A program made the translations under genes and the position numbers. Source: an uncultured Coriobacteriaceae bacterium (GTDB taxonomy: Bacteria > Actinomycetota > Coriobacteriia > Coriobacteriales > Atopobiaceae). From it: a DNA stretch of 64,000 nt. The notes beneath the pieces were generated by a model that did not search any database, was not told the origin of the DNA, and worked only from the letters and a program-made list of their open reading frames with translations. Positions within the stretch are counted from its first letter, which is position 1. The number at the start of each line of letters is the position of its first letter. The stretch is taken from positions 16,662 to 80,661 of the forward strand of contig UQSV01000001.1 of the NCBI GenBank assembly GCA_900543875.1. The letters run 5' to 3'. Positions 1-64,000 of this stretch are shown in pieces.

Positions 1-879
1 GTCGCCCGAGACCACGGCCGAGTCGGCGTCGAGCATAAGCTGGGCAGCCTCGGCCCTCTTGGCAACATAGGACTCGTAGACGGCGTAGTCGGCATCGCCA
101 AATGCTTGCTTTGCCTTGCCAAGAAGGTCGCTCGCCTCGGCAATGAGCGACGCTGCCTCGTTGTCGAGCGACACGGCAACGTTGGCATCTTGGATCTGCG
201 TCTGCTCGCCCGCGAGGAACCGGGCGTATTCGTTTGCGGCGTCGCTCGCGGCCTTCGCCTTCTCGTCGGCGCTCTCAAGCCTGTCCCGCACCTGACCAAG
301 CAGCCCCAGCGCAGACGAGACCGCATCGTCGACGTCCACGATCACCTCACCGGCGCCAATCATCCCACGGCGTGCCTCGATGGATGCAGAGAGGGCGTCG
401 AGCACCTCCCTCCCGGAGTCGTCGAGATGGTCGGCCAGGGCCTGGGCGCGTTCGAGGTGAGACGAGGCCTCCGTGAGCAACGAGGTCGCGGAGTCAATCT
501 TTTCCGAGAGCCCCTCATGGGAGGAGGTGTCACCGCCAATCTGGGACGAGACGGCCTCGTTGAGCGGAACGATGGCGGCGTCGGCCTGGGCAACGCAATC
601 GATGGCATCGCCAAGCTCGGCTTTTGCCCTTGAGGCGCTCGAGAAGTGGCTCCACAGGAGATAGCCGGCGCCTCCAAGGGCGCCCACCACGAGCACCACG
701 ATGAGGGCGCGCAGGCCAAGGGGAGTCGCCACGCGGCCACGCGGGCGAGCGCGGCAGCGGTGCGGGCGGGCAAAGGAGCCCGCTCGGTGGGAGGCATCAT
801 GCAAGCCGCGAGCGGCGTCACGCCTGCTTCTTTTCACATTCGTCCCCTCGCGCAAGCGCCGCGGCGCATAAAGCTTCAT
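1..879 (-). CDS. Hypothetical membrane-anchored protein, 5' part only (gene continues past window start). Basic N-terminus, one TM helix (LGLRALIVVLVVGALGGAGYLLW), then a helical/coiled extracytoplasmic region
   Basis: The reading frame and ATG at 879 on the minus strand were found by hand. Codon use is GC3-rich throughout. The ORF is not in the track because it runs off the window. Confidence 0.45.
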   Translation of the reverse strand, partial: MKLYAPRRLREGTNVKRSRRDAARGLHDASHRAGSFARPHRCRARPRGRVATPLGLRALIVVLVVGALGGAGYLLWSHFSSASRAKAELGDAIDCVAQADAAIVPLNEAVSSQIGGDTSSHEGLSEKIDSATSLLTEASSHLERAQALADHLDDSGREVLDALSASIEARRGMIGAGEVIVDVDDAVSSALGLLGQVRDRLESADEKAKAASDAANEYARFLAGEQTQIQDANVAVSLDNEAASLIAEASDLLGKAKQAFGDADYAVYESYVAKRAEAAQLMLDADSAVVSGD

Positions 880-961
880 AATCTACGAGAGACGGGACAC
901 TAACCCGTCCACCACATGGTACCAGCATGAAGACGGGCCCACTCAAGGCAGGGGGAACGGC

Positions 962-2065
962 ATGGCTAGGCAGTCGTCAAAAAAGGGGCAGACGCTCGGA
1001 CATCGAGACATCACGCGCGCTCGTGTGGCCTTCAGGTTTCTCGACAGCAGCACGGCCCTGAACACCGACTACATCTATGACCACTTCTACAAGGGCTCGG
1101 TGACAAAGACCTCGCTGCACAAGACGCTCAAGCGCGACCGCGACGAGCTGGCAAGCGAGGGCATCTACTTAGTCGAGGAGCAGGACGGCACCGCCAAGAA
1201 GTGGCAGCTCGACGAGCGGCGCACGCGCAGCGACAAGATCCTCAGCAAGAGGCCGGCCATTCCCAGCGATGACGAGCTTCTGGCCCGCGGCTTCATCAAG
1301 TCGGACATCGACAAGCTCAAGATCATCGAGGAGTACGAAAAGAACCTCGACGACGCGGCTTGCATCTACGCCACCCTCATGCGCGCCCTTCTCGACGACC
1401 CACAGACCACCAGCCCGCGCGACCTCGGCTTTGCCATCGCCCGTCTGGCGCTGGGGACGGGCCGCGGCACCGGAGGCGTTGCCCCGCAGAAGGCTCCCTC
1501 TGAGGGTGGCAGGCACCTCTCCTACTTCACCAAGGCGCGCTACGAGCGCAAGCCCATCAAGATGATGTATCGCGCCAAGGCCGACGACGCCGCCATCGAG
1601 CGCGTCCTCAAGGTCTACGGGCTCTTCACGTTCCAGGACGGCATCTACGTGGTTGGCTCACGCTCCAAGAAGAACGAGGCCGACAGCATCCGCACCTTTA
1701 ACCTCGAGCGCGTCGAGGGCGAGCCCATCATCCTCGAGGACGAGCCCACCTACGAAATCCCCGCAGACTTCAGCGTCGACAAGTACCGCAAGCTTCCCTT
1801 TGAGATTGGTCCCGGCGACAGCGAGGGAAGGTCAATCAGCGTCACGTTCTACTTCCAGCGCGGCGTCAAGGAAAGCCTGCCCGACCGCATCAAGAAGCGC
1901 GACTCGTTCAAGACCCACCAGGGCGGCAGCGCAGAGCTCACACTCCACGGCGTGCGCGACATCGACAGGGCCGCGCGCTGGGCAATCACCATCGGAGCCA
2001 TACCGCTCGACCCACCTGAGCTTGTGGGCAAGTGGGAGGAGCTTCTCGAGGAGGCACGGTCATGA
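962..2065 (+). CDS. WYL-domain transcriptional regulator, PafB-like (N-terminal wHTH, WYL domain, C-terminal extension)
   Basis: WYL signature MMYRAKADDAAIERVLKVYGLFTFQDGIYVVGSRSKKNEADSIRTFNLERV. DeoR-like HTH near the N-terminus. RBS AGGGGGAA lies upstream of the ATG. Confidence 0.7.
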   Translation: MARQSSKKGQTLGHRDITRARVAFRFLDSSTALNTDYIYDHFYKGSVTKTSLHKTLKRDRDELASEGIYLVEEQDGTAKKWQLDERRTRSDKILSKRPAIPSDDELLARGFIKSDIDKLKIIEEYEKNLDDAACIYATLMRALLDDPQTTSPRDLGFAIARLALGTGRGTGGVAPQKAPSEGGRHLSYFTKARYERKPIKMMYRAKADDAAIERVLKVYGLFTFQDGIYVVGSRSKKNEADSIRTFNLERVEGEPIILEDEPTYEIPADFSVDKYRKLPFEIGPGDSEGRSISVTFYFQRGVKESLPDRIKKRDSFKTHQGGSAELTLHGVRDIDRAARWAITIGAIPLDPPELVGKWEELLEEARS

Positions 2066-3171
2066 CGGACAAGCCAAAGAGGCGCGGGCCGGGGCGTCCG
2101 CGCGAGCATCGCCTCGCCGAGGACCTCGCGGTGGCGCTGACGCTGCAGCGAAACGGCTACGTCACCAGCTATGGCGACCTCGCCCAGCTGCTCATGCCCA
2201 ACGAGGACTACGAAAAGGCAAAGGCACGAATCCAGGAGATCGTCGAGAACCTCGACAACACGAGCAGCCTTGGCGAGGGCGACTCCAAGCCCATCAACAT
2301 CGTCACCAGCACCATCAACTCGGACACGGACAAGCGCGTCGTCTCGCACATCAACGATGAGGGAAGGCCTCGCGCCCGAGGCATCCGCCTCTCCCCGCAG
2401 CAGGCCGCGGCGTGCAGCGAGGCCTTCTGGCGCCTGGGCGTTCCGCGCACCAACATGACCCGCGCAATCATCGAGAAAACGCTCTACCCCGAGGGCCTCG
2501 AGCTCAAGCCCGCCGACAACGAGTCCCTTCTCGAGAGTAACGAGCTCGTCTACCTCAAGTACTGCGCCTACTCCATCATCAAGGCCAAGCCCGGCAGGGA
2601 CGAGAACCACGTGAGGCAGCTCCCCGTCAGCTTCCTCTATGACGGCGAGAACGACGCAGACTTCAAGCGGAGGTCGACGCGCCTCGTCATTCCCCTCACG
2701 ATTCGCCTCAAGGACGGCGAGTGGGACATCGACGCCTTCGATTGCGACGCAAGGGATAACCGCACCTACCAGCTGAGCCGCATCACCGACCTCAAGCTTG
2801 TGGGCTCATGCAGCAGGGACGCGGACTATCGGGAGGCCGTGGCCTCCCAAGCACCCTGGGAGTGGGACGAGAACGACTACGTGAGCATCACGTACCTGGA
2901 CCCCGCAGACGTCGACTCGCTCAACTTCCTCCTCTCGCTTGACGGCGCGGCCTATTCGCATGAGGAGAACGGTCTGTCGGTAGTCAAGATTCCCTACAAT
3001 CGCGGCGACTGGCTCCCCCGCCAGCTCCTCTCGCTGCAGGGCAAGATCAAGATAGACGAGAGCGGCAAGAAGGCCCCGGAGCTTATCGAGGAGATGCAGG
3101 AGGTCGCCAAGCACGACCTGCTGGAAGCGAAGAAGGTCCGCGCCCGCAAGGCGCCGGCCGCCGAGAAGTAG
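2062..3171 (+). CDS. WYL-domain regulator, PafC-like, with an N-terminal AT-hook (KPKRRGPGRPR). Translationally coupled to the upstream gene through an ATGA overlap
   Basis: WYL signature RLVIPLTIRLKDGEWDIDAFDCDARDNRTYQLSRITDL. The start at 2062 (MTDKPKRR) overlaps the stop of the previous gene. Confidence 0.65.
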   Translation: MTDKPKRRGPGRPREHRLAEDLAVALTLQRNGYVTSYGDLAQLLMPNEDYEKAKARIQEIVENLDNTSSLGEGDSKPINIVTSTINSDTDKRVVSHINDEGRPRARGIRLSPQQAAACSEAFWRLGVPRTNMTRAIIEKTLYPEGLELKPADNESLLESNELVYLKYCAYSIIKAKPGRDENHVRQLPVSFLYDGENDADFKRRSTRLVIPLTIRLKDGEWDIDAFDCDARDNRTYQLSRITDLKLVGSCSRDADYREAVASQAPWEWDENDYVSITYLDPADVDSLNFLLSLDGAAYSHEENGLSVVKIPYNRGDWLPRQLLSLQGKIKIDESGKKAPELIEEMQEVAKHDLLEAKKVRARKAPAAEK

Positions 3172-3227
3172 GCGCGCCCCGCCGCCAGCAAGACGAGGAC
3201 GCAACACCAGTTAGCACTCAAACGCAA

Positions 3228-3263
3228 GGGCGCCCGGTGCGAGACCATCCGCACCGGGCGCCC
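3228..3263. terminator. Bidirectional GC-rich hairpin between the convergent WYL pair and dinG
   Basis: Hairpin GGGCGCCCGGTGCG-AGACCATC-CGCACCGGGCGCCC. Confidence 0.6.
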
Positions 3264-3270
3264 TGCTCGT

Positions 3271-6200
3271 CTACTTGTGGCTCGCGCACCAAGACTCGAG
3301 GTAGCGGCCAATCGTGTCGGTCCCCAGCGTCGTCACGTTCGAGGTGGGCATCGACTTGAGAAACACCTTGCCATAGCCCTTCGAGCTCACGCGGCTGTCG
3401 GCAAGCACGAGCACGCCCGAGTCGCTCGACGAGCGAATGAGGCGTCCCGCCGCCTGCTTGACGGCCAGCACCGCCTCGGGCAAGCTCCACCTGCGCCATG
3501 CGGCGCGGTCGCGCTCGCCACGCTCCTGCACGAGCGGATCCTTGGGGCTCGCAAACGGCAGCTTGGGAATCACCACGCAGCGCAGCGTATCGCCCGACGC
3601 GTCAAAGCCCTCCCAGAACGACTTGAGCGCCATGAGCGACAGGCTTTGGTCCTCGATGAAGCGCCTGCTCAGGCGGCGCACGGAGGAGCCCCTCTCTTGC
3701 ATGGCAACCGAGAGGCCGCGCTCGGCAAGCCTTGGCTCGAGTTTGGAATATGCCATCTCCATCTCGCGGCGGTTGGTGAACAGCGTGAGCACCGAGCCGC
3801 CCATCGATACGTGCACGTCAAACAGCAGTTCGACGAGGGCGTCGAGGTAGCCGCGCTCGCGCGGATCGGGCAGGTCCCTCACGGCCACGACGCTCATGTT
3901 GCGGTCGAAGTCGTAGCACGAGGGCAGCGAAACCTCGCGGTGCTGCGACGCGTCAAGGCGCGAGAGGCCCGTGGCGTCGTTGAAGTGGGCAAAGTTGCCG
4001 TCTACGCTCATCGTGGCCGAGCTGAACGTGACGCTGCGCATCTCGGGGTACCAGCGGTTGGCAAGCTCGGCGCCAATGTCGAGCTTCTCGGCCACCAGAC
4101 GCTCGCTACCCACGCGACGCTGCGTCATGGGCAGCTCGGCATAGAAGACGTAGGAGTCGTCGGTGGCATCGGTAATGACCTCCGCGGAGGCAATGAAGTC
4201 GCGCAGCTCGCGTACGGCGTCGTCAATCTGGGCGGCCACGGGGTTGGCCGGGTTGTCCTCGCTCGAGGTAAGCCCCGATATGATCTTGCCCGCGCCCTCG
4301 AGGCCGTGGCGCACGCCATCGAGCCTGCGCACGAACTCGCCCGCGGCCTGCACCACGTTGGCCCACTCGTCGCTTGCGCGAACGTCCTGGCCCAGCCATA
4401 GCGTCGCCATGTCGTAGCCGCCACGCGAGGCCAGGTTCGAGAGCTTTCGCACCTCGTCGAAGAAGTCTGCCGAGGACACCATGGCCGAGCTCGCTGAGCT
4501 CGCGGCCTTTGACAGCAGCCCCATCGCGGGCGTTGCCGCCTCGTGGGACGAGGCAAACGAGAGCGCCGTGCCAATGGCACCCGTCTTTGAGCCGCCGAGC
4601 TGCTCGAACAGCAGACGCACGCGCTCGGCGGAGACCTCGCGCGCCCACTGGCGACGCGCCTCGCTCTCGAACGAGTGGGCCTCGTCGATGACCCAGTTGC
4701 GGATGGGCGGAAGCACCATGCCGTCTGCCTCGACGTTCTTGAGCAGCAGTGAGTGGTTCGTCACCACAACGTCTGCCGCGGCAGCGCGGCGGCGCGCGCC
4801 ATGGAGCAGGCAGAGGTTGGGGAAGAACGGGCAGTCGCGGCGCTTACAGTCCCTGTAGGTCGTGGTTAGCAGGCGGCGCGGCACGCTCCCCCATCGAATG
4901 CCAAGGGCATCGATGTCGCCCTCGACGGACTGGCACACGTAGGCATAGGTTACGGCGATGGCCGTCAGCATGTCGGCGGCAACGACGTTGCGCGAGCGGC
5001 CGTTGGTCATGGCCTCCTCGATGGGAAGGTCTGCCGTAACGGCGCGGTTCAGGCGGTTGAGACAGGGATAGTGGTCATATCCCTTGAGGCAGGTGTAGGT
5101 GAGGCCATCGGGAAGGGCGGCGGCGAGCGCGGGCAGCTCGTGAGTCACGAGTTGGTCGGTGAGTGCGTTGGTCTTGGTGGCAACGCCGCAGGTGACGTTG
5201 TTGAGCTTGGCATAGATCGCAAGCGGCAGCAGGTAGGCCATCGACTTGCCCACGCCCGTCCCCGCCTCGATCGCGCGAAACGTCTGGGTCTCGAGCGCCT
5301 CGCGCACCTCCTGGGCCATGTCGGCCTGGCTCGGGCGCGGCTCAAAGCTCTCATACATCTTGCTCACCACGCCCGAGGGCCCAAAGGCACGGGCGATCTT
5401 CTCGGCGCTCGGGGCATGGGGCATGACCTCGGGGTTATCGACGTCGGCGCGGGCTTGGGCGGGAGCGGATGCCACGAGCTTGTGACGGGCGGCAACCAGC
5501 GAGAACTCCGCATCGGGGTCCTCGAGCGCCAGGAACGACAAGATAGGGCGATAGGCCCACTCCACCTCGGGCTGCATGCTGGAGAGCGTAGCGAGAAGGC
5601 CACGCGGCAAGTCGGTGAGGGCGCACAGGATGATGCGCCACATGCCCGTCAGCGCCTCGACGTCATCGAGGGCGCGGTGCGAGACGCTGGCGCAGCCAAA
5701 GGCCTCGGCCATGTCCTGCAGCTTGTGGGTCGCAAGGCGCGGCAGCGCGATGCGCGAGAGGGCCAGGGTGTCGACCCACAGGTCGCTGACCTCATGCCCC
5801 CCGGGAACGCGCTCGATAAAGGTGCGGTCAAAGGTCGCGTTGTGGGCAAGCACCGGGGCACCGCCCACGAACTCGGCAAGCTGGGCCACGGCCTCGCGGG
5901 GCGCGGGTGCGTCCGCCACGTCGAGGTCGGTGATGTGCGTGAGCGCCTGGATGTTCTTTGGGATTGGCTGCCCCGGGTTCACGAACGTGCGGAACGTGTC
6001 GACGATCTCGCGGCCGCGCAGGCGGGCGGCGGCAATCTCGGTCAGTTGGCACTCGGAGAACGACAGACCCGTCGTCTCGGTGTCGAGCACCACGACATCG
6101 TCCTCTATCAGGCCAAAGTCCTGCGTGCGAGCGCGCTCGGCCAGCGTGCGGTAGCCAGCCTCGACCTCCTTGGGCGTGTCGGGCAGCAAGATCTCGCCTA

Positions 6201-6309
6201 GCAGGTCGCGTGGCTGCGTGGCCTTCTCGATGGAATCTGACAAATGCTTCTCACTCTCTATCGACATGGCGAGGGACGGACCCATGTTGCGGAGCTGAGT
6301 CCGCGGCAA
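3271..6309 (-). CDS. dinG: Bifunctional DnaQ-like 3'-5' exonuclease / DinG-family ATP-dependent DNA helicase
   Basis: Exonuclease motifs: VVVLDTETTGL, HNATFDRTF, HRALDDVEAL. Helicase motifs: Walker A GTGVGKS, DEAH box VIDEAHSF, and an FeS-cluster cysteine set (CLKGYDHYPC...C). TTG start; the exact start is uncertain. Confidence 0.85.
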   Translation of the reverse strand: MPRTQLRNMGPSLAMSIESEKHLSDSIEKATQPRDLLGEILLPDTPKEVEAGYRTLAERARTQDFGLIEDDVVVLDTETTGLSFSECQLTEIAAARLRGREIVDTFRTFVNPGQPIPKNIQALTHITDLDVADAPAPREAVAQLAEFVGGAPVLAHNATFDRTFIERVPGGHEVSDLWVDTLALSRIALPRLATHKLQDMAEAFGCASVSHRALDDVEALTGMWRIILCALTDLPRGLLATLSSMQPEVEWAYRPILSFLALEDPDAEFSLVAARHKLVASAPAQARADVDNPEVMPHAPSAEKIARAFGPSGVVSKMYESFEPRPSQADMAQEVREALETQTFRAIEAGTGVGKSMAYLLPLAIYAKLNNVTCGVATKTNALTDQLVTHELPALAAALPDGLTYTCLKGYDHYPCLNRLNRAVTADLPIEEAMTNGRSRNVVAADMLTAIAVTYAYVCQSVEGDIDALGIRWGSVPRRLLTTTYRDCKRRDCPFFPNLCLLHGARRRAAAADVVVTNHSLLLKNVEADGMVLPPIRNWVIDEAHSFESEARRQWAREVSAERVRLLFEQLGGSKTGAIGTALSFASSHEAATPAMGLLSKAASSASSAMVSSADFFDEVRKLSNLASRGGYDMATLWLGQDVRASDEWANVVQAAGEFVRRLDGVRHGLEGAGKIISGLTSSEDNPANPVAAQIDDAVRELRDFIASAEVITDATDDSYVFYAELPMTQRRVGSERLVAEKLDIGAELANRWYPEMRSVTFSSATMSVDGNFAHFNDATGLSRLDASQHREVSLPSCYDFDRNMSVVAVRDLPDPRERGYLDALVELLFDVHVSMGGSVLTLFTNRREMEMAYSKLEPRLAERGLSVAMQERGSSVRRLSRRFIEDQSLSLMALKSFWEGFDASGDTLRCVVIPKLPFASPKDPLVQERGERDRAAWRRWSLPEAVLAVKQAAGRLIRSSSDSGVLVLADSRVSSKGYGKVFLKSMPTSNVTTLGTDTIGRYLESWCASHK

Positions 6310-6327
6310 GCCCGCGCCTGGCCAAAG

Positions 6328-7299
6328 CTAGTTCTGGGTCGTGCGGGCACCGCGCTCGAGTGCGAGCTCAATGAGCTTGCGGCAAAGCTCCGGAAATCCC
6401 AGACCCATGCGACGGGCGGCGTCCGGCAGCAGCGACTGTGGCGTCATGCCCGGAATCACGTTCGTCTCGATGATGTAGGGAATGCCGTCCGCATCGACCA
6501 TGAAGTCGCTACGCGAGGCACCCGAGCAGCCCAGCGCCCGGTGGGCCCTGCAGGCAAGCTCCTTGGCGCGCTCGACGACGTCCTCGGGCAGCTCGGGGGG
6601 GATCACGTGGTGCTTCGACGGGTCGTCGTACTTGACGCTCAGGTCGTAGAACTCGGTCTCATAGCGCACCTCGATGGCCTCGAGCGCCTGCGTGTGTTCG
6701 TTGCCCAGCACCGGCACCGTGATCTCGGTGCCCACCACGGCTGCCTCGACGAGAATCCTCGTGTCGAACTTGAAAGCCTCCTCGATGGCATCGGCGAGCT
6801 CAGAGGCCTCCTTCACGTGCGTGATGCCATAGGACGAGCCGCTCGACACCGGCTTCACAAAGCACGGCAGGCCAACGCGCCCCACCAGGTCAACGACGTC
6901 GTACTCGTCGCCCCTGAGCAGGCAGACCTCCTTTGGGGTGGGAATACCGTGCTCGCGGTAGATGTCCTTGGCCATGGCCTTGTCGGTGGCAAGGGCGCTC
7001 GCGAGCACACCAGAACACGTGTACGGTATGCCGAGAAGTTCGAGGAAGCCCTGTACGCAGCCGTCCTCGCCATAGCGGCCGTGCAGAGCCACGAAGGCAA
7101 CGTCGTAACCTCCGTCGGCGATGTTGTGCACGAAGTCCTTGTCGGCGATGTCGAGCAGATCGACCTGCACAAAGCCCGCCTCGCGCAGGGCCTGGGCACT
7201 CGCCGTGCCGCTGGAGATGGACACCTCGCGCTCGTCAGACCAGCCACCACACAGAACTGCGACCTTCTTGCTTTCGATACCCTCCATGTGGTGCTCCAT
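6328..7299 (-). CDS. ddl: D-alanine--D-alanine ligase
   Basis: KKVAVLCGGWSDEREVSISSG and ATP-grasp motifs. The internal start (MEHHMEG / MEGIESKK) is favoured over the ORF start at 7314. Lies 18 bp upstream of dinG, in a likely operon. Confidence 0.85.
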   Translation of the reverse strand: MEHHMEGIESKKVAVLCGGWSDEREVSISSGTASAQALREAGFVQVDLLDIADKDFVHNIADGGYDVAFVALHGRYGEDGCVQGFLELLGIPYTCSGVLASALATDKAMAKDIYREHGIPTPKEVCLLRGDEYDVVDLVGRVGLPCFVKPVSSGSSYGITHVKEASELADAIEEAFKFDTRILVEAAVVGTEITVPVLGNEHTQALEAIEVRYETEFYDLSVKYDDPSKHHVIPPELPEDVVERAKELACRAHRALGCSGASRSDFMVDADGIPYIIETNVIPGMTPQSLLPDAARRMGLGFPELCRKLIELALERGARTTQN

Positions 7300-7407
7300 T
7301 CCGCATCGACACACCGCCTCTAAAACTCGAGGAAGATGCTGCGATACACTCGTTGCTGCACAATTTCGTGCATTGCCTCACTAACGTCACGCCAGAAAGG
7401 CCGCGAC

Positions 7408-8466
7408 ATGCCCCTTTATGATATCGACTCCAGCAAGTCCAAGGTCGACCTTCGCAACGTTTCCCACGAGCAGCTCGTCGAGCTCCTCGAGGGGCTTGGC
7501 TACCCCAAGTTCCGCGCGAAGCAGGTCGAGGATTGGGTGTGGAAGCACCACGTCACCGACTTCCAGGACATGACTAACGTCCCTGCCAAGCTGCGCGCCG
7601 ACCTTGCCGAGCGCTGCACCCTTGGCGGAACGGTCGAGGTTGCCCGCCAGATCTCCAACGACGGCTGCCGCAAGTACCTTCTCGGCTATGATGACGGCAC
7701 CCAAGCCGAGTGCGTTGGCATGCCCAACCGCAACCGCCTCGCCGTCTGCGTCTCCACCCAGGCAGGCTGCCGCATGGGCTGCGTCTTCTGCGCCACGGGC
7801 CAGGGTGGCTTCTCCCGCTCCCTCAAGGCAACCGAGATCTACGACCAGGTCATGCATGTGAGCGAGGACTTCCAAACCCGCGCCTCCTCCGTTGTCATGA
7901 TGGGCCAGGGCGAGCCGTTCAACAACTACGACGAGGTGCTTAAGGCCCTGCGCATGCTCAACTCTCCCGAGGGCGCCGGCATTGGCGCACGCCACCTCAC
8001 GGTATCTACCTGCGGCATCATTCCCATGATTCGCCGCTTTGCCAAGGAGCCCGAGCAGTTCACGCTGGCCGTCTCGCTGCATTCCGCCGTCCAGTCGACG
8101 CGCAACACCATCATGCCGGGCGTCAAGAAGTACACCCTCGCAAGGCTGCATGACGCCATGGCCGAGTACGTCGAGGCCACCGGCCGCCGGCCGACCTACG
8201 AGTACGCCCTCATCGGGGGAGTCAACGACAACAACCTCGAGCTTGACGCCCTGTGCGACTTCACGCGTGGCACGCTTGCCCATGTGAACCTCATCCAGCT
8301 CAACGACCTCGAGGGCTCCAAGCTTAAGCCCTCCACCGCCGAGCGTGCCGAGCAGTTTGTGCGTCGCCTTGCTCAGGTTGGCGTCGAGGCCACGATCCGT
8401 AACTCGCGCGGCAACGACATCGATGCCGCCTGCGGCCAGCTGTCTCAGAAGCACCGCATCGAGTAA
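7408..8466 (+). CDS. rlmN: 23S rRNA / tRNA m2A methyltransferase RlmN (radical SAM)
   Basis: Radical-SAM CxxxCxxC motif (CRMGCVFCATG). Conserved MPLYDIDS... start at 7408. Confidence 0.85.
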   Translation: MPLYDIDSSKSKVDLRNVSHEQLVELLEGLGYPKFRAKQVEDWVWKHHVTDFQDMTNVPAKLRADLAERCTLGGTVEVARQISNDGCRKYLLGYDDGTQAECVGMPNRNRLAVCVSTQAGCRMGCVFCATGQGGFSRSLKATEIYDQVMHVSEDFQTRASSVVMMGQGEPFNNYDEVLKALRMLNSPEGAGIGARHLTVSTCGIIPMIRRFAKEPEQFTLAVSLHSAVQSTRNTIMPGVKKYTLARLHDAMAEYVEATGRRPTYEYALIGGVNDNNLELDALCDFTRGTLAHVNLIQLNDLEGSKLKPSTAERAEQFVRRLAQVGVEATIRNSRGNDIDAACGQLSQKHRIE

Positions 8467-8487
8467 GCACGAGCCTCATACATACGT

Positions 8488-8532
8488 AAAGAGGGGAGTA
8501 GCGAACCCATGTTCGCTACTCCCCTCTTCTAT
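8488..8532 (+). terminator. Rho-independent terminator after rlmN
   Basis: Hairpin GAGGGGAGTAGCGAACCCATGTTCGCTACTCCCCTC followed by TTCTATT. Confidence 0.7.
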
Positions 8533-8783
8533 TATATGTTTCCACAGCTAGAAGCCTATGTTCTTCCATTGCTGGTCTACCCATTCCCTATTTTCTCTTG
8601 CAGCCTGCTCACTCGAGTATTGCAAGGCGGGCTCCATATAGCCCCTCAAGAGATACAGGGCGAGGTCAGACGTAACGCGTCCTGCTTGGCGCACACTATC
8701 ACGCGCGCGCTCATCAAGCAGAACCTTCCAGACAAGCGAGCAGCCTGCCGAGGCAACAGCGAGGCTTCTCAGAGCTCGGGTCG

Positions 8784-9665
8784 CTACTCCCACGTTTCGT
8801 CCTCTTCCTCAACCTCAGCACCCGGCTGAATCTGAGCCAGGATCCTCGCTAGCTGGTCCTCATCCTTGAACTCAATCTCGATCTTGTTCTTGCCGCGAAC
8901 CTGCTTGACCTTAACGTTGGTATCAAGCATGCGCCTAAGCTCTCGGGCAGCGCGCTTAAAAGACTGAGGAGCTGCCTGGCGAGGCTTTACCTCGGCGCGC
9001 TCGACAGAAAAGAGCGGAGCAAGATGTTCTGTCTGCCTCACCGTCAAGCTCTCCGTGACAACCTTCTGGGCAAGCTTGATTCGACCTTCCTCGGTTGGCA
9101 CGGCAAGGATGGCGCGAGCGTGACCAGCAGTCAGCAGACCCTGCGCCATCATGTCTTGAACCTCAGCGGGAAGATCCATGAGTCTCAACGTGTTTGCGAT
9201 TGCAGAACGAGACTTCGAAAGAATCTTGGCAAGACCCTCTTGGGTAAATCCCTGAGACTCAAGAAGCTGCTTGTAGCCCTTCGCCTCTTCAATGGGAGAC
9301 AGGTCTGCACGTTGCAGGTTCTCAATGAGGGCAAGCTGAAACACTTCGTCATCATTGATTTCACGAACAACTGCAGGAATCTCCTTGAGTCCTGCCAGCT
9401 TGCTAGCCTGGTAGCGACGCTCGCCTGCAACAATCTCGTACTTGTTACCCTTCTTGCGAACAAGAATTGGCTGAAGCACACCATTCTGCTTTATCGAGTC
9501 AGCAAGCTCTGCAAGCGCGTCCTCGTCAAAGTTCTTGCGGGGCTGACCAGGGTTGCGAACAATCTTTTCGATTGGAAGCGTTGCCTCCGGTTCGCTGCCC
9601 GTCTCAGCATTGGCTTCGCTAATCAGGGCATCGAGGCCTCTTCCAAGTCCACCACGCTTAGCCAC
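8784..9665 (-). CDS. parB: Chromosome partitioning protein ParB (Spo0J)
   Basis: ParB box GERRYQA and HTH. Markedly lower GC than its surroundings. Confidence 0.9.
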   Translation of the reverse strand: MAKRGGLGRGLDALISEANAETGSEPEATLPIEKIVRNPGQPRKNFDEDALAELADSIKQNGVLQPILVRKKGNKYEIVAGERRYQASKLAGLKEIPAVVREINDDEVFQLALIENLQRADLSPIEEAKGYKQLLESQGFTQEGLAKILSKSRSAIANTLRLMDLPAEVQDMMAQGLLTAGHARAILAVPTEEGRIKLAQKVVTESLTVRQTEHLAPLFSVERAEVKPRQAAPQSFKRAARELRRMLDTNVKVKQVRGKNKIEIEFKDEDQLARILAQIQPGAEVEEEDETWE

Positions 9666-10458
9666 GACGAATCACCTCTCTAGCAAGTCCACGGTAGGCA
9701 ATGGCACCCTTATTCGTTGCAGAGTACATTGCAATCGGCAGACCATGGCTTGGAGCCTCAGAAATCTTGATGCTTCGAGGAATCAGAGTCTTGAACATCT
9801 TGTTTCCAAAGTACTTCTTTACTTCTTCAACAACCTCGTTAGAAAGCGTAGTGCGCTTGTCATACATTGTCATGAGCACGCCAAAGACGTCAAGATCCCT
9901 ATTCAGACTCGACTTAACGAGCTTCATCGATTCAAGAAGCTTCGTTACGCCTTCGAGTGCGTAGTACTCGCACTGAATCGGAATTAGCAAGCCGCTTGCT
10001 GCACATAGAGCGTTAATTGTCAGAAGGCCAAGTGAGGGAGGGCAGTCGATGAAAACGTAATCGAACTCATCCTTAACCTCATCAATGAGATTCTTGAGAA
10101 TGCTTTCGCGTGCAATCTTGCTCACAAGCTCAATTTCCGCACCCGCAAGCTGAATAGTTGCAGGAACAACAAACACACGAGATTCTGGAGTATCGACAAT
10201 GAGGTCACTGATTGGATAACCGTCGAGAAGAGCGTCATAAATGTCGTGATCGAGCTCATCCTTGTCGATACCATAGCCACTTGTTGTGTTTCCCTGAGGG
10301 TCAAAATCAATAACTAGGCACTTCTTGCGCTCTTCTCCAAGAGCTGCAGACAGGTTAATTGCAGTTGTCGACTTTCCGACGCCACCTTTTTGGTTGATAA
10401 TTGCCAGAACCTTGGTAGGCTTCGTGGGATTGCTGCGTTTTACGTCCTTATAACCCAT
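9658..10458 (-). CDS. parA: Chromosome partitioning ATPase ParA (Soj)
   Basis: Deviant Walker A KGGVGKST. Low GC. Confidence 0.9.
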   Translation of the reverse strand: MGYKDVKRSNPTKPTKVLAIINQKGGVGKSTTAINLSAALGEERKKCLVIDFDPQGNTTSGYGIDKDELDHDIYDALLDGYPISDLIVDTPESRVFVVPATIQLAGAEIELVSKIARESILKNLIDEVKDEFDYVFIDCPPSLGLLTINALCAASGLLIPIQCEYYALEGVTKLLESMKLVKSSLNRDLDVFGVLMTMYDKRTTLSNEVVEEVKKYFGNKMFKTLIPRSIKISEAPSHGLPIAMYSATNKGAIAYRGLAREVIRRG

Positions 10459-10490
10459 TACTTTCCAATCTACCAGTCGATTTGCTCCAC

Positions 10491-10506
10491 TGTTTCACGT
10501 GAAACA
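10491..10506. promoter_or_regulatory. parS: parS centromere site, perfect palindrome TGTTTCACGTGAAACA
   Basis: Exact match to the canonical parS consensus. Lies 2 bp from the rsmG stop, between rsmG and parA. Confidence 0.85.
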
Positions 10507-10507
10507 C

Positions 10508-11353
10508 TCATCGATTAGCCAGTGGATGATTTCGAGCCTCGCCGTTCTTTCTTGGTAGCTTTACTCTACTCTTCTTAACCTTCTTGTATACAAAGATCTC
10601 TCTATGTCCCAAATCATTTGGAAGTTCGAATGTTTCACGTGAAACATTCTCAAAACCGCACATCTGTGCAACCTTAGATGCATCAGCAAGCTCTTCGTGC
10701 TCAGGATTCGCCTTTCCAAAGAAGAGATAGCCACCCTTCTTAACGTAAGGCTCAGCATATTCAATCAAAATGTCGAGCTTTGCTAGAGCACGCGCAGTCA
10801 CACCATCATAGATGCGACCAGAAGTCTTAACGAATTCTTCGAGACGCCCATGATAAGCAGAAACCCTGTCAGACATACCAAGCTCGTCAACAAACTCTTT
10901 GCATGCGTTGACCTTCTTGCCAACAGAGTCAAGTAAGTCAATGTCAAACTCACTGACGCAAGCAAGAGGAATACCAGGAAAGCCACCACCGGTACCCATA
11001 TCAAGGAAACGAGCTCGTTGGTTAAGACCGATGGCCTCAGAGATAACCTTTGCAAACAGAAGTGAATCAAAAGCATGGAGGATAAGACCATCAGGCATCG
11101 TTCGAATGCTCGTAAGGTTAACGACCTCGTTCTTCTTATACATGAGATAGAGATCTGCAATAACCATCTCAATCTGAGAATTGGTCAAATTGAGTGAATA
11201 GCTGTCAGACATCTCCTGAAGCGTTCTAAGGGCATCTTTAACAGTATAGGTGGAATTAGTCACGAAAGTTGTTTTCGTGTCACAGAGAGCCTCTGAGAGA
11301 CTCGAATTTAGTTCTTTGAACTCTCTTTGACTTAAAGTCATGAAGCTACCCAA
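10508..11353 (-). CDS. rsmG: 16S rRNA m7G527 methyltransferase RsmG (GidB)
   Basis: SAM-binding motif LDMGTGGGFPGIPLA. About 40% GC. Confidence 0.85.
   Translation of the reverse strand: MGSFMTLSQREFKELNSSLSEALCDTKTTFVTNSTYTVKDALRTLQEMSDSYSLNLTNSQIEMVIADLYLMYKKNEVVNLTSIRTMPDGLILHAFDSLLFAKVISEAIGLNQRARFLDMGTGGGFPGIPLACVSEFDIDLLDSVGKKVNACKEFVDELGMSDRVSAYHGRLEEFVKTSGRIYDGVTARALAKLDILIEYAEPYVKKGGYLFFGKANPEHEELADASKVAQMCGFENVSRETFELPNDLGHREIFVYKKVKKSRVKLPRKNGEARNHPLANR
10631..10646. promoter_or_regulatory. parS: Second perfect parS site (TGTTTCACGTGAAACA) inside the rsmG coding sequence
   Basis: Exact palindrome. Confidence 0.85.
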
Positions 11354-11939
11354 TCACTTTGACAAAACTTCCCGAGACGGGAACTCTTGTCAGGAACTTA
11401 TGTCTGAGTTTGATTGAGCTGCGAATGCTTCTAGTCTACTTGAAGTAGGGTCACCAAGCTGGAAATGTTCGGAGAATTACAGAGCTTGGAAATGGCCAGA
11501 TTAACTAGGTCCTAAAGCCCACTAGAGACCAGATACATATCGAGCCAAACCTAGCGTTCACTTCCGGCATGGCACAAAGCCAGAAACATAGAGAAATCAT
11601 CAAGCCGCCAAAGCAGTCAGAGCCACTCGAGACATTGAGAGAGCTATAAGAAGACTTGCGGATGAAGTACAGTTTACAGGTAGACAGGGGGCCAGAATCA
11701 ATAACCTCATAGCTATCAAGCGGAGCTGATTAGATACCAGATACGGCAACCAAGTATCGAGGGCAGCCCCAACCAAAGACTCGTCTCATCTATCAAATCT
11801 CAAGACGCGCAGCAGCTTGAACAAACTATACCGCACGCGCAACAACAAAGATGTGCGCAAACGGCTATCGATTCACATGAAAAGGACGCGGTATATCTCT
11901 GACACAAAAGAGCCACCGAGAGCCGCATCAGTTAGCACA

Positions 11940-11978
11940 CAAAAAAAGGAGGCCCGAAGGCCTCCCAGTAAAACTCCG
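11940..11978 (-). terminator. Minus-strand terminator downstream of jag
   Basis: GGAGGCCCGAAGGCCTCC hairpin followed by an A-run on the plus strand, which is a T-run on the minus strand. Confidence 0.55.
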
Positions 11979-12024
11979 AGTACTAAACCCAGCCCAGAAC
12001 TACGCAAACGGCACCGCGCGCAGG

Positions 12025-12576
12025 CTATTCACCCTTAACCGGAGTGATGACAACATAGCGCTCGGGATCGGTGCCCTCAGAGTGAGTCGTCACCTCAACG
12101 GAGTCCCTCAGGGCAAGGTGAACCAGACGGCGCTCATAGGCATTCATAGGGGCAAGGCGCATAGCGCGGCCAGACTTCACGGCCTTCTGGGCGCTGGAGC
12201 GAGCCATACCCTGGACCTTGTCCCTGCGACGGCTCTTATAGCCCTCGATGTCGACAACGATGGGATAGTGGAAGCCGATACGCTTGTTGAGAAGCGAGGT
12301 AAAGACAACCTGCAGGGCATCGAGGGTGACACCGTGACGACCAATGAGGATGGCAAGGTCGCCGCCGCTCACGTCGAGGATGAGCTCGCCCTCGTCGCCA
12401 TCATACTCATCAATCGAACAGGTGTTCTCGCCAAAGCAGGCGAGCAGGGAGCGCAGAATCTCAATGGCAACGTCGGCCACGACGTCGAGCTGCTCGTCCT
12501 CAAGCTCGCCCTTCTCCTCAAAGGCGGCCTTGATGGCCTCGAACTCAGCGCCCTTCTCCTGCATTTCCTCACTCAT
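12025..12576 (-). CDS. jag: Jag/KhpB RNA-binding protein (KH + R3H domains)
   Basis: R3H-like C-terminus NAYERRLVHLAL. Conserved position after yidC. Confidence 0.7.
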   Translation of the reverse strand: MSEEMQEKGAEFEAIKAAFEEKGELEDEQLDVVADVAIEILRSLLACFGENTCSIDEYDGDEGELILDVSGGDLAILIGRHGVTLDALQVVFTSLLNKRIGFHYPIVVDIEGYKSRRRDKVQGMARSSAQKAVKSGRAMRLAPMNAYERRLVHLALRDSVEVTTHSEGTDPERYVVITPVKGE

Positions 12577-12657
12577 GGCAACCTCCAGATAGACAATGTC
12601 GCGCACCTTCTGTTGAGAGGGCGCGCGACATGGAATTACGTAGTGTCAGCGGATCCG

Positions 12658-13416
12658 CTAGCCCTTCTTGTGGGGACGCGGCTTGTGCTGCTTGCGCACG
12701 ACGTCAACCGTGATGGGCTGGTTGGCCATGCGCTCAGCCTCGTCGGCCTTGGCCTTCTCCATGACCTTGCGGGTGATAAAAACCTGCTGCACGACACCCC
12801 AGGCAGAGGACGTGACGTAGTACAGAACGACACCCACGGGCACGTTCCAGCCGAACCAGATCATCATGAGGGCCATGACCACACCCATGATCTTGGTCTG
12901 GCTGGCCTGCGGGGAGTCGGGCTGGGTGTTGAGCAGCATCGGGACGAGCGTGAGCACGCCAAAGGCAAGCACGAACAGCACGTAGACCCAAGCGCCCAGG
13001 AAGCCGAGCTGCATCACCGCGTCGTTGGTGGTGACGGCGAGCGACTCGAAAATGCCATAGAAGTGGGCGCCCTCGGGAATCTGATAGCGCAGGACCGAGA
13101 ACAGTGCAAAGAAGACGGGCATCTGGATGAGGGTGGGCAAGCAGCCTCCCAGCGGGTTGAACTTGTTCTCGCTGTAGAACTTCTGCATCTCCTCGTTGAG
13201 ACGCTGGGGATCGTCGGCGTAGCGCTCCTGAAGCTCCATGAGCTTGGGCTGGAGCACCTGCATCTTGGCAGTCGAACGCGTCGAGCTCACGGTGAGCGGC
13301 GTCAGCAGAATACGAATGATGGCGGTCAGGACGATGACGGCCAGGCCCCAGTCTCCTACGACGTTAGCGAGAAACGTGAGGATCTGGGCAATGATGTAGA
13401 TAATCCCATCCCACAT
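12658..13416 (-). CDS. yidC: Membrane protein insertase YidC
   Basis: MWDGIIYIIAQIL... N-terminus typical of actinobacterial YidC, with multiple TM segments. Confidence 0.85.
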   Translation of the reverse strand: MWDGIIYIIAQILTFLANVVGDWGLAVIVLTAIIRILLTPLTVSSTRSTAKMQVLQPKLMELQERYADDPQRLNEEMQKFYSENKFNPLGGCLPTLIQMPVFFALFSVLRYQIPEGAHFYGIFESLAVTTNDAVMQLGFLGAWVYVLFVLAFGVLTLVPMLLNTQPDSPQASQTKIMGVVMALMMIWFGWNVPVGVVLYYVTSSAWGVVQQVFITRKVMEKAKADEAERMANQPITVDVVRKQHKPRPHKKG

Positions 13417-13441
13417 GGACAGTACCTCCGGTTGCCCGCCC

Positions 13442-13684
13442 CTAGGGGACGGGATCATAGCCTCCCTTATGGCGTGGATTGCATCTGACGACCCTCGTCA
13501 GAGCAAGCCAACCACCTCTGAGTGCGCCATATCGAGAAAGTGCCTCTATGGTGTACTCAGAACAGGTTGGTGTGTAAATGCAGCAAGGGGGGAGAACAGG
13601 CGAGATGAACCGCCGATACACCCTCACCAAGAAGATGAGGGGTCGTGCGAGAACACTCGGCCTGCCTTCCCCCGTTTTGCTCAT
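13442..13684 (-). CDS. yidD: Membrane protein insertion efficiency factor YidD
   Basis: Conserved [22 protein letters not shown] motif. The internal start is directly adjacent to the rnpA stop. Confidence 0.7.
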
Positions 13685-13686
13685 AC

Positions 13687-14007
13687 CTAAATTCGCTCCA
13701 CAAGCTTCGCCAAGGCGGCCGCCACCTCGGTTGAGGAGGCAGCTCGCGTTGCCGGAGTCGAGAAGAGAATTACCTCGTACCCGTCGAGCGGAAAGCCTAC
13801 CTGCTGAGCCGCGGCTCGAAGCACGCGCTTGCACCGGTTGCGACACACGGCGTTGCCGAGCCTCTTGGCACAAACAAAGGCGACGCGGCTCCGATCCTCC
13901 TGCTCGCTCTCCATGACGGTGAGCCTCACGAGCCGGTGGTTGAGCCGCTTTCCACCCCGAAAGACCTTCTCAAAATCCTGCTTGGACTTGATGGTCTCCA
14001 TGGGCAT
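13687..14007 (-). CDS. rnpA: RNase P protein component
   Basis: Position after rpmH. Basic protein. Internal start MPMETIK chosen. Confidence 0.75.
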
Positions 14008-14009
14008 TC

Positions 14010-14144
14010 CTAGACGGTGAGCTTCTTGCGGCCCTTGGCGCGACGACGGGCGAGAACGGCGCGGCCGTTCTTGGTGGCCATGCGAGCACGGAAGCCGTGG
14101 CACTTGGCGCGCTTCCTCTTATTGGGCTGGTACGTACGCTTCAT
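14010..14144 (-). CDS. rpmH: 50S ribosomal protein L34
   Basis: [44 protein letters not shown]. Confidence 0.95.
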
Positions 14145-14195
14145 AGCAAATCCTCCTGAGTGACACAGATCACTGCGTAAGCAGTCAAGCCCCAA

Positions 14196-14656
14196 GATTG
14201 TAGGGGTCTGAGATAACCGAGGTCAAGTTGATTATTGACTTTTTCACGAGGTCAACTTGCATGAGCGGCCCGTGAAAACATCCCTCAGAGGCCTTCGACC
14301 ACAAGCGAGGGGCGCCAAGATGTCAACAACCACAACAGGTTGCGCCGGCCGCTGGTGAAAAGATGCCACAACTTGCCCAACTTTCCAACATCTTTCATCA
14401 AGAGAAGAAAACATGGCGATAACTTTTCACCGCTGATGGAAAATCTCAGCTCAGAAGTGAAATTTTCTGTTCTTCTCGGCTATCTTTTCATTCGCTTGCA
14501 CACGATATTCCAGCAGGTTATCAACACGCTTTCATCGTTTGTTAATAACTTTTCGCCTGTGGAAGAAACATTGCGCAAGTTTTCACCATTTGACGGAAAC
14601 TTGTTAAAAACAGTGAAATGTAGTGAAAAGCAAGCGCGCGGACGAAAGAAGCACCC
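14196..14656. promoter_or_regulatory. oriC: oriC-associated DnaA-box cluster A (between rpmH and the inserted gene)
   Basis: At least six TTTTCAC-containing boxes, including TGTTTTCACG, TTTTCACCG, TTTTCACCA and TTATCAACA. AT-rich. Confidence 0.55.
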
Positions 14657-15865
14657 ATGGCAGACGCCTTCTACCCCTTCGTTGGAGAGGGACCAACCGG
14701 CATCAACGGAGAGACGAAGCCCCAGGTAGTGGGCGAGCAGGGCGCCGCCACCGAGCCCAGGCTCGGTTCCGTGGTGACAAACCCCGCGCGCATCGCCGTC
14801 TTTGACGACACCTCGGCGGCCCCGCGCGTCGTGGTGGTGCAGCCCAACGATGTGCGCACCTACCTCGAGGAGATCACCACGACCGTCACCAGGCTCGCCA
14901 AGGAGCAGGGCGGCTCCATCTCGTTTACCGTGATCCGCGAGGTTGTCGAAAACTTCGTGCACGCCTACTTCATCGAGCCAACCATCTCGATCCTCAACGG
15001 CGGAAACACCATCCGCTTCTCGGACCAGGGGCCCGGCATCCAGGAGAAGGACCGCGCGCTCGAATACGGCACGACGTCTGCCACCGAGGAGATGAAGCAG
15101 TACATCCGAGGCGTGGGGTCGGGGCTGCCCTACGCGCAGCAGTACATGGAGGACCACGGCGGCACGCTGACAATCGAGGACAACCTCAACGCAGGCACCA
15201 TCGTGACCATCTCGATGCCATCTCCCCAGGCAACAGCGCAGCCCATGCCAATGCAGCCGCAGATGGCCCAGGCCATGCAGCAGACGCAGGAGCAGGGGAC
15301 CATGGTGACTCCCGAGCAGATGCAGCAGGGAATGGACCAGGCCGCGCAGGTGCAAGCAATGCAGCAGATGGGACAGATGCAGCCCCAGCAGCCGTGGGCC
15401 GCGCAGCAGACTGACTACGCCCCGCAGCCCATGCAGCAGCCAAATGTTCAAAACCCCTATGTCTATGGCATGCCCCCGCAGACGGCCCAGCGGGGCACCT
15501 GGCCACGGCAGCCCTACCAGCAAATGCCAAACCAGAGCTACTACCAGCAGGGATATCCCATGCAGCAAGCATGGCCCCAGCAGGACTGGCAGCAGCCGAT
15601 GACGCAGCCCATGGGCGGCATGCAACCCCAGCCCTGGGCGCCGCAGCCCCAGCAGCAGGTGCCGCTCGAGCTCAGCGAGCGCGACTCGCAGGTACTCGTC
15701 TTCCTGGCGCAGCACGAGTCGGTGGGTCCAACGGACCTCGTCAACGCCTTTGGCGGCTCGCTCTCGACCTGGACGCGCAGCCTGCAATCACTGGAGGAGC
15801 GCGGCCTGCTGACGAAGATGGGCCAAAAGCGCTACCTCACCGACGCGGGAAGGGCCTTCCTCTAG
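14657..15865 (+). CDS. Origin-embedded protein: stand-alone histidine-kinase-like GHKL ATPase domain, Q/M/P-rich low-complexity linker, C-terminal MarR-type winged HTH
   Basis: N-box REVVENFVHA, G1 box DQGPGI, G2 box GVGSGLP. Residues roughly 190-340 are Gln/Met/Pro/Tyr-rich. The C-terminus SERDSQVLVFLAQHESVGPTDLVNAFGGSLSTWTRSLQSLEERGLL is MarR-like. Confidence 0.6.
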   Translation: MADAFYPFVGEGPTGINGETKPQVVGEQGAATEPRLGSVVTNPARIAVFDDTSAAPRVVVVQPNDVRTYLEEITTTVTRLAKEQGGSISFTVIREVVENFVHAYFIEPTISILNGGNTIRFSDQGPGIQEKDRALEYGTTSATEEMKQYIRGVGSGLPYAQQYMEDHGGTLTIEDNLNAGTIVTISMPSPQATAQPMPMQPQMAQAMQQTQEQGTMVTPEQMQQGMDQAAQVQAMQQMGQMQPQQPWAAQQTDYAPQPMQQPNVQNPYVYGMPPQTAQRGTWPRQPYQQMPNQSYYQQGYPMQQAWPQQDWQQPMTQPMGGMQPQPWAPQPQQQVPLELSERDSQVLVFLAQHESVGPTDLVNAFGGSLSTWTRSLQSLEERGLLTKMGQKRYLTDAGRAFL

Positions 15866-16002
15866 CGGGTTTTCGACACGCGCTTGCCCCGCTCGCCAAG
15901 TTTTCAACAATCACGATGGATGAAAACCCACGCTCCCATATAATGAGTTTTCATCAAACACGTGGTTAAAGCACCAAACGGCTACGACAGGATGTCAGCA
16001 AC
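15866..16002. promoter_or_regulatory. oriC: DnaA-box cluster B / dnaA promoter region
   Basis: Four GTTTTC(N)ACA-type boxes: GGGTTTTCGACACG, AGTTTTCAACA, GGGTTTTCATC (reverse complement), AGTTTTCATCAAACACG. Confidence 0.6.
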
Positions 16003-17616
16003 ATGGCAGAGAACGCAAACATGGAGTCGGACGCCCAAATCTTGTGGGAAGATGTCGTGAACATGCTCGAGGCAGACGGCCTGGCTCCGTCGACCCTCGC
16101 CATGTTCAAAAGCTGTCAGGCCGTCGACATCGACGGCAACACGCTCGTCATCTCCGCAGGCAGCGGCTTTGTTCGCCGCAACGTCGAGAAGAACGCCGCA
16201 ACGATCAAGGCAGCCCTCGAGCGCGCGGCGTTCCAACCCATGGAGCTGAGCGTTGGCATCAACCGCTCGGGAGCTGCGGCCCAGCCGGCCATCCCCGTGA
16301 CGTCCACGGCTCCTGCGCCGCAGGCACAGGAGCAGACGGCGCAGGCTGCCGCCCCGGTGACGTCTCCGCAGCCTGCCACCACGCCGGCACCCATCCCGAC
16401 GCCGGCGCCCGCCTCGCGTATCCAAACCTCCATCACGCGCGAGGAGTTCGAGCGCATGATGAGCCCGGAGGCAGCCGCTCAGGAGGAGCCCTCCGAGGAA
16501 GACGTGGCCGCGAGGCGCAAGAAGAACCCCCTCATCCAGGACATCGCGCCCTCTGACTCCCAGCTCACCTTTGACACCTTCGTCGAGGGCGAGGAGAACC
16601 AGCTGGCCTTCCAGGCCGCCAAGGCCGTGGCGAACGGTAGCCACGGCTACAACCCACTGTTCATCTATGGTGGCCCGGGCATGGGCAAGACCCACCTGCT
16701 CAAGGCCATCCAGAACTACCTTGCCGTGAACGACCCCGACCGCATCTGCGTCTACCGCGCGGCCCGCGAGTTCGTGAGCGACTACACCGACGCCATGGTT
16801 GACACTTCGAGGGACGTCAAGCGCGCGCTCGAGCAGAACTACCATGACATCGATGTGCTCATCATCGACGACATCCAGGGCTTCAAGGGCGCCGCGAAGT
16901 CCATCAACTTCTTCTTCGACACCTTCAACTACCTCACGAGCCACGGCAAGCAGATCGTGCTCGCGGCAGACGAGAGCCCGGCCGAGCTGGGCCTCGAGGA
17001 ACGCGTGACAACCCGTCTCGACTCGGGCGTGACCCTCTCGATCCAGGTGCCCAACTACGAGCTCAAGCTTGGTCTCATCAAGGCATTCTACGAGCGCATG
17101 AAGGCGGATGCCATCGAGAACGGCCAGCACGACTACGATGGCACGCTCTCCGACGACGCGCTCGAGTTCATGGCCCAGAGGGCCGGCGCTTCGATCCGCA
17201 CCATCAAGTCGTTCTGCCAGCTGTGCCTGCTCGAGGCCACCAGCAAGCAGGCGCGTGGCGAGGAGTTTGGCCGCGAGGATATCTCCCAGATCGCCGTCAA
17301 GAAGTGGGGCGCCGACACGCGCACCTTCACGATCGAGCAGATTCAGAAGTTCATCGAGCAGCGCTACTCCATCTCGCACGCCGACCTCATCAGCAACAAG
17401 CGCAACAAGGGGCTCATGGAGCCCAGGCACGTCGCCGTGTGGCTCGCCCGCGAGCTCACGGACTCCACCCTCGCCCAGATTGGCGAGCGCTTTGGCGGCC
17501 GCACCCACGCAACCGTGAAGCACAGCATCAAGTGGGTTGAGGACCGCAGGAGCGAGGACCGCGTCGTCCACGACAAGATTGCCCGGATGAAGGAGGACCT
17601 GATGGCCGGCGCATAG
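16003..17616 (+). CDS. dnaA: Chromosomal replication initiator DnaA
   Basis: AAA+ Walker A GGPGMGKTHLL. C-terminal DNA-binding domain. Pro/Ala-rich linker. Confidence 0.95.
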   Translation: MAENANMESDAQILWEDVVNMLEADGLAPSTLAMFKSCQAVDIDGNTLVISAGSGFVRRNVEKNAATIKAALERAAFQPMELSVGINRSGAAAQPAIPVTSTAPAPQAQEQTAQAAAPVTSPQPATTPAPIPTPAPASRIQTSITREEFERMMSPEAAAQEEPSEEDVAARRKKNPLIQDIAPSDSQLTFDTFVEGEENQLAFQAAKAVANGSHGYNPLFIYGGPGMGKTHLLKAIQNYLAVNDPDRICVYRAAREFVSDYTDAMVDTSRDVKRALEQNYHDIDVLIIDDIQGFKGAAKSINFFFDTFNYLTSHGKQIVLAADESPAELGLEERVTTRLDSGVTLSIQVPNYELKLGLIKAFYERMKADAIENGQHDYDGTLSDDALEFMAQRAGASIRTIKSFCQLCLLEATSKQARGEEFGREDISQIAVKKWGADTRTFTIEQIQKFIEQRYSISHADLISNKRNKGLMEPRHVAVWLARELTDSTLAQIGERFGGRTHATVKHSIKWVEDRRSEDRVVHDKIARMKEDLMAGA

Positions 17617-17862
17617 CCTTCAACATGCCCTGTTTACAAGCGCGAAGAAATGCGTTGAAAACCCCGTCACAGATGTTCAAAGAGTTTTCCACACGTCTTC
17701 AACGTTCAAAACGAGACGGGTTTCTCGACAGTAAAACAGGTCATGAAAAAAGCCTCTGAGCTGGCACTTTGCAGAGTTATTCACATTTGAACACGCTTTA
17801 CTACTTCAACTAGCTTTATATCTACTTATATATACATAGATAGATAGGACAAGGAGAGACAC
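17617..17862. promoter_or_regulatory. oriC: oriC core between dnaA and dnaN: DnaA boxes plus an AT-rich DNA unwinding element (DUE)
   Basis: TTTTCCACA at 17685-17693. TTATTCACA at 17777-17785. GGGGTTTTCAAC on the reverse complement. DUE TAGCTTTATATCTACTTATATATACATAGATAGATAGG. Confidence 0.65.
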
Positions 17863-18966
17863 ATGCGCTTCACCGTCAGCCAGTCTTCGCTCGCCAAGGC
17901 TCTCTCCGTGGTCTCGAAGGGAATCGCCTCCCACTCCACCATCCCCGTTCTCGGCGGAGTGCTCATGCGCGCCACCGGCGGCACCCTTGAGATGCAGACC
18001 TCGGACCTCGACACCTCCATCAGGCACAAGATCGCTGCCAACGTCGAGGAGGAAGGCGAGACCGTCATCTCGGGGCGCATGCTCTCCAACGTCGTCAAGA
18101 ACCTTCAGGACAGTGCCGTGACCTTCGATGGGGGAGAGGGCACGATCAACATCACGTGCGACAAGAGCTCCTTCCACCTCAACACCCTCAACGCGGCCGA
18201 GTTCCCCAACTTCCCCGAGGTCGCCATGGAGCGCTCGGTCGAGCTGCCCGTGGGCGTGCTGTCCGAGATGGTCGACAAGGTCTACAAGGTGACCTCGCGC
18301 GACACGAGCCGCCCGGTGCTCTCGGGCATCCTGCTCAACGTCGAGGAGAACTGCGTGCGTCTCGTGGCCACCGACTCCTACCGCCTGGTGGTCTGTGACA
18401 CCAACGTCGAGACCTCCTCGCTCGACGGCACCTTCGAGATGATCATCCCGGGCACCGCCTTCCACGACGTGCTCTCCCTGCCGAGCGACAGCCCCACCGT
18501 CATCGTGGGCGCCACGACCAACCAGGTCATCTTCGTGTCGGGCAACACCACCTATGTGTCGCGCCGCATCGAGGGTACCTTCCCCAACTACAAACAGCTG
18601 CTGCCGTCGAGCCGTCTCACCTCGATGAAGGTCAAGGTCTCCGACCTCTCGGGCGCCCTCAAGCGCGTGAGCTCCATCGCCACGTCGAACTCCTCGGTGC
18701 GCTTTGACGTTGACCCCGACGCCGCGCTCGTGACCCTCTCGTCCACCTCGCCCGACCAGGGCGACGCCCGCGAGCAGGTCAACGTCGAGGTCGAGGGCGA
18801 GGCCAACTCCATCTGCATGAACTACCGATACGTGGGCGACTGCGTGAGCGCCCTTGCCCAGGACAGCGAGGTGACGCTCGAGCTGCAGCAGAGCATGCGC
18901 CCCGGCGTCTTCAAGAGCTACGGCAAGATCAACTACCTCTACCTGCTCATGCCCGTGCGGATGTAG
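17863..18966 (+). CDS. dnaN: DNA polymerase III beta sliding clamp
   Basis: Typical N-terminus MRFTVSQSSLAKAL. RBS AAGGAGAG. Confidence 0.95.
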   Translation: MRFTVSQSSLAKALSVVSKGIASHSTIPVLGGVLMRATGGTLEMQTSDLDTSIRHKIAANVEEEGETVISGRMLSNVVKNLQDSAVTFDGGEGTINITCDKSSFHLNTLNAAEFPNFPEVAMERSVELPVGVLSEMVDKVYKVTSRDTSRPVLSGILLNVEENCVRLVATDSYRLVVCDTNVETSSLDGTFEMIIPGTAFHDVLSLPSDSPTVIVGATTNQVIFVSGNTTYVSRRIEGTFPNYKQLLPSSRLTSMKVKVSDLSGALKRVSSIATSNSSVRFDVDPDAALVTLSSTSPDQGDAREQVNVEVEGEANSICMNYRYVGDCVSALAQDSEVTLELQQSMRPGVFKSYGKINYLYLLMPVRM

Positions 18967-18969
18967 CCC

Positions 18970-20061
18970 GTGTCGCTCACCGTCTCGTCCATATCGTTCA
19001 GGAACTACCGCAACCTTGCCGCGCTGGAGCTGCGCCCCAGCGCCGGCGTCACCGTGCTCGTGGGGCCCAATGCCGTGGGCAAGACGAACACGGTCGAGGC
19101 ACTGCAGTACGTCACGAGCGGCCAGTCGTTCAGGCGCCCCTCGCCCTCCGAGCTCATCGCCCCCGACGCCGTCGAGGCGTCGGTGGCAGCTCGTCTCGAG
19201 GGCGATGGCCGCGTCATCGATGTTGAGATGCGGGTGACGCCCCAGTCGCGTAAGTTCCTGCGCAACGGCAAGCCCTGCCGTGGCGCCGACCTCGCGGGCA
19301 CGCTGCTTTCGGTGCTCTTCTGCCCCGATGACCTGTCGCTCGTGAAGGGGTCGGCCTCGCGCCGCCGCGGCGAGCTCGACGCCTATGGCGCGCAGGCCAA
19401 CGTGGGCTACCGCAAGGTGCTCTCGAACTACACGCGCTCGGTCGAGCAGCGAAACCGCCTGCTCAAGGATGGCTGTGACCCCGTCCTGCTCGACGCCTGG
19501 GACGAATCGGTGGCGCTGGGTGGTGCCACGCTGCTCCACCACCGCCTCAACCTCTTTCGCCGTCTGTCGGGCATCGTGAGCGAGGTTTATGCCGAGGTGG
19601 CCTCGGGCGAGTCGCTCGCCTGCACTTACGTGCCAAGCGTCGAGGGCGCCGAGGCGGGCATGGGCCGAGACGACCTGCGCGACCTCATGCTTTCCCAGAT
19701 GCGCGACCGCCGTGCCGACGACGTGCGCCGCGCGCAGACGCTCATCGGGCCCCACCGCGACGACGTGGTCTTTGCGATCGACGGCCGCGACGCGCGCTCC
19801 TTTGGCAGCCAGGGCCAGCAGCGCTCGGTGGCCCTGGCCTGGAAGATGGCCGAGGTGCGCCTGTGTGAGGACCTGCTGGGAGAGCGGCCGCTGCTGCTGC
19901 TCGACGACGTCATGAGCGAGCTCGATGCCTCGCGCCGCTCGTGTGTAACGCGCTTCGTCGAGGGCGGCATCCAGACGATCATCACCACGACGAACCTCTC
20001 GTACTTTGACGACGAGCTGCTCTCGAGCGTAAAGGTGGTGCCCTATGGGGCAGAGTCGTAA
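18970..20061 (+). CDS. recF: DNA replication/repair protein RecF
   Basis: Walker A GPNAVGKTN. GTG start. Confidence 0.9.
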   Translation: MSLTVSSISFRNYRNLAALELRPSAGVTVLVGPNAVGKTNTVEALQYVTSGQSFRRPSPSELIAPDAVEASVAARLEGDGRVIDVEMRVTPQSRKFLRNGKPCRGADLAGTLLSVLFCPDDLSLVKGSASRRRGELDAYGAQANVGYRKVLSNYTRSVEQRNRLLKDGCDPVLLDAWDESVALGGATLLHHRLNLFRRLSGIVSEVYAEVASGESLACTYVPSVEGAEAGMGRDDLRDLMLSQMRDRRADDVRRAQTLIGPHRDDVVFAIDGRDARSFGSQGQQRSVALAWKMAEVRLCEDLLGERPLLLLDDVMSELDASRRSCVTRFVEGGIQTIITTTNLSYFDDELLSSVKVVPYGAES

Positions 20062-20641
20062 GCGCTGGCTCGAGCGTATGGAGTACGACCCGCTCGACCC
20101 CGCCAAGCAGCACAAGCCCGAGACGGCCGCCGACCTGGTGTCGGGCTACCTCGACGCGCGCCTCGCCAGGGGCGCCAACAAGACCCTACAGGCGCTCACC
20201 ATCTGGCGAAAAATCGCCGGCAAGCGCGCCTCCAAGCACACCGTGGCCGTGTGGCTGAGCGACCACGCCGGCCCCCGCAACCTGCCTGACCTCGTGGTCT
20301 ACCTCGACGGCAACGCCCTCATGGTCGACCTCTCCACCAACGCCGAGCTCTACGTCGACCGCCTGGCCCACGCGGGCCTCGAGGTGGCGCACGTGCGCTT
20401 CAAGCTCTCGCGCAAGGCCGGTCAGATTGCCCAGCAGCGCATGGTCGCGGCCGAGGGGCCCGCCGACGAGCCCCCCGAGCTGCCGGCGCTCACCCCCTAC
20501 GAGCGCACCCGCATTGCCGCCGACGTCGAGAGGATTCCCGCCTCGATGCGCAAGGACGTGTCTAAGGCGATGGAAATGTCGCTGCGCCGCGCCAAGGTTG
20601 CACCCACGCAGGAAGCCAAAAGCGCCCCGCAGAATCCCTGA
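20045..20641 (+). CDS. DUF721 / DciA-like protein (the conserved ORF downstream of recF in Actinobacteria, equivalent to Rv0004)
   Basis: Conserved position. Overlaps the recF stop by 17 nt. Confidence 0.65.
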   Translation: MGQSRKRWLERMEYDPLDPAKQHKPETAADLVSGYLDARLARGANKTLQALTIWRKIAGKRASKHTVAVWLSDHAGPRNLPDLVVYLDGNALMVDLSTNAELYVDRLAHAGLEVAHVRFKLSRKAGQIAQQRMVAAEGPADEPPELPALTPYERTRIAADVERIPASMRKDVSKAMEMSLRRAKVAPTQEAKSAPQNP

Positions 20642-20749
20642 GAGGCGTTATCAGGCGCAAATGATGCGTTTTTGCCGCGTCGTATGTGTTGGGGATTCAG
20701 CAAATCGAGCCGATGCCCTAAACTAGGAAAGATTGACGTTTCATCCTAG

Positions 20750-22801
<2,052 letters not shown>

Positions 22802-22851
22802 TCAGCGCCTGACATTTCGCAAGTTTGGTTTAGCAACGAGAAAGGCCAGAA

Positions 22852-25617
<2,766 letters not shown>

Positions 25618-25642
25618 TCGCCGCAGGCAAGCCAGCCTTGAG

Positions 25643-25683
25643 GAGTGCCTCCCGGAACAATTCTGGGAGGCACTCTTTTTGTT
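25643..25683 (+). terminator. Rho-independent terminator after gyrA
   Basis: GAGTGCCTCCC-GGAACAATTCT-GGGAGGCACTC followed by TTTTTGTT. Confidence 0.8.
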
Positions 25684-25700
25684 CTGTCGTTCGTGTGGCG

Positions 25701-25764
25701 GGAAAATGGAATGAATTCCAACAATTTCGCAAATACAAGAAAAATGGATTTCATTCCATTTTCG
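25701..25764. repeat. Perfect 14-bp inverted repeat (GGAAAATGGAATGAA / TTCATTCCATTTTC) with a 34-nt spacer
   Basis: Read directly from the sequence. Lies between the convergent gyrA and nuclease gene ends. Confidence 0.6.
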
Positions 25765-25785
25765 TGTGTCGAATAGGGCGAGCAA

Positions 25786-25822
25786 AGCAGGCGGCCCCGC
25801 ACCGTCTAGGTGCGAGGCCGCC
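25786..25822 (-). terminator. Hairpin downstream of the minus-strand nuclease gene
   Basis: GCAGGCGGCC...GGCCGCCTGC inverted repeat. Confidence 0.45.
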
Positions 25823-25842
25823 TGCTTGTGTGACCGCCTGCG

Positions 25843-26406
25843 CTAGTTTTGGCGAGGCGCCTTGAAGTCGTCGGGGGAGAGGCCCTCGACAAAGTCATGG
25901 AACTCGGCCTCCTCGCGGGAGCGCTCGTCCTTTTCGATGGCATCGAAGTCGGGCGAGCCGGCACATTCGAGCACCTCGCGGGAGGCGAAGATGGGTTCGT
26001 CGCAGGTGATGGCCAAGGCTACGGCGTCGGAGGGGCGGGCATCGATGTGATGGTGCTCGCCCGTGGCGTTCACGACGTCGAGAGTGGCAAAGAACGTGGC
26101 GCCCTCGACGCGCTCGATCGTGACGCCCGCAAGGCTTGCGCCCAGCACCTCGAGCGTGCCTGCGAGCAGCATGTGCGTGGTGGGCCGCTTGATGTCATCG
26201 GAATCGATGGCCCGCGCGACGTTGGCGGCATCGGCGGTGCCAACGCTGATGGGCAGCGTGATCTCGGTGCCAACGGCCGCGAGGTCTGCCGGATCGCTGA
26301 GATTCTCTACGTCTGAATCGTCGCTAATGGGGGCTGGCTTCAGGATGATAGCCGACGGAATGGGACCACCGCCCACGATGAGGTTCTTGAGCGTCATCTC
26401 GACCAT
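25843..26406 (-). CDS. Bifunctional nuclease family protein (DUF151-like)
   Basis: Read from the translation. Acidic C-terminus. Conserved position after gyrA. Confidence 0.55.
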   Translation of the reverse strand: MVEMTLKNLIVGGGPIPSAIILKPAPISDDSDVENLSDPADLAAVGTEITLPISVGTADAANVARAIDSDDIKRPTTHMLLAGTLEVLGASLAGVTIERVEGATFFATLDVVNATGEHHHIDARPSDAVALAITCDEPIFASREVLECAGSPDFDAIEKDERSREEAEFHDFVEGLSPDDFKAPRQN

Positions 26407-26618
26407 GTCCTGCGCCTCCTTTGCGTGTCTGCCCGAATGGGGCGAAGGGGCTATCCCCCCGTCTTATTCGGGCTAATTCCTGCTTATTGGTAGGGGTTAT
26501 CCTACCCCTCTTTGGCTCTGTAGGAAAAATCGAAAATTTTTTCCAAAAAGCGGTTGCGCTTCCGAATCAGCCTGTTGTATTATAGCCAAGCGCGATGGCG
26601 AACACACCAATCGCACGT

Positions 26619-26695
26619 GGGCCCGTAGCTCAGTTGGTCAGAGCGTCCGGCTGATAACCGGGAGGTCACAAGTTCGAACCTTGTCGGGCCCACCA
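26619..26695 (+). tRNA. ileT: tRNA-Ile (GAT)
   Basis: Cloverleaf folded by hand. 7-bp acceptor stem, anticodon loop CTGATAA, CCA end. TTGCGC-18-TATTAT promoter about 40 bp upstream. Confidence 0.9.
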
Positions 26696-26757
26696 CCTTT
26701 TCGCCAATAAACGCCCCAGCGTGAGCCGAGTCGCCGCTGGGGCGTTTATTACTAAAA

Positions 26758-26833
26758 GGGGACGTAGCTCAGTTGGGAGAGCGCGGGCTTTGCAAGCCTG
26801 AGGTCGTGGGTTCGATCCCCATCGTCTCCACCA
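26758..26833 (+). tRNA. alaT: tRNA-Ala (TGC)
   Basis: Acceptor stem GGGGACG/CGTCTCC with a G3:U70 pair. Anticodon loop TTTGCAA. CCA end. Confidence 0.9.
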
Positions 26834-26841
26834 GACTGGAT

Positions 26842-26870
26842 TGCCGGGGGTTTCGCTCCGGCTTTTTTTC
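26842..26870 (+). terminator. Terminator after tRNA-Ala
   Basis: GCCGGGGGTTTCGCTCCGGC followed by TTTTTTTC. Confidence 0.65.
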
Positions 26871-27082
26871 TTTTCAAATTTTCTTACCAGGCCCCCTTCA
26901 GTTACAGTGAGGTATAACGGCAATTGGACGCCCGCGAGGCGCTGGTGCGCTGTAGCCGCGTTGTCAGCTTGAACCCGCCCTCGTCCCGCGCCACCCGATT
27001 AGTTTGGGACAACTGTTGCGTTTTACTGTCTCCCGATGCAAATGCTATGGGAGAAAGGCGAAAAGAGAAGAGGGGGTCCAGG

Positions 27083-28546
27083 ATGAGCGAGGCCAGCAAA
27101 TCCCGCCGCACTGGCTTTCCTTATGCCGCTTCCTGGCCCCTCTTGATTGAGACGGCGGCCTTTGCGCTCTACTTCTTCACCTGGAAGCTCTGTATGGCCG
27201 TGACGCTTGCCCGTGCGCCTCGTTTGGCGGAGGTTGGCGTCCTTGGTTCTGCATATGCGCTCCTGCTGGCTTTCACGGGCCTTGGCTATGTCCTGTTCTG
27301 GGTTGCCCGCTCCTATCTGCCTAGCTCAAAAGAGAAGAAGAGCTTGGCGGCGGTCGTCCTCGCGCTCTGTTTCGGCGGCTCCATCGTGATGATGACCACC
27401 CAACGCATCGAGATCCTTCTCGCTGCGAGTTGCGTGACGGTTCTTGCGCTCGGCTACACCGGCGGCGGTATTCACTACGGATTTAGCCTGGTGTCTTATG
27501 GCAGCGAATTCTCCGGCAGGGCCCTCGGAATTGGGATGGGTGCGTCTTCCCTGCTTCAATATGTTGTAGAGGCGATGGGGCTGACACCCGCTGTGCTTGT
27601 CATATGCGTGGTCTTGAGTTTGCTCACCATCATGTGGTTCGCCACGCGCCCCGCCAAGAGGTGGCGGGGCGATCAGGACTCCGCCGCGAAGCAGGCTCCC
27701 ACCGTGGGGAGGCGCCCTATCACCATCCTCGTGATCGCCGCGGTTGCCATGACCCTCGACTATGGTCTTCTCGATAGCGTTCTCGTCTGGAAGTATGCGA
27801 GTGGCGAGATCGTCACTGCGGGTCTGTCTAAGATCATCAATGCGCTGTCCCTCCCGCTTGTGGGTGCGCTCTTTGACCTAAAGAAGGGTAATCTCAGGTC
27901 CCTCATCACGGTGTGCGCGATGTTTCTCGTCGCTGTGGCAACGCCCGCCGCCGCGGAGGACGAGTGGGCGGGTGTGGCCACCGTCATGGCGGGGGTCTAC
28001 GGTGCCTTCTACGTCATGTATCTCAGTGCGACCTTCATGAGAATCGCGCCGGATACGTCGCGCCCGGAGGTCATCGCGAGCGTGGGTAGAGTCGTCAGCT
28101 GCTTCATGGGTGCCGTTGGTGCGTTGTTCGCGCGGGCTTTCTTCGAGTCTTGTGGCGTGGTGGCGGTGGTGGGCGTGTCGTGCCTGCTTTCGATCATCTG
28201 CCTTCTGGTCCTTCTTCGTGACATTGCCTGGGGCGTCACGAAGGGCCTGGGGGGGGGGGAGGATGGCGCGGCGTTTGGCGGTGGCCTTCCGCGGCCTTCC
28301 GGCTCGTCTCGCGAGGAGGCTCTCGATACTTATATTGAGAAGCTCGGCCTTACCGCCCGAGAGGCGGAGGTGTGTGGTCTTCTCCTTTCCACAGACCTTG
28401 GCGTTCAGGAGATAGCCGACGAGATTTTCATCTCTCGGCGCGTCGCTCAGCGACACATCGCCGCCATTTATGAGAAGGCAGAAGTGACAACGCGACTTGG
28501 TCTCTATCGCGATTTTGTCGCCTGGTTTGACGAGGGTTCCAACTAA
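27083..28546 (+). CDS. Membrane-embedded LuxR-family transcriptional regulator (about 12 TM helices plus a C-terminal LuxR HTH)
   Basis: C-terminus LTAREAEVCGLLLSTDLGVQEIADEIFISRRVAQRHIAAIYEKAEV is a LuxR-type HTH. Many hydrophobic segments. RBS GAGAAGAGGGGG. Confidence 0.7.
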   Translation: MSEASKSRRTGFPYAASWPLLIETAAFALYFFTWKLCMAVTLARAPRLAEVGVLGSAYALLLAFTGLGYVLFWVARSYLPSSKEKKSLAAVVLALCFGGSIVMMTTQRIEILLAASCVTVLALGYTGGGIHYGFSLVSYGSEFSGRALGIGMGASSLLQYVVEAMGLTPAVLVICVVLSLLTIMWFATRPAKRWRGDQDSAAKQAPTVGRRPITILVIAAVAMTLDYGLLDSVLVWKYASGEIVTAGLSKIINALSLPLVGALFDLKKGNLRSLITVCAMFLVAVATPAAAEDEWAGVATVMAGVYGAFYVMYLSATFMRIAPDTSRPEVIASVGRVVSCFMGAVGALFARAFFESCGVVAVVGVSCLLSIICLLVLLRDIAWGVTKGLGGGEDGAAFGGGLPRPSGSSREEALDTYIEKLGLTAREAEVCGLLLSTDLGVQEIADEIFISRRVAQRHIAAIYEKAEVTTRLGLYRDFVAWFDEGSN

Positions 28547-28650
28547 TCTACCTGCGGGTATCTAAAGTTGGCACATGTGTGACCTATCAGTTTGGCTTCA
28601 GCTCCCTGACGATAAGCTCGGTTAGCTGGCTTTCGCTGGAGGAGGTCACC

Positions 28651-31600
28651 ATGAAGCGCCTGAGGCTTTTGTTGTTGTTTGTCGCACTTCTCGTATTGGC
28701 TCCGACGACGGCGCTTGCTGCGACGGTGGGTGCCACGACGTTGGCAGACCCCTCCTCCGCGTCAACATGGCGCGACTGGGGCCTCGATAACTCGACGGAG
28801 AACGTCGGCCGCATCTGGACGGACAAGACCGTCTCCGACGGCGATATCGAGCTCACGGGCGCCGGCGGAACCATGAGGATTCAGAAGGGCGACTCGGACT
28901 TCCTGACCGCCCTCTCCGCTATCTCCTCGACCTCGAACCTGACGATGACGTCGACCACGCCGCTCGACATTGTCCTCGTCCTTGATGCCTCTGGTTCGAT
29001 GGAGGACAAGATGAGTGGCGGAGGAACGAAGATCGCTGCCCTGAAGGCTGCCGCGAATGCCTTCGTCGACGAGATCGCAAAGGCAAACGAGGGAATCGAC
29101 AACCCGGAGCTGCAGCACCGGGTTTCCATCGTGAAGTTCGCCAGCGACACTACCGACCGCGTAGGCAATAACTTCACCTGGGACAGCTACAACTACAGCC
29201 AGCGCATGATTGGCCTCACGCCGTGCACGCAGGATGGCAAGGGCGCCATCAGCTCGCAGATCAACGCGCTCGATCCTGCCGGCGCCACGCGTGCCGACTA
29301 TGGCATGAACCATGCGCAGAAGGCGCTGAACGATGCCCGCCCCGGCGCAAAAAAGGTTGTCGTGTTCTTCACTGACGGCACGCCCACCAAGCACAGTGAC
29401 TTCGACTCGAACGTCGCCAACTCTGCCGTCAGCACTGCCAAGGCGCTGAAGGACGGCGGCGCGACCGTCTACACCGTTGGCATCCAGAATGGCGCGAACC
29501 CCTCTGCTGACCCCACCACCTCGGGAACCTCCAAGGAGAATCGCTTCCTGCATGCCGTTTCCAGCAACTACCCCTCCGCGACCGCTTACAACAAGCTCGG
29601 CGCGCGTGCGGAAGACTCCGACTTCTACAAGACGGCGACGAGCGCCGCCGGCCTCAAGGACGTATTCAGCGGCATTTCCCAGGACATCGCGAAGGCCGCC
29701 GGCCACCCGACGGACGTGGTCGAGGGTGCCGAGGATACGTCTGGTTACGTTACGTTTACCGACCAGCTCGGCGACTACATGAAGCTCGATAGCTTCGAGA
29801 GCATCGTGTTCGCCAAGCAGGTCTTCTCCAATCCGACCGTCTCCACCTCCGGCAACGTCGACACCTACACGTTCCATGGCACGGCCGGTAACGTCCTGTA
29901 CCCCACTGGTAACCTTGATTCCGTGCTCATTCGCGTCGAGCGCTCTGACGACGCCCGCACGGGCGACAAGGTGACCGTCTCAATCCCGGCCTCCCTCATC
30001 CCCCTTCGCCACTTCAATGTCGACGAGGACGCGGGCACGGGAGACGTGACGTTGACATTCCCCATTCGCGTGTTCTATAACTCAAGCCTCAAGAAAGAGG
30101 CCTTCGAGCTGCTCGCGAACCCCGACGATGACATGACGGACTACATTGCCTCCCACACGGATTCCGATGGTAAGGTCTACTTCCTCGCGAACGAATACAC
30201 CGGTGGAGAGAGCGGTAACACGACCGCCTCGTTCACTCCGGCGACGGGCAACGGCTACTACTTCATCACCGAGGACACGCCCCTGTATCTCGATGCCGAG
30301 TGCACCCAGCGCGCCCGCGGGCCGCTGAGCGCCTCAACGACCTATTACTACAGCCACTCTTGGTACGAGCTTGAGGGTGGCTCGGCAACGAGGGGCTCGA
30401 GCGTTGTCTCCTTCCCTGGCAGCGTTGTCGAGGGAATCACGGGCGGCATCACGACCGATGAGTCCGGCTACCTCATTATGAGGAAGGGCTCGCGTCAGCT
30501 CACCCGTATCAACGAGCTTCACACCGCCAAGGGCAGTAACCCCACCGCCACTGCCTCCACGATCATCGACCCGAGGTGGAGTGGCAAGACGATCAACGTC
30601 CTCCTCGGCAACAATGGCCGGATCTCGCTCGAGCAGCCCTCCACGCTCGCGATTTCCAAGAAGGTCGTCACTCCCGACGGCTTTGACGAGAGCTACTACA
30701 ACAACCTCGACTTCGCGTTCGACATCTTGATTCCCGAAGCGGCCGGTAAGACGTTCAAGGCCGTCGTCAAGGGAACCGACGGCAAGGTTCACGGCGACGA
30801 GTCCTGGGACCTCACGCTCGACGCGACCGGCCATGCCGAGCACACGCTCAAGCACGGCGAGACTCTCTACGTGTACGGCATCCCTTCCGGCACGGCCTAC
30901 TCCGTGACCGAACGCGCCCTTGACGGCTTCGAGACCACGCCCTCCGCCCTGCGCGAGGGTGTGACCGAGGCTGGCCTCGAGGCGAAGGCGGACTTCACGA
31001 ACACATATTCCGCGACCGGCACGCTCTCCGGGCGCGATGCTCTTCTCGGCGAGAAGGTGCTCGACGGCCGCGACTGGTTCGCCAGCGACAGCTTCACGTT
31101 CATTCTCCAGGGTCTCGACGGTGCCCCCATGCCTGAGGGTTCCGAGGGAGACATCTATAGGCTGGCGGTCACGAGCCCCGAGGGCACGCCCTCTGGCACT
31201 CCCGTCGCCTTCAACTTCGGTGACATCGCCTACGAGAAGCCCGGCACCTATGTCTACCAGGTCTACGAGCCTGCCGAGGAAGCCGGGACGACTGGCGTCA
31301 CGACGTCCCTCTCCCTCTACACCGTGACCGTGACGGTCACGGACAACCACGACGGCACGCTCGCGGTTTCCTCCAAGATCATGCGCGTCCACGACGACCT
31401 TGGCTCCGACGTGGCTCCCGAGGGCGCGGCCGCAAGCGTCGCCTCCTTCGTGAACGTCTTCGACGCCACCTCGCAGGACTGGACGCCCGTCGCCATGAAG
31501 AAGCTGAACGACGCCTCTGGCGCGCTGCCTCTCCAGGCCGGCATGTTCGAGTTCACCCTGACGCCTGTCGGCGATGCTCCCATGCCCGGCGACGCGACCG

Positions 31601-34600
31601 AGATTGTCGGCCACAACAACGCCCATGGAGCCGTCGTCTTCAACGCCATCACCTTCACGGGCGAGGACGTGGGCAAGACCTACCAGTACAAGATCACTGA
31701 GAAGACTCCCGATGGTGCTCGTCACGGCATGACGTATGACGGTACGGTTTGGATTGCGACCGTGACCGTGACCCATGAGACGGTTGACGGCGAGAACATC
31801 GTCAAGGTCAGCGCGTCCTATGCCCGCGACGGGGAGAGCGAAAAGGTCGAGGAGATCACGTTCGAGAACTCCTATAAGCCGACGTCTCTCACCGAGACCG
31901 GAGTCATCAAGGGTGAGAAGCGCCTCGTTGGCCGTGACATGCTCGACACGGACGACTTCAAGTTCTCCATGAGGCTCGTCTCTGGCCCCGAGAACGGCGT
32001 CGCCTCCAAGATGAACCTCGATCACGAGACCAATGGAAACGTGGTCAGCTTCGAGTCCGGCGAGATGACCTTCAGCAAGCCTGGCACCTATGTCTTCGAA
32101 ATCCGCGAGATTGCCCCCGCCGTGGACGGCTCGGGCATCACTTGGGACCGCCATGCCGCCATCGCGACCGTTACCGTCGTCGATGACAACGGCACCCTCG
32201 TTCTCGACAACGTCTCCTATGACAACTCGACCTCTGCGGTCGATGACGACAAGAACGTCACGGACCACGCTGCCTTTACGAACGTCTACGCTCCCACTGA
32301 GGCCGCCCGCTACGCCGGCGTCACCGTGAGCAAGGTCCTCACGGGCCGCACAATGGACATGGGCATGTTCTCCTTCTCCATCACCGGCAAGGACGCCACC
32401 GCCGAGAGTGGGACCACCGCGGCGACGGCCGACGAAGCCAACGCGCTTCTCTCTGATTCCGACAAGGCCTTCTCGAACACCCAGAGGCGTGCGAGCGGCA
32501 TTGCCGAAGATATGCAGAAGCTTTCCGACGTGGTCTTTGGTGCCGCGAACGCCAACAAGACCTACGCGTTTGACGTGGCGGAGGTCATCCCCGCCGACGC
32601 CGACAAGCTCCCCGGTGTCACCTATGACGGGCGCGTGCACGAACTCGTCGTCTCTGCCGTCGACAACCTCGATGGCACCATGACGGTTACGACGAAGATC
32701 GATGGCCAGGTTGTGGATGATGACAACCGCAAGATTCTGTTCGAGAACACCTACAAGGCGGCGGACGCCAACTTCGCCACGGCCGACCTCGGCCTGACGA
32801 AGGTGCTCGAGGGCGTTGACGCCTGGCGCGAGAACGACCACTTCACCTTCGTGCTCGAGGGCGTGAATGGCGCTCCCGTCCCCATGGGTGATGACGGCGC
32901 TCCTTCCACGAAGGTTACGCTCGGCCCCGACGACGTCGTTGACGGCGCAGCCCAGATCAACTTTGGAACCATCGTCTTCACGCGGGCGGGTCAGTACGAT
33001 TACAGGGTCTCCGAGGAACGCGGAAACGCTGGTGGCATGAGCTATAGCGACAACGTCGCCGCCTTCCGCTTTACCGTGCGAGACAACACGGAGACCGGCG
33101 AGCTCGAGACAACCGTCAGGCTCATCTCCGGAGACAGGGAGTTCGTCAACACCTATGACTCCAGCATCCCGGCCGATCAACTCGTGAACCCGCACTTCTC
33201 CAAGATTCTTGAGGGCCGCGACTGGCGGGATGGTGACGAGTTCAGCTTCACGGTCAGTCCTGTGACCGACGGCGCGCCCCTCCCCGTTGATGCCAACGGC
33301 GAGGAAGTCACCACCGTTTCCGTCAATAACAAGAGCGAAGCCGCTGACTTCACGTTCGGCACCATCCCGTTCACCTATGACATGGTGCGCGAGGGTCCCC
33401 GCACGTTCGTCTACGAGGTCCGCGAGACAGTCTCTGGCATTCCCGGCATCTCCGACGACACCCACGTTGCGACCGTGACCGTGAGGGTCTCCGACGAGGG
33501 CAACGGCACGATGAGCGCCGTCGTGACGAACGAGAACAACGTCTTCACGAACACGTATCGCTCGCAGCTTGACTACACCGCGGCTGGCGGACTGAGTGTT
33601 ACGAAGAGGATGAGTGGCCGCGCGCTGACCGCGGGCGAGTTCGGGTTCGACGTCGTCGCCACCGGTGACGGTGACAAGCTCGGCATCGCCGGGCACCACA
33701 CCAACGCCGAGGCGCCCGCCGGCGAAGAGGCGCTCGTGGTGAACTCCTCCACCTCCGCCACGTTCACCCAGGAAGACGTGGGCAAGACCTACTCCTACAC
33801 TATTACCGAGGCGAACGGTGGCCTTGGCGGCGTCACCTATGACGCCACGCGCTACAACGTCACCATCACCACGGCCGACAATCCCGCCACGGCTACCCTT
33901 ACGGTGACGACCCACGTCACGAGCACGTCCGGAGCCGACGACACGTACGTCTATGTCGCTGGGTCTGATGCGGCCGCGGCTGCGAAGGTCGCCTTCGAGA
34001 ACTCCTACGCCGCTACCGGTGAGACGACGCCCATCGTGGGCACGAAGTCCATGACGAACGGTCTCATGTTCGACGGCGACTTCACCTTCCGCCTCGCCTA
34101 TGACGCGGGTAACCACGAGGTCGTCTCCGTCGCAAGGAACGCTTCCGGCCAAGTGAACTTCGGCTCCCTGTCCTACGACAGCAACAAGCTCGCCAGCCTC
34201 GTTGCTGACGGCCTTGCCACCCGTACCGGAAACACCTGGACCATCCCGTATGTCGCCTATGAGGTGACCGATGGCCTGGGTGACCGCGGCGTGACGCCTA
34301 CGGCGGCGAACTTCCGTCTTACCGTGGATGTTACAGACAACGGCAACGGAAAGCTGACCTGCACGGTCAACCTCCCTGATGGCGGACTTGCGTTCCTCAA
34401 CACGTACGCGACGGGAGACCCCGTTTCCATCGGACTCGCGGGCACCAAGAGCCTGAGCGTCCCCGATGGCCTTGAGGGCGCCGACATCGCCGGAAAGTTC
34501 ACGTTCACCGTGGAGGGTGAGGCTGGCGCGCCCATGCCCGAGCGCACCAACACGACGAACGACGCGAACGGTAACGTCGACTTCGGTTCGATCACGTTCA

Positions 34601-36090
34601 CGCTCGACGACCTCCTGAGGGCCCTAGGCGAGACTCGGGACGCCGCGGACGAGGCTGGCGAGACGCAGGACGCCGCGACGGCGAACGCCCTTGAGGCCAC
34701 GCCTGACGTACAGGCTGGAGAGCCTGTTGTAGCCGCGGGGAGCTCCGGCGACGGAACCGAGTCCGAAGGCGCTGCTACCGAGGCGGCCCCTGAGGCCCAG
34801 GAAGAGGCCCCTGCCGCGCCCGACGCAAGCAAGCCATCTCCTTCTGCCGAGGAAACCGGCATGGCTCCCATTGCCGAGGCCGAGGTCGAGGCCATCCCCA
34901 ACCACGACGCCCAGGCCGAAGTCACCACCACGGCGTCCTGGCGCGGCGCCCGCAGGCTGATGCGTGTCGTCTCCGACACGCCCGAGACGGATGGCACCAC
35001 GGCCGAGAATGACGCCACGCCCATCCGCGAGCGCTCCCACACCTACCGCTACGTCATCACCGAGAGCGGATCTGCGGCAGGCGTCACGAACGACGCCCAG
35101 TCCACGCGCGTCGTCTACATCAGGGTTACGGATGACGGCCACGGCAAGCTCACGGTCGCCCATGTCGACGCGAACGGCAACGAGCTCTCCGGCCCCGCGT
35201 TCGCCTTCACGAACTCCTATAACGTCAATCCCACCACCTCGAGCGTCACTGATCAGATTAACGTTCACAAGACGCTGGCCGGCCGCGACCTTGCGGCAGG
35301 GGAGTTCACGTTCGAGCTCCTCGAGGACGGCAGTGTCGTCGCCACTGGCACGAATGATGCCTCTGGCAACGTGGCGCTGAGCGGCATCGAGTACGGACGT
35401 CCCGGCGTCCACCACTACACGATCCGCGAGCGCGGTCACGGAACCGTCGAGAGCGGCGTTACGTTCAGCGACGCCTCCTACCACGTGACGACGACCGTCG
35501 TGGATAAGGGCGACGGCACCCTCGGCGTCACGCACGAGCTCAAGGACGCCCGCGAGGCGGAGTTCGTCAACGCCTACGAGGCCAGTCCCACGAAGCTTGC
35601 TCTGACCGCGACCAAGGTTCTCGAGGGAGCGGATCTCAAGGCTGGGCAGTTCACCTTCAAGCTCTCTGGTGGCGGCGTTGAGGTCACCGCGAAGAACGAC
35701 GCGAACGGCCAGGTCAGGTTCGAAGAACTCTCGTTCACCCGAGCCGGTACCTACACGTTCACCATCACCGAGGTGAACGACGGCCAGCAGCACGTCACCT
35801 ATGACGAGACGGCCCGCAAGGTCACCGTCACCGTCACCGATGACGGCAAGGGCAACCTCATCGCAAGCGTCAACCAGGATGAGGCAGGTGCTTGCGTGTT
35901 CCGCAACACGTACACCAAGCCCGTGGAGCCCGCAAAGCCCACGACGCCCATCACGCCCATCACGCCCACGAAGTTCATTCCCCAGACGGGCGACCCCATC
36001 GAGTCCGCGCCCATCATCGTCAGCGCCGTTCTCGGCATTGCGTTCCTCGGCATCGCCCTCGTCGTGAGCAAGAGAGGCAAGCGGGGCTAG
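28651..36090 (+). CDS. Giant (about 2480-aa) sortase-anchored surface adhesin: signal peptide, N-terminal vWA domain, a long array of Ig-like (Cna-B / SpaA-like) modules, a Glu/Ala-rich spacer, IPQTG sorting signal, TM helix and basic tail
   Basis: MIDAS motif DIVLVLDASGSM. Recurring module NDA(S/N)GNV.F..I.F...G.Y.Y.I.E. IPQTG at 35977-35991 followed by a hydrophobic stretch and KRGKRG. Confidence 0.85.
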   Translation: MKRLRLLLLFVALLVLAPTTALAATVGATTLADPSSASTWRDWGLDNSTENVGRIWTDKTVSDGDIELTGAGGTMRIQKGDSDFLTALSAISSTSNLTMTSTTPLDIVLVLDASGSMEDKMSGGGTKIAALKAAANAFVDEIAKANEGIDNPELQHRVSIVKFASDTTDRVGNNFTWDSYNYSQRMIGLTPCTQDGKGAISSQINALDPAGATRADYGMNHAQKALNDARPGAKKVVVFFTDGTPTKHSDFDSNVANSAVSTAKALKDGGATVYTVGIQNGANPSADPTTSGTSKENRFLHAVSSNYPSATAYNKLGARAEDSDFYKTATSAAGLKDVFSGISQDIAKAAGHPTDVVEGAEDTSGYVTFTDQLGDYMKLDSFESIVFAKQVFSNPTVSTSGNVDTYTFHGTAGNVLYPTGNLDSVLIRVERSDDARTGDKVTVSIPASLIPLRHFNVDEDAGTGDVTLTFPIRVFYNSSLKKEAFELLANPDDDMTDYIASHTDSDGKVYFLANEYTGGESGNTTASFTPATGNGYYFITEDTPLYLDAECTQRARGPLSASTTYYYSHSWYELEGGSATRGSSVVSFPGSVVEGITGGITTDESGYLIMRKGSRQLTRINELHTAKGSNPTATASTIIDPRWSGKTINVLLGNNGRISLEQPSTLAISKKVVTPDGFDESYYNNLDFAFDILIPEAAGKTFKAVVKGTDGKVHGDESWDLTLDATGHAEHTLKHGETLYVYGIPSGTAYSVTERALDGFETTPSALREGVTEAGLEAKADFTNTYSATGTLSGRDALLGEKVLDGRDWFASDSFTFILQGLDGAPMPEGSEGDIYRLAVTSPEGTPSGTPVAFNFGDIAYEKPGTYVYQVYEPAEEAGTTGVTTSLSLYTVTVTVTDNHDGTLAVSSKIMRVHDDLGSDVAPEGAAASVASFVNVFDATSQDWTPVAMKKLNDASGALPLQAGMFEFTLTPVGDAPMPGDATEIVGHNNAHGAVVFNAITFTGEDVGKTYQYKITEKTPDGARHGMTYDGTVWIATVTVTHETVDGENIVKVSASYARDGESEKVEEITFENSYKPTSLTETGVIKGEKRLVGRDMLDTDDFKFSMRLVSGPENGVASKMNLDHETNGNVVSFESGEMTFSKPGTYVFEIREIAPAVDGSGITWDRHAAIATVTVVDDNGTLVLDNVSYDNSTSAVDDDKNVTDHAAFTNVYAPTEAARYAGVTVSKVLTGRTMDMGMFSFSITGKDATAESGTTAATADEANALLSDSDKAFSNTQRRASGIAEDMQKLSDVVFGAANANKTYAFDVAEVIPADADKLPGVTYDGRVHELVVSAVDNLDGTMTVTTKIDGQVVDDDNRKILFENTYKAADANFATADLGLTKVLEGVDAWRENDHFTFVLEGVNGAPVPMGDDGAPSTKVTLGPDDVVDGAAQINFGTIVFTRAGQYDYRVSEERGNAGGMSYSDNVAAFRFTVRDNTETGELETTVRLISGDREFVNTYDSSIPADQLVNPHFSKILEGRDWRDGDEFSFTVSPVTDGAPLPVDANGEEVTTVSVNNKSEAADFTFGTIPFTYDMVREGPRTFVYEVRETVSGIPGISDDTHVATVTVRVSDEGNGTMSAVVTNENNVFTNTYRSQLDYTAAGGLSVTKRMSGRALTAGEFGFDVVATGDGDKLGIAGHHTNAEAPAGEEALVVNSSTSATFTQEDVGKTYSYTITEANGGLGGVTYDATRYNVTITTADNPATATLTVTTHVTSTSGADDTYVYVAGSDAAAAAKVAFENSYAATGETTPIVGTKSMTNGLMFDGDFTFRLAYDAGNHEVVSVARNASGQVNFGSLSYDSNKLASLVADGLATRTGNTWTIPYVAYEVTDGLGDRGVTPTAANFRLTVDVTDNGNGKLTCTVNLPDGGLAFLNTYATGDPVSIGLAGTKSLSVPDGLEGADIAGKFTFTVEGEAGAPMPERTNTTNDANGNVDFGSITFTLDDLLRALGETRDAADEAGETQDAATANALEATPDVQAGEPVVAAGSSGDGTESEGAATEAAPEAQEEAPAAPDASKPSPSAEETGMAPIAEAEVEAIPNHDAQAEVTTTASWRGARRLMRVVSDTPETDGTTAENDATPIRERSHTYRYVITESGSAAGVTNDAQSTRVVYIRVTDDGHGKLTVAHVDANGNELSGPAFAFTNSYNVNPTTSSVTDQINVHKTLAGRDLAAGEFTFELLEDGSVVATGTNDASGNVALSGIEYGRPGVHHYTIRERGHGTVESGVTFSDASYHVTTTVVDKGDGTLGVTHELKDAREAEFVNAYEASPTKLALTATKVLEGADLKAGQFTFKLSGGGVEVTAKNDANGQVRFEELSFTRAGTYTFTITEVNDGQQHVTYDETARKVTVTVTDDGKGNLIASVNQDEAGACVFRNTYTKPVEPAKPTTPITPITPTKFIPQTGDPIESAPIIVSAVLGIAFLGIALVVSKRGKRG
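31000..35900 (+). repeat. Tandem array of roughly 90-110-aa Ig-like modules within the adhesin (divergent protein-level repeats)
   Basis: Repeated motifs with (T/V)FT(F/L)...G.Y.Y.I.E spacing, seen in the translation. Confidence 0.5.
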
Positions 36091-36198
36091 CGATTAGGGA
36101 AACCAAGCCGACGGGGGTGCCGGTGAAGGATAAGCCCCCTGCCAAGCGGGGAGTTGCCAATCTCCTCCCTTCTACTCCCGCGAACCCCACTTGGCAAT

Positions 36199-36240
36199 TT
36201 GGGAGCCGAGGTCCTCGTGGCCTCGGCTCCTTCCTTTTGG
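36199..36240 (+). terminator. Terminator after the adhesin gene
   Basis: GAGCCGAGGTCCTCGTGGCCTCGGCTC followed by CTTCCTTTTGG. Confidence 0.7.
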
Positions 36241-36424
36241 CGCGCCCGGACAACGGGCATCACGCCCGGCGGTGCCGTCCGAGCCCGCTGCTGTCCGGCT
36301 TCCGGCTCCGCACGCACGCTTCGGGCCTTGGTTCCCCTGTGTTTGCGGCGCGAGACGGTCAACGACAGGTGAGGATGCGTTACCATCTCTTCGATATCAC
36401 GGCGAAAGTGGAGGGCGAACTCAT

Positions 36425-36875
36425 GGCGGACAATCACGGCAACGGCGGCGTTTCCGCTCAGACCGACGAGCTCGGCAGCACCCTTATGGGCGAGGCTCTC
36501 GACCGCCTCGCCGCGGGCGATGACTTCTCCGTCGTAGCCACCGCCGCGGACTCCCAGGGTCAGCGTATGACCTGCGAGTTCGATGATGATTCTGCCGAGC
36601 AGTGCCTCGAGGCCGCTCACACGTGGGTGCGCAACGGCGCTCGCGACGAGAACAATGCTTGCGTCATCGGCAAGCCTGCCTGCTACGCCATCGCCTACCT
36701 CGGCGCAGTCGCCGACGATGACGACGTCTTCCGAGATGCGCTCATCCTCGAGTTTGGCGATCGTGGGGCCGAGTGCGGCTACTCTGCCTTCTCGCTTGTC
36801 GAGGGGATTGGCGCCGGTGATAACCTTGCCTGGAGCGATCCCGCACCCGCCGGGGAGACCCCTAGCCTCCTGTAG
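36425..36875 (+). CDS. Hypothetical small acidic protein
   Basis: GC3-rich frame. RBS GGAGGG sits 7 nt before the ATG at 36425. No recognisable domain. Confidence 0.35.
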
Positions 36876-37110
36876 GGCACGGCGGCGTTCTTCGCCGCCG
36901 CCTCACCGCAAACTCAGAGCACCCGCTCCAGCGTCACTGGAGCCTGCCAAGCCGGGGAAGAACGGTCTCAACCGTGATACCTCGATGGATGCGCTTGTGA
37001 GGAAAGCAGCCTACCGTCTACCGCGCTAAACTAAGCCATTAGCCGAGAACTCGGCCCAAACATGCCATATTGCGCGTAATCCCACGCGCCGCACGAGATT
37101 GAGGATAAAC

Positions 37111-38949
37111 ATGCGCCAGGAGAACCTACGCAACATCGCCATCATCGCCCACGTCGACCATGGCAAGACGACGCTCGTGGACAAGCTCCTGCGCGCCACC
37201 GATGCCTTCCGTGCCAACCAGCAGGTCGAGGAGCGCGTGCTCGACTCCAACGACCAGGAGCGCGAGCGCGGCATCACCATTCTGGCCAAGAACATCTCCA
37301 TCGAGTACAAGGACGTCAAGATCAACGTCATCGATACCCCGGGCCACGCCGACTTTGGCGGCGAGGTCGAGCGCGTGCTCAAGATGGCCGACGGCGCCCT
37401 GCTGCTCGTCGACGCCTTCGAGGGTCCCATGCCCCAGACGCGCTTCGTGCTGCGCCACGCCATCGACGCCGGCCTGTCGATCATGATCGTCGTCAACAAG
37501 ATCGACCGTCCGGGTGCCAACCCCGACAAGGCCTACAACGACTGCCTCGACCTCATGGCCGACCTCGGCGCCACCGACGAGCAGCTCGAGTTCGCCATGG
37601 AGCATGTCGTCTACGCCAGCGCCATGAACGGCTTTGCCCGTCTTGACCCCAACGACGACAACGACAACATGTACCCGCTGCTCGACATGATCGTCGAGGA
37701 CATGCCCGCGCCCGAGGTCGACCCCGACGGCCCGCTGGCCATGCAGTGCGTCACAATTGACCACTCCGAGTACGTGGGCCGTATCGGCATCGGCCGCATC
37801 TACTCTGGCACCATCCATGACGGCGACAAGATTCTCGTCGTGAAGAACGACGGCAGCCGCGCCAACGCCACCGTCAAGCAGCTCTTCACCTTTGACTACC
37901 TGGGCCGCAAGGAGTGCAACGAGGTTGGCGCCGGCGACATCGCCGCCGTCGTGGGCATCGACCGCACCGACATCGGCGACGTCTACACCGACCCCGAGAA
38001 CCCCGTCGAGCTCGAGCCCATCGAGATCGACCCGCCGACCCTGGCCATCGTCTTCGAGGCCAGCACGAGCCCGCTCGTGGGCCGCGAGGGCGACATCGTG
38101 GGCGCCCGTCAGCTCAAGGAGCGCCTCATGACCGAGGCCGAGAACAACGTCACGATGCGCATCGAGGAGCTCCCTGACAAGACGGGCGTCGAGGTCGCCG
38201 GCCGCGGCATCCTGCACCTGTCCGTCCTCATGGAGTCCATGCGCCGCGAGGGCTTCGAGTTCCAGGTGGGCCGTCCCCGCGTCCTCATCAAGAAGGACGA
38301 GAACGGCAACCGCATCGAGCCGATCGAGCAGGCCGTCGTCGAGTGCCCGCCCGAGTACTCCGGCAAGGTCATCGAGGTCTTTGGCAACGCCTCCGGCACC
38401 ATGACGAGCATGGAGCAGGGCGAGACGATCTGCCACATCGAGTTCCGCATCCCCACCCGCGGCATCATGGGCCTCAAGAACCGCATCCTCAACGTCACCC
38501 ACGGCGAGGGCGTCTTCTACCACACGTTCCTCGAGTACGGTCCGTTCGTGGGCGACCTTGGCACTCGCAACAACGGCGCCATGATTTCGATGACCACCGA
38601 GAAGGCCGTCGCCTACGCCCTGGGCACCCTGCAGGAGCGCGGCCAGCTCTTCGTGGGCCCCGGCGACGAGTGCTACGAGGGCATGCTCGTGGGCGAGCGC
38701 TCCAAGCCCGGCGACATGGTCGTCAACATCGCCCGCTCCAAGCAGCTCGGCAACCAGCGCAGCTCCACGGCCGACATCGCCGTTCAGCTCACCCCGCCGC
38801 GCACCTTCACGCTCGAGGAGGCACTCGAGTACATCATGGACGACGAGCTCGTCGAGGTTACGCCCAAGAGCGTCCGCATGCGCAAGCGCATCCTCAACGC
38901 CATCGAGCGCAAGAAGGCCAACGTCCGCAACGGCCTAGTCAACAAGTAG
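37111..38949 (+). CDS. typA: Translational GTPase TypA/BipA
   Basis: G1 motif [12 protein letters not shown]-like domain organisation. Confidence 0.9.
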
Positions 38950-39018
38950 GTTGTCCGTCGGATGACATCGCAAGCAACAGGGCCCGTCACCTAGGTGGCG
39001 GACCCTTTCTTGTGCGTG

Positions 39019-39762
39019 TCATGGTCTGCGTAACTGGTTGGTCCTCCGCGAGTGCTCTTGGGCGCGCTCGGCCACGCGGCGCATGGGGGCGAGCAGCTCG
39101 TTGGTGTAGTCGTGGCTGGGGGAGGAGACGAGCCCAAAGCGCAGGCTGAGGCGGCGCAGCGCCACCGTCACGAGCGTGCAGACGATGGCAACCCAGGGGT
39201 TCATGACGTGGAAGTAGCGATACAACACGAGGTAGACGAGTGAGCCACCAAGCGCGCTCACGGCATAGTAGTTCGTTGACGGCTGAAAGATCTTGGGCAC
39301 GTCTCCCAAAAAGACGTCGCGCAGCATGCCGCCGCCCACGCCCGTGATGACGCCCATGAGCACGGCCTGCACACCGCCAAGCCCATACATGAGTGCCTTG
39401 TTGACGCCTGCGGCGCAAAAGAGACCAACCGAGAGGATGTCCGCCCACTCGATGGCGTTGGGGACGCGCCGCAGCGCGGTGGGAAAGTGAAAGACGATGG
39501 CGCCCGCCACCACGCACAGCACGATGGCCGCGGTGGAGTTGAGCATGTAGACGTCGCCCTCCTGCATGATGACGTCGCGGATGAGACCGCCACCCAGGCC
39601 GCAGATGAGCGATAGGGCCACGCAGCCCGTGAGGTCGAGCTGTCGCTCGATGGCAACGAGCGAGCCCGAGAGCGAGCCCACCACCACGGCCGCGAGCTCG
39701 AGCCATGCGGGCAACATGAGCACATGGGTTCCCTGGGCAAACAGTGAGATCGCATCTGGCAC
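39019..39762 (-). CDS. TRIC-family cation channel (UPF0126 membrane protein)
   Basis: Two GGG..RD glycine-rich motifs (GLGGGLIRDV, GVGGGMLRDV) and seven TM helices. The start may be the internal ATG at 39717. Confidence 0.65.
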   Translation of the reverse strand: MPDAISLFAQGTHVLMLPAWLELAAVVVGSLSGSLVAIERQLDLTGCVALSLICGLGGGLIRDVIMQEGDVYMLNSTAAIVLCVVAGAIVFHFPTALRRVPNAIEWADILSVGLFCAAGVNKALMYGLGGVQAVLMGVITGVGGGMLRDVFLGDVPKIFQPSTNYYAVSALGGSLVYLVLYRYFHVMNPWVAIVCTLVTVALRRLSLRFGLVSSPSHDYTNELLAPMRRVAERAQEHSRRTNQLRRP

Positions 39763-39910
39763 GGTGACTCCTCCCCAACTCTCGTGCTTGCATTATGGTC
39801 CCGCGCGGCTTCGCGGACCCTCTCAATGGGCCCTTGGGGCGAGAAAAGATTTCTCAAATTCCTCTCGCATGGTGCAATTCTTTTTGCTACCATAGTCAAC
39901 GCACGTTTTT

Positions 39911-40001
39911 GGAGAGTTGGCCGAGTGGTCGAAGGCGCACGATTGGAAATCGTGTAGGCGTCTCAAGCGTCTCCGGGGTTCAAATCCCCGACTCTCCGCC
40001 A
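39911..40001 (+). tRNA. tRNA-Ser (GGA), class II with a long variable arm
   Basis: Anticodon stem-loop CACGA-TTGGAAA-TCGTG. T-arm GGGGTTCAAATCCCC. CCA end. Confidence 0.85.
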
Positions 40002-40043
40002 GAGTCTTCCGCGGCGCCCAAGCGGCGCCGCTTCCATATTCTC

Positions 40044-40138
<95 letters not shown>

Positions 40139-40142
40139 CATG

Positions 40143-40182
40143 CAGGGCCCGGCTCGCAAGAGTCGGGCCCTTTTTCTTACCT
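40143..40182 (+). terminator. Terminator after the tRNA-Ser pair
   Basis: GGGCCCGGCTCGCAAGAGTCGGGCCC followed by TTTTTCTT. Confidence 0.75.
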
Positions 40183-40266
40183 CTCGGTTAGGGTGAACGG
40201 CGGACCCCTGCACACAAGGTCATATACACTCAAGGGGTACGTGTAGTTTGGCGCATGGAGGTTTCC

Positions 40267-41412
40267 ATGGAAGACAAGAAGTACTTCTCGCGCTCCTGGG
40301 CGCTCATGACCAAGGAGAAGGGCTGGATCAAGCCCATCCTGCTCATGGCCCTTGCGTGCTTCGTGCCCATCGCGGGCGCACTTGGCGTTCTGGGCTATGC
40401 CTGCGAGTGGGCGAGGCTCTCTGCCTGGGGCGTTGACTCTTCGCCCAAGCAGAAGGGCGTCAAGGTTGGCGCCTGCATCGCAAGCGGCTGGCGAGCGTTC
40501 GTCGTCATTCTCGCATGGTCGCTCGTCGTGGGCATCCTTGGCGGTATCGTGAACGCCATCCTGTCATTTCTCCTGCGCGGCCTGGGTTCGACCCTCGTCA
40601 CCATCGCCGAGTTCGTGCTTGCGGCCCCCATCATGGTGGCTGCGCTCCATGCCTGCGTGTACGAGAAGATTGGCGCCGGCTTCAAGGTAAGCCGCTTCGT
40701 CGAGATGATCAAGCGCGATCCCTCGGGCCTGTTCAAGACGCTGCTCATCCCCCTTGCCGAGTGGGGCATCGTTGCCGCCGCGTCGACGCTTGTGTTCTCC
40801 GTGATGATTGGCTTTGCCCTGCCCGACATCATGCGCCTTGTCTATGAGGCCCAGTACTACGGCGACTCGTACACCATGGCCTTGATCATCGCCTCCATCC
40901 TGCGCGGCGTGCTGCCCGGCACCATTCTCTTCCTCTACGCCACGCTCGTGGTCAGTAGCGCCGCTAGTCTGCTGTTCGTCAACAGCATTGGCCTGTGGAT
41001 GAGCCAGTTCGACGTGCGCTCGTGGGGCGGCCCCGACGAGCCGCTGCCGGCGCAGGTCAACACGCTGCCCCCGGCGCCCGTGACCCCGGTTGAGCCCGCC
41101 CCCGCGCCCGAACCTGCCGTGGCTCCCGCGCCTGCCCCCGCCCCCGAGTCTGTCCCGGAGCCCGTTTCGGTTCCCGAGCCGCCCGCTGAGCCCGCTCCCG
41201 CCGAGGCGTCCGCTCCCGCTGCGACGCCTGAGCCTGCTCCCGCGTCTGAGGCTGCAGCCGCCCCCGCGTCCACGCCGCAAGAGGAGGCTTCCAAGCCCGT
41301 GAGCGTTCCCGCTCCCGACAGCGAAGAGGCCGAGCAGCTCCAGAACGACAAGGGCGAGACGATCGTTCCGCTCGTGAAGCTTCCCCGCGACAACGAGGAA
41401 GACCAGCAGTAG
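40267..41412 (+). CDS. Hypothetical polytopic membrane protein with a Pro/Ala/Glu-rich C-terminal tail
   Basis: Six or more TM segments. Tail PAPVTPVEPAPAPEPAVAPAPAPAPESVPEP... Confidence 0.5.
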   Translation: MEDKKYFSRSWALMTKEKGWIKPILLMALACFVPIAGALGVLGYACEWARLSAWGVDSSPKQKGVKVGACIASGWRAFVVILAWSLVVGILGGIVNAILSFLLRGLGSTLVTIAEFVLAAPIMVAALHACVYEKIGAGFKVSRFVEMIKRDPSGLFKTLLIPLAEWGIVAAASTLVFSVMIGFALPDIMRLVYEAQYYGDSYTMALIIASILRGVLPGTILFLYATLVVSSAASLLFVNSIGLWMSQFDVRSWGGPDEPLPAQVNTLPPAPVTPVEPAPAPEPAVAPAPAPAPESVPEPVSVPEPPAEPAPAEASAPAATPEPAPASEAAAAPASTPQEEASKPVSVPAPDSEEAEQLQNDKGETIVPLVKLPRDNEEDQQ

Positions 41413-41804
41413 GGAAGCATCAAAACAAGTTTGTGAAGGACGGGTGTTCGTGCAGAGGCTGCGCGGGCACCCGTTTGTCATGAGCGGCGCGTCTGCGGCC
41501 GCGAGCGGCGAGTTTTTAACCACGGCACGAGGACATCCAAAACGGACAAGTCTCTGAGCTGCGGTGTCAGGTTTGTGACAGCCGGACAACCCAAATCTGT
41601 CAGATTCGACTGCTAGCCTGGAGCAAGGAAGGGGCGGCTTGGAGGTGCCCATACATGTGTTGGCTCTGTGCAGGTTGAGAGATGGAGAAACAAACAAGGC
41701 TCCCAACCAGCGCCTAGACCGTGGTATGATTCACCACCGAACCTTTCCTGTCTCGGGCGCAAACCTTCACGACCCGAGGCCACATGCCCAGAGGAGGTGA
41801 CCAC

Positions 41805-42098
41805 ATGAAGGCTTATGAACTGCTGTTTTTTGTCGACCCGACGATCACCGATGAGGCTCGCGCTGGCGTTATGAAGCGCATCGAAGTTGCCATCACCGAG
41901 AACGGCGGCCAGGTCGACAACGTCGACAACTGGGGCAAGCGCAAGCTCGCTTACGAGATCGACAAGCTCACGGAGGGTGACTACACCCTCGTCAACTTCC
42001 AGGCTGACCCCACGCAGATCGCCGAGCTCGATCGCGTTCTCCGCATCAACGATGCTGTGAAGCGCCACATGATCGTGCGTCGTCCGGATCACGAGTAA
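41805..42098 (+). CDS. rpsF: 30S ribosomal protein S6
   Basis: MKAYELLFFVDP... RBS AGAGGAGGTGA. Confidence 0.9.
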   Translation: MKAYELLFFVDPTITDEARAGVMKRIEVAITENGGQVDNVDNWGKRKLAYEIDKLTEGDYTLVNFQADPTQIAELDRVLRINDAVKRHMIVRRPDHE

Positions 42099-42182
42099 GA
42101 CAGTCATGGAAGCGAGCCCACAAGGCTCGCGTGTGCGAGACGAGAAGCGACTCGCTCAAGTCTTGCGCGCGTATGAAAGGTA

Positions 42183-42683
42183 GTGAGTATCGTGAGCATC
42201 AACCGAGTGAACATCACGGGCAACCTGACCAGGGATCCCGAGCTGAGGGCCACGCAGAGCGGCACGCAGGTGCTGCACCTGGGCGTGGCGGTCAATGACC
42301 GTCGCCGCAACCCGCAGACGGGCAACTGGGAGGATTACCCCAACTTCATCGACTGCGTGATGTTCGGCACCCGTGCCGAGGCGATTCAGCGCTATCTTTC
42401 CAAGGGAACCAAGGTCGCCATCGAGGGTCGCCTGCGCTACAGCTCCTGGGAGCGCGATGGCCAGAAGCGATCCAAGATCGAGGTTGTCGTCGACGAGATC
42501 GAGTTCATGAGCTCTCGTCAGGGAGGCGGCAACTCCAACGGTGGTGGCTACGCTCAGCAGCAGGGTGGCTATGCCGCCCCTGCCCAGCAGGCTCCCTACC
42601 AGCAGGCCGCTCCGGCGCCTGCGCCCGTCCCCGTTGCCGCTCCGCCCGCGGCGGACGTCTACGACGAGGACATCCCGTTCTAG
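42183..42683 (+). CDS. ssb: Single-stranded DNA-binding protein
   Basis: OB-fold N-terminus. Gly/Gln-rich tail ending DEDIPF. GTG start. Confidence 0.9.
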   Translation: MSIVSINRVNITGNLTRDPELRATQSGTQVLHLGVAVNDRRRNPQTGNWEDYPNFIDCVMFGTRAEAIQRYLSKGTKVAIEGRLRYSSWERDGQKRSKIEVVVDEIEFMSSRQGGGNSNGGGYAQQQGGYAAPAQQAPYQQAAPAPAPVPVAAPPAADVYDEDIPF

Positions 42684-42805
42684 GCCACCTACGTCTGGAG
42701 CATTCCAGATCACGGTGGCTGGCCTGCCCGCCTGCGGGCAGTGTCTCCGAGAGAACCGGCGTCCGGCCGAAAGCCGGCCGCACGCCAACAGAAAGGTATT
42801 GAGAC

Positions 42806-43072
42806 ATGGCTACTGAGTACCAGCGTCAGCCGCGTCGCAAGTTCTGCCAGTTCTGCAAGGAGGACACTGAGTTCATCGACTACAAGGATACTCAGCTCCT
42901 TCGCAAGTACATGACCGACCGTGGCAAGATCAAGCCCCGTCGCGTCACTGGCGCCTGCACGCAGCACCAGCACGACATCGCCAACGCCATTAAGCGCGCC
43001 CGTGAGATGGCCCTTCTGCCGTACACCGTTCCCGTGGTGTCCAGCCGTGGTGGCCGTCGCGACCGCAGCTAA
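42806..43072 (+). CDS. rpsR: 30S ribosomal protein S18
   Basis: KFCQFCKE...IDYKD motif. Confidence 0.9.
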
Positions 43073-43085
43073 GTAAGGAGTGTCC

Positions 43086-43616
43086 ATGAAAGTCATCCTT
43101 CTGGGTGAGCTGAAGGGCAAGGGCGGAGAGGGCGACGTCGTCGAGGTCGCCCAGGGGTTCGCTGAGAACTACCTGTTCCCCAACCGCATGGCCCTGCCTG
43201 CCACCAAGGGCAACATCAAGCAGCTCGAGGAGCGTCGTCACAACATCGAGAAGCGCGAGGTCAAGCGCATCGCCGATGCCGAGGCTCTGAAGGAAGTCAT
43301 CGATGGCAAGACCGTCCTCATCGACGCCAAGGTCGGCGAGGAGGGCCAGCTCTTCGGCTCCGTGACCAACACCATGGTCGCCGACGCCATCAAGAACGAG
43401 CTGGGCGTCGAGGTCGAGCGCAAGCGCATCGAGCTCAACCGCGCCATCAAGACCTCCGGTCTGCACACCGTCAAGGTGAGCCTGTACCGTGAGATCGCCG
43501 CCGAGCTTCACCTCCAGGTCGGCAAGCCGGCCGTCGAGGAGGTCGTCGAGGAGGCTCCCGAGGCCGAGGCCGTCGAGGCTGAGGCTGCCGAGGAGACCAC
43601 CGAGGCCGCCGAGTAG
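43086..43616 (+). CDS. rplI: 50S ribosomal protein L9
   Basis: MKVILLGELKGKGGEGDVVEV. RBS TAAGGAG. Confidence 0.9.
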   Translation: MKVILLGELKGKGGEGDVVEVAQGFAENYLFPNRMALPATKGNIKQLEERRHNIEKREVKRIADAEALKEVIDGKTVLIDAKVGEEGQLFGSVTNTMVADAIKNELGVEVERKRIELNRAIKTSGLHTVKVSLYREIAAELHLQVGKPAVEEVVEEAPEAEAVEAEAAEETTEAAE

Positions 43617-43652
43617 GCTCGTCTGCTCACTTGCAGCGCAAAGCTTTGCTTA

Positions 43653-43693
43653 TGCGAGGACCCGCAGCCATTTGGCCGCGGGTCCTTTTTTCA
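43653..43693 (+). terminator. Terminator after rplI
   Basis: GAGGACCCGCAGCCATTTGGCCGCGGGTCCT followed by TTTTTT. Confidence 0.8.
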
Positions 43694-44211
43694 TCCGAAG
43701 TTATTAACGAACTGGTGCTGAGCTGGGGCTATTCAATAGTGGGCTGCTTGCGTGTCATACCTACCCCCATTGGCTGGCTGCCTCGGGCATAACGAATTGT
43801 TTGGATTGAACAAGCAATGTACCTGCTGTTTTAGTAGGTTCTGCCAAATTGTTTGATGATTTTGGAAACGTGCGACCCGTGCGCTCATCATGCTCGAACA
43901 ACTGTGCGAGATGTTGATAACCGCTCGCGGATGAATTCCAAGAATGTTGAAAAGTGTGAAAACTCGCATAGCGCGTGGTAGATGGCTCGGACTTTCATCA
44001 ACCCGCAGGTAAGCGGGATGCGGGCCTTCGTCATGCGTCTTACGGTTTTGTGCTAGGCCTTCCTGGCCAGGACGTGGCTCGCTTGGCCTATGGGCCCATC
44101 ATCGCGTCCGTCGAGTGCCGTGACTGCCCACGTTGCGCTTGTCATCGGGTCATTCGGCGCCGCCGCCCTTCTCGCGCAAATCATTCTTGCTTGCCAACAT
44201 GCCTCAGTTGA

Positions 44212-45669
44212 ATGAGTTACGATTCAAAGTTGCACCTTGCTGTCGACGAGAAGACCTTGGGAGGACACTTGGACGAGATCGTGTACGATGCTACGCCGTC
44301 TCCGGCGGCCCTCGCATCCATCAAGACGATGCCCTCCGACGTCCCCGCCGAGCGCTCGGTTCTCTCGGCGATGCTGCTGTCGCCCGAGGTGCTCGAGAGC
44401 GCCATCGTCGAGCTGACCGACGAGGACTTCTTCCTCGAGTCCAACCGCATCATCTTCGCGGCCATGCGCACGATGTTTGAGCGCAGCAACCCCGTCGACC
44501 CCATCTCGCTTGCAGACTACCTCACGAGCACCGGCGACCTCGAGCGCGCCGGCGGCATCCAGCAGCTCGCCCGCCTGGGCGAGGACTCGTTTGCCATCGC
44601 GAGCTGGCGCCACCATGCGGAGATGCTCCACCGCGACACGACGCTGCGCCTCATGATCGACGCCTCGGCCAAGATCGCCAACCTTGCCGCCAACGCGCCC
44701 GAGGACACCAAGGAGGTCGTCGACACCGCGGAGAAGATGCTGCTTGACGTCACGAACCGTGACATCAAGACCACCTACGTCAAGCTCGAGGACGCCATGA
44801 TCAAGCTCTACCAGGAGCTTGCGGAGCAGGCGCAGAGTCCCGACGGCACGGTGGGCATCCAGACGGGCTTCCCCACGATGGACCGCATGTTCCTGGGCCT
44901 GCGCCCCGGCCAGATGATCGTCGTCGGCGCCCGACCGGGCGTGGGCAAGACTTCGTTCGCCCTGAACCTGGCCGTCCAGATGGCCCAGGCCGGCACGACC
45001 GTCTGCTTCTTCTCGCTCGAGATGAGCTCCGAGGAGGTCGCGCAGCGTCTGCTGTCGACCTACTCCCAGGTGCCGCTGCAGAAGATCCGCTCGGCAGACA
45101 TCAAACCCGAGGAGTGGCAGAGCCTGCTCACGGCCACCCAGGACCTCGCGGCCCTCGACCTCATGATCGACGACACGCCGGGCACCACCGTCACCGAGGT
45201 GCGCGCCAAGGCCCGCCGCATGCTGCGCAACAAGGAGAAGGGCATCGTCATCCTCGACTACCTGCAGCTGGTCTCGCCCCCGCCAAACCGTCGCTCCGAC
45301 TCGCGTGCCACCGAGGTGTCCGAGATGAGCCGTGGCATCAAGATCATGGCCAAGGACCTGGGCATTCCCGTCATTGCCCTGTCGCAGCTGTCGCGTAAGA
45401 ACGAGGAGCGCACCGGCTCGCGCGGCAAGCGCCCGCAGCTGTCCGACCTTCGTGAGTCCGGCGCTATCGAGCAGGACGCAGACATCGTCATCCTGCTTGA
45501 CCGCTCCATGACCGAGGAGGAGGGCGCCCGCGAGGACCGCCCGGACTACGGCGTCACCGAGTTCGTTGTCGCCAAGAACCGTTCCGGCCCCCTGGGCATT
45601 ATCCCCATGGCGTTCTTCGCCGAGAAGACCAAGTTCATGGAGGTCGACGCGCACCACGACGACGCGTAG
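44212..45669 (+). CDS. dnaB: Replicative DNA helicase DnaB
   Basis: Walker A GARPGVGKTSFAL. N-terminal ERSVLSAMLL motif. The start is ambiguous (44212, 44281 or 44329). Confidence 0.9.
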   Translation: MSYDSKLHLAVDEKTLGGHLDEIVYDATPSPAALASIKTMPSDVPAERSVLSAMLLSPEVLESAIVELTDEDFFLESNRIIFAAMRTMFERSNPVDPISLADYLTSTGDLERAGGIQQLARLGEDSFAIASWRHHAEMLHRDTTLRLMIDASAKIANLAANAPEDTKEVVDTAEKMLLDVTNRDIKTTYVKLEDAMIKLYQELAEQAQSPDGTVGIQTGFPTMDRMFLGLRPGQMIVVGARPGVGKTSFALNLAVQMAQAGTTVCFFSLEMSSEEVAQRLLSTYSQVPLQKIRSADIKPEEWQSLLTATQDLAALDLMIDDTPGTTVTEVRAKARRMLRNKEKGIVILDYLQLVSPPPNRRSDSRATEVSEMSRGIKIMAKDLGIPVIALSQLSRKNEERTGSRGKRPQLSDLRESGAIEQDADIVILLDRSMTEEEGAREDRPDYGVTEFVVAKNRSGPLGIIPMAFFAEKTKFMEVDAHHDDA

Positions 45670-45682
45670 CGAACCTGATGCG

Positions 45683-45728
45683 CCGCCCCGAGCGAACTGC
45701 CCGGGGCGCCGCTTGCGTTTTTGTGGCC
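45683..45728 (+). terminator. Terminator after dnaB
   Basis: GC-rich imperfect hairpin followed by TTGCGTTTTT. Confidence 0.55.
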
Positions 45729-45809
45729 TGACCCGCGATGTTAGGAGCGCCCACAGCTTGTTGGCGTATACTCAAATGGTTTGCTAAGCCGTGAGAGAAG
45801 GAGCTCTTC

Positions 45810-47096
45810 ATGCCGGCATCTGTTCTGGTGGGAACCCAGTGGGGCGACGAGGGCAAGGGTAAGATCACCGACCTCATCTCCGGTGGCTTCGATGTGGTCT
45901 GTCGCTATGGCGGCGGTGCCAACGCCGGCCACTCGGTTGTCGCCAATGGTCACCACCTCGCACTTCGCCAGATTCCGTCTGGCATCGTCCACGAGGACGT
46001 CCTTTCCATCATCGGCAACGGCTGCATCGTCGATCCCGTGGTCGTTCTCGAGGAGCTCGAGCACCTCAAGGGCGAGGGCCTTTCCTGCAAGGGCCTGCGC
46101 ATCTCGGGCAACGCTCACATCGTCATGCCCTGGCACAAGGTTCTCGACGGCGCCCACGAGCAGAAGCTCGGCAAGAACAACATCGGCACCACGAAGCGTG
46201 GCATCGGTCCCTGCTACATGGACAAGATGAACCGCACGGGCATTCGCATGCAGGACATGCTCGATGACGACACCTTCCGCGAGAAGGTCGAGGCGTCGCT
46301 CGCCTACCAGAACCCCATCCTCGAGAAGGTCTACGAGTTGCCCACCTATGACGTGGACGCCGTGTGCGAGGAGTTCCTCGGCTATGCCGAGCAGCTGCGT
46401 CCCTACATCATCGAGAGCGGCAAGCTACTCAACGAGGAGCTTGCCGAGGGCAAGAAGGTCCTGTTCGAGGGTGCCCAGGCCACGATGCTCGACATCGACC
46501 ACGGCACCTACCCGTTCGTGACCTCCTCCAACTGCACGGCTGGTGGCGCGGTTACCGGCTCCGGCGTTGGCCCCACCAACATCGACCGCGTGCTGGGTAT
46601 CGCGAAGGCCTACCTCACGCGCGTGGGCTCGGGCCCGTTCCCCACGGAGCTGAGCCTTGACGAGGGTATGGGCAAGTTCCTGCTGGAGACCGGCCACGAG
46701 TACGGCGTGGTCACGGGCCGCAAGCGCCGCTGCGGCTGGTACGACGCCGTGGTGGTCAAGTACGCCGCGCAGGTCAACGGCCTCACCGACCTCGCCATCA
46801 CCAAGCTCGACGTGCTCACAGGCCTTGACACCATCAAGGTCTGCACCGCCTACGAGTGCGATGGCGTGGAGTACACGACGGTTCCCGAGCACCGCTCGGT
46901 CTTCGACCACGCCAAGCCCAAGTACGTTGAGGTCCCAGGCTGGAAGGAAGACATCACCGGCTGCAGGAGCTTTGACGAGCTGCCCAAGGCCGCGCAGGAC
47001 TACATCGAGCTCATCGAGAAGCTCAGCGGCGTGAAGGTCTCCTTCGTTGCCGTGGGTCCCGACCGCGAGCAGACGATCAACCGCTTCTGGGAGTAG
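45810..47096 (+). CDS. purA: Adenylosuccinate synthetase
   Basis: GTQWGDEGKGK P-loop. Confidence 0.95.
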   Translation: MPASVLVGTQWGDEGKGKITDLISGGFDVVCRYGGGANAGHSVVANGHHLALRQIPSGIVHEDVLSIIGNGCIVDPVVVLEELEHLKGEGLSCKGLRISGNAHIVMPWHKVLDGAHEQKLGKNNIGTTKRGIGPCYMDKMNRTGIRMQDMLDDDTFREKVEASLAYQNPILEKVYELPTYDVDAVCEEFLGYAEQLRPYIIESGKLLNEELAEGKKVLFEGAQATMLDIDHGTYPFVTSSNCTAGGAVTGSGVGPTNIDRVLGIAKAYLTRVGSGPFPTELSLDEGMGKFLLETGHEYGVVTGRKRRCGWYDAVVVKYAAQVNGLTDLAITKLDVLTGLDTIKVCTAYECDGVEYTTVPEHRSVFDHAKPKYVEVPGWKEDITGCRSFDELPKAAQDYIELIEKLSGVKVSFVAVGPDREQTINRFWE

Positions 47097-47113
47097 AGGC
47101 AAGTTAGCAAGTC

Positions 47114-47160
47114 CAGGCGGGCTCGGCAGACATGGCCGGGCCCGCCTTTGGTTTTATGCG
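47114..47160 (+). terminator. Terminator after purA
   Basis: GGCGGGCTCGGCAGACATGGCCGGGCCCGCC followed by TTTGGTTTT. Confidence 0.75.
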
Positions 47161-47242
47161 CGTTACGACCGTGCCACGTGCGCGGACGCGGCGCTACGAT
47201 AGGCGTTGGGAAATAACAGAGAGCCGACGATCAGGAGCAACC

Positions 47243-48544
47243 ATGGACGCATCCGAGAAGATCGACATCCTCCTTCTGGGCGCGGGCGGGCGCGAGCACG
47301 CCCTCCTGCGCAAGCTGCTCGAGAGCCCGCGCGCGGGCAAGGTCTGGGCGGCGCCGGGCAACGGCGGCATCCTCGCCGAGGCCGCCTATGCCGACATCGA
47401 CCAGGAGAACCCGCAGCAGGTGGCCGACTTCGCCACTGGGCATGGCGTGAGCCTCGTGGTCATTGGCCCCGAGGCCCCGCTCGTCGCCGGCGTGGCCGAC
47501 GCGGTGCGTGCCGCGGGCATCGCCTGCTTTGGCCCAAGCGGCGCGGCCGCCCAGATGGAGGGCTCCAAGCTCTTTGCCAAACAGGTCATGGAGCGCGCCG
47601 GCGTTCCCACGGCCCGCTACGCGAGCTTCACCGAGGCGGCTCCCGCCGAGGCCTACGTGCGCGAGCTCGCCGGTCCCTGCGTCGTGAAGGCCGACGGCCT
47701 CGCCGCGGGCAAGGGCGTCATCGTGGCGCAGACCACCGAGGAGGCCCTGGCTGGCGTGCGCGAGTGCTTCGCGGGCACGTTTGGCGAGGCGGGCAGCACC
47801 GTCGTGGTCGAGGAGATGCTCAAGGGCCCCGAGTGCTCGCTTCTGGCCCTCACCGACGGCAAGACGGTCGTTCCGCTCGCGAGCTCGCAGGACCACAAGC
47901 GCGCCCTCGAGGGCGACCTCGGTCCCAACACGGGCGGCATGGGAGTCTACTCGCCCGTCCCATTCGTGACGCCCGAGGAGCACGAGGCCATGGTCGAGAT
48001 CGAGCGCAAGGTCGTGGCCCAGCTCGCGAAGGACGGCATCACCTACTCCGGCTGCCTCTACGGCGGCTTCATGCTCACCAAGGACGGCCCGAAGGTGCTC
48101 GAGTTCAACGCGCGCTTTGGTGACCCGGAGACGCAGGTCGTGCTGCCGCGCATGAAGGCCGACCTTCTCGACGTCTTCCTGCGCTGCGACAACGGCACGC
48201 TCGACGAGGCCAACGTGAGCTGGGACGACGACTGGGCCGTCTCGGTGGTGCTCACGAGCGCGGGCTACCCCGGCTCCTACGAGAAGGGCAAGCCCATCCG
48301 CGGCATCGCCGACGCCGAGGCGCTCGAGGGCGTCACGGTCTACCACGCCGGCACCAAGCTGGTGGGCGGCGAGCTCGTCACCAACGGCGGGCGCGTGCTC
48401 AATGTCACGGCCGTTGCCGACACCTTCGAGCACGCTCGCGAGCAGGCATATCGAGCCTGCGAGCTCATCGATTTTGAGGGAAAGACGCTGCGTCACGACA
48501 TCGGGGCGCGCGCCCTGCGAGGCCGCGACGCCTGGGAGGTCTAG
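47243..48544 (+). CDS. purD: Phosphoribosylamine--glycine ligase
   Basis: [14 protein letters not shown]-terminus. ATP-grasp fold. Confidence 0.9.
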
Positions 48545-48550
48545 CACCAC

Positions 48551-49252
48551 ATGGATCACAAGGACACCGACGAGTTCCTCGACACCGTCGAGGCGTTCAC
48601 CTATGACGGAGATCGCTCGACGCACGATCACAAGAGCGGCGAGCCCGAGCGCCGCGAGTTCGTGCGCGGTGACGACGACCCGCGCGACGCCGCGCTGGCC
48701 GAGCAGCCCCTCACGGAGGAGACGGCCTGGACGGGGCGCATCTTCTCGGTGAGCCGCCTGCACGTGCAGCTGCCCGACGGCCGCGAGGCCGTGCGCGACG
48801 TCGTGCGCCACCCTGGTGCGGTCGCCGTCGTGGCGCTCACCGATGACGGCCACATCTGCCTCGTGCGCCAGTACCGCACCGCGCTGGGCCGCGTCACGGT
48901 CGAGATCCCAGCCGGCAAGCTCGAGCCGGGCGAGGACCCGCTGGCCGCCGCCCACCGCGAGCTCGAGGAGGAGACAGGCTTCACGGCCGACAAGATGGCC
49001 TACCTCACCTCCATCGCGAGCTCCGACGGCTTCTGCGACGAGGTCATCCACCTCTACATGGCCACGGGCCTCGTCTTTACGAGCTCCAACCCCGATGCCG
49101 ACGAGTTCATCAACGTCGACCTCGTGGAGCTCACCGACCTCGTCGACGCCGTCCTCGACGGCCGCGTCGAGGACGCAAAGACCGTCGTGGGCGCCCTTGC
49201 CTGCGACGCCGTGGCCCGCCGCCTTGCTCCGCCCGCACCAACCGAGGACTAA
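48551..49252 (+). CDS. Nudix hydrolase (ADP-ribose pyrophosphatase-like)
   Basis: Nudix box GKLEPGEDPLAAAHRELEEETG. Confidence 0.8.
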   Translation: MDHKDTDEFLDTVEAFTYDGDRSTHDHKSGEPERREFVRGDDDPRDAALAEQPLTEETAWTGRIFSVSRLHVQLPDGREAVRDVVRHPGAVAVVALTDDGHICLVRQYRTALGRVTVEIPAGKLEPGEDPLAAAHRELEEETGFTADKMAYLTSIASSDGFCDEVIHLYMATGLVFTSSNPDADEFINVDLVELTDLVDAVLDGRVEDAKTVVGALACDAVARRLAPPAPTED

Positions 49253-49256
49253 CTGA

Positions 49257-51050
49257 ATGCAACAGACCAGCACCAACGACCGCCCACACGGCGGGTCGGT
49301 ACCGCACGCTTCCGGCAAGCTCTACCAGAAGTTTCTCTCGTACTACCGCTCGCAGTGGCACCTGTTTGCCATCGACTCCGTTGCCGCCGTTGTCATGACG
49401 GCGGTTGACCTGGCGTTTCCCATTATTCTGCGTGAGCTCACCGGTGGCCTGTTCACGCAGGGCGCCGGCGCCATCATGGGCGCGCTTGGCACGCTTGCCC
49501 TGGGCCTCATCGCCATGTATGCCGTGCGCTATGCCTGCCGCTACTTCGTGGGCTACTGGGGTCACGTCATGGGCGCGCGCATGGAGAGCCGCATGCGCCA
49601 GGACCTCTTTGACCAGTACGAGCGCTTCAGCTTCTCGTACTACGACCGCCACAACACCGGTGACCTCATGAGCCGCGTGGTGTCGGACCTGTTCGACATC
49701 TGCGAGGCCGCCCACCACGGCCCCGAGTACGCGATCATCTGCGGCATCAAGATCGTGGGCTCCTTCGCGATCCTTGCCACGATCAACTGGAAGCTCTCGT
49801 GCGTGCTGGCTGTGATCACCGCCGTGCTGTGGGCCTATAACTCGCGCGCCAACAAGCGCATGCGCGCCGTGTTCATGGAGAACCGCAAGCGCATCTCGGG
49901 CATCAACTCGCAGCTCGAGGACTCGCTGAGCGGCATCCGCGTGGTGAAGGGCTTTGCCGCCGAGGATGTTGAGCGCGAGAAGTTCGCCCGCTCCAACGAG
50001 GCCTACCTCGAGAGCAAGCAGCGTATGTATCACGTCATGGGCGGCTACCAGGCCATGATTGCGGCCCTCATGGGAGCCCTGTTCACCGTGGTCATCGTCT
50101 ACGGTGGCTACCTCATCGCCGTGGGCGAGATGCAGCCGGTGGACCTGTCGACCTATGCCCTCTACATCACGACGTTCACGGCCGCCATCGAGCAGCTGCT
50201 CAACTTCACCGAGACGTTCCAGAAGGCCGAGGCGGGCTTCCGCCGCCTCGACGAGATCCTCGCCACCAAGCCCGACGTCCTGGATGCCCCCGGCGCCAAG
50301 GACCTCGAGGTGAGCGAGGGTCACGTGACCTATGAGGGCGTTCACTTCTCCTATGACGGCGAGCATGACGTCATCTGTGGCCTTGACCTCGACATCCACC
50401 CGGGCGAGACCATCGCCCTCGTGGGCCCATCGGGCGGCGGCAAGTCGACCACCTGCAGCCTGCTGCCGCGCTTCTACGACGTGGCGTCTGGCTCGATTGT
50501 CATCGACGGGCAGGACGTGCGCGACGTTACGCAGAAGAGCCTGCGCGAGGCCATCGGCCTGGTTCAGCAGGACGTCTACCTCTTCGATGGCACCATTGGC
50601 GAGAACATCGCCTATGGCAGACCATCGGCCACCTTCGAGGAGGTGCGCGAGGCGGCACGCCTTGCCAACATCGATGACTTCGTGATGAGCCTGCCCGAGG
50701 GCTACGAGACTCAGGTGGGCGAGAGGGGCGCCCGCCTCTCTGGTGGCCAGAAGCAGCGCATCTCCATTGCCCGCGTATTCCTCAAGGACCCCAAGATCTT
50801 GGTGCTCGACGAGGCCACGAGTGCTCTCGACAACGAGAGCGAACATGCCGTGCAGGAGTCGCTCGCGCGGCTCTCCCATGGCCGTACCACGCTCGTGATT
50901 GCCCACCGCCTCTCGACCATCCGCGATGCCGATGAGATCGTGACCGTCGACGGCGGACGCGTGGCCGAGCGCGGCACGCATGATGAGCTCATGGCCCTGG
51001 GTGGCACCTACGCGAGCTACTATCGCATGCAGTTCGGGCACCACGCCTAG
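49257..51050 (+). CDS. ABC transporter, fused permease/ATP-binding protein (exporter family)
   Basis: Six TM helices. Walker A GPSGGGKST. Signature LSGGQKQRISIAR. Walker B ILVLDEATS. Confidence 0.9.
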   Translation: MQQTSTNDRPHGGSVPHASGKLYQKFLSYYRSQWHLFAIDSVAAVVMTAVDLAFPIILRELTGGLFTQGAGAIMGALGTLALGLIAMYAVRYACRYFVGYWGHVMGARMESRMRQDLFDQYERFSFSYYDRHNTGDLMSRVVSDLFDICEAAHHGPEYAIICGIKIVGSFAILATINWKLSCVLAVITAVLWAYNSRANKRMRAVFMENRKRISGINSQLEDSLSGIRVVKGFAAEDVEREKFARSNEAYLESKQRMYHVMGGYQAMIAALMGALFTVVIVYGGYLIAVGEMQPVDLSTYALYITTFTAAIEQLLNFTETFQKAEAGFRRLDEILATKPDVLDAPGAKDLEVSEGHVTYEGVHFSYDGEHDVICGLDLDIHPGETIALVGPSGGGKSTTCSLLPRFYDVASGSIVIDGQDVRDVTQKSLREAIGLVQQDVYLFDGTIGENIAYGRPSATFEEVREAARLANIDDFVMSLPEGYETQVGERGARLSGGQKQRISIARVFLKDPKILVLDEATSALDNESEHAVQESLARLSHGRTTLVIAHRLSTIRDADEIVTVDGGRVAERGTHDELMALGGTYASYYRMQFGHHA

Positions 51051-51185
51051 GTTTCGAGCGTATGTAGCTTGAGCGTAACCGCGCCGGGCCTTAAGGAAAC
51101 CTCCAAGCCCGCTGCCTATACTGTTCTGCGACTAATCCGACACCACGCGGCCAGCCGGCTGCCGATATGCCTTACGAGGAAGAGC

Positions 51186-52031
51186 ATGGCAAAGAAGGAC
51201 AAGAGTGCTAACGTTCCCACCCCCGACGAGGTCGAGGCCATCTTCGCCGACGTCGACGAGACGGGCCACACGAACGCGTCGAAGGCCCGCAAGGAGCACG
51301 GCCGCCGCCGCGCCCGCAAGGCCGCCGTCGAGGTCGATCCCCTCTCGGGCGACGATCCGTCCGGCTCGAGCGTGGGCAAGGTCATGACGCGCACCGCCGT
51401 CGTGGTCGTCGCTATCATGCTCGTCCTCGTGGTGCTCTCGCAGGTGGCCTGCGGCCTCGTGCGCCGCGCGGGCACCTCGCAGCTCGCCGAGCACGTCGAC
51501 TCCGCGAGCGTGTCGCTCGCACTTAAGAACGGCGTCGAGTGGGGCGACGGCTTCACGCAGTTCCCCGAGGATTACACCGTGCTCGAGGCCAACGAGGAGT
51601 CCGGCCGCATCGAGGTGAGCGTCGTCGACACCTCGGCCAAGGACGAGCTCGAGTGCCTCGCCGGCTCGCAGATCCAGGCCGCCGCCCTCTCCGTGAACGC
51701 CCTGCTCAACCCCAACATCAACCAGGTCGTCTACCATGTCGACGTCCACATCGACGAGGACGGCAAGATCCAGCAGTCGTCGCTGTTTGGCTTCCTCAAG
51801 CCCACGGGCATCATGAAGCGCTTCGCCACCTTCGTGTGGACCAAGAGCTCCGGCGCCGACGGCGGCTTCAACTTCAACTGCATGATCACCGACATCGATG
51901 CCACCGCCTCGGAGAACCTGCGCCAGAAGGTCACCCTGCCGCGCAACATCATCGACGCCGTGATGGGTGAGGCCGCGACCACGAGCGCGGCCGCCACCGA
52001 CACCGCTACCACCGAGACGGCCGCGGAGTAG
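51186..52031 (+). CDS. Hypothetical membrane-anchored protein
   Basis: Single TM helix (AVVVVAIMLVLVVL). RBS GAGGAAG. Confidence 0.5.
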   Translation: MAKKDKSANVPTPDEVEAIFADVDETGHTNASKARKEHGRRRARKAAVEVDPLSGDDPSGSSVGKVMTRTAVVVVAIMLVLVVLSQVACGLVRRAGTSQLAEHVDSASVSLALKNGVEWGDGFTQFPEDYTVLEANEESGRIEVSVVDTSAKDELECLAGSQIQAAALSVNALLNPNINQVVYHVDVHIDEDGKIQQSSLFGFLKPTGIMKRFATFVWTKSSGADGGFNFNCMITDIDATASENLRQKVTLPRNIIDAVMGEAATTSAAATDTATTETAAE

Positions 52032-52035
52032 CCAC

Positions 52036-52908
52036 GTGAGCGACGCCTCTTCCTTGCGCCTCTACCAGCGGCAGGGCAACTACCTGCCGCGCGTTGCCGC
52101 CGTGCACGACCTGTGCGGCTACGGCAAGTGCTCGCTGGGCATCGCGATCCCTGTGCTCTCGTGCGCGGGCATCGACGTGTGCCCCGTGCCCACGTCGCTC
52201 TTCTCGGGTCACACCAAGTTCGACCACTTCTACAAGCTCGACACCACGCCCATGCTGGAGCCCTACCTCGATGCCTGGCGCGCCCATGGCATCGCCCTCG
52301 ATGGCGTCTACTCGGGCTTTCTTGGGTCGGCCGAGCAGGTCGCCACGATCGAGCGGCTCTACCGCGAATACCCGCGGGCCCTGCGCATCGTTGACCCCGT
52401 GATGGGCGACGGCGGCCACAAGTACCCCACCTACACCGACGAGATGTGCGAGGCCACCCGCGCGCTCGTGGCAAGCGCCGACGTGCTCACCCCCAACCTC
52501 ACCGAAGCCTCGATCCTTACGGGCATCGCCTACGAGGGCCAGGACGTCGACGAGGCCTACGTGGCGCGCGTGCTCGACGCCCTGCTTGCCATGGGCGCCA
52601 AGAACGTCGTGCTCAAGGGCATCGTCCATGAGGGGGACAACCTCATTCGCAACTATGTGGCCAGCGAGGGCGCGCCCGTGGCCGAGGTGGCTGGCGACCT
52701 GCTGCCATTTATGACGCACGGCACGGGAGACCTGTTTGCGAGTGGCCTCACGGCGGCGATCTTTGCGGGCAAGAGCCTGCTCGAGGCGGTGCGCTTTGCC
52801 GGCGCCCTCGTGCGCGATGCCATGGCCATCACGCCCGACCAACCCGATTACGAGGTGCGCGGCGTGAGCTTCGAGTCTGTTCTCGGAGACGTTACGGCTC
52901 TTATCTAG
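52036..52908 (+). CDS. pdxK: Pyridoxal / pyridoxamine kinase (ribokinase superfamily)
   Basis: VAAVHDLCGYGKCSL N-terminal motif and GTGDLF. Likely GTG start. Confidence 0.7.
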   Translation: MSDASSLRLYQRQGNYLPRVAAVHDLCGYGKCSLGIAIPVLSCAGIDVCPVPTSLFSGHTKFDHFYKLDTTPMLEPYLDAWRAHGIALDGVYSGFLGSAEQVATIERLYREYPRALRIVDPVMGDGGHKYPTYTDEMCEATRALVASADVLTPNLTEASILTGIAYEGQDVDEAYVARVLDALLAMGAKNVVLKGIVHEGDNLIRNYVASEGAPVAEVAGDLLPFMTHGTGDLFASGLTAAIFAGKSLLEAVRFAGALVRDAMAITPDQPDYEVRGVSFESVLGDVTALI

Positions 52909-52998
52909 GTTCCAAAAAAATGCTGTTCGCGACTATACTGAGAGACTGTGCGCATTGCGCGAAGTCATCACATGCGGTTCCAATTCAAGGGAGCGAAC

Positions 52999-53460
52999 AT
53001 GGCAGACAAGCCGCTCGTTGGCATCATTATGGGTTCAAAGTCTGATATGCCCACCATGGAGGCGTGCACCAAGCAGCTCGAGGAGCTCGGCGTTCCGTAC
53101 GAGCTCGTCATCGCGAGCGCCCACCGCACCCCCGACAAGGTCCACGAGTGGGCCGCGAGTGCCGCGGACCGTGGCCTCAAGGTCATCATCGCCGCCGCCG
53201 GCAAGGCCGCGCACCTGGGTGGCGTCGTTGCCGCCTATACCCCGCTGCCCATCGTGGGCGTGCCCATGAAGACGAGCGACCTGGGCGGCATGGACTCCCT
53301 GCTCTCCATGGTGCAGATGCCCAGTGGCGTGCCCGTTGCCTGCGTTGCCATTGGTGGCGCCAAGAACGCCGCCATCTACGCCACGCAGATTCTGGGCGCC
53401 ACGATGCCCGAGTATCGCGAGAAGATGGTCGAGTTCAAGCGCGCCATGGCGCAGGGTTAG
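52999..53460 (+). CDS. purE: N5-carboxyaminoimidazole ribonucleotide mutase
   Basis: VGIIMGSKSD...ASAHRTP motif. Confidence 0.9.
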   Translation: MADKPLVGIIMGSKSDMPTMEACTKQLEELGVPYELVIASAHRTPDKVHEWAASAADRGLKVIIAAAGKAAHLGGVVAAYTPLPIVGVPMKTSDLGGMDSLLSMVQMPSGVPVACVAIGGAKNAAIYATQILGATMPEYREKMVEFKRAMAQG

Positions 53461-53469
53461 GCCCGGCAG

Positions 53470-54507
53470 ATGGCAAACGCGTCGAGCGGCAAGCACTTTA
53501 GGCAGGCAGGGGAGGCGGCCCCGCGCGCCGCAGCGCCGCAGCACACCCAGGCCATGCCCGCGCCTGGCGAGAGCAACCCCTATGCGTCTAACACGGGAAA
53601 CGCCGTGGGGTTTGTCTCGACAAGGCCCGCCTCCAAGGGGGCTGACCATGCCAAGGCACCACGGGGCGGTCGCAAGCAGTCCAAGCGCTCCAAGCGGGCT
53701 GACCAGGGTGGCAAGCCGCGTCGCCGCGCCAACGTCCTCTCGACGGTCCTCATCGTCATTGGCGTCGTGCTGCTTCTCGTTGCCGGCGGCATGTGGGGCT
53801 ATGCCCAGTGGCAGTACCACGTGCAGGACGTCAACAACGAGAAGCTCGCCGCCTACGCTACTGTCTCCGACGATGCGGCCAGCGCCCCCACGATTGATTG
53901 GGAGGGCCTCAAGGCCGTGAACGCCGACGTCTGCGGCTGGATCTACATCCCGGCCACGCACGTCGACTTCCCGGTCTACCAGGGCCAGACCAACGACACC
54001 TATCTGCGCACCTCGGCCACGGGCGAGTACGCGGTGGGTGGGCAGATCTTCATGGACTGCGAGAACAGCCGCCCCGGCCTCGTTGACCGCCAGACCCTCA
54101 TCTACGGCCACCACCTCAACAACGGCGCGATGTTCACCGACATCGACGACATGGCGACCCAGGACAACTTCGACAAGGTCGACACGGTCTGGTACCTCAC
54201 CGAGGACGCGAGCTACGAGCTCGAGCCGCTGTTCTTCTACAAGAGCGCGGCCACCAACGGCGCCGCCCGCCAGATCACCTTTGCCTCCGATGACGACTTC
54301 CACGCCTACCTGGCAGACGCCCTCTCCCAGGCAACGGCCCAGCGCGCGGGCGCGAGCGGCTCGGTCAACAACATCTCCAAGGTGCTCACGCTGTGCACCT
54401 GCGACTACGAGAACGACTTTGGCAAGGGCAACGGTCGAGGCCTGCTCGTCTGTGCCCTCAAGAGCGAGGTGTCCAACACCACATCGTCTGACGTATCAGC
54501 CAGCTAG
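53470..54507 (+). CDS. srtB: Sortase, class-B-like (N-terminal TM anchor), embedded in the purine operon
   Basis: Catalytic TLCTC motif (VLTLCTCDY), His in LIYGHHLN, conserved Arg (GRGLLV). TM helix VLSTVLIVIGVVLLLVAGG. Confidence 0.75.
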   Translation: MANASSGKHFRQAGEAAPRAAAPQHTQAMPAPGESNPYASNTGNAVGFVSTRPASKGADHAKAPRGGRKQSKRSKRADQGGKPRRRANVLSTVLIVIGVVLLLVAGGMWGYAQWQYHVQDVNNEKLAAYATVSDDAASAPTIDWEGLKAVNADVCGWIYIPATHVDFPVYQGQTNDTYLRTSATGEYAVGGQIFMDCENSRPGLVDRQTLIYGHHLNNGAMFTDIDDMATQDNFDKVDTVWYLTEDASYELEPLFFYKSAATNGAARQITFASDDDFHAYLADALSQATAQRAGASGSVNNISKVLTLCTCDYENDFGKGNGRGLLVCALKSEVSNTTSSDVSAS

Positions 54508-54521
54508 CGGAGGGGAACCGC

Positions 54522-56081
54522 ATGTCTGACCGTTCGATGTACGAGTACGAGAGCTGCGAGGCAATCGAGGACGAGGACGTCCTGCACGACGAGTGCGGCG
54601 TCTTTGGCATCTGGGCGCCGGGCCGCGACGTGGCCCGCATGACCTACTTTGCCCTGCATGCCCTGCAGCACCGAGGCCAGGAGAGCGCCGGCATCGCCGT
54701 GGGCGATGGCAGCACCGTCATGGTGCGCAAGGACCTGGGCCTCGTTACGCAGGTCTTCAGCGACTCAGACCTCTCGGCCCTGCCCGGCAAGGTCGCCATT
54801 GGCCACGTGCGCTATGGCACGGCTGGCTCCAAGGGTTGGGAGAGCGCCCAGCCGCACCTCTCGGCCATTAATGACGTCATCATCGCGCTGGCCCACAACG
54901 GCACGCTCGTCAACTTTGATCAGCTGCGCATCGAGCTCATCAACATGGGCGTGCCCTTCCGTACCCACACCGACTCCGAGGTCGCCGCCCGCCTCATCGG
55001 CTTCTTCACCGAGAAGAAGCACCAGCTGCGCGCTGGCATCGCCCACGCCATGGCAATGATGGAGGGCGGCTACGCGATGGCCCTCGTGCGTGACAACGCG
55101 CTCTATGCCTTCCGCGACCCGCACGGCATCCGCCCGCTGTGCCTGGGCAAGCTGGCTGACGACCAGGGCTGGGTCGTGGCGAGCGAGACCTGCGCCCTCG
55201 ACATCGTGGGCGCCGAGTTCGTGCGCGACGTGAACCCCGGCGAGATTATCCGCATCTCCGACGACGGCATCTCGTCGTCCCAGGCGCTCGAGACCGAGGC
55301 GCGTGCCGAGTGCATCTTCGAGCACGTCTACTTTGCGCGCCCCGACTCGCGCTTCCACGGCAAGAGCGTCTACTCCATGCGCTACAACATGGGTCGCCGC
55401 CTGGCGCAGGAGGCCCCGGCCGACGTCGACCTCGTGATTGGCGTGCCCGACTCGGGCCTGCCGCCTGCGGAGGGCTTTGCCCATGAGCTGGGACTTCCCT
55501 TTGGCGAGGGTCTCATCAAGAACCGCTATGTTGCCCGCACCTTCATTCAGCCCACGCAGGAGCTGCGCGAGATGGGCGTGCGCCTCAAGCTCAACGCCCT
55601 CATCGACAACGTGGCCGGCAAGCGCCTCGTGGTGGTAGACGACTCGATCGTGCGCGGCACCACCTCCAAGCAGATCGTCCGTATGCTCAAGGACGCTGGC
55701 GCCACCGAGGTTCACATGCGCATCAACTCGCCCGAGGTCACGTGGCCGTGCTTCTATGGCATCGATACCGATACCCAGGACCAGCTCATCTCGGCGAGCA
55801 AGTCCGTCGAGGAGATCTGCGAGTACATCGGCGCGGACTCCCTGGCGTTCCTCTCGCCCGAGGGTCTGCGCGCCTGCGTGCCCGACCTCTCTGGCTGCGC
55901 GGGGTGCGCCGCTGGCCGGAGCGGCTACTGCGAGGCCTGCTTCACCGGCGAGTACCCAGTCGAGATTCCGGCGAGCTTCTCGAAGGGCAAGTTCCTCGAG
56001 GGCTATACGCCGCGCAACCTTGCCACCGCCCGCGCCGCGTCGAAGATGCATGTAGACGACGTGGCCGAGGCCAACCTCTAA
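54522..56081 (+). CDS. purF: Amidophosphoribosyltransferase
   Basis: N-terminal CGVFGIW active-site Cys. PRTase motif VVDDSIVRGTT. Confidence 0.95.
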   Translation: MSDRSMYEYESCEAIEDEDVLHDECGVFGIWAPGRDVARMTYFALHALQHRGQESAGIAVGDGSTVMVRKDLGLVTQVFSDSDLSALPGKVAIGHVRYGTAGSKGWESAQPHLSAINDVIIALAHNGTLVNFDQLRIELINMGVPFRTHTDSEVAARLIGFFTEKKHQLRAGIAHAMAMMEGGYAMALVRDNALYAFRDPHGIRPLCLGKLADDQGWVVASETCALDIVGAEFVRDVNPGEIIRISDDGISSSQALETEARAECIFEHVYFARPDSRFHGKSVYSMRYNMGRRLAQEAPADVDLVIGVPDSGLPPAEGFAHELGLPFGEGLIKNRYVARTFIQPTQELREMGVRLKLNALIDNVAGKRLVVVDDSIVRGTTSKQIVRMLKDAGATEVHMRINSPEVTWPCFYGIDTDTQDQLISASKSVEEICEYIGADSLAFLSPEGLRACVPDLSGCAGCAAGRSGYCEACFTGEYPVEIPASFSKGKFLEGYTPRNLATARAASKMHVDDVAEANL

Positions 56082-56190
56082 CTTGGTATTACGCGCGCCG
56101 CCGGCAGACGTCCGGCGGCGCTGCGCCTTGCGTGCGGCATGCCTTGCGCGCGAGGCGGCTCGATTGTCCCAACCCACGAAAGGACCTCTC

Positions 56191-57288
56191 ATGAGCACTG
56201 ACAAGCACGTGACCTACGAGGACGCCGGCGTTGACACCGCCGAGGGCGGCCGCGCGGTCGACGCCATCAAGCAGATGGTTAAGGAGACGAATCGACCCGA
56301 GGTCATCGGCGGCATCGGCGGCTTTGGCGGCCTGTTCTCCGCCGCCGCCCTCAAGGACATGGAGGACCCGATTCTCATCTCGGGCACCGACGGCGTGGGC
56401 ACCAAGCTTGTGCTGGCGCAGCTGCTCGACCGCCACGAGACCGTGGGCCAGGATCTCGTGGCCATGTGCGTCAACGACATCCTCGCCTCGGGCGCCGAGC
56501 CGCTGTTCTTCCTCGACTACGTGGCGATTGGTCACATCGAGGCCGAGCACATGGCAAAGATCGTGAAGGGCGTGGCCGATGGCTGCAAGCTCGCCGGTTG
56601 CGCGCTCGTGGGCGGCGAGATGGCCGAGCACCCCGGCGTCATGCGTCCGGACGACTACGACCTCGCGGGCTTCACTGTGGGCGCCGTCGACCGTCCCAAG
56701 ATGCTCGACCCTGCAAACGTCAAGGCGGGTGACGTCATTATCGGCCTGCCCTCGACGGGCGTGCACTCCAACGGCTACTCGCTCGTGCGCAAGGTCATTG
56801 GCGTCGACGGCATCGTGCCAGGCACGCCCGAGGCCGAGGCCAAGCGCGCCGAGCTCGAGGCGCCCCTGGCCGAGCTGGGCAACAAGTCGCTGGCAGACGC
56901 CCTGCTCGCCCCCACGCGCATCTACGTGAAGCCCGTCCTCGAGCTGCTGCGCAGCGGGGTTGCCCCGGTCCACGCCATTGCCCACATCACGGGCGGCGGC
57001 ATCACCGAGAACCTCAACCGCGCGCTTGCCGCCGACGTCGACGCCGTGGTCGACCGCCCGAGCGGCCAGGTTGCCTGGGACGTTCCGCCCGTCATCACCT
57101 ACGTGGCCGAGCACGCGGGCCTCACGCCCGACGAGGCGTGCAAGACGTTCAACATGGGCGTGGGCCTGTGCCTGATCGTCGATGCGGCCGACGAGACGGC
57201 CGTGGTGGCCAAGCTCGAGGAGCTCGGCGAGCACCCGTTCCGCGTGGGCGAGTGCGTGCCGGGTGAGGGCAAGGTGACCTACCGATGA
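56191..57288 (+). CDS. purM: Phosphoribosylformylglycinamidine cyclo-ligase (AIR synthetase)
   Basis: Conserved N-terminus MSTDKHVTYEDAGVD. Confidence 0.9.
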   Translation: MSTDKHVTYEDAGVDTAEGGRAVDAIKQMVKETNRPEVIGGIGGFGGLFSAAALKDMEDPILISGTDGVGTKLVLAQLLDRHETVGQDLVAMCVNDILASGAEPLFFLDYVAIGHIEAEHMAKIVKGVADGCKLAGCALVGGEMAEHPGVMRPDDYDLAGFTVGAVDRPKMLDPANVKAGDVIIGLPSTGVHSNGYSLVRKVIGVDGIVPGTPEAEAKRAELEAPLAELGNKSLADALLAPTRIYVKPVLELLRSGVAPVHAIAHITGGGITENLNRALAADVDAVVDRPSGQVAWDVPPVITYVAEHAGLTPDEACKTFNMGVGLCLIVDAADETAVVAKLEELGEHPFRVGECVPGEGKVTYR

Positions 57289-57905
57289 GCGAGGCGCTCA
57301 AGATTGGCGTGCTGCTGAGTGGAAGCGGCACCAACCTGCAGGCCATCATCGACCGCATTGCCGATGGCAGCCTCAACGCGAGCATCGAGCTCGTGGTGTC
57401 GAGCCGCCCGAGCGCCTATGGCCTCAAGCGCGCCGAGGCCGCAGGTCTGCAGACCCTCACCCTCTCCAAGGAGATCTACGCCGACCCCGAGCAGGCCGAC
57501 GAGATTATCGCCGCCGAGCTCAAGAGCCATGGCTGCGAGTACGTGATCATGGCCGGCTACATGCGCATGGTCCACGCGCCGCTGCTCGCGAGCTATCCCA
57601 ACCGCGTGGTGAACCTGCACCCGGCGCTGCTGCCGAGCTTCCGCGGTGCGCACGCCATCCAGGACGCGTACGACCGCGGCGTCAAGGTCACGGGCGTCAC
57701 CGTGCACTTTGCCAACGAGGAGTACGACAAGGGCCCCATCATCGCCCAGCGCGCGCTGGTGGTGGGGGAGGGTTGGAGCGTGGATGAGCTTGAGGAGCAC
57801 ATCCACGCCATCGAGCACGAGCTCTACCCCGAGGTCATTGGCTGGCTCGCCGCCGGCCGAGTGCATGTGAGGGACAACCTCACGGTGAGCGTCGACCCGG
57901 AGTAG
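57285..57905 (+). CDS. purN: Phosphoribosylglycinamide formyltransferase
   Basis: GVLLSGSGTNLQAI and HPALLPSFRG motifs. Confidence 0.9.
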   Translation: MSEALKIGVLLSGSGTNLQAIIDRIADGSLNASIELVVSSRPSAYGLKRAEAAGLQTLTLSKEIYADPEQADEIIAAELKSHGCEYVIMAGYMRMVHAPLLASYPNRVVNLHPALLPSFRGAHAIQDAYDRGVKVTGVTVHFANEEYDKGPIIAQRALVVGEGWSVDELEEHIHAIEHELYPEVIGWLAAGRVHVRDNLTVSVDPE

Positions 57906-57908
57906 ACT

Positions 57909-58003
57909 TGCCTGGGACAATAACTCTGGAGGGTATTGTCCCACTGTGTGATGGTTCGAATAGCAGAAGACCCCCGCGTACCAGCAGATACGCGGGGGTC
58001 TTG
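57909..58003. terminator. Two hairpins between the convergent purN and rlmD-like genes, probably bidirectional terminators
   Basis: GGGACAATA...TATTGTCCC and GACCCCCGCGTA...TACGCGGGGGTC. Confidence 0.65.
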
Positions 58004-58129
58004 CCTATTAGTATTGTTCTTATTTTGTCTTCTCACTTGGTGGGAGAGGTGAGAAAAGAGTGCCGAAGCCGAGCGATGAGGCGATAAAGCTCCGGGCTAA
58101 TTGATCCCGGCTGCGGACGCGTCCGTTTG

Positions 58130-59350
58130 TTACGCCCTCGCCAGCACGGCGACGGTCTCGGCGTGCTTGGTGTGGGGGAACATGTCCACCACGTCGAGCC
58201 GCTCGATGCGGTAGCCGCCCTCGTAGAAGAGGTCGAGGTCGCGGCGCTGGGTCACGGGGTTGCAGCTCACGTAGACCACGCGCGAAGGCGCAAGGCCCAG
58301 CACGCCGTTGATGAACGTGGGCGTGGAGCCCGCGCGCGGCGGGTCCATGATGACTACGTCAAAACCCTCGCGGCCGGCCTTGGCCACGTCCTTCATGTAG
58401 GCGGTGGCGTCGGCGCAGACGAACTTGCAGCGGGCGGCCAGGCCGTTTCGCCTCGCGTTGGCGCGGGCGTTTGCCACCGCGCCCTCGACCTGCTCGACCC
58501 CCACGACCTCAAGGCCGTCGACCTGCCTGGCCGCGCACATGCCAATCGTGCCAATGCCGCAGTAGGCGTCGAGCACGCGCTGCCCGCGCTCGAGCTGCGC
58601 CCCCTCGATGGCAAGTGAGTAGAGCACCTCGGTCTGCGCGGGGTTGGTCTGGTAGAACGACGTGGGGCCAATCTCGAACTCGCAGCCCAGGAGCTCGTCG
58701 ACCATGCGCCCGCTGCCGTAGAGCGCGCGGGCCTCGTGACCCAAGATCGCGTTGGTGCGGCGCTGGTTTACGTTCTGTGCAATGGCGGTGACAAACGGCG
58801 CTCGGCGCAGGATGGTGCTCACAAACTGGTGCTCGCGCGGAATCTGCTTGCCGTTGGTGACGATGGTGAGCAGGCACTCGTTGGTGGCATACCCCATCCG
58901 TACCACGGCGTGGCGCAGAAGGCCGCGACCGTGGTCCTCGTCGTAGGGGGCAATGCGCAGCTCCTCGGCGGCACGCGCCACCGCAAGCAGCGCTTCGCGG
59001 GCGTGCGGCGCCTCGACGATGCAGTTCGAGCAGGGCACGATGCGATGCGTCCCGCGGGCGTAGAAGCCCGAGCGTACGCTCGCGCGCTTGCCGGCCGCAA
59101 AGGGCGTCGCCGCCTTGTGGCGGTAGCCGCGCGGCTCCATGCCCTCGGCGTCCATGCCGTGGATGGGGATGAGGTCGTCAAGGTCGTCCTCGGTGGCACC
59201 CTCGGGCAAATAATCCGCCATGAGCTCGGCGATCTGCGCCTGCTTGCGGCGCAGCTGGATGGGATAGGGAACGGCCAGCCACTCGCATCCTCCGCACGAC
59301 TTTGCGATTGGGCACGTGTAGGTCTTGAATCCCATATCTCTCCTGCTCAA
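58130..59350 (-). CDS. rlmD: 23S rRNA (uracil-C5)-methyltransferase RlmD/RumA family (TRAM + FeS + SAM-dependent methyltransferase)
   Basis: Cys cluster CPIAKSCGGCEW. Class I methyltransferase motifs. Confidence 0.8.
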   Translation of the reverse strand: MSRRDMGFKTYTCPIAKSCGGCEWLAVPYPIQLRRKQAQIAELMADYLPEGATEDDLDDLIPIHGMDAEGMEPRGYRHKAATPFAAGKRASVRSGFYARGTHRIVPCSNCIVEAPHAREALLAVARAAEELRIAPYDEDHGRGLLRHAVVRMGYATNECLLTIVTNGKQIPREHQFVSTILRRAPFVTAIAQNVNQRRTNAILGHEARALYGSGRMVDELLGCEFEIGPTSFYQTNPAQTEVLYSLAIEGAQLERGQRVLDAYCGIGTIGMCAARQVDGLEVVGVEQVEGAVANARANARRNGLAARCKFVCADATAYMKDVAKAGREGFDVVIMDPPRAGSTPTFINGVLGLAPSRVVYVSCNPVTQRRDLDLFYEGGYRIERLDVVDMFPHTKHAETVAVLARA

Positions 59351-59481
59351 ACGAGCGATTCCGTGGCCGGTGGGACAGGCCCGGGGCCATGGAGTGCTAA
59401 GGTGGTTTCACTATTCATAGGGGGCGGGAAGCGCGGCCGCGCGGCCGTGGTCTCGCGAGCCACTAGAGAAAAGGATACGAC

Positions 59482-60456
59482 ATGGCATACATCCGCAAGG
59501 TCGGCGTCCTCGGCCAGGGCCACGTTGGCGCCCACGTGGCCCACTCCCTGCTCATGCAGGGTCTCGTTGACGAGCTCTATCTGTGCGACATCAACGACCA
59601 GAAGCTCACGAGCGAGGCGCAGGACTTCCGCGACGCCCTGTCGTTCTACCCGCACAACTGCAAAATCGTCACCTGTGGCGCCGAGTACGAGAAGCTCGCC
59701 GGCTGCGACGTCATCGTGAACGCCGCCGGCCAGGTCTCCGCCGCCGCCGGCAACCGCGATGGCGAGCTGTTCATCACCACCGACATCGCTCGCACCTTCA
59801 TCGCGCGCATTGCCGATGCCGGCTTCAAGGGCGTCTGGGTCTCCATCTCCAACCCCTGCGACGTCGTCTGCACCGAGATTTGGCGCCTCTCCGGCTGCGA
59901 CCCCAAGCGCGTCGTGGGCTCGGGCACCGCGCTCGACTCCGCCCGCCTGCGCAACGCCATCTCGTCCAAGGTGGGCCTGGACCAACACTCGATCAACGCC
60001 TACATGCTGGGCGAGCACGGCGCGTCGCAGTTCGCCGCGATGTCGTGCGTGAGCTTTGGCTGCAAGACGCTCGCCGAGCTTGCCGCCGAGCAGCCCGAGC
60101 GCTTTGGCTTTGACCAGGCCGAGGTCGAGGACCTTGCGCGCCAGGGCGGCTACGTTACCTACGCCGGCAAGGGCTGCACCGAGTACGCGGTTGCCCAGGC
60201 CGCCGTCCGTCTCGTCCAAGCCATCCTGGGCAACGAGCACTACGTGACCTGCTGCTCCACGCTGCTCACCGGCGAGCATGGCGAGGAGGGCAACTTTGCC
60301 TCCATCCCGTGCGTCGTGGGCGCCAACGGCATCGAGGAGACCTTCGAGCTGCCGCTGAACGAGCGCGAGAAGGCCGCCTTCCACGCCAGCTGCGAGCACA
60401 TCCGCGGAAACATCGCCAAGCTGGGCGACTGGTGGAACACCGAGGCCCGCGTGTAG
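59482..60456 (+). CDS. ldh: L-lactate / malate dehydrogenase family protein
   Basis: NAD-binding VGVLGQGHVGA. LDH/MDH fold. Confidence 0.8.
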   Translation: MAYIRKVGVLGQGHVGAHVAHSLLMQGLVDELYLCDINDQKLTSEAQDFRDALSFYPHNCKIVTCGAEYEKLAGCDVIVNAAGQVSAAAGNRDGELFITTDIARTFIARIADAGFKGVWVSISNPCDVVCTEIWRLSGCDPKRVVGSGTALDSARLRNAISSKVGLDQHSINAYMLGEHGASQFAAMSCVSFGCKTLAELAAEQPERFGFDQAEVEDLARQGGYVTYAGKGCTEYAVAQAAVRLVQAILGNEHYVTCCSTLLTGEHGEEGNFASIPCVVGANGIEETFELPLNEREKAAFHASCEHIRGNIAKLGDWWNTEARV

Positions 60457-60496
60457 TACTCGCGGGCTTCTTGGCCAATCGGATAGATGAGCCTTT

Positions 60497-60530
60497 GGGG
60501 CCAGCTGCGTGTGCGGCTGGCCCCTTTTCT
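60497..60530 (+). terminator. Terminator after ldh
   Basis: GGGGCCAGCTGCGTGTGCGGCTGGCCCC followed by TTTTCT. Confidence 0.8.
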
Positions 60531-60808
60531 GTGCGAGGGGGTGCTGGGCGAGGGGACGATGGCGCTCGTCCCGTCTCCGCGCTTGTTGCGCTTGGCTCGC
60601 TCCAGCCAGACCTTCATTGCCCAATGCGTCCGCGAAGCTACGCCCGGTCCACTCCTCCCTCAAATGCCCAGCAACGTGCTTGGTTATGTCTCGATATGCA
60701 TATAAGTTATATTTCCGCAGGTAGATTGCTATGTCCCTTAACTTCGACCCTGTATAGCCAGCTTCAGGCGCAGGGACGGACCCTCGCCTGGCGAGGGAGA
60801 GGGACCCT

Positions 60809-63800
60809 ATGGAGAGAAGAAAGACAAGGCGCTGGGGAGGTGTCCTGGCGTGCGCGCTGACCGCGGCCCTCGCGCTCGTGCTGGGCGTCGCCCTGCCCGC
60901 CACGCAGGCCTATGCGACCGACGTGAGCCTGGACGAGCCCGACCACGCCAAGACCGTCACCGACAACGGCGACGGCACCTACAGGCTGAGCCTCACCGTC
61001 AAAGGAGACTCTCAGAGCTCGTCCGAGAACACGCCGGCCGACGTTGTCCTCGCCATCGACACCTCGGGCTCGATGAATGACAACGGCAAGCTCGACAACG
61101 TCAAGAGGGCAGCGAAGGCCCTCATCGACGAGCTGCTCACCGACGACAACGCCAAGCTCGATGCCTCGAAGCAGATTCAGGTCTCGGTCATCAGCTTTGA
61201 CACGAGGGCCGACACCCCCACGAGCTTCACGGCCAACGCGGACGATGCGACCCAAGCCATCGATGGACTGAAGGCTGAGGGCGGTACCAACTGGGAGGAG
61301 GCGCTGCAGAAGGCCAACGCCCAGAACAGCGGCCGTACCGATTCCAGGAAGTACGTCGTGTTCTTCTCCGATGGCGCACCGACGTATCGCATCAGCTCGG
61401 TCCAGACGGGTACAAAATTGGTTTTTTCGTTCAGCGAGGGCTTTCACAAGGTTCCTGCCTATGACCAGGACGACACCTGGGCTACCCCGCGCGGCGTTCA
61501 CGGCTCCGGCAACGACGATCCCTACAACGCCAACTACAACAGCGCCGTGACCGAGGCCAACAAGCGCGACGTTGACACCGTCCAGCTCTTTGCCGTGAGT
61601 GGCGACACGTCCGCCAACGCCTCGATGACCAAGTTCGCCAACGACGTCACCGGCGACTTCCTCGACGGTACCGACGCCGACAAGTTGAACGACGCGTTTG
61701 CCGAGATTGCCCAGACGATCACCAACTCGTGCTACTACCGCGACGTCAAGGTCGTTGACCAGCTCTCCGACTACGTCGACTTCAAGGATGCCGTCTCCGC
61801 AGATGGCACGCTTGCCTCCGCGACCATCACCAAGACCGACGCCTCGGGCACGAGCCCCGTTGCTGGCGCCGTGGCCAAGGTCGACGGCAAGAAGCTCACG
61901 GTCGACCTCTCCGGCGAGGGCGAGCTCGAGGCCGGCGCCACCTACACGGTCAGCTTCGACATCAAGCCCACGGCCGACGCCTATGACGCGATTGCCGCGG
62001 GTACGCTCACGAACCCCGTTCCCACCAACGTCAACAGCGACCACGACGCCACGACGCTCGAGTACAAGACCGTCACCAAGCGCACCGGAGCCGCCGACGT
62101 GGTGAGCGACACGCTCTACGCGGACTATGACATCCCCACCATCTCCCTGCCCACCAAGCAGCTCACGGTGACCAAGACCTGGGAGAACGCCCGCGACGAC
62201 GCCCGCGCCACCCAGCCCGTCCACGTACAGGTCACGCGCAACGGCGCCGACTACGGCACGCCCGTCGAGCTCTCCGCCAGCAACAACTGGACGGGCACCG
62301 TCACCGTGACAGGCAACCCCGCCGACGCCTCCGCCTGGGGCGCCCGCGAGACCGATGGTGACCTTTCCAGCTACACCACCAACGTCGCGGTCGATGGCCT
62401 GAACCTCTCGGTCACTAACACCCACAAGGCCTGGTCCGTCACGGTCGATGGCGCCACCGAGCTTGCGGGCACCAAGACCCTCACGGGCCGCACCCTCGTC
62501 GCCGACGAGTTCAGCTTCACCATCACCCCGTGCGACGGCGCCCCTGCCCCCACGAAGACGACCGCCACGAACGACGCTGCGGGCAACTTCCACTTTGGCG
62601 ACATCACCTTCGACGCGCCCGGTACCTACTACTACGACGTGGCCGAGGTCACCGACGGTCTTGACAAAAAGGGCATCACCGCCCAGACCTCCGCGCTGCA
62701 GGTCAAGATCGACGTGGTCGAGAAGGACGGCGCCCTGGTGGCCCAGGTGAGCCTGCCCGAGGGTGGCCTCGCCTTTGCCAACGCCTACAAGCCCAGCGAC
62801 GCTACGGTTAACGTCATGGCCTTCAAGCGGCTCGCCTGCAACCAGGAGGGCGTCAAGGCCCCCGACCTTAAGGCCGGCGACTTCTCGTTCACCATCACCG
62901 GCAACGGCCCTCTGCCCGCTGCCACCACCGTCTTCAACGACGAGGCCGGCAACGTCTCCTTTGGGGCCATCACCTTCACCAAGGCAGACCTCGGCGGCGA
63001 GATGAGCAAGACGTTCACCTACCAGGTCAGCGAGTCTGGCTCCAAGGCGGGCGTCACCAACGACTCCGATAAGACCTTCACGGTCACCGTCAGAGACAAC
63101 GCCGACGGCACCATGACGGCCGAGATGAGCCCCATCGACCCGTTCGTGAACACCTACGCCGCCGAGTCCGCGAACTACAGCGTCTCCAACGACATCACCA
63201 TGAGCAAGCAGCTCGATGGTCGCGCCCTCGAGGCCGGCGACTTCACCTTTGAGCTCGTCGACGCCAATGGCAAGCAGGCGGCCACCGCCACCAACGACGC
63301 CAACGGCACCGTTGTGTTCAAGAACGTCACGTACACCACGCCGGGCGAGTACACCTACACCGTCCGTGAGGTCAACGACGGCAAGGGTGGCGTGATATAC
63401 GACGCCAGCACCTACCAGGTGAAGGTTACCGTGGCTGACAATGGCAAGGGCCAGCTTGTTGCCAAGGCCTCAAGCGACGCCGACGCCATCGTGTTTAAGA
63501 ACAGCTATGCTGCCGCGCCCGCGAGCGTGAGCCTCTCCGCCACCAAGGTGCTCGAGGGTGCCCAGCTCACCGATGACCAGTTTGGCTTTGAGGTGCTCAA
63601 CAAGGGCCAGGTCGTTGCCCGTGGTAAGAACGCCGCCGACGGTACCGTGAGCTTTGGCGCGCTGGCGCTCAACCAGCCCGGCACCTACAGCTTCCAAATT
63701 TGCGAGGTCAACGATGGCCAGCAGGGCGTGACCTACGACGGCTCCAGCCATGACGTCAAGGTCGTCGTGACCGACGACGGCAAGGGCCAGCTTACGGTGA

Positions 63801-64000
63801 GTTCCGTCGAGGGCGACAACCCCACGTTCACCAACTCCTACACCGCTCCCAAGCAGGAGAAGGACAACGACGAGGGCGATGACAACCAGGGTGGCGCCCA
63901 GCAGGGCAACGACAAGCAGATGCCCCAGACGGGCGACACCAACAACGCCACCGTCCCCGTTGTGCTTGGTGCTGCCGCTGTGATCTGCGTGGCCGCCGGC
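60809..64000 (+). CDS. Second sortase-anchored vWA adhesin (signal peptide, vWA, Ig-like modules, MPQTG sorting signal), 3' end truncated by the window
   Basis: Signal peptide MERRKTRRWGGVLACALTAALALVLGVALPATQAYA. MIDAS motif VVLAIDTSGSM. MPQTG at 63919-63933 followed by a hydrophobic stretch. Confidence 0.85.
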   Translation, partial: MERRKTRRWGGVLACALTAALALVLGVALPATQAYATDVSLDEPDHAKTVTDNGDGTYRLSLTVKGDSQSSSENTPADVVLAIDTSGSMNDNGKLDNVKRAAKALIDELLTDDNAKLDASKQIQVSVISFDTRADTPTSFTANADDATQAIDGLKAEGGTNWEEALQKANAQNSGRTDSRKYVVFFSDGAPTYRISSVQTGTKLVFSFSEGFHKVPAYDQDDTWATPRGVHGSGNDDPYNANYNSAVTEANKRDVDTVQLFAVSGDTSANASMTKFANDVTGDFLDGTDADKLNDAFAEIAQTITNSCYYRDVKVVDQLSDYVDFKDAVSADGTLASATITKTDASGTSPVAGAVAKVDGKKLTVDLSGEGELEAGATYTVSFDIKPTADAYDAIAAGTLTNPVPTNVNSDHDATTLEYKTVTKRTGAADVVSDTLYADYDIPTISLPTKQLTVTKTWENARDDARATQPVHVQVTRNGADYGTPVELSASNNWTGTVTVTGNPADASAWGARETDGDLSSYTTNVAVDGLNLSVTNTHKAWSVTVDGATELAGTKTLTGRTLVADEFSFTITPCDGAPAPTKTTATNDAAGNFHFGDITFDAPGTYYYDVAEVTDGLDKKGITAQTSALQVKIDVVEKDGALVAQVSLPEGGLAFANAYKPSDATVNVMAFKRLACNQEGVKAPDLKAGDFSFTITGNGPLPAATTVFNDEAGNVSFGAITFTKADLGGEMSKTFTYQVSESGSKAGVTNDSDKTFTVTVRDNADGTMTAEMSPIDPFVNTYAAESANYSVSNDITMSKQLDGRALEAGDFTFELVDANGKQAATATNDANGTVVFKNVTYTTPGEYTYTVREVNDGKGGVIYDASTYQVKVTVADNGKGQLVAKASSDADAIVFKNSYAAAPASVSLSATKVLEGAQLTDDQFGFEVLNKGQVVARGKNAADGTVSFGALALNQPGTYSFQICEVNDGQQGVTYDGSSHDVKVVVTDDGKGQLTVSSVEGDNPTFTNSYTAPKQEKDNDEGDDNQGGAQQGNDKQMPQTGDTNNATVPVVLGAAAVICVAAG

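Follow-up and report, generated by a model that had tools for sequence, protein, structure and literature searches.

A probable Coriobacteriia-type PafBC: two coupled WYL-domain regulator genes, the second with a basic Gly-Arg-Pro arm, at an origin-proximal site

In this study, a 64-kb stretch of DNA (the window) from Parolsenella, a gut actinobacterium of the class Coriobacteriia, was investigated around a pair of adjacent regulator genes and the ddl-dinG operon that faces them. The features on which the analysis rests are as follows.

877..926, + strand: putative promoter/leader of the pair, with a -10-like CATAAT at 877-882 and the 12-mer CATGGTACCAGC at 915-926
962..2065, + strand: pafB-like gene (ORF1), 367 aa, read from the sequence
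2048-2054, + strand: GAGGAGG, the Shine-Dalgarno (ribosome-binding site) for ORF2, read directly
2062..2065, + strand: ATGA stop/start overlap of ORF1 and ORF2, read directly
2062..3171, + strand: pafC-like gene (ORF2) from its ATG, 369 aa, read from the sequence
2071..2103, + strand: AT-hook-like basic arm KPKRRGPGRPR, residues 4-14 of ORF2 (conservation and model)
3224..3266, no strand assigned: G+C-rich 14-bp hairpin in the 99-bp spacer (RNA fold)
3271..6309, - strand: DEDDh exonuclease-DinG helicase (RNase_T 8.9e-25 at residues 73-220; Helicase_C_2 1.3e-35)
6328..7314, - strand: ddl, D-Ala-D-Ala ligase (NCBIfam PRK01372, 337.8 bits against a cut-off of 243)
ORF1 product, + strand: conserved N-terminal extension; wHTH ~17-85; linker; WYL 189-252; WCX-like C-terminus (Pfam and family profile)
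ORF2 product, + strand: arm 1-16; wHTH 17-96; helical linker 112-173; WYL 183-246; WCX 259-331; long C-terminal helix (Pfam, profile and AF2 model)

A reading made earlier from the sequence alone had described an ATGA-coupled gene pair with a WYL domain in each product, and this was borne out, as ORF1 (33.3 bits, E 5e-8) and ORF2 (27.8 bits, E 2.5e-6) both exceed the Pfam gathering score of 21.8 bits and contain the motifs that it quoted, YGL..YVVG..RTFNLERV and W.IDAFD..RTYQLSRI. Tight coupling or overlap of the two genes was also noticed in the relatives L005, L006, L007 and L009, and the B-then-C order with coupling is the same in 9 loci. Mutual similarity of ORF1 and ORF2 was undetected by BLASTP and reached a probability of only 22% in hhalign, with no significant paralogy beyond the WYL core. 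NCBIfam gave no model for either protein, and the NCBI labels for such proteins are only 'WYL domain-containing' or 'YafY family'.

On the opposite strand, the DinG with an N-terminal DEDDh exonuclease that had been read behind ddl agrees with the RNase_T match and with the position of ddl 18 bp upstream in the same orientation, a gap that measures 3-60 bp in all loci; the NCBIfam DinG and dinG_rel models match the helicase with scores under their cut-offs. The same reading called the arrangement head-to-head, which we correct here: the two operons meet tail-to-tail, their 3' ends facing across a 99-bp spacer (3172-3270). The spacer hairpin (dG -48 kcal/mol, z -4.8; 0 of 200 shuffles equally stable) is likely a two-way terminator, and a sigma-70 and terminator consensus scan of positions 600-3400 returned nothing, including no U-tract at the hairpin. 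The neighbourhood, comprising ddl, rlmN, parAB, rsmG, jag, yidC, rnpA, dnaA, dnaN, recF and gyrBA, is conserved across Atopobiaceae, and the pair occupies the same chromosomal site in 9 unfused loci, with identities across loci of just 24-36% for the regulators and 57-83% for the neighbours. Inheritance of the locus is vertical, and its site near the origin is fixed. No pafA or proteasome genes adjoin the pair in any locus, and Coriobacteriia have been reported to be without actinobacterial signature genes (PMC4255298). Rfam disclosed no RNA family in positions 1-17000 of the window.

The proposed likeness to PafB-PafC, the two subunits of the activator that turns on DNA-repair genes in mycobacteria, was upheld by a profile search against these two proteins, in which ORF1 relates to PafB and ORF2 to PafC, with gene order, coupling and fusions in agreement. 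Family profiles were needed for this relationship, as single sequences were insufficient: phmmer searches of the PDB with ORF1 or ORF2 alone gave zero matches at E up to 10. The ORF2-family profile (58 sequences) matched M. smegmatis PafC at full length (7p5x_AX, residues 18-315, 2.7e-15) as well as the PafC half of the fused Arthrobacter PafBC (6sj9, residues 339-661), with E-values of 2.7e-15 to 5e-26 for PafC and PafBC overall, whereas the match to PafB was weaker and partial (8e-11) and those to DriD, BrxR and CapW were weaker by at least 8 orders of magnitude. The ORF1-family profile found fused PafBC (6sj9, 2.3e-11), M. smegmatis PafB (7p5x_AY, 3.4e-7) and PafC (7.6e-3), and with one outgroup added it matched over the full length (PafB 12-324). 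Among the 58 ORF2 relatives, 19 match Pfam HTH_PafC and 16 match Pfam WCX, and one (P0055) is labelled 'proteasome accessory factor C' in IMG. The PafBC reading, as judged from sequence comparison, holds at the level of family profiles and not of single sequences.

Several lineages have natural fusions of ORF1-like and ORF2-like proteins (644-679 aa), with the halves in the same order; in one of them (P0057) the ORF1 profile lies on residues 8-323 (hhalign 99.6%) and the ORF2 profile on 343-654. Such same-order fusions argue for one complex. For the ORF2 structure we used the AF2 model of the 58-sequence run (pLDDT 86.7), the 15-sequence run being poor (pLDDT 62), and all three of wHTH, WYL and WCX are present in it. 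All of the top 30 Foldseek matches of this model are wHTH-WYL-WCX regulators, led by PafB/PafC 9fnd and matched at full length, although Foldseek did not tell PafBC apart from DriD, CapW or BrxR, as TM-scores come out low with the multi-domain arrangement. ORF1 is likewise predicted from its sequence to consist of a wHTH, a WYL domain (Sm-fold) and a WCX domain (ferredoxin-like), as in the PafBC subunits, and its linker carries a species-specific insertion of about 25 residues.

With reference to the residues of known function, Arg46 and Arg50 in helix 3 of PafB recognise the GTC in the -26 element and are near-invariant in actinobacteria (PMC8635444). In the recognition helix of ORF1, SLHKTLKRDRDEL, an ungapped alignment around RD..EL...GI places K54 at R46 and R58 at R50, a conservative replacement at one of the two positions; both residues are invariant within the close family, and the wing-tip W70 of PafB is not retained. 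Binding of ssDNA requires R181, Y196, R204, R208, R211 and R214 of PafB, and R201 and R204 of PafC (PMC11804915). According to the alignment, ORF1 keeps four of the six PafB residues (R181/Y196/R208/R214 correspond to R214/Y229/R244/R250), while R204 is replaced by A240 and the middle arginine, R211, by N247. In ORF2, R204 of PafC is kept as R240 and the middle arginine R201 is replaced by Q237, a position at which the family consensus is Arg.

The N-terminus of ORF2, MTDKPKRRGPGRPREHRL, begins at an ATG that is backed by homologue N-termini, by conservation of the arm and by a 369-aa NCBI protein (WP_301828698.1). The sequence-only reading saw in KPKRRGPGRPR a textbook AT-hook standing in place of a canonical wHTH. 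The first part of this stands in a reduced form: the stretch is AT-hook-like, with a GRP core, basic flanks and disorder (residues 1-16 have low pLDDT), and it is not the textbook RGRP. The second part was dropped, since the AF2 model continues after the disordered residues with helix 17-27, strand 34-36, helices 37-44 and 50-69 and a beta-hairpin wing at 81-96, and the family profile aligns this region to the PafC HTH; an intact winged HTH thus follows directly, and the arm is therefore an addition and not a replacement. G11-R12-P13 is invariant in 15 relatives, conservation of G11 and R12 reaches 90% or more among the 58 ORF2-family sequences, and GRP occurs in 51 of the 130 unfused matches, with a similar basic G-R stretch in many others among those listed. 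A basic arm also occurs in the linker of fused forms. We speculate that the Gly-Arg-Pro arm gives an extra, probably minor-groove, DNA contact absent from canonical PafC.

Upstream of the pair, the 12-mer CATGGTACCAGC contains the palindrome TGGTACCA and lies at -47, -47 and -55 from the ATG in the window, L001 and L003, respectively, and only there. It has one exact copy in the window and 7 sites at up to two mismatches, no excess over chance. We considered it as a family-wide operator and rejected it, because it is common to just 3 of 13 loci and has a single exact copy in the window. Promoters of the PafBC regulon are of the RecA-NDp type, tTGTCRgtg-N8-TAnnnT, with a -26 element and a -10 but no -35. 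The pattern TGTCRG-N11-TANNNT had 0 matches in the 64 kb, which says little because only 0.27 would be expected by chance. Repair-gene promoters such as those of recA or uvrA do not fall within the window. In the ddl-rlmN intergenic alignment, the sole conserved element is a -10-like TGCGATACACT for rlmN, and no PafBC-type element was detected there.

Taken together, we consider it probable that the pair is a Coriobacteriia-type PafBC, namely a heterodimeric wHTH-WYL-WCX activator of the LexA-independent DNA-damage response. It is a lineage-specific and very divergent variant of a known regulator, not described before in this lineage. By analogy with M. smegmatis PafBC, ssDNA produced by damage would bind in the tunnel of the two WYL/WCX modules, the PafB-like HTH would then read the upstream promoter element, and the PafC-like HTH would dock on region 4 of the housekeeping sigma factor, known as 'sigma adaptation' (PMC8635444, PMC11804915). 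Whether such a pair serves a repair regulon or a defence module had been left open, and our data lean towards repair, because the genes lie in a vertically inherited, origin-proximal housekeeping block without defence genes. A bolder version, to which we give a low probability, is that the Coriobacteriia PafBC represents an ancient damage activator independent of the Pup-proteasome, in which the sigma-docking PafC gained a minor-groove arm, promoters are bipartite (with K54/R58 of PafB reading an altered -26 element and the arm holding an AT-rich stretch) and the dinG adjacency is a functional link, so that DinG would, for example, produce or remove the ssDNA signal. If true, such bipartite recognition would amount to sigma adaptation by a modified mechanism.

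SiwR, a WYL regulator, controls neighbouring genes, and the pair might resemble it as a heterodimer with local targets, either ddl-dinG or a divergent gene of the membrane or Peptidase_M28-like type, instead of having a global role as damage-response activator. This we regard as unlikely. The adjacency of dinG in 9 unfused loci speaks for it, as does its survival through an inversion in L013, where a fused regulator follows dinG in the same orientation, 82 bp downstream, and so does the other flank of the pair, where the upstream, divergent gene is Peptidase_M28-like in L007, L008, L009, L010 and L012. However, in the window the pair and dinG adjoin by their 3' ends alone, with the strong hairpin between them, some 4 kb separate the pair from the ddl promoter region, which holds as its sole conserved element the -10 of rlmN, dinG is not a neighbour of the regulator in L010 and L011, and the upstream gene in the window encodes a different membrane protein. 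Moreover, the whole block from rnpA to dinG is conserved, and the adjacency may reflect only general origin-near synteny.

The extreme divergence of ORF1 and ORF2 from one another, together with the homodimeric state of most characterised WYL regulators (DriD, CapW, BrxR), would also suit two independent homodimers that share an operon and have separate targets; the same-order fusions in several lineages, the strict co-inheritance and translational coupling of both genes in every locus, and the specific relation of each protein to its own PafBC subunit (ORF1 to PafB, ORF2 to PafC) make this quite improbable. A BrxR/CapW-type repressor pair over an anti-phage defence module is the least probable reading and was dropped on gene context, for although generic CRISPR-associated WYL models of PADLOC match both proteins (4e-11, 3.8e-11), its type IV DinG (Csf4) model matches the helicase (2.3e-94) and Foldseek finds the fold common to CapW and BrxR, PADLOC called no defence system in the window beyond these generic models, no cas, BREX, CBASS or other defence genes were found in the window or the 13 related loci, whose neighbours are housekeeping genes at a fixed, vertically inherited site, the BrxR/CapW profile E-values (4e-6 to 5e-3) fall behind those for PafC/PafBC, and the helicase scores better on housekeeping DinG models (480.9 bits).

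To our knowledge, all studies of PafBC have dealt with Actinomycetes, in which the regulator is linked to the Pup-proteasome locus. The PafBC reading preferred here would add the gut-associated class Coriobacteriia to its range, set the regulator apart from the proteasome context, and offer a natural test of its essential features, as a base-reading arginine and a WYL arginine have each been substituted. This reading also draws attention to a conserved basic arm on the subunit that does not bind DNA in mycobacteria. It brings no new principle; its value is comparative, with improved annotation, and its interest modest.

Compared with known systems, the AT-hook is the RGRP motif of the eukaryotic HMGA type, and N-terminal arms that contain GRP precede the HTH in bacterial proteins such as Hin recombinase. 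The ORF2 arm is like these in being a disordered GRP core with Lys/Arg flanks immediately before an HTH, and differs in carrying PGRPR in the window where relatives have RGRGRP, its minor-groove or AT-rich binding being putative. BrxR and CapW, the WYL repressors of BREX and CBASS defence islands, have the same fold, and CapW also senses ssDNA (PMC11662680), but they are homodimeric repressors beside defence operons. DriD of Caulobacter crescentus (PDB 8TP8, 9PFQ) is an ssDNA-sensing activator of an SOS-independent damage response with the same three-domain fold (Foldseek 2.3e-10); it differs as a homodimer from a single gene, and its profile match is 5.7e-7 against 2.7e-15 for PafC. PafBC itself (M. 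smegmatis, M. tuberculosis; fused in Arthrobacter aurescens; PDB 7P5X, 9FND, 6SJ9) is typically linked to the pafA/Pup-proteasome locus, which gave it its name and is not a functional requirement, whereas the pair studied here is origin-proximal beside ddl-dinG, has subunits much more diverged from one another, shows no RecA-NDp motif in the 64-kb window (0.27 expected) and bears a conserved arm of about 16 residues ahead of helix 1 of the PafC-like subunit, for which M. smegmatis PafC has no room, as its residue 18 aligns to profile position 26. Nevertheless, both have adjacent B-then-C genes that are sometimes fused, a wHTH-WYL-WCX build in each subunit, profiles in which ORF1 comes closest to PafB and ORF2 to PafC, and the recognition-helix motif F/L-x-R-D-x-x-E-L-x-x-x-G-I, in which R58 corresponds to R50.

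The window originates from a Parolsenella species (Atopobiaceae, Coriobacteriia), and the pafB-like gene (ORF1), the pafC-like gene (ORF2) and their neighbors are arranged as follows.

962..2065, + strand: ORF1, 367 aa
2062 (ATG) to 3171, + strand: ORF2, 369 aa
3271..6309, - strand: dinG, 1012 aa, with an RNase_T/DEDDh exonuclease domain (residues 73-220) and DinG-type helicase domains
6328..7314, opposite strand to the pair: ddl, with the dinG product gene beginning 18 bp after it

The ATGA at 2062-2065 is shared as ORF1 stop and ORF2 start, with GAGGAGG 8 nt upstream, and the 99 bp between the pair and dinG hold a 14-bp G+C-rich hairpin (3224-3266; dG -48 kcal/mol, z -4.8). What the sequence-only reading observed at this locus was confirmed: the WYL motifs it cited were found in both proteins, which scored 33.3 bits (ORF1) and 27.8 bits (ORF2) against a Pfam WYL gathering score of 21.8 bits. 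The pair and dinG, described there as head-to-head, are actually tail-to-tail. Near-identical proteins in NCBI (WP_301828696.1, WP_301828698.1) bear no more specific name than 'WYL domain-containing protein', 'YafY family protein' or 'helix-turn-helix transcriptional regulator'. The ORF1 homologues WP_301828696.1 and WP_293824439.1 are annotated with 346 aa, 21 residues fewer than the 367-aa ORF (window 962-1024). M1, A2, S5, K8, G9, L12, G13, H14, R15 and D16 of the extra segment MARQSSKKGQTLGHRD do not vary among relatives with 40-55% identity, so the longer start is probably right, and the PafB-like subunit too probably has a conserved N-terminal extension. In the alignment, an insertion of ~25 residues, IKSDIDKLKIIEEYEKNLDDAACIY, in the ORF1 HTH-WYL linker (window 1283-1372, residues about 108-137) is missing from all other close relatives.

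With single sequences, phmmer of ORF1 and ORF2 against the PDB gave no relevant match, NCBIfam holds no model for either regulator, and no similarity between the two proteins was detectable. Both families evolve fast and are small: a word-indexed search of 5.8 billion proteins yielded just 7 (ORF1) and 15 (ORF2) relatives. At the profile level the proposed PafBC analogy was upheld, with homology to specific subunits. The ORF1 profile of 7 sequences, without outgroup, matched the fused PafBC of Arthrobacter aurescens (PDB 6sj9) at 2.3e-11 and was closer to M. smegmatis PafB (7p5x_AY, 3.4e-7) than to PafC (7.6e-3); once one more distant relative was added, the match spanned PafB residues 12-324. 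Used in an exhaustive HMMER search, the ORF2 profile collected 452 proteins with E no higher than 1e-3, and a 58-sequence ORF2 alignment matched the PafC half of 6sj9 (residues 339-661; whole-sequence E 5e-26), being closer to full-length M. smegmatis PafC (residues 18-315, 2.7e-15) than to PafB (8e-11, partial only), DriD (5.7e-7) or BrxR and CapW (4e-6 or weaker). Among these 58 relatives, Pfam WYL was matched by 53, HTH_PafC by 19 and WCX by 16, and IMG calls one relative from the Atopobiaceae 'proteasome accessory factor C'. The AlphaFold2 model of ORF2 from the same alignment is confident (pLDDT 86.7), and its best 30 Foldseek matches in the PDB are all wHTH-WYL-WCX regulators, led by PafB and PafC of 9fnd.

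Proteins of 644-679 aa also occur among the ORF2-profile matches, aligned through their C-terminal half. In one of them, P0057, residues 8-323 align with the ORF1 profile (hhalign probability 99.6%) and residues 343-654 with the ORF2 profile, and these proteins are natural fusions of an ORF1-like and an ORF2-like half, with the same half order as in pafB-pafC and fused PafBC. The fused genes occupy the corresponding chromosomal site, adjoining the same Peptidase_M28-like gene, and in every unfused locus the two genes overlap at start and stop or nearly abut. The fusions and this gene spacing provide good indirect evidence that both products would form one complex.

The sequence-only reading held that an AT-hook replaces the wHTH in the second subunit. 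The basic arm itself, MTDKPKRRGPGRPREHRL (AT-hook-like stretch KPKRRGPGRPR at residues 4-14, window 2071..2103), is real and translated: the start positions of ORF2 homologues coincide, G11-R12-P13 are invariant in 15 relatives, and conservation of G11 and R12 reaches at least 90% across 58 sequences. GRP is present in 51 of 130 unfused matches, a similar basic G-R stretch (GRK, GRR, GRG) in many others listed, and the fused forms carry the same basic Gly/Arg stretch within the linker, where A. aurescens PafBC has RARKR. The replacement was wrong, as a winged HTH follows the arm. The model shows residues 1-16 disordered, then helices 17-27, 37-44 and 50-69, a strand at 34-36 and a beta-hairpin at 81-96; residues 17-96 are thus a predicted winged HTH, and this stretch aligns with the PafC HTH. 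M. smegmatis PafC cannot carry a comparable arm, because its first aligned residue, 18, falls at profile position 26. In the mycobacterial initiation complex, DNA is read by the PafB HTH only, and the PafC HTH sits on region 4 of sigma-A with one tangential backbone contact (PMC8635444). Since that HTH does not read DNA, an extra DNA contact is conceivable, and we conjecture that the arm could add one.

Residues were compared with M. smegmatis in the register fixed by an ungapped motif, TLKRDRDELASEGI in the window and MFERDKNELRDLGI in PafB; the residues needed for ssDNA binding are taken from PMC11804915.

Counterparts of PafB and PafC residues in the window
PafB R50, reads GTC of the -26 element: R58
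PafB R46, reads GTC of the -26 element: K54
PafB W70, wing tip: not conserved
PafB R181, Y196, R208, R214, needed for ssDNA binding: R214, Y229, R244, R250 (kept)
PafB R204, R211, needed for ssDNA binding: A240, N247 (not kept)
PafC R198, R204, WYL arginines: R234, R240 (kept)
PafC R201, WYL arginine: Q237 (not kept)

Throughout the close ORF1 family K54 and R58 do not vary, and the ORF2 family consensus retains Arg at the PafC R201 position. By this comparison the ligand groove appears largely, though not fully, kept, and the DNA element read by the pair may differ from the mycobacterial one.

The locus is origin-proximal core chromosome and not an island. Nine related loci share the order of the pair (+), dinG and ddl (-), rlmN (+), and parB, parA, rsmG, jag, yidC and rnpA (-), even when identity of the PafC-like protein drops to about 24%; across these loci the regulators show 24-36% identity versus 57-83% for the neighbors. 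Further along lie dnaA, dnaN, recF, gyrB, gyrA, typA, dnaB and purine-synthesis genes, and the locus lacks pafA, proteasome and defence genes in the window and its relatives. The dinG adjacency is persistent and not universal, since dinG is not adjacent in L010 and L011; in L013 an inversion places the fused gene co-directionally with dinG, 82 bp downstream of it. General synteny, and not a functional tie, may account for the adjacency. DinG (3271-6309, -) pairs a DEDDh exonuclease domain that seems intact (DTETTG, HNATFD, HRALDD) with a Walker A, a DEAH box and clustered cysteines (C..C, then CKRRDCPFFPNLC). This cluster resembles the 4Fe-4S site in DinG of the E. coli type; the staphylococcal exonuclease-bearing DinG is not known to have such a cluster.

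Elsewhere in the window, a 402-aa protein (14657-15865, +) in the rnpA-dnaA interval, an unusual place for an extra gene, matched only GHKL/HATPase_c (1.8e-10), with no NCBIfam match. G+C falls to 0.46-0.55 at 9700-12000, spanning parA, rsmG and the rsmG-jag spacer, versus about 0.64 elsewhere. A 540-aa protein without Pfam or NCBIfam match, followed by a 2503-aa ORF (26924-36090, +), along with a sortase (53470-54507), suggests large surface proteins. SpaA/TQ-domain adhesins occur upstream of the pair in related loci.

The RecA-NDp pattern had no match in the window, with only 0.27 expected by chance. The window and two of the closer relatives (L001, L003) share an exact 12-mer with palindrome TGGTACCA, placed 47-55 nt before the ATG; the other loci lack it. 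In the ddl-rlmN spacer the only conserved element is -10-like, and no Rfam family was found in window 1-17000. In window 7336-7410, the -10-like element, TGCGATACACT (about 7340-7351), falls inside the longest rlmN ORF, so rlmN probably starts at the ATG near 7408 (MPLYDID...); likewise, Ddl conservation begins at residue 10. In several relatives (L004, L005, L007, L009, L010; e.g. L007 8770-8790), GAGTATACGTC, whose reverse strand GACGTATACTC has a -10-like TATACT, is conserved before the divergent Peptidase_M28-like gene. The window's own upstream gene differs: it lies on the minus strand, encodes a membrane-anchored coiled-coil protein and continues past the left end.

PafBC is reported from nearly all actinobacterial species (PMC8635444), and we found no paper naming it together with Coriobacteriia. 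The pair is classified, on its sequence relationships, as a probable lineage-specific variant of this known regulator. It differs from canonical PafBC in that it is unlinked from the pupylation locus, its PafC-like subunit bears a conserved basic arm, and a base-reading residue of its PafB-like subunit is altered.

Follow-up and report, generated by a model that had tools for sequence, protein, structure and literature searches.

A GHKL ATP-binding, winged-helix protein family of Coriobacteriia encoded directly before dnaA

The window analysed here, a stretch of 64,000 nucleotides (64 kb) from an uncultured Coriobacteriaceae bacterium placed in the Atopobiaceae, carries the genes rpmH, gene X, dnaA, dnaN and recF in this order. 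Gene X (14657-15865, plus strand) encodes a protein of 402 aa that combines a GHKL ATP-binding domain, an intrinsically disordered region and a winged helix-turn-helix (wHTH), as assigned from the open reading frame (ORF), Pfam, homologues and structure prediction. Upstream lies the divergent rpmH (ribosomal protein L34; 14010-14147, minus strand), identified by ORF translation and tblastn, the listed ORF extending to a TTG at 14195. Downstream are dnaA (16003-17616, plus strand, 537 aa), recognised by its ORF and domain IV motif, and dnaN, encoding the beta clamp (17863-18966, plus strand), assigned from its ORF and from matches in related loci. An earlier note, made from the sequence of this window alone, had reported a 402-aa gene between rpmH and dnaA. 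This ORF is real: it is continuous, and a 99%-identical protein (P0001) represents a cluster of 125 member sequences, which rules out a frameshift artefact. All homologues share the layout of the gene X product, which belongs to an uncharacterised protein family. On the rpmH side, tblastn identities amount to 84-98% in 42 of the 42 related genome loci that extend to this side (locus L026 is truncated there). No terminator was found between gene X and dnaA by a terminator scan, and a promoter scan found no strong sigma-70 consensus for gene X.

The predicted structure of the gene X product contains two confident domains, the first being a GHKL (Bergerat-fold) ATP-binding domain (residues 40-190; 14774-15226, plus strand). 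The Pfam model HATPase_c (PF02518) matches residues 91-190 with E=1.8e-10 and 41.7 bits, above its cut-off of 26.4, and the motifs quoted in the earlier note for a histidine-kinase-like core are all present: the N-box EVVENFVHA (residues 95-103, its helix carrying E95, E98 and N99), the G1 box DQGPGI (residues 123-128, D123-Q-G-P-G127) and the G2 box GVGSGL (residues 152-157, G152-V-G-S-G156). Motif I, E-x-x-x-N-x-x-(D/H), reads E95-V-V-E-N99-F-V-H102, with E and N invariant throughout the family; a Glu in this position, four residues ahead of the Asn that binds Mg, characterises GHKL members that hydrolyse ATP or act as serine kinases. The ATP lid (SATEEMKxYIRG) is conserved as well. Among subfamilies with a mean column identity of only 33%, the N-box E, E, N and H, the G1 D-x-G-P-G and the G2 R-G-x-G-S-G-L-P are all invariant, and such invariance of nucleotide-contacting motifs argues that ATP binding is probably under selection. 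Ahead of the N-box helix, the domain has an extra N-terminal beta-hairpin (residues 44-61; ARIAVFDD...PRV) and then, in the AlphaFold2 model, one 18-residue helix (66-83) that contains no His; a helical hairpin is not formed. The claim that DHp and sensor domains are lacking was borne out, as no HisKA-type or sensor domain was matched by Pfam at E<=1. A transducer domain (ribosomal S5 domain 2-like) with its catalytic lysine is also absent, the GHKL domain and the wHTH being the only folded parts of the predicted structure, and because of this lack of a GHL-type transducer robust ATP hydrolysis is not assured.

Two segments of the protein are disordered, both with an AlphaFold2 pLDDT below 50. 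The N-terminal one (residues 1-38; 14657-14770, plus strand) starts with a short motif, MADAFYPFVGEGP, conserved in the alignment; its F5, Y6, P7 and V9 are invariant among 24 Atopobiaceae sequences, and related motifs were found in other subfamilies. The linker between the folded domains (residues 192-335; 15230-15661, plus strand) corresponds to the Gln-rich, low-complexity stretch of roughly 150 residues described before, and consists of 144 residues with 33% Q, 16% P and 12% M. The Gln-rich character for which it had been designated prion-like is not conserved. A near-identical homologue (P0002) is devoid of 52 of the linker residues, linkers measure between 14 and 295 residues across the family, and about half of the members sampled have their disordered segment at the N-terminus instead. 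While the linker is thus conserved neither in sequence nor in position, nearly all members (347 of 359 sampled) keep a long disordered segment, rich in P and Q, somewhere in the protein.

The C-terminus (residues 336-402; 15662-15862, plus strand) adopts a winged-helix DNA-binding fold by structure prediction. The winged helix proposed earlier therefore stands, but not as a member of the MarR family: PF01047 (MarR) scores 18.9 bits, under its cut-off of 24.6, and the domain comprises only ~67 residues, with MarR chains aligning over 64-83 of their ~140 residues, and lacks the flanking dimerisation helices of a ~140-aa protomer. This wHTH is generic in type, with likenesses to MarR, Lrp/AsnC and Csa3, and its recognition helix differs among subfamilies (TWTR versus SSTH). 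PADLOC returned only weak wHTH-level matches to Csa3/CasR and no link to a defence system.

The gene X family comprises at least 357 clusters at 50% identity with E<1e-30, and the 150th-best match still reaches E=7e-63. It is unnamed, its members being annotated only as "ATP-binding protein", apart from an IMG label of "predicted transcriptional regulator" on one of them. Family naming and taxonomy rest on the best 150 matches of the representative search, few of which carry names; those that do (Parolsenella, Olsenella, Atopobiaceae, Adlercreutzia, Gordonibacter, Rubneribacter, Arabiibacter and Eggerthella sp. CAG:1427) are without exception Coriobacteriia (Atopobiaceae, Eggerthellaceae, CAG-1427), so that among named samples the family is confined to this class. 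As the earlier note had supposed, the architecture is not that of a described family: no curated Pfam or NCBIfam model covers it beyond the generic HATPase_c. We found no paper on the family or on Coriobacteriia origins, and gene X goes unmentioned in the one candidate review (PMC4255298).

Gene X occupies the same position in all related Coriobacteriia genomes examined. Wherever the sequence downstream of gene X was available (111 loci), dnaA follows directly on the same strand, namely at 42 of the 42 genome loci and 69 of the 69 metagenome or assembly loci that could be assessed; these 69 loci span a GC content of 36% to 62%, and DnaA identities among the loci are as low as about 30%. Nine loci show the order dnaN (minus), gene X and dnaA (both plus), rpmH (plus), a joint inversion of gene X and dnaA which indicates that the invariant partner of gene X is dnaA and not rpmH. 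The notion of a gene inserted between rpmH and dnaA has thus to be abandoned, as its presence in all three sampled Coriobacteriia lineages and its fixed synteny rule out a mobile or local insertion. The observations that had been named in advance as speaking against a new origin-linked family did not turn up either: gene X falls into no well-characterised family, keeps its position in the relatives, and has no frameshift in its Q-rich region. The linkage to dnaA is evidence of co-inheritance or co-expression with dnaA, not of a direct role at the origin.

Sites resembling DnaA boxes are concentrated in three spacers, with densities over 36 loci of 8.8 (upstream of gene X), 13.6 (X-dnaA) and 9.2 (dnaA-dnaN) per kb, versus 0.33 per kb in coding sequence. 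The upstream cluster, IG1 (14241-14629, without strand), holds six of the eight exact TTTTCAC sites of the window, in keeping with the six or more announced for 14196-14656, together with five TTTTCAACA sites with at most one mismatch (14353 and 14602 on the minus strand; 14382, 14518 and 14580 on the plus strand). Its proximal array (14515-14612) is conserved among relatives. Throughout the window TTTTCAACA has 17 matches with at most one mismatch versus 4.1 expected by shuffling, and 12 of the 17 fall in 14353-17693. The rpmH promoter-like site TTGACC-18-TACAAT (14197-14226, minus strand; 10 of 12 matches in the promoter scan) lies in a block conserved in the alignment, the k-mers AGATTGTA and AATTGACA of this region being conserved in 28 and 24 of 39 loci, respectively.

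Between gene X and dnaA, box scan and alignment reveal four boxes around a conserved TATAAT at 15939-15944 (15869-15956, plus strand). Of the four boxes previously counted at 15866-16002, two are exact GTTTTCNACA sites (about 15869 and about 15900, both plus strand), and the other two are only one-off variants, GTTTTCATCA (about 15947, plus strand) and the reverse GTTTTCATC (15919-15927). The block AGTTTTCAACA-N~30-CCCATATAATGAGTTTTCA(A/T)CA could be aligned in 12 loci, and the boxes bracketing the TATAAT give this stretch the look of an autoregulated dnaA promoter. In non-Atopobiaceae this spacer is ~88 bp on average; that of Eggerthellaceae is short, and the examples read have few or no boxes. 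The dnaA-dnaN spacer (17653-17849, without strand; box scan and GC) contains boxes at 17653-17661 (minus strand), 17685-17693 (plus strand, TTTTCCACA) and 17777-17785 (plus strand, TTATTCACA), and then, at 17790-17849, the part of the region with the highest AT content (GC 0.28), a candidate DNA-unwinding element located downstream of dnaA. In 34 of 36 loci it is this spacer that contains the lowest-GC 40-mer. The statement that gene X is encoded inside the origin holds only in part: in Atopobiaceae the gene has boxes on either side, but the candidate unwinding element lies beyond dnaA. GC skew does not change sign within the window and is uninformative on origin position. Rfam detected no known RNA in the spacers, the only match being a sub-threshold AsdA-like one inside dnaA.

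The domain IV motif of DnaA reads GGRTHATVKHS here, versus the canonical GGRDHTTV.HA; Eggerthellaceae have RDHTT at this place. C6 boxes (TTWTNCACA) are nearly absent from the three spacers of Atopobiaceae (0.26, 0 and 0.7 per kb), which points to an apparent loss, and A6 boxes (TTTTCAACA-type, with a consensus extending to 12 nt, AAGTTTTCAACA) fill all three. The lineages nearly without C6 boxes are those with D-to-S/T and T-to-A changes in the domain IV motif. A census ruled out that the A6 box is specific to Atopobiaceae, as both C6 and A6 are enriched upstream of gene X and after dnaA in lineages with canonical DnaA. For the repeated boxes, the best explanation is that they are DnaA boxes; since box sequence changes in step with DnaA domain IV, the boxes say nothing on the binding site of the wHTH, and nothing in the DNA points specifically to gene X. 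K-mer searches of the spacers for a second motif, other than DnaA boxes, that could be a gene X operator gave no more than promoter elements of rpmH and dnaA and variants of the boxes.

The nearest solved structure is DIP2311 of Corynebacterium diphtheriae (PDB 3lmm), itself uncharacterised, in which a GHKL-like domain followed by a wHTH can be matched to gene X in three dimensions at 13-15% identity. About 300 remaining residues of its 492-residue chain have no counterpart in gene X, whereas the long disordered segment and the fixed dnaA adjacency are features of gene X. We take the kin of DIP2311 to be COG2865-type putative regulators (Schlafen/AlbA_2, HATPase_c_4 and wHTH); neither AlbA_2 nor HATPase_c_4 was matched in gene X by Pfam at E<=1. 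Two-component histidine kinases have in common with it the CA (HATPase_c) domain with N, G1 and G2 boxes, but gene X has no DHp/HisKA, phospho-acceptor His, sensor or membrane segment. No response regulator adjoins it at the loci examined, and without DHp and regulator partner it does not qualify as an ordinary histidine-kinase fragment. To the stand-alone GHKL serine kinases SpoIIAB/RsbW (anti-sigma factors) the resemblance is faint (TIGR01925, E=0.014, 15.3 bits versus a cut-off of 135), all NCBIfam kinase matches being far sub-threshold; the extra beta-hairpin, disordered segment and wHTH are found in gene X only, and no STAS/anti-anti-sigma or sigma-factor gene adjoins it. The GHL ATPases MutL, GyrB and MORC, which dimerise with ATP to clamp DNA, have, like gene X, a Bergerat fold in which a catalytic-type Glu precedes the Mg-binding Asn, and the N-terminus of MutL is weakly matched in sequence (E=0.4 and 1.5e-3) over the region from N-box to G1. 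By analogy, the conserved N-terminal extension could be a GHL-like strap; unlike these ATPases, gene X has no transducer domain and its DNA binding would go via the wHTH. Lineage-specific regulators of DnaA or oriC include YabA, SirA and Soj in B. subtilis, HobA and HP1021 in H. pylori, MtrA in M. tuberculosis and AdpA in Streptomyces. They are lineage-restricted and act on DnaA or origin DNA, which is the role that we propose for gene X from its linkage. To our knowledge, no such regulator has a GHKL ATP-binding domain or invariably directly precedes dnaA.

We tentatively propose that gene X encodes an ATP-switched DNA-binding regulator of dnaA expression and/or initiation that is made with DnaA, a reading based on sequence and predicted structure that we regard as quite possible rather than probable. 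The gene sits downstream of a control region rich in DnaA boxes, and is followed in Atopobiaceae by what looks like a dnaA promoter of its own, set between a second pair of boxes; the protein would be made together with DnaA and under DnaA-box control. Its wHTH would bind DNA in or near the dnaA/oriC region, and the GHKL domain would provide the switch by binding or hydrolysing ATP, most simply through ATP-driven dimerisation as in other GHKL ATPases. This switch would alter how the protein binds DNA or how it interacts with a partner, most obviously DnaA, and so tune dnaA expression and/or initiation, while the disordered segment and the N-terminal short motif may supply multivalent or partner contacts. 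A bolder version, possible but in our opinion doubtful, is a new class of initiation regulator, in which a GHKL switch acting on origin or dnaA-promoter DNA via the wHTH would contact DnaA (for example by the N-terminal motif), build a multivalent origin assembly by means of its retained P/Q-rich disordered module and, in Coriobacteriia, stand in for the YabA/Soj/SirA/Hda-type controls known from other phyla.

Gene X might instead be nothing more unusual than a transcription factor that senses ATP or a ligand, or a nucleoid-associated protein, whose targets lie elsewhere; its adjacency to dnaA would then reflect only an old operon or the benefit of origin-proximal dosage. The generic wHTH, the IMG label of one member and the lack of an X-specific motif in the spacers fit with this, but an adjacency kept in every assessable locus, across that range of GC contents and DnaA identities, outlasts even an inversion parting the X-dnaA pair from both flanks, and neutral linkage is rarely so durable; we consider such a protein unlikely. 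Still less can be said for the A6 boxes being operators for the wHTH, instead of or besides DnaA boxes, in which case gene X would compete or cooperate with DnaA both at the origin and at the promoter of dnaA. The 12-nt consensus and the enrichment of both box types in canonical-DnaA lineages would suit this idea. Against it, the Atopobiaceae spacers with hardly any C6 are filled by A6, including the one with the AT-rich element, and it is these lineages that carry the DnaA domain IV changes; because an origin needs DnaA boxes, A6 is the simplest DnaA-box candidate there. The recognition helix also varies between subfamilies that have A6 boxes in common.

About as improbable is a DNA-tethered protein kinase, like SpoIIAB/RsbW or mitochondrial PDK/BCK, that phosphorylates a Ser/Thr or His residue of DnaA or another partner and is only localised to the origin region by its wHTH. 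Such a kinase would agree with the E-x-x-x-N spacing of E95 and N99, which is that of SpoIIAB-type kinases, with the weak NCBIfam match to an anti-sigma F factor, with the missing GHL transducer and with an ATP lid that is unusually conserved, but the score is far under the cut-off, sigma-factor and anti-anti-sigma neighbours are missing, no substrate is evident, and the N-box to G1 matches also reach MutL, an ATPase. That gene X would be a degenerate histidine-kinase remnant, a pseudo-enzyme fused to an HTH without nucleotide-dependent activity, seems to us very improbable: its best sequence matches are indeed C-terminal parts of sensor kinases and DHp is missing, yet all nucleotide-contacting motifs are invariant in a family that is old and diverse.

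Replication control is essentially unstudied in Coriobacteriia, a class that includes Eggerthella lenta, known for gut drug metabolism, Collinsella, Olsenella and the vaginal Fannyhessea/Atopobium. With its linkage to dnaA in all assessable loci of three lineages and its intact ATP site, gene X is a strong candidate for a lineage-specific regulator of initiation or dnaA expression, and may provide a narrow-spectrum target as well as a taxonomic marker. Its location between rpmH and dnaA also cautions against taking these two genes for neighbours in origin finding and annotation. Finally, the apparent shift from C6 to A6 boxes in Atopobiaceae, together with the changes in DnaA domain IV, would represent a natural experiment on DnaA-box recognition.

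The window has the gene order of an ordinary origin region (rsmG, jag, yidC, yidD, rnpA and rpmH on the minus strand, rpmH at 14010-14147; dnaA at 16003-17616, dnaN at 17863-18966 and recF at 18970-20061 on the plus strand) plus one additional ORF, X, which encodes 402 aa at 14657-15865 (+) between rpmH and dnaA and is preceded by a DnaA-box-rich control region. Orthologues occupy this gap in 43/43 species-representative genome loci, with yidC, rnpA and rpmH on the minus strand followed by X, dnaA, dnaN and recF on the plus strand; tblastn matched just the C-terminus of X in three of the 43, one of which (L042), when read, holds a full-length gene. The Arabiibacter locus has the same order, and in Adlercreutzia equolifaciens the order is dnaN (-), X (+), dnaA (+), rpmH (+), so that, judged from gene order, the X-dnaA segment is inverted as one unit. 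We analysed 80 loci from a metagenome scan (GC 36% to 62%) jointly with three assembly loci. Among these 83, dnaA is next on the same strand in all 69 having sequence downstream of X, the remaining 14 ending within 500 bp, and nine (L045, L061, L062, L074, L090, L122, L056, L067, L092) show the inverted arrangement, their long box-rich, AT-rich spacer being placed between dnaN and X. The location between rpmH and dnaA emphasized in the earlier note thus holds for the 43 genome loci but not for these nine, where dnaN lies upstream; in total dnaA follows X in 111/111 assessable loci, and the constant neighbour of X is dnaA, not rpmH. X loci also occur in MAG records labelled Acutalibacteraceae, Prevotella, Anaerovoracaceae, Bacteroidaceae, Paludibacteraceae, Alloprevotella and Oscillospiraceae (L003, L008, L013, L019, L027, L034, L038, L041). 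Their flanking genes are 80-98% identical to Atopobiaceae genes, and matches to the window's locus are at family-typical levels (rpmH 89-98%, dnaN 56-87%); these labels are therefore likely binning or labelling errors.

GC content is 0.55 and then 0.46 across 8000-12000, a stretch containing rsmG (10508-11353), versus ~0.64 elsewhere in the window. An inverted repeat, ACTGC-GTAA-GCAGT (14172-14185), lies in the minus-strand rpmH leader between promoter and start codon and is kept in most of 12 aligned loci; it could be a leader hairpin, and has no match in Rfam. A sub-threshold Rfam match to AsdA, an antisense RNA of dnaA mRNA, inside dnaA (16666-16744, minus strand; 24.4 bits, gathering score 52, E=0.074) is probably due to the conserved sequence of dnaA and not to an RNA gene.

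The sole significant Pfam match of X is HATPase_c (residues 91-190, E=1.8e-10, 41.7 bits versus a cut-off of 26.4), which bears out the histidine-kinase-like catalytic core read earlier from the sequence; the quoted N-box, G1 and G2 motifs are all found. Several winged-helix families match the last 65 residues below threshold (HVO_A0261_N, 6.6e-6; IclR; MarR, 1.4e-3; TrmB). NCBIfam holds no model for X; its only matches are to C-terminal portions of numerous sensor kinases, hundreds of bits under cut-offs, and the top PDB sequence match is the KinB catalytic domain (E=1.7e-4), with MutL at E=0.4. An AlphaFold2 model built from a 24-sequence alignment has two confident domains, residues 40-190 and 336-402, and pLDDT <50 for residues 1-38 and 192-335. 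The first shows the Bergerat alpha/beta layout, with an additional beta-hairpin (44-61) and a single helix (66-83) ahead of the core; no DHp-like helical hairpin is seen, in line with the earlier note, and the nucleotide site is of the GHKL type, intact and without a DHp domain. The second is a winged helix with three helices, so that the wHTH ending is retained as a predicted fold but its MarR type stays sub-threshold. A short-linker homologue of 266 aa (P0400) gave a mean pLDDT of 81 and a pTM of 0.59.

Of 2681 relatives retrieved by a word-indexed search, the best 120 all carry HATPase_c and a wHTH (260-497 aa); "ATP-binding protein", in Parolsenella and Atopobiaceae, is the only name given to them. 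When 1.84 billion representatives were searched exhaustively with a profile, 357 clusters (50% identity) scored E<1e-30 and 519 scored E<1e-10, match no. 150 still being at E=7e-63. Remoter named members come from Adlercreutzia, Gordonibacter, Rubneribacter, Arabiibacter and Eggerthellaceae, and a low-GC branch (CAG-1427) leads to "Eggerthella sp. CAG:1427", with the annotation "putative uncharacterized protein"; all recoverable organism names are Coriobacteriia. Mean column identity across subfamilies is only 33%, yet the N-box (E-x-x-E-N-x-x-H-A-x-F), G1 (T-I-x-F-x-D-x-G-P-G-I), lid (G..SA...M...I-R-G) and G2 (G-S-G-L-P) are invariant, which argues for selection on nucleotide binding. N-terminal of these motifs, a hairpin (A-R-I-A-x-Y-D ... 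P-R-V) is highly conserved, its Asp and Pro being invariant.

The linker is conserved neither in sequence nor in length. The Gln/Met-rich composition that the earlier note calls prion-like is real in the window (144 residues, 33% Gln) but is the extreme of the family, not its property. A 350-aa homologue (P0002), near-identical to X over aligned residues, is without 52 residues of this linker (15230-15661), which points to a length polymorphism among close strains, probably through slippage among CAG/ATG-rich repeats. The linker is short and non-Gln in a rumen relative (L033), some members reach just 252-270 aa, and in the CAG-1427 branch a P/Q/Y-rich segment is N-terminal and the linker short. 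Among 359 non-identical full-length members, a biased sample, a long linker is present in 168, a long N-terminal segment in 170, both in nine and neither in 12. This retention of a disordered segment at varying position suggests that the segment is a module with a function of its own and not simply a spacer. A short aromatic motif near the N-terminus is also conserved (FYPFVGEG in Atopobiaceae, Y.Y.VNGG in CAG-1427, FDY.FV abutting the first strand in Eggerthellaceae) and looks like a putative partner-binding peptide.

The upstream cluster of at least six TTTTCAC boxes was recovered as six sites at 14241-14629, out of eight in the window. TTTTCAACA, with at most one mismatch, has 17 matches in the window versus 4.1 expected, 12 of them within 14353-17693 and shared among the rpmH-X, X-dnaA and dnaA-dnaN spacers, and the top-enriched k-mers of both X-flanking spacers merge into AAGTTTTCAACA (39-42 Atopobiaceae loci). 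Across 36 loci, box density per kb is 8.8, 13.6 and 9.2 in these three spacers, respectively, versus 0.33 in coding sequence. In alignments of close relatives, the half of the upstream spacer nearest the promoter keeps an array of four to five boxes, which point in both directions, and the X-dnaA spacer holds a fixed, conserved block, AGTTTTCAACA, ~30 nt, then CCCATATAATGAGTTTTCA(A/T)CA. This block amounts to a -10 element (15939-15944 in the window) flanked by two boxes, as is typical of dnaA promoters under autoregulation. In 34/36 loci the dnaA-dnaN spacer contains the 40-mer of lowest GC (in the window, 17790-17849, GC 0.28, adjoining TTTTCCACA and TTATTCACA boxes), which probably puts the unwinding element downstream of dnaA, as it is in Bacillus and other Actinobacteria. 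X does lie between two upstream box clusters, but "inside the origin" has to be qualified, the candidate unwinding region being elsewhere. GC skew shows no switch inside the 64-kb window. The ~600-bp spacer separating rplI (43080-43616) from the replicative helicase gene dnaB (44212-45669) has a second cluster of the same motif (43900-43965), with TTATCAACA at 43912, TTTTCAACA at 43945 and TTTTCAC at 43956, all on the minus strand. This suggests that dnaB is under DnaA-box control.

Among the dnaA genes of the related loci L001-L126, the domain IV motif (17470-17500 in the window, DnaA residues ~490-500) is GGR(T/S)HAT(V/I).HS in all Atopobiaceae loci and the canonical RDH(T/S)T in Eggerthellaceae and CAG-1427-type loci. 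In the rpmH-X, X-dnaA and dnaA-dnaN spacers, respectively, the canonical TTWTNCACA box occurs at 0.26, 0 and 0.7 per kb in Atopobiaceae and 3.5, 3.5 and 2.8 in other Coriobacteriia, and the A6-type TTWTCAACA at 2.9, 8.4 and 1.8 and at 1.8, 0.18 and 2.5. The altered motif thus co-varies with near-complete loss of TTWTNCACA from Atopobiaceae origin spacers and with their exclusive use of TTWTCAACA. On the simplest reading these are DnaA boxes, with a change in the preference of Atopobiaceae DnaA at box position 6, and the motif cluster 5' of dnaB is consistent with a DnaA regulon. Read as DnaA boxes, they give no direct information on where X binds, and k-mers and alignment revealed no second conserved motif in the spacers flanking X and dnaA. 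That the A6 boxes, which in Atopobiaceae flank the gene on both sides, are operators of X, instead of or in addition to being DnaA boxes, seems improbable given this co-variation; the idea overlaps with the model that we prefer.

X would function like histidine kinases, SpoIIAB/RsbW proteins and GHL ATPases but belongs to none of these groups. Two-component membership was ruled out, DHp and partner regulator both being absent. X is likewise outside SpoIIAB/RsbW (model score far under cut-off, partner-switching genes absent) and outside the GHL ATPases, whose transducer domain it lacks. Structurally X comes nearest to the uncharacterised DIP2311, yet it has no Pfam match to AlbA_2 or HATPase_c_4, the domains of that protein type. 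PADLOC and Rfam searches added nothing on X, and searchable papers yielded none on this family or on Coriobacteriia origins. We tentatively propose, giving it somewhat less than an even chance, that X is an ATP-switched DNA binder co-expressed with dnaA. It would be expressed under DnaA control, bind DNA near dnaA/oriC and use ATP as a switch, most simply via dimerisation as in other GHKL proteins, and this switch would tune transcription of dnaA, the action of DnaA at the origin, or both. A generic regulator whose linkage to dnaA would be historical is rather unlikely beside a neighbourhood kept even through inversion. We doubt still more that X is a DNA-tethered protein kinase, and a dead kinase remnant is highly improbable in a family with invariant ATP-site motifs. 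The function of X is entirely inferential; its anatomy and conservation are solid and should come as a surprise to specialists in replication, X combining domains already known in an architecture that is locked to dnaA, undescribed so far and present across the three sampled Coriobacteriia lineages.

Follow-up and report, generated by a model that had tools for sequence, protein, structure and literature searches.

The window, by which we mean the whole 64-kb stretch of DNA that was analysed, contains a string of five genes on the forward strand in the order purE, sortase, purF, purM, and purN. The ORF listing and the sequence place the sortase ORF of 345 aa between purE and purF (Table 1), and the four pur gene products each scored above the respective NCBIfam equivalog cut-off. 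The sequence-only reading had given the distances of the sortase gene as 9 bp from the upstream purE and 14 bp from the downstream purF, and both proved exact. The purE TAG is followed by a 9-bp gap (GCCCGGCAG) before the sortase ATG, and the 14 bp between the sortase TAG and the purF ATG include a GGAGGGG Shine-Dalgarno sequence; the remaining two gaps of the pur string measure 109 and −4 bp, in this order. The base composition of the sortase gene (GC 0.655, GC3 0.879) equals that of purE (0.656 and 0.864) and purF (0.662 and 0.892).

Table 1. Positions of the genes, sequence elements, and candidate substrates in the window.
Feature	Position	Strand	Remarks
Candidate substrate 1, surface protein of ~2,480-2,500 aa	28579-36090	+	Signal peptide, VWA, DUF7601, 11 FctA/Spy0128-like domains
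TATACT, -10-like promoter box	52934-52939	+	59 nt before the purE start codon
purE (N5-CAIR mutase), first gene of the operon	52999-53460	+	TIGR01162 197.7 bits (cut-off 149.6 bits); PF00731 E=8e-63
Class-B-type sortase	53470-54507	+	Tail 1-88, TM ~89-107, catalytic domain ~140-330
Extreme N-terminal motif of the sortase, MANASSGKHFR	53470-53502	+	Family consensus [GS]-[KRS]-H-F-[KR]
purF (amidophosphoribosyltransferase)	54522-56081	+	TIGR01134 520 bits
GC-rich hairpin in the 109-bp purF-purM spacer	56095-56121	+	Inverted repeat GCGCCGCCGG/CCGGCGGCGC; no T-run after it
purM	56191-57288	+	TIGR00878 388.7 bits; start agrees with the gene call in related locus L081
purN	57285-57905	+	TIGR00639 209.8 bits; start overlaps the purM stop by 4 nt
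Perfect hairpin with 14-bp stem and T-rich tract	57967-58002	.	Between purN and a convergent methyltransferase gene
Candidate substrate 2, VWA/Cna_B/FctA surface protein, 1,072 aa	60809-64000	+	ORF continues 27 nt beyond the window end

The sortase protein and its predicted fold

The Pfam profile PF04203 of the sortase superfamily (C60 in MEROPS) matched the protein with 40.4 bits (cut-off 26.6 bits, E=2.9e-10). The NCBIfam profile TIGR03064 (sortase_srtB) gave 148.7 bits and an E-value of 1.6e-43, which is 5 bits under its equivalog cut-off of 153.75 bits. Judged by these E-values, the match to the sortase family is far beyond chance. The profiles of the other sortase classes in NCBIfam reached about 24 bits at most (24.2 for class C, 23.4 for class E), leaving class B, to which the sequence-only reading had likened the protein, as the best-scoring subfamily. 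Homologues carry the name 'class B sortase' at NCBI and JGI.

The catalytic motifs reported earlier from the sequence were all found, with TLCTC at residues 307-311, YGHH at 212-215, and the arginine within GRGLL at 322-326. His214, His215, Thr310, Cys311, and Arg323 are invariant across an alignment of 90 homologues. In the alignment with S. aureus SrtB, Cys311 is matched by its TLSTC and the YGHH histidines by its YGHH. The transmembrane anchor after a basic tail of about 90 aa, also described before, fits the protein well: residues 1-88 form a disordered tail with 17 K/R against 4 D/E and a pI of 11.8, and the hydrophobicity peaks at residues 89-107, directly after it. Both the positive-inside rule and the AlphaFold (AF2) model, with a helix at residues 87-127 and then the barrel, point to a membrane anchor and an extracellular catalytic domain. 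The enzyme would thus be inserted with its N-terminus inside, consisting of an 88-aa cytoplasmic tail, one transmembrane helix, and an extracellular beta-barrel with His214/215, Cys311, and Arg323. Within the motif at the extreme N-terminus, His9 reaches a conservation of at least 90% in alignments of 27 and 90 sequences, and the listed relatives start with MASHFK, MAKHFK or xGKHF.

The best 15 PDB matches by sequence were all class B enzymes or the class-B-type pilus sortase Spy0129. In the AF2 model, the pLDDT is above 90 throughout the catalytic domain, and the top 19 Foldseek matches in PDB were all class B (E-values from 7e-19 to 5e-13, TMt 0.67-0.90), while class C and A matches began at about 4e-7, some six orders of magnitude behind. 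The fold is therefore nearest to the solved class B enzymes, and the extra helix of the beta6/beta7 region is present as residues 274-286, between strands 248-259 and 288-291/305-312, an assignment made by position and without superposition. Based on the sequence profiles together with this confident model, the ORF is a class-B-type sortase.

The closest matches in both sequence and structure are the SrtB enzymes of S. aureus, B. anthracis, and L. monocytogenes (PDB 1ng5, 2oqw, and 5jcv; phmmer E-values from 5e-23 to 7e-20, Foldseek E-values from ~1e-18 to 5e-16), which share YGHH, TL(S/C)TC, and the position of the beta6/beta7-loop helix. Those enzymes, however, have short N-termini and are iron-regulated, being encoded in isd or svpA loci beside their NPQTN, NPKTG or NxxTN substrates, whereas the present sortase falls just short of the TIGR03064 cut-off and is encoded in a purine operon, flanked by pur genes and not by substrates. 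Also its candidate sorting signals are LPXTG-like, unlike the NPX[TS][NGS] of classical SrtB.

Conservation of the locus and its transcription

The arrangement was followed in two separate samples. In 80 genome loci collected with the sortase as anchor (from Parolsenella, Olsenella, Tractidigestivibacter, Atopobium, Thermophilibacter, and other genera), purE lies just upstream wherever the upstream flank is retained. In the metagenome sample anchored on purE, the sortase gene comes next in 24 of the 25 loci with a purE at least 79% identical, in one of 26 Eggerthellaceae-type loci, and in none of 15 more distant ones. Collinsella aerofaciens is among the 24, with a sortase of only about 35% identity. 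No sortase remnant was found beside purE in Eggerthellaceae (Raoultibacter). The presence of a sortase gene in the purine operon is thus real and conserved, and the comparison of operon organisation among relatives, which the sequence-only reading had proposed, revealed the same purE-sortase order in two families.

Sequence identities of the sortases correlate with those of purF and purE (Spearman 0.56 and 0.58, respectively, n=80). We reject a recent horizontal insertion of the sortase gene, because its GC and GC3 match those of the neighbours, its position is kept in more than 100 loci, and its divergence parallels that of purE and purF; the initial impression from GC content, that there had been no recent insertion, was right. 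As judged from the sequence comparisons, the placement next to purE is ancient and has been inherited over Atopobiaceae and Coriobacteriaceae, predating their split. Canonical purEFMN operons, as seen in the low-GC loci L142, L145, L147, and L149, have the same gene order and orientation, but purF follows purE without an intervening sortase gene. In Atopobiaceae and Coriobacteriaceae the operon would have acquired the sortase gene, probably by an ancient insertion that was later fixed, and some sub-lineages acquired YqeY-like or MoaE-like genes as well. In a full-text literature search, we came across neither a pur operon with a sortase gene nor any work on the sortases of Atopobiaceae or Coriobacteriaceae; LPXTG giant proteins have been mentioned in Adlercreutzia (PMC3778203).

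The spacing within the string varies among the relatives. The purE-sortase gap is at most 30 bp in 43 of the 65 loci in which the start was resolved, and the predicted sortase stop and purF start overlap by 4 nt in seven loci, while another 12 show an overlap of 28-31 nt, in each case with automatically assigned purF starts. In some lineages the purE-sortase gap widens to 230-570 bp or accommodates a YqeY-like gene, and in C. aerofaciens two genes, one MoaE-like and one of the CmpB type on the reverse strand, lie between the sortase gene and purF. In six genome loci the sortase gene stands immediately before purM. The wide gaps and the inserted genes indicate that the pur-sortase string is not a fixed single unit everywhere. 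Moreover, the whole neighbourhood from hyp320 and pdxK through purE to purN is syntenic in relatives, so conservation by itself is no proof of selection for co-expression.

In the window, the operon has the expected architecture of co-directional genes with short or overlapping junctions, a promoter box upstream, and a terminator-like hairpin downstream. The TATACT box was recognised through the comparison of loci and not by a promoter scan. It occurs at just four sites in the window, where it marks purE, purA, and hyp320, and nearly all related loci have it some 30-65 nt (up to ~120 nt) upstream of purE. Between purE and purN, TATACT was found only three times over 80 loci. No inverted repeats or hairpins were found at the purE-sortase and sortase-purF junctions, and the strong hairpin after purN, with its perfect stem and T-rich tract, is likely a bidirectional terminator. 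With the box upstream of purE and none internal, hairpin-free junctions, and a terminator after purN, co-transcription of the five genes from the purE promoter is likely; the transcript would most likely start at the TATACT box and end at the hairpin after purN.

Alternatively, the sortase could have its own promoter and merely share a frozen gene order with the pur genes. The conservation of the entire region, the insertion of unrelated genes into the operon of relatives, and the wide gaps in some lineages are all in line with such neutral neighbourhood. In addition, simple promoter scanning is uninformative in this high-GC organism: the sigma-70 consensus scan yielded a single promoter-like site, which lay on the wrong strand, and the terminator-like hits did not exceed the shuffle expectation. 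On the other hand, the 9-bp gap leaves no space for an intergenic promoter, the purE coding region contains no TATACT, no hairpin is present downstream of purE, and the predicted stop-start overlaps between sortase and purF in relatives favour one mRNA. A promoter of another type may lie inside the 3' end of purE, yet we consider an independently transcribed sortase unlikely.

Candidate substrates and the proposed anchoring role

Two candidate substrates are encoded in the window. The larger one ends in IPQTGD, a hydrophobic stretch, and KRGKRG, and the other carries the sorting motif MPQTGD (63920-63937). Proteins encoded in related loci have the signals LPQTGD, IPNTGD, VPETGD, VPDTGD, and LPTTND. 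Candidate substrates lie within a few kb of the sortase gene in the window and in loci L108, L002, L015, and L074. Neither the 64-kb window nor any of the 12-kb loci contained a second sortase gene, and no sortase is encoded beside the adhesin genes. From these signals we infer that the [ILMV]PxTGD proteins are the substrates of the purE-linked sortase, which would most likely cut at [ILMV]-P-x-T-G-D and link the proteins to the cell wall, both giant VWA/FctA adhesins of the window included.

The abundance of FctA/Spy0128-like domains in the candidate substrates raises the question of whether the sortase polymerises them in the manner of S. pyogenes Spy0129, leaving the anchoring to another sortase. 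Spy0129 (3psq) is indeed among the structural and sequence matches, but it is not the closest one. Furthermore, the FctA proteins are single giant multi-domain adhesins (~2,500 and 1,072 aa) and not of pilin size, the sortase gene lies apart from theirs, and pilin gene clusters are absent. We regard a pilus-type polymerase as very improbable.

A closer parallel is SrtB of Clostridioides difficile (PDB 4ux7 and 5gyj), a class B sortase that serves as a general anchoring enzyme. The two have in common the class B fold, the His-Cys-Arg catalytic set, likely substrates with xPxTG-type signals instead of NPQTN, and a location outside any isd-type substrate locus. The purE-linked sortase differs in being actinobacterial and embedded in the purE operon, in its 88-aa disordered basic tail with the conserved [GS][KRS]HF[KR], and in its candidate signals, [ILMV]PxTGD as compared with (S/P)PxTG in C. 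difficile. By analogy, cleavage of [ILMV]PxTGD signals would make it a general, housekeeping-type anchoring sortase. Taken together, we estimate a probability of roughly 70% that the gene encodes a working membrane-anchored class-B-type sortase which is a vertically inherited member of the purE-purF-purM-purN operon and anchors [ILMV]PxTGD proteins. Its position in the operon would then provide growth-linked expression.

The sequence-only reading had gone further and tied adhesin display to purine limitation. In such a scheme, purines repress the operon and starvation raises the level of the sortase and thereby of adhesins or nucleotide-scavenging enzymes, similarly to the iron-regulated SrtB/Isd system. 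A connection to nutrient-regulated loci such as isd of S. aureus is classical for class B sortases, and the PurR regulator of S. aureus also governs adhesins that bind fibronectin. Consistent with a functional pairing, the purE-sortase pair has been kept over two families, also where purF is lost or displaced, as in the six sortase-purM loci and in Collinsella. However, Rfam searches of positions 52600-58200, in gathering mode as well as with E-values up to 1, detected no riboswitch or structured RNA in the leader or the junctions. Most loci have a short 5' leader of about 30-65 nt, and inspection by eye revealed no operator common to the aligned leaders, although protein operators could still be present. 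As neither a purine or ZTP riboswitch nor a PurR box was recognised by these two approaches, the link from purines to adhesins is speculative and so far unsupported.

The candidate substrates do not favour purine-regulated display either. The sampled proteins with cell wall sorting signals are all adhesin-like (VWA, FctA, Cna_B, and repeat proteins). They include neither nucleotidases nor nucleases, and we discarded such enzymes as an explanation of the purine connection. Also, a sortase is seldom rate-limiting for surface display. In our opinion, purine-regulated display is quite unlikely. A still bolder version, to which we give little credence, is that purE and the sortase form a selected unit in which the purine promoter sets the main anchoring enzyme, and hence the adhesin coat or wall-anchored scavenging enzymes, by the host purine supply; the conserved cytoplasmic motif might supply a further input for control, acting from inside the cell.

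The human gut, mouth, and vagina commonly harbour Collinsella, Olsenella, Atopobium, and related bacteria, whose surface biology is to our knowledge almost unstudied. The vertically inherited general sortase that we favour is probably the main protein-anchoring enzyme of Atopobiaceae and Coriobacteriaceae, with [ILMV]PxTGD as its likely sorting signal. If its co-transcription with the pur genes has physiological meaning, nucleotide metabolism would be connected to host adhesion in these bacteria. If not, the locus would plainly exemplify an unrelated gene fixed within a core metabolic operon, and the purE-sortase pair would also serve as a convenient synteny marker for telling Atopobiaceae and Coriobacteriaceae apart from Eggerthellaceae.

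A class B sortase between purE and purF

ORF calling showed five ORFs in the same direction from purE to purN (52999-57905, + strand), with the start of purM refined relative to the first call. The sequence-only reading had described the second of them as a class-B-like sortase with a basic N-terminal tail, a transmembrane anchor and TLCTC, His and Arg motifs, lying 9 bp after purE and 14 bp before purF and matching the pur genes in GC. All of this was borne out. The sortase ATG follows the purE stop after 9 bp, the 14-bp spacer to the purF ATG contains GGAGGGG, and the GC/GC3 values (0.655/0.879) are indistinguishable from those of purE or purF. The tail of residues 1-88 is strongly basic, with 17 K/R versus 4 D/E (pI 11.8), residues 89-107 form the hydrophobic anchor, and the motifs are YGHH (212-215), TLCTC (307-311) and Arg323 within GRGLL.

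The ORF matched Pfam Sortase (E=2.9e-10) and the NCBIfam class B profile TIGR03064 with 148.7 bits (E=1.6e-43), a score that is 5 bits below the curated cut-off yet far above those of class C (24 bits) and class E (23 bits). A phmmer search against PDB sequences gave 15 matches (E 5e-23 to 9e-15), all class B sortases or the class-B-type pilus sortase Spy0129 of S. pyogenes, among them Lmo2181 of L. monocytogenes, SrtB of S. aureus and enzymes of B. anthracis, C. perfringens and C. difficile; the catalytic Cys and His align. The AlphaFold2 model built from 90 homologues had a pLDDT above 90 over the catalytic domain, a disordered region at residues 1-77 and a long helix at 87-127. In Foldseek against the PDB, 19 class B structures ranked first (E 7e-19 to 5e-13, target TM 0.67-0.90), while class C and class A sortases began only at E ~4e-7. 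By sequence and fold the enzyme groups with class B sortases. His214, His215, Thr310, Cys311 and Arg323 are invariant among the 90 homologues, and the enzyme looks catalytically competent.

Compared with class B sortases generally, the long disordered cytoplasmic tail and a conserved motif at its extreme N-terminus are unusual. Most relatives carry the motif as MASHFK or MAKHFK and the window as xGKHF; its His9 is conserved at 90% or more in the family alignments, and it precedes the variable, disordered and basic part of the tail. Some sortase lineages share the tail motifs DPYD and GGDESYHAP.

Features of the window and of related loci (L numbers; loci fetched from related genomes or metagenomes, each with its own coordinates)
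Feature	Location	Strand	Remarks
540-aa protein	26924-28546	+	C-terminal LuxR/GerE HTH; just upstream of giant surface protein
Giant surface protein, ~2,500 aa	28579-36090	+	signal peptide, VWA, DUF7601, 11 FctA/Spy0128-like isopeptide domains, IPQTGD
TATACT	45767-45772		just upstream of purA
purA (adenylosuccinate synthetase), purD (GARS)	45810-48544		~5-7 kb upstream of purE
Membrane protein	51069-52031	+	likely true start ~51186 (MAKKDK...); own TATACT box at 51117
Pyridoxamine-kinase-like gene	52063-52908	+	upstream of purE
TATACT -10-like box	52934-52939		59 nt upstream of purE ATG
purE	52999-53460	+	passes NCBIfam equivalog cut-off
Sortase ORF, 345 aa	53470-54507	+	Pfam Sortase and TIGR03064 matches
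N-terminal motif of sortase	53470-53502		[GS]-[KRS]-H-F-[KR]; alignments A1, A2
purF	54522-56081	+	passes NCBIfam equivalog cut-off
purF-purM spacer, 109 bp	56082-56190
GC-rich hairpin	56095-56121		in purF-purM spacer; no T-run
purM	56191-57288	+	passes NCBIfam equivalog cut-off
purN	57285-57905	+	passes NCBIfam equivalog cut-off
Perfect 14-bp-stem hairpin, T-rich tail	57967-58002		3' of purN
Second surface protein, 1,072 aa	60809 to window end (64000)	+	VWA, Cna_B, FctA, MPQTGD; full length in L081 17340-20558
YqeY-like gene (PF09424)	L015 5473-5964		likewise L012, L016, L020, L021, L024, L028, L044, L052
purE, sortase, MoaE-like ORF, reverse-strand CmpB-type membrane protein, purF	L108 4501-7600		Collinsella aerofaciens type; also L093-L110
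Lone purE, then VanW-domain and PRC-domain genes and CLIPPER-repeat surface proteins	L163/L164 6471-12471		Raoultibacter (Eggerthellaceae)

Position of the sortase gene in relatives

Comparison of the purine operon in relatives upheld the arrangement in two independently made samples. The first was anchored on the sortase: one genome per species was scanned, giving 303 relatives, and the best 80 were fetched, spanning Parolsenella, Olsenella, Tractidigestivibacter, Thermophilibacter, Atopobium and related MAGs. Among these best 80 of 303, purE lies directly upstream of the sortase in 76 and the other four end before purE; wherever the contig reaches, the downstream neighbour is purF, or purM in six species. 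In these six (L014, L018, L037, L065, L069, L078) purM follows directly and purF is absent at the site, so the sortase was kept in the operon where purF was not.

The second sample, a metagenome scan anchored on purE and therefore free of sortase bias, was restricted in the count to loci that extend 900 bp or more beyond purE. The sortase came next in 24 of 25 loci with purE at least 79% identical to that of the window, in 1 of 26 at 68-78% and in none of 15 below 68%. In the first group only L091 departs from this; it is apparently a relative of Collinsella from which the sortase segment was lost. Collinsella aerofaciens, in the same group, has a sortase only ~35% identical to that of the window, 35 bp after purE. 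The 68-78% group is Eggerthellaceae; the proteins matched by its purE bear the names Raoultibacter and Adlercreutzia. The purE of Raoultibacter stands alone, and a search for a sortase remnant nearby found none. Downstream of it in L163/L164 come ~1.1 kb without a called gene, in which PE repeats and an N-run occur, as well as giant surface proteins with CLIPPER repeats (2,907 and 3,580 aa). The plain order purE-purF-purM-purN is seen in several low-GC loci among the most distant ones, whose purE is less than 60% identical.

Loci with higher sortase identity tend to have higher purF and purE identity as well (Spearman 0.56 and 0.58, respectively, n=80), which fits vertical co-inheritance. The synteny in both samples implies that the insertion is older than the split of Atopobiaceae and Coriobacteriaceae; in Eggerthellaceae it was either absent or lost.

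The pyridoxamine-kinase-like gene has the same direction as purE in the window and in L001 and lies on the opposite strand in most relatives, indicating a local inversion; in the window no terminator-like site was found between it and the purE promoter. Most Atopobiaceae/Coriobacteriaceae loci conserve the membrane-protein gene at ~51.1 kb upstream of purE; its product, which had no Pfam or NCBIfam match, has a single TM segment between a basic cytoplasmic N-terminus and an extracellular domain. NUDIX and ABC-transporter genes come after purA/purD, and the purine genes are loosely clustered across ~12 kb.

Candidate substrates

Both large surface proteins in the window carry classical tripartite sorting signals; the second, which the window end truncates, begins only ~3 kb past the pur operon. 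Proteins of related loci carry LPQTGD, IPNTGD, VPETGD, VPDTGD or LPTTND, and in L108-type loci a 1,231-aa surface protein with IPNTGD ends ~200 bp upstream of purE. No dedicated sortase gene was found beside any of these genes in the window or related loci, nor a second sortase anywhere in the window or in any fetched locus. On the simplest reading, the class B enzyme would serve as the general sortase that anchors [ILMV]PxTGD proteins, a role for which SrtB of C. difficile offers a precedent.

Likely operon membership and the proposed purine link

The TATACT hexamer occurs just four times in the 64 kb, two of the other sites preceding purA and the ~51.1-kb membrane-protein gene. In nearly all related loci it precedes purE by ~30-65 nt (to ~120 nt in a few), and only three occurrences in total fall inside purE to purN across 80 loci. 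In the window, no inverted repeats were found at the purE-sortase and sortase-purF junctions, and the perfect 14-bp-stem hairpin with its T-rich tail comes after purN. The purE-sortase gap is at most 30 bp in 43 of 65 resolvable relative loci. Predicted overlaps between the sortase stop and the automatically called purF start measure 4 nt in 7 loci and 28-31 nt in a further 12. The sortase gene is likely a member of the purine operon, and judging from these signals a single transcript may run from purE to purN. However, a YqeY-like gene separates purE and the sortase gene in the Tractidigestivibacter group, the gap reaches 230-300 bp in some Atopobium loci, and the sortase-purF link is broken in Collinsella. 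The hairpin between purF and purM could conceivably be a processing or attenuation site.

While operon membership, as first proposed, held up as likely, the accompanying idea that adhesin display is tied to purine supply through the operon is unproven and seems improbable, and no evidence of a purine sensor was found. Rfam gave no match between 52600 and 58200, not even with the E limit relaxed to 1, the purE leader is too short to accommodate a riboswitch, and no operator-like motif common to the loci was seen by eye in the aligned leaders. The sampled substrates are also of adhesin type and not nucleotide-scavenging enzymes, and further unrelated genes have entered the operon in sub-lineages, consistent with passive fixation. 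Against this, the purE-sortase pair has been kept in several lineages where purF was lost or displaced, which hints mildly at selection.

Annotation pipelines already label the homologues 'class B sortase'; within that class the enzyme is a new member, specific to its lineage. Full-text literature searches found no description of the conserved place of the gene in the purE operon, of the long tail and its N-terminal motif or of the LPXTG-like signal set, and these features appear to be undescribed so far. To a specialist the conserved synteny would be less a major surprise than a neat curiosity that offers a testable lead.
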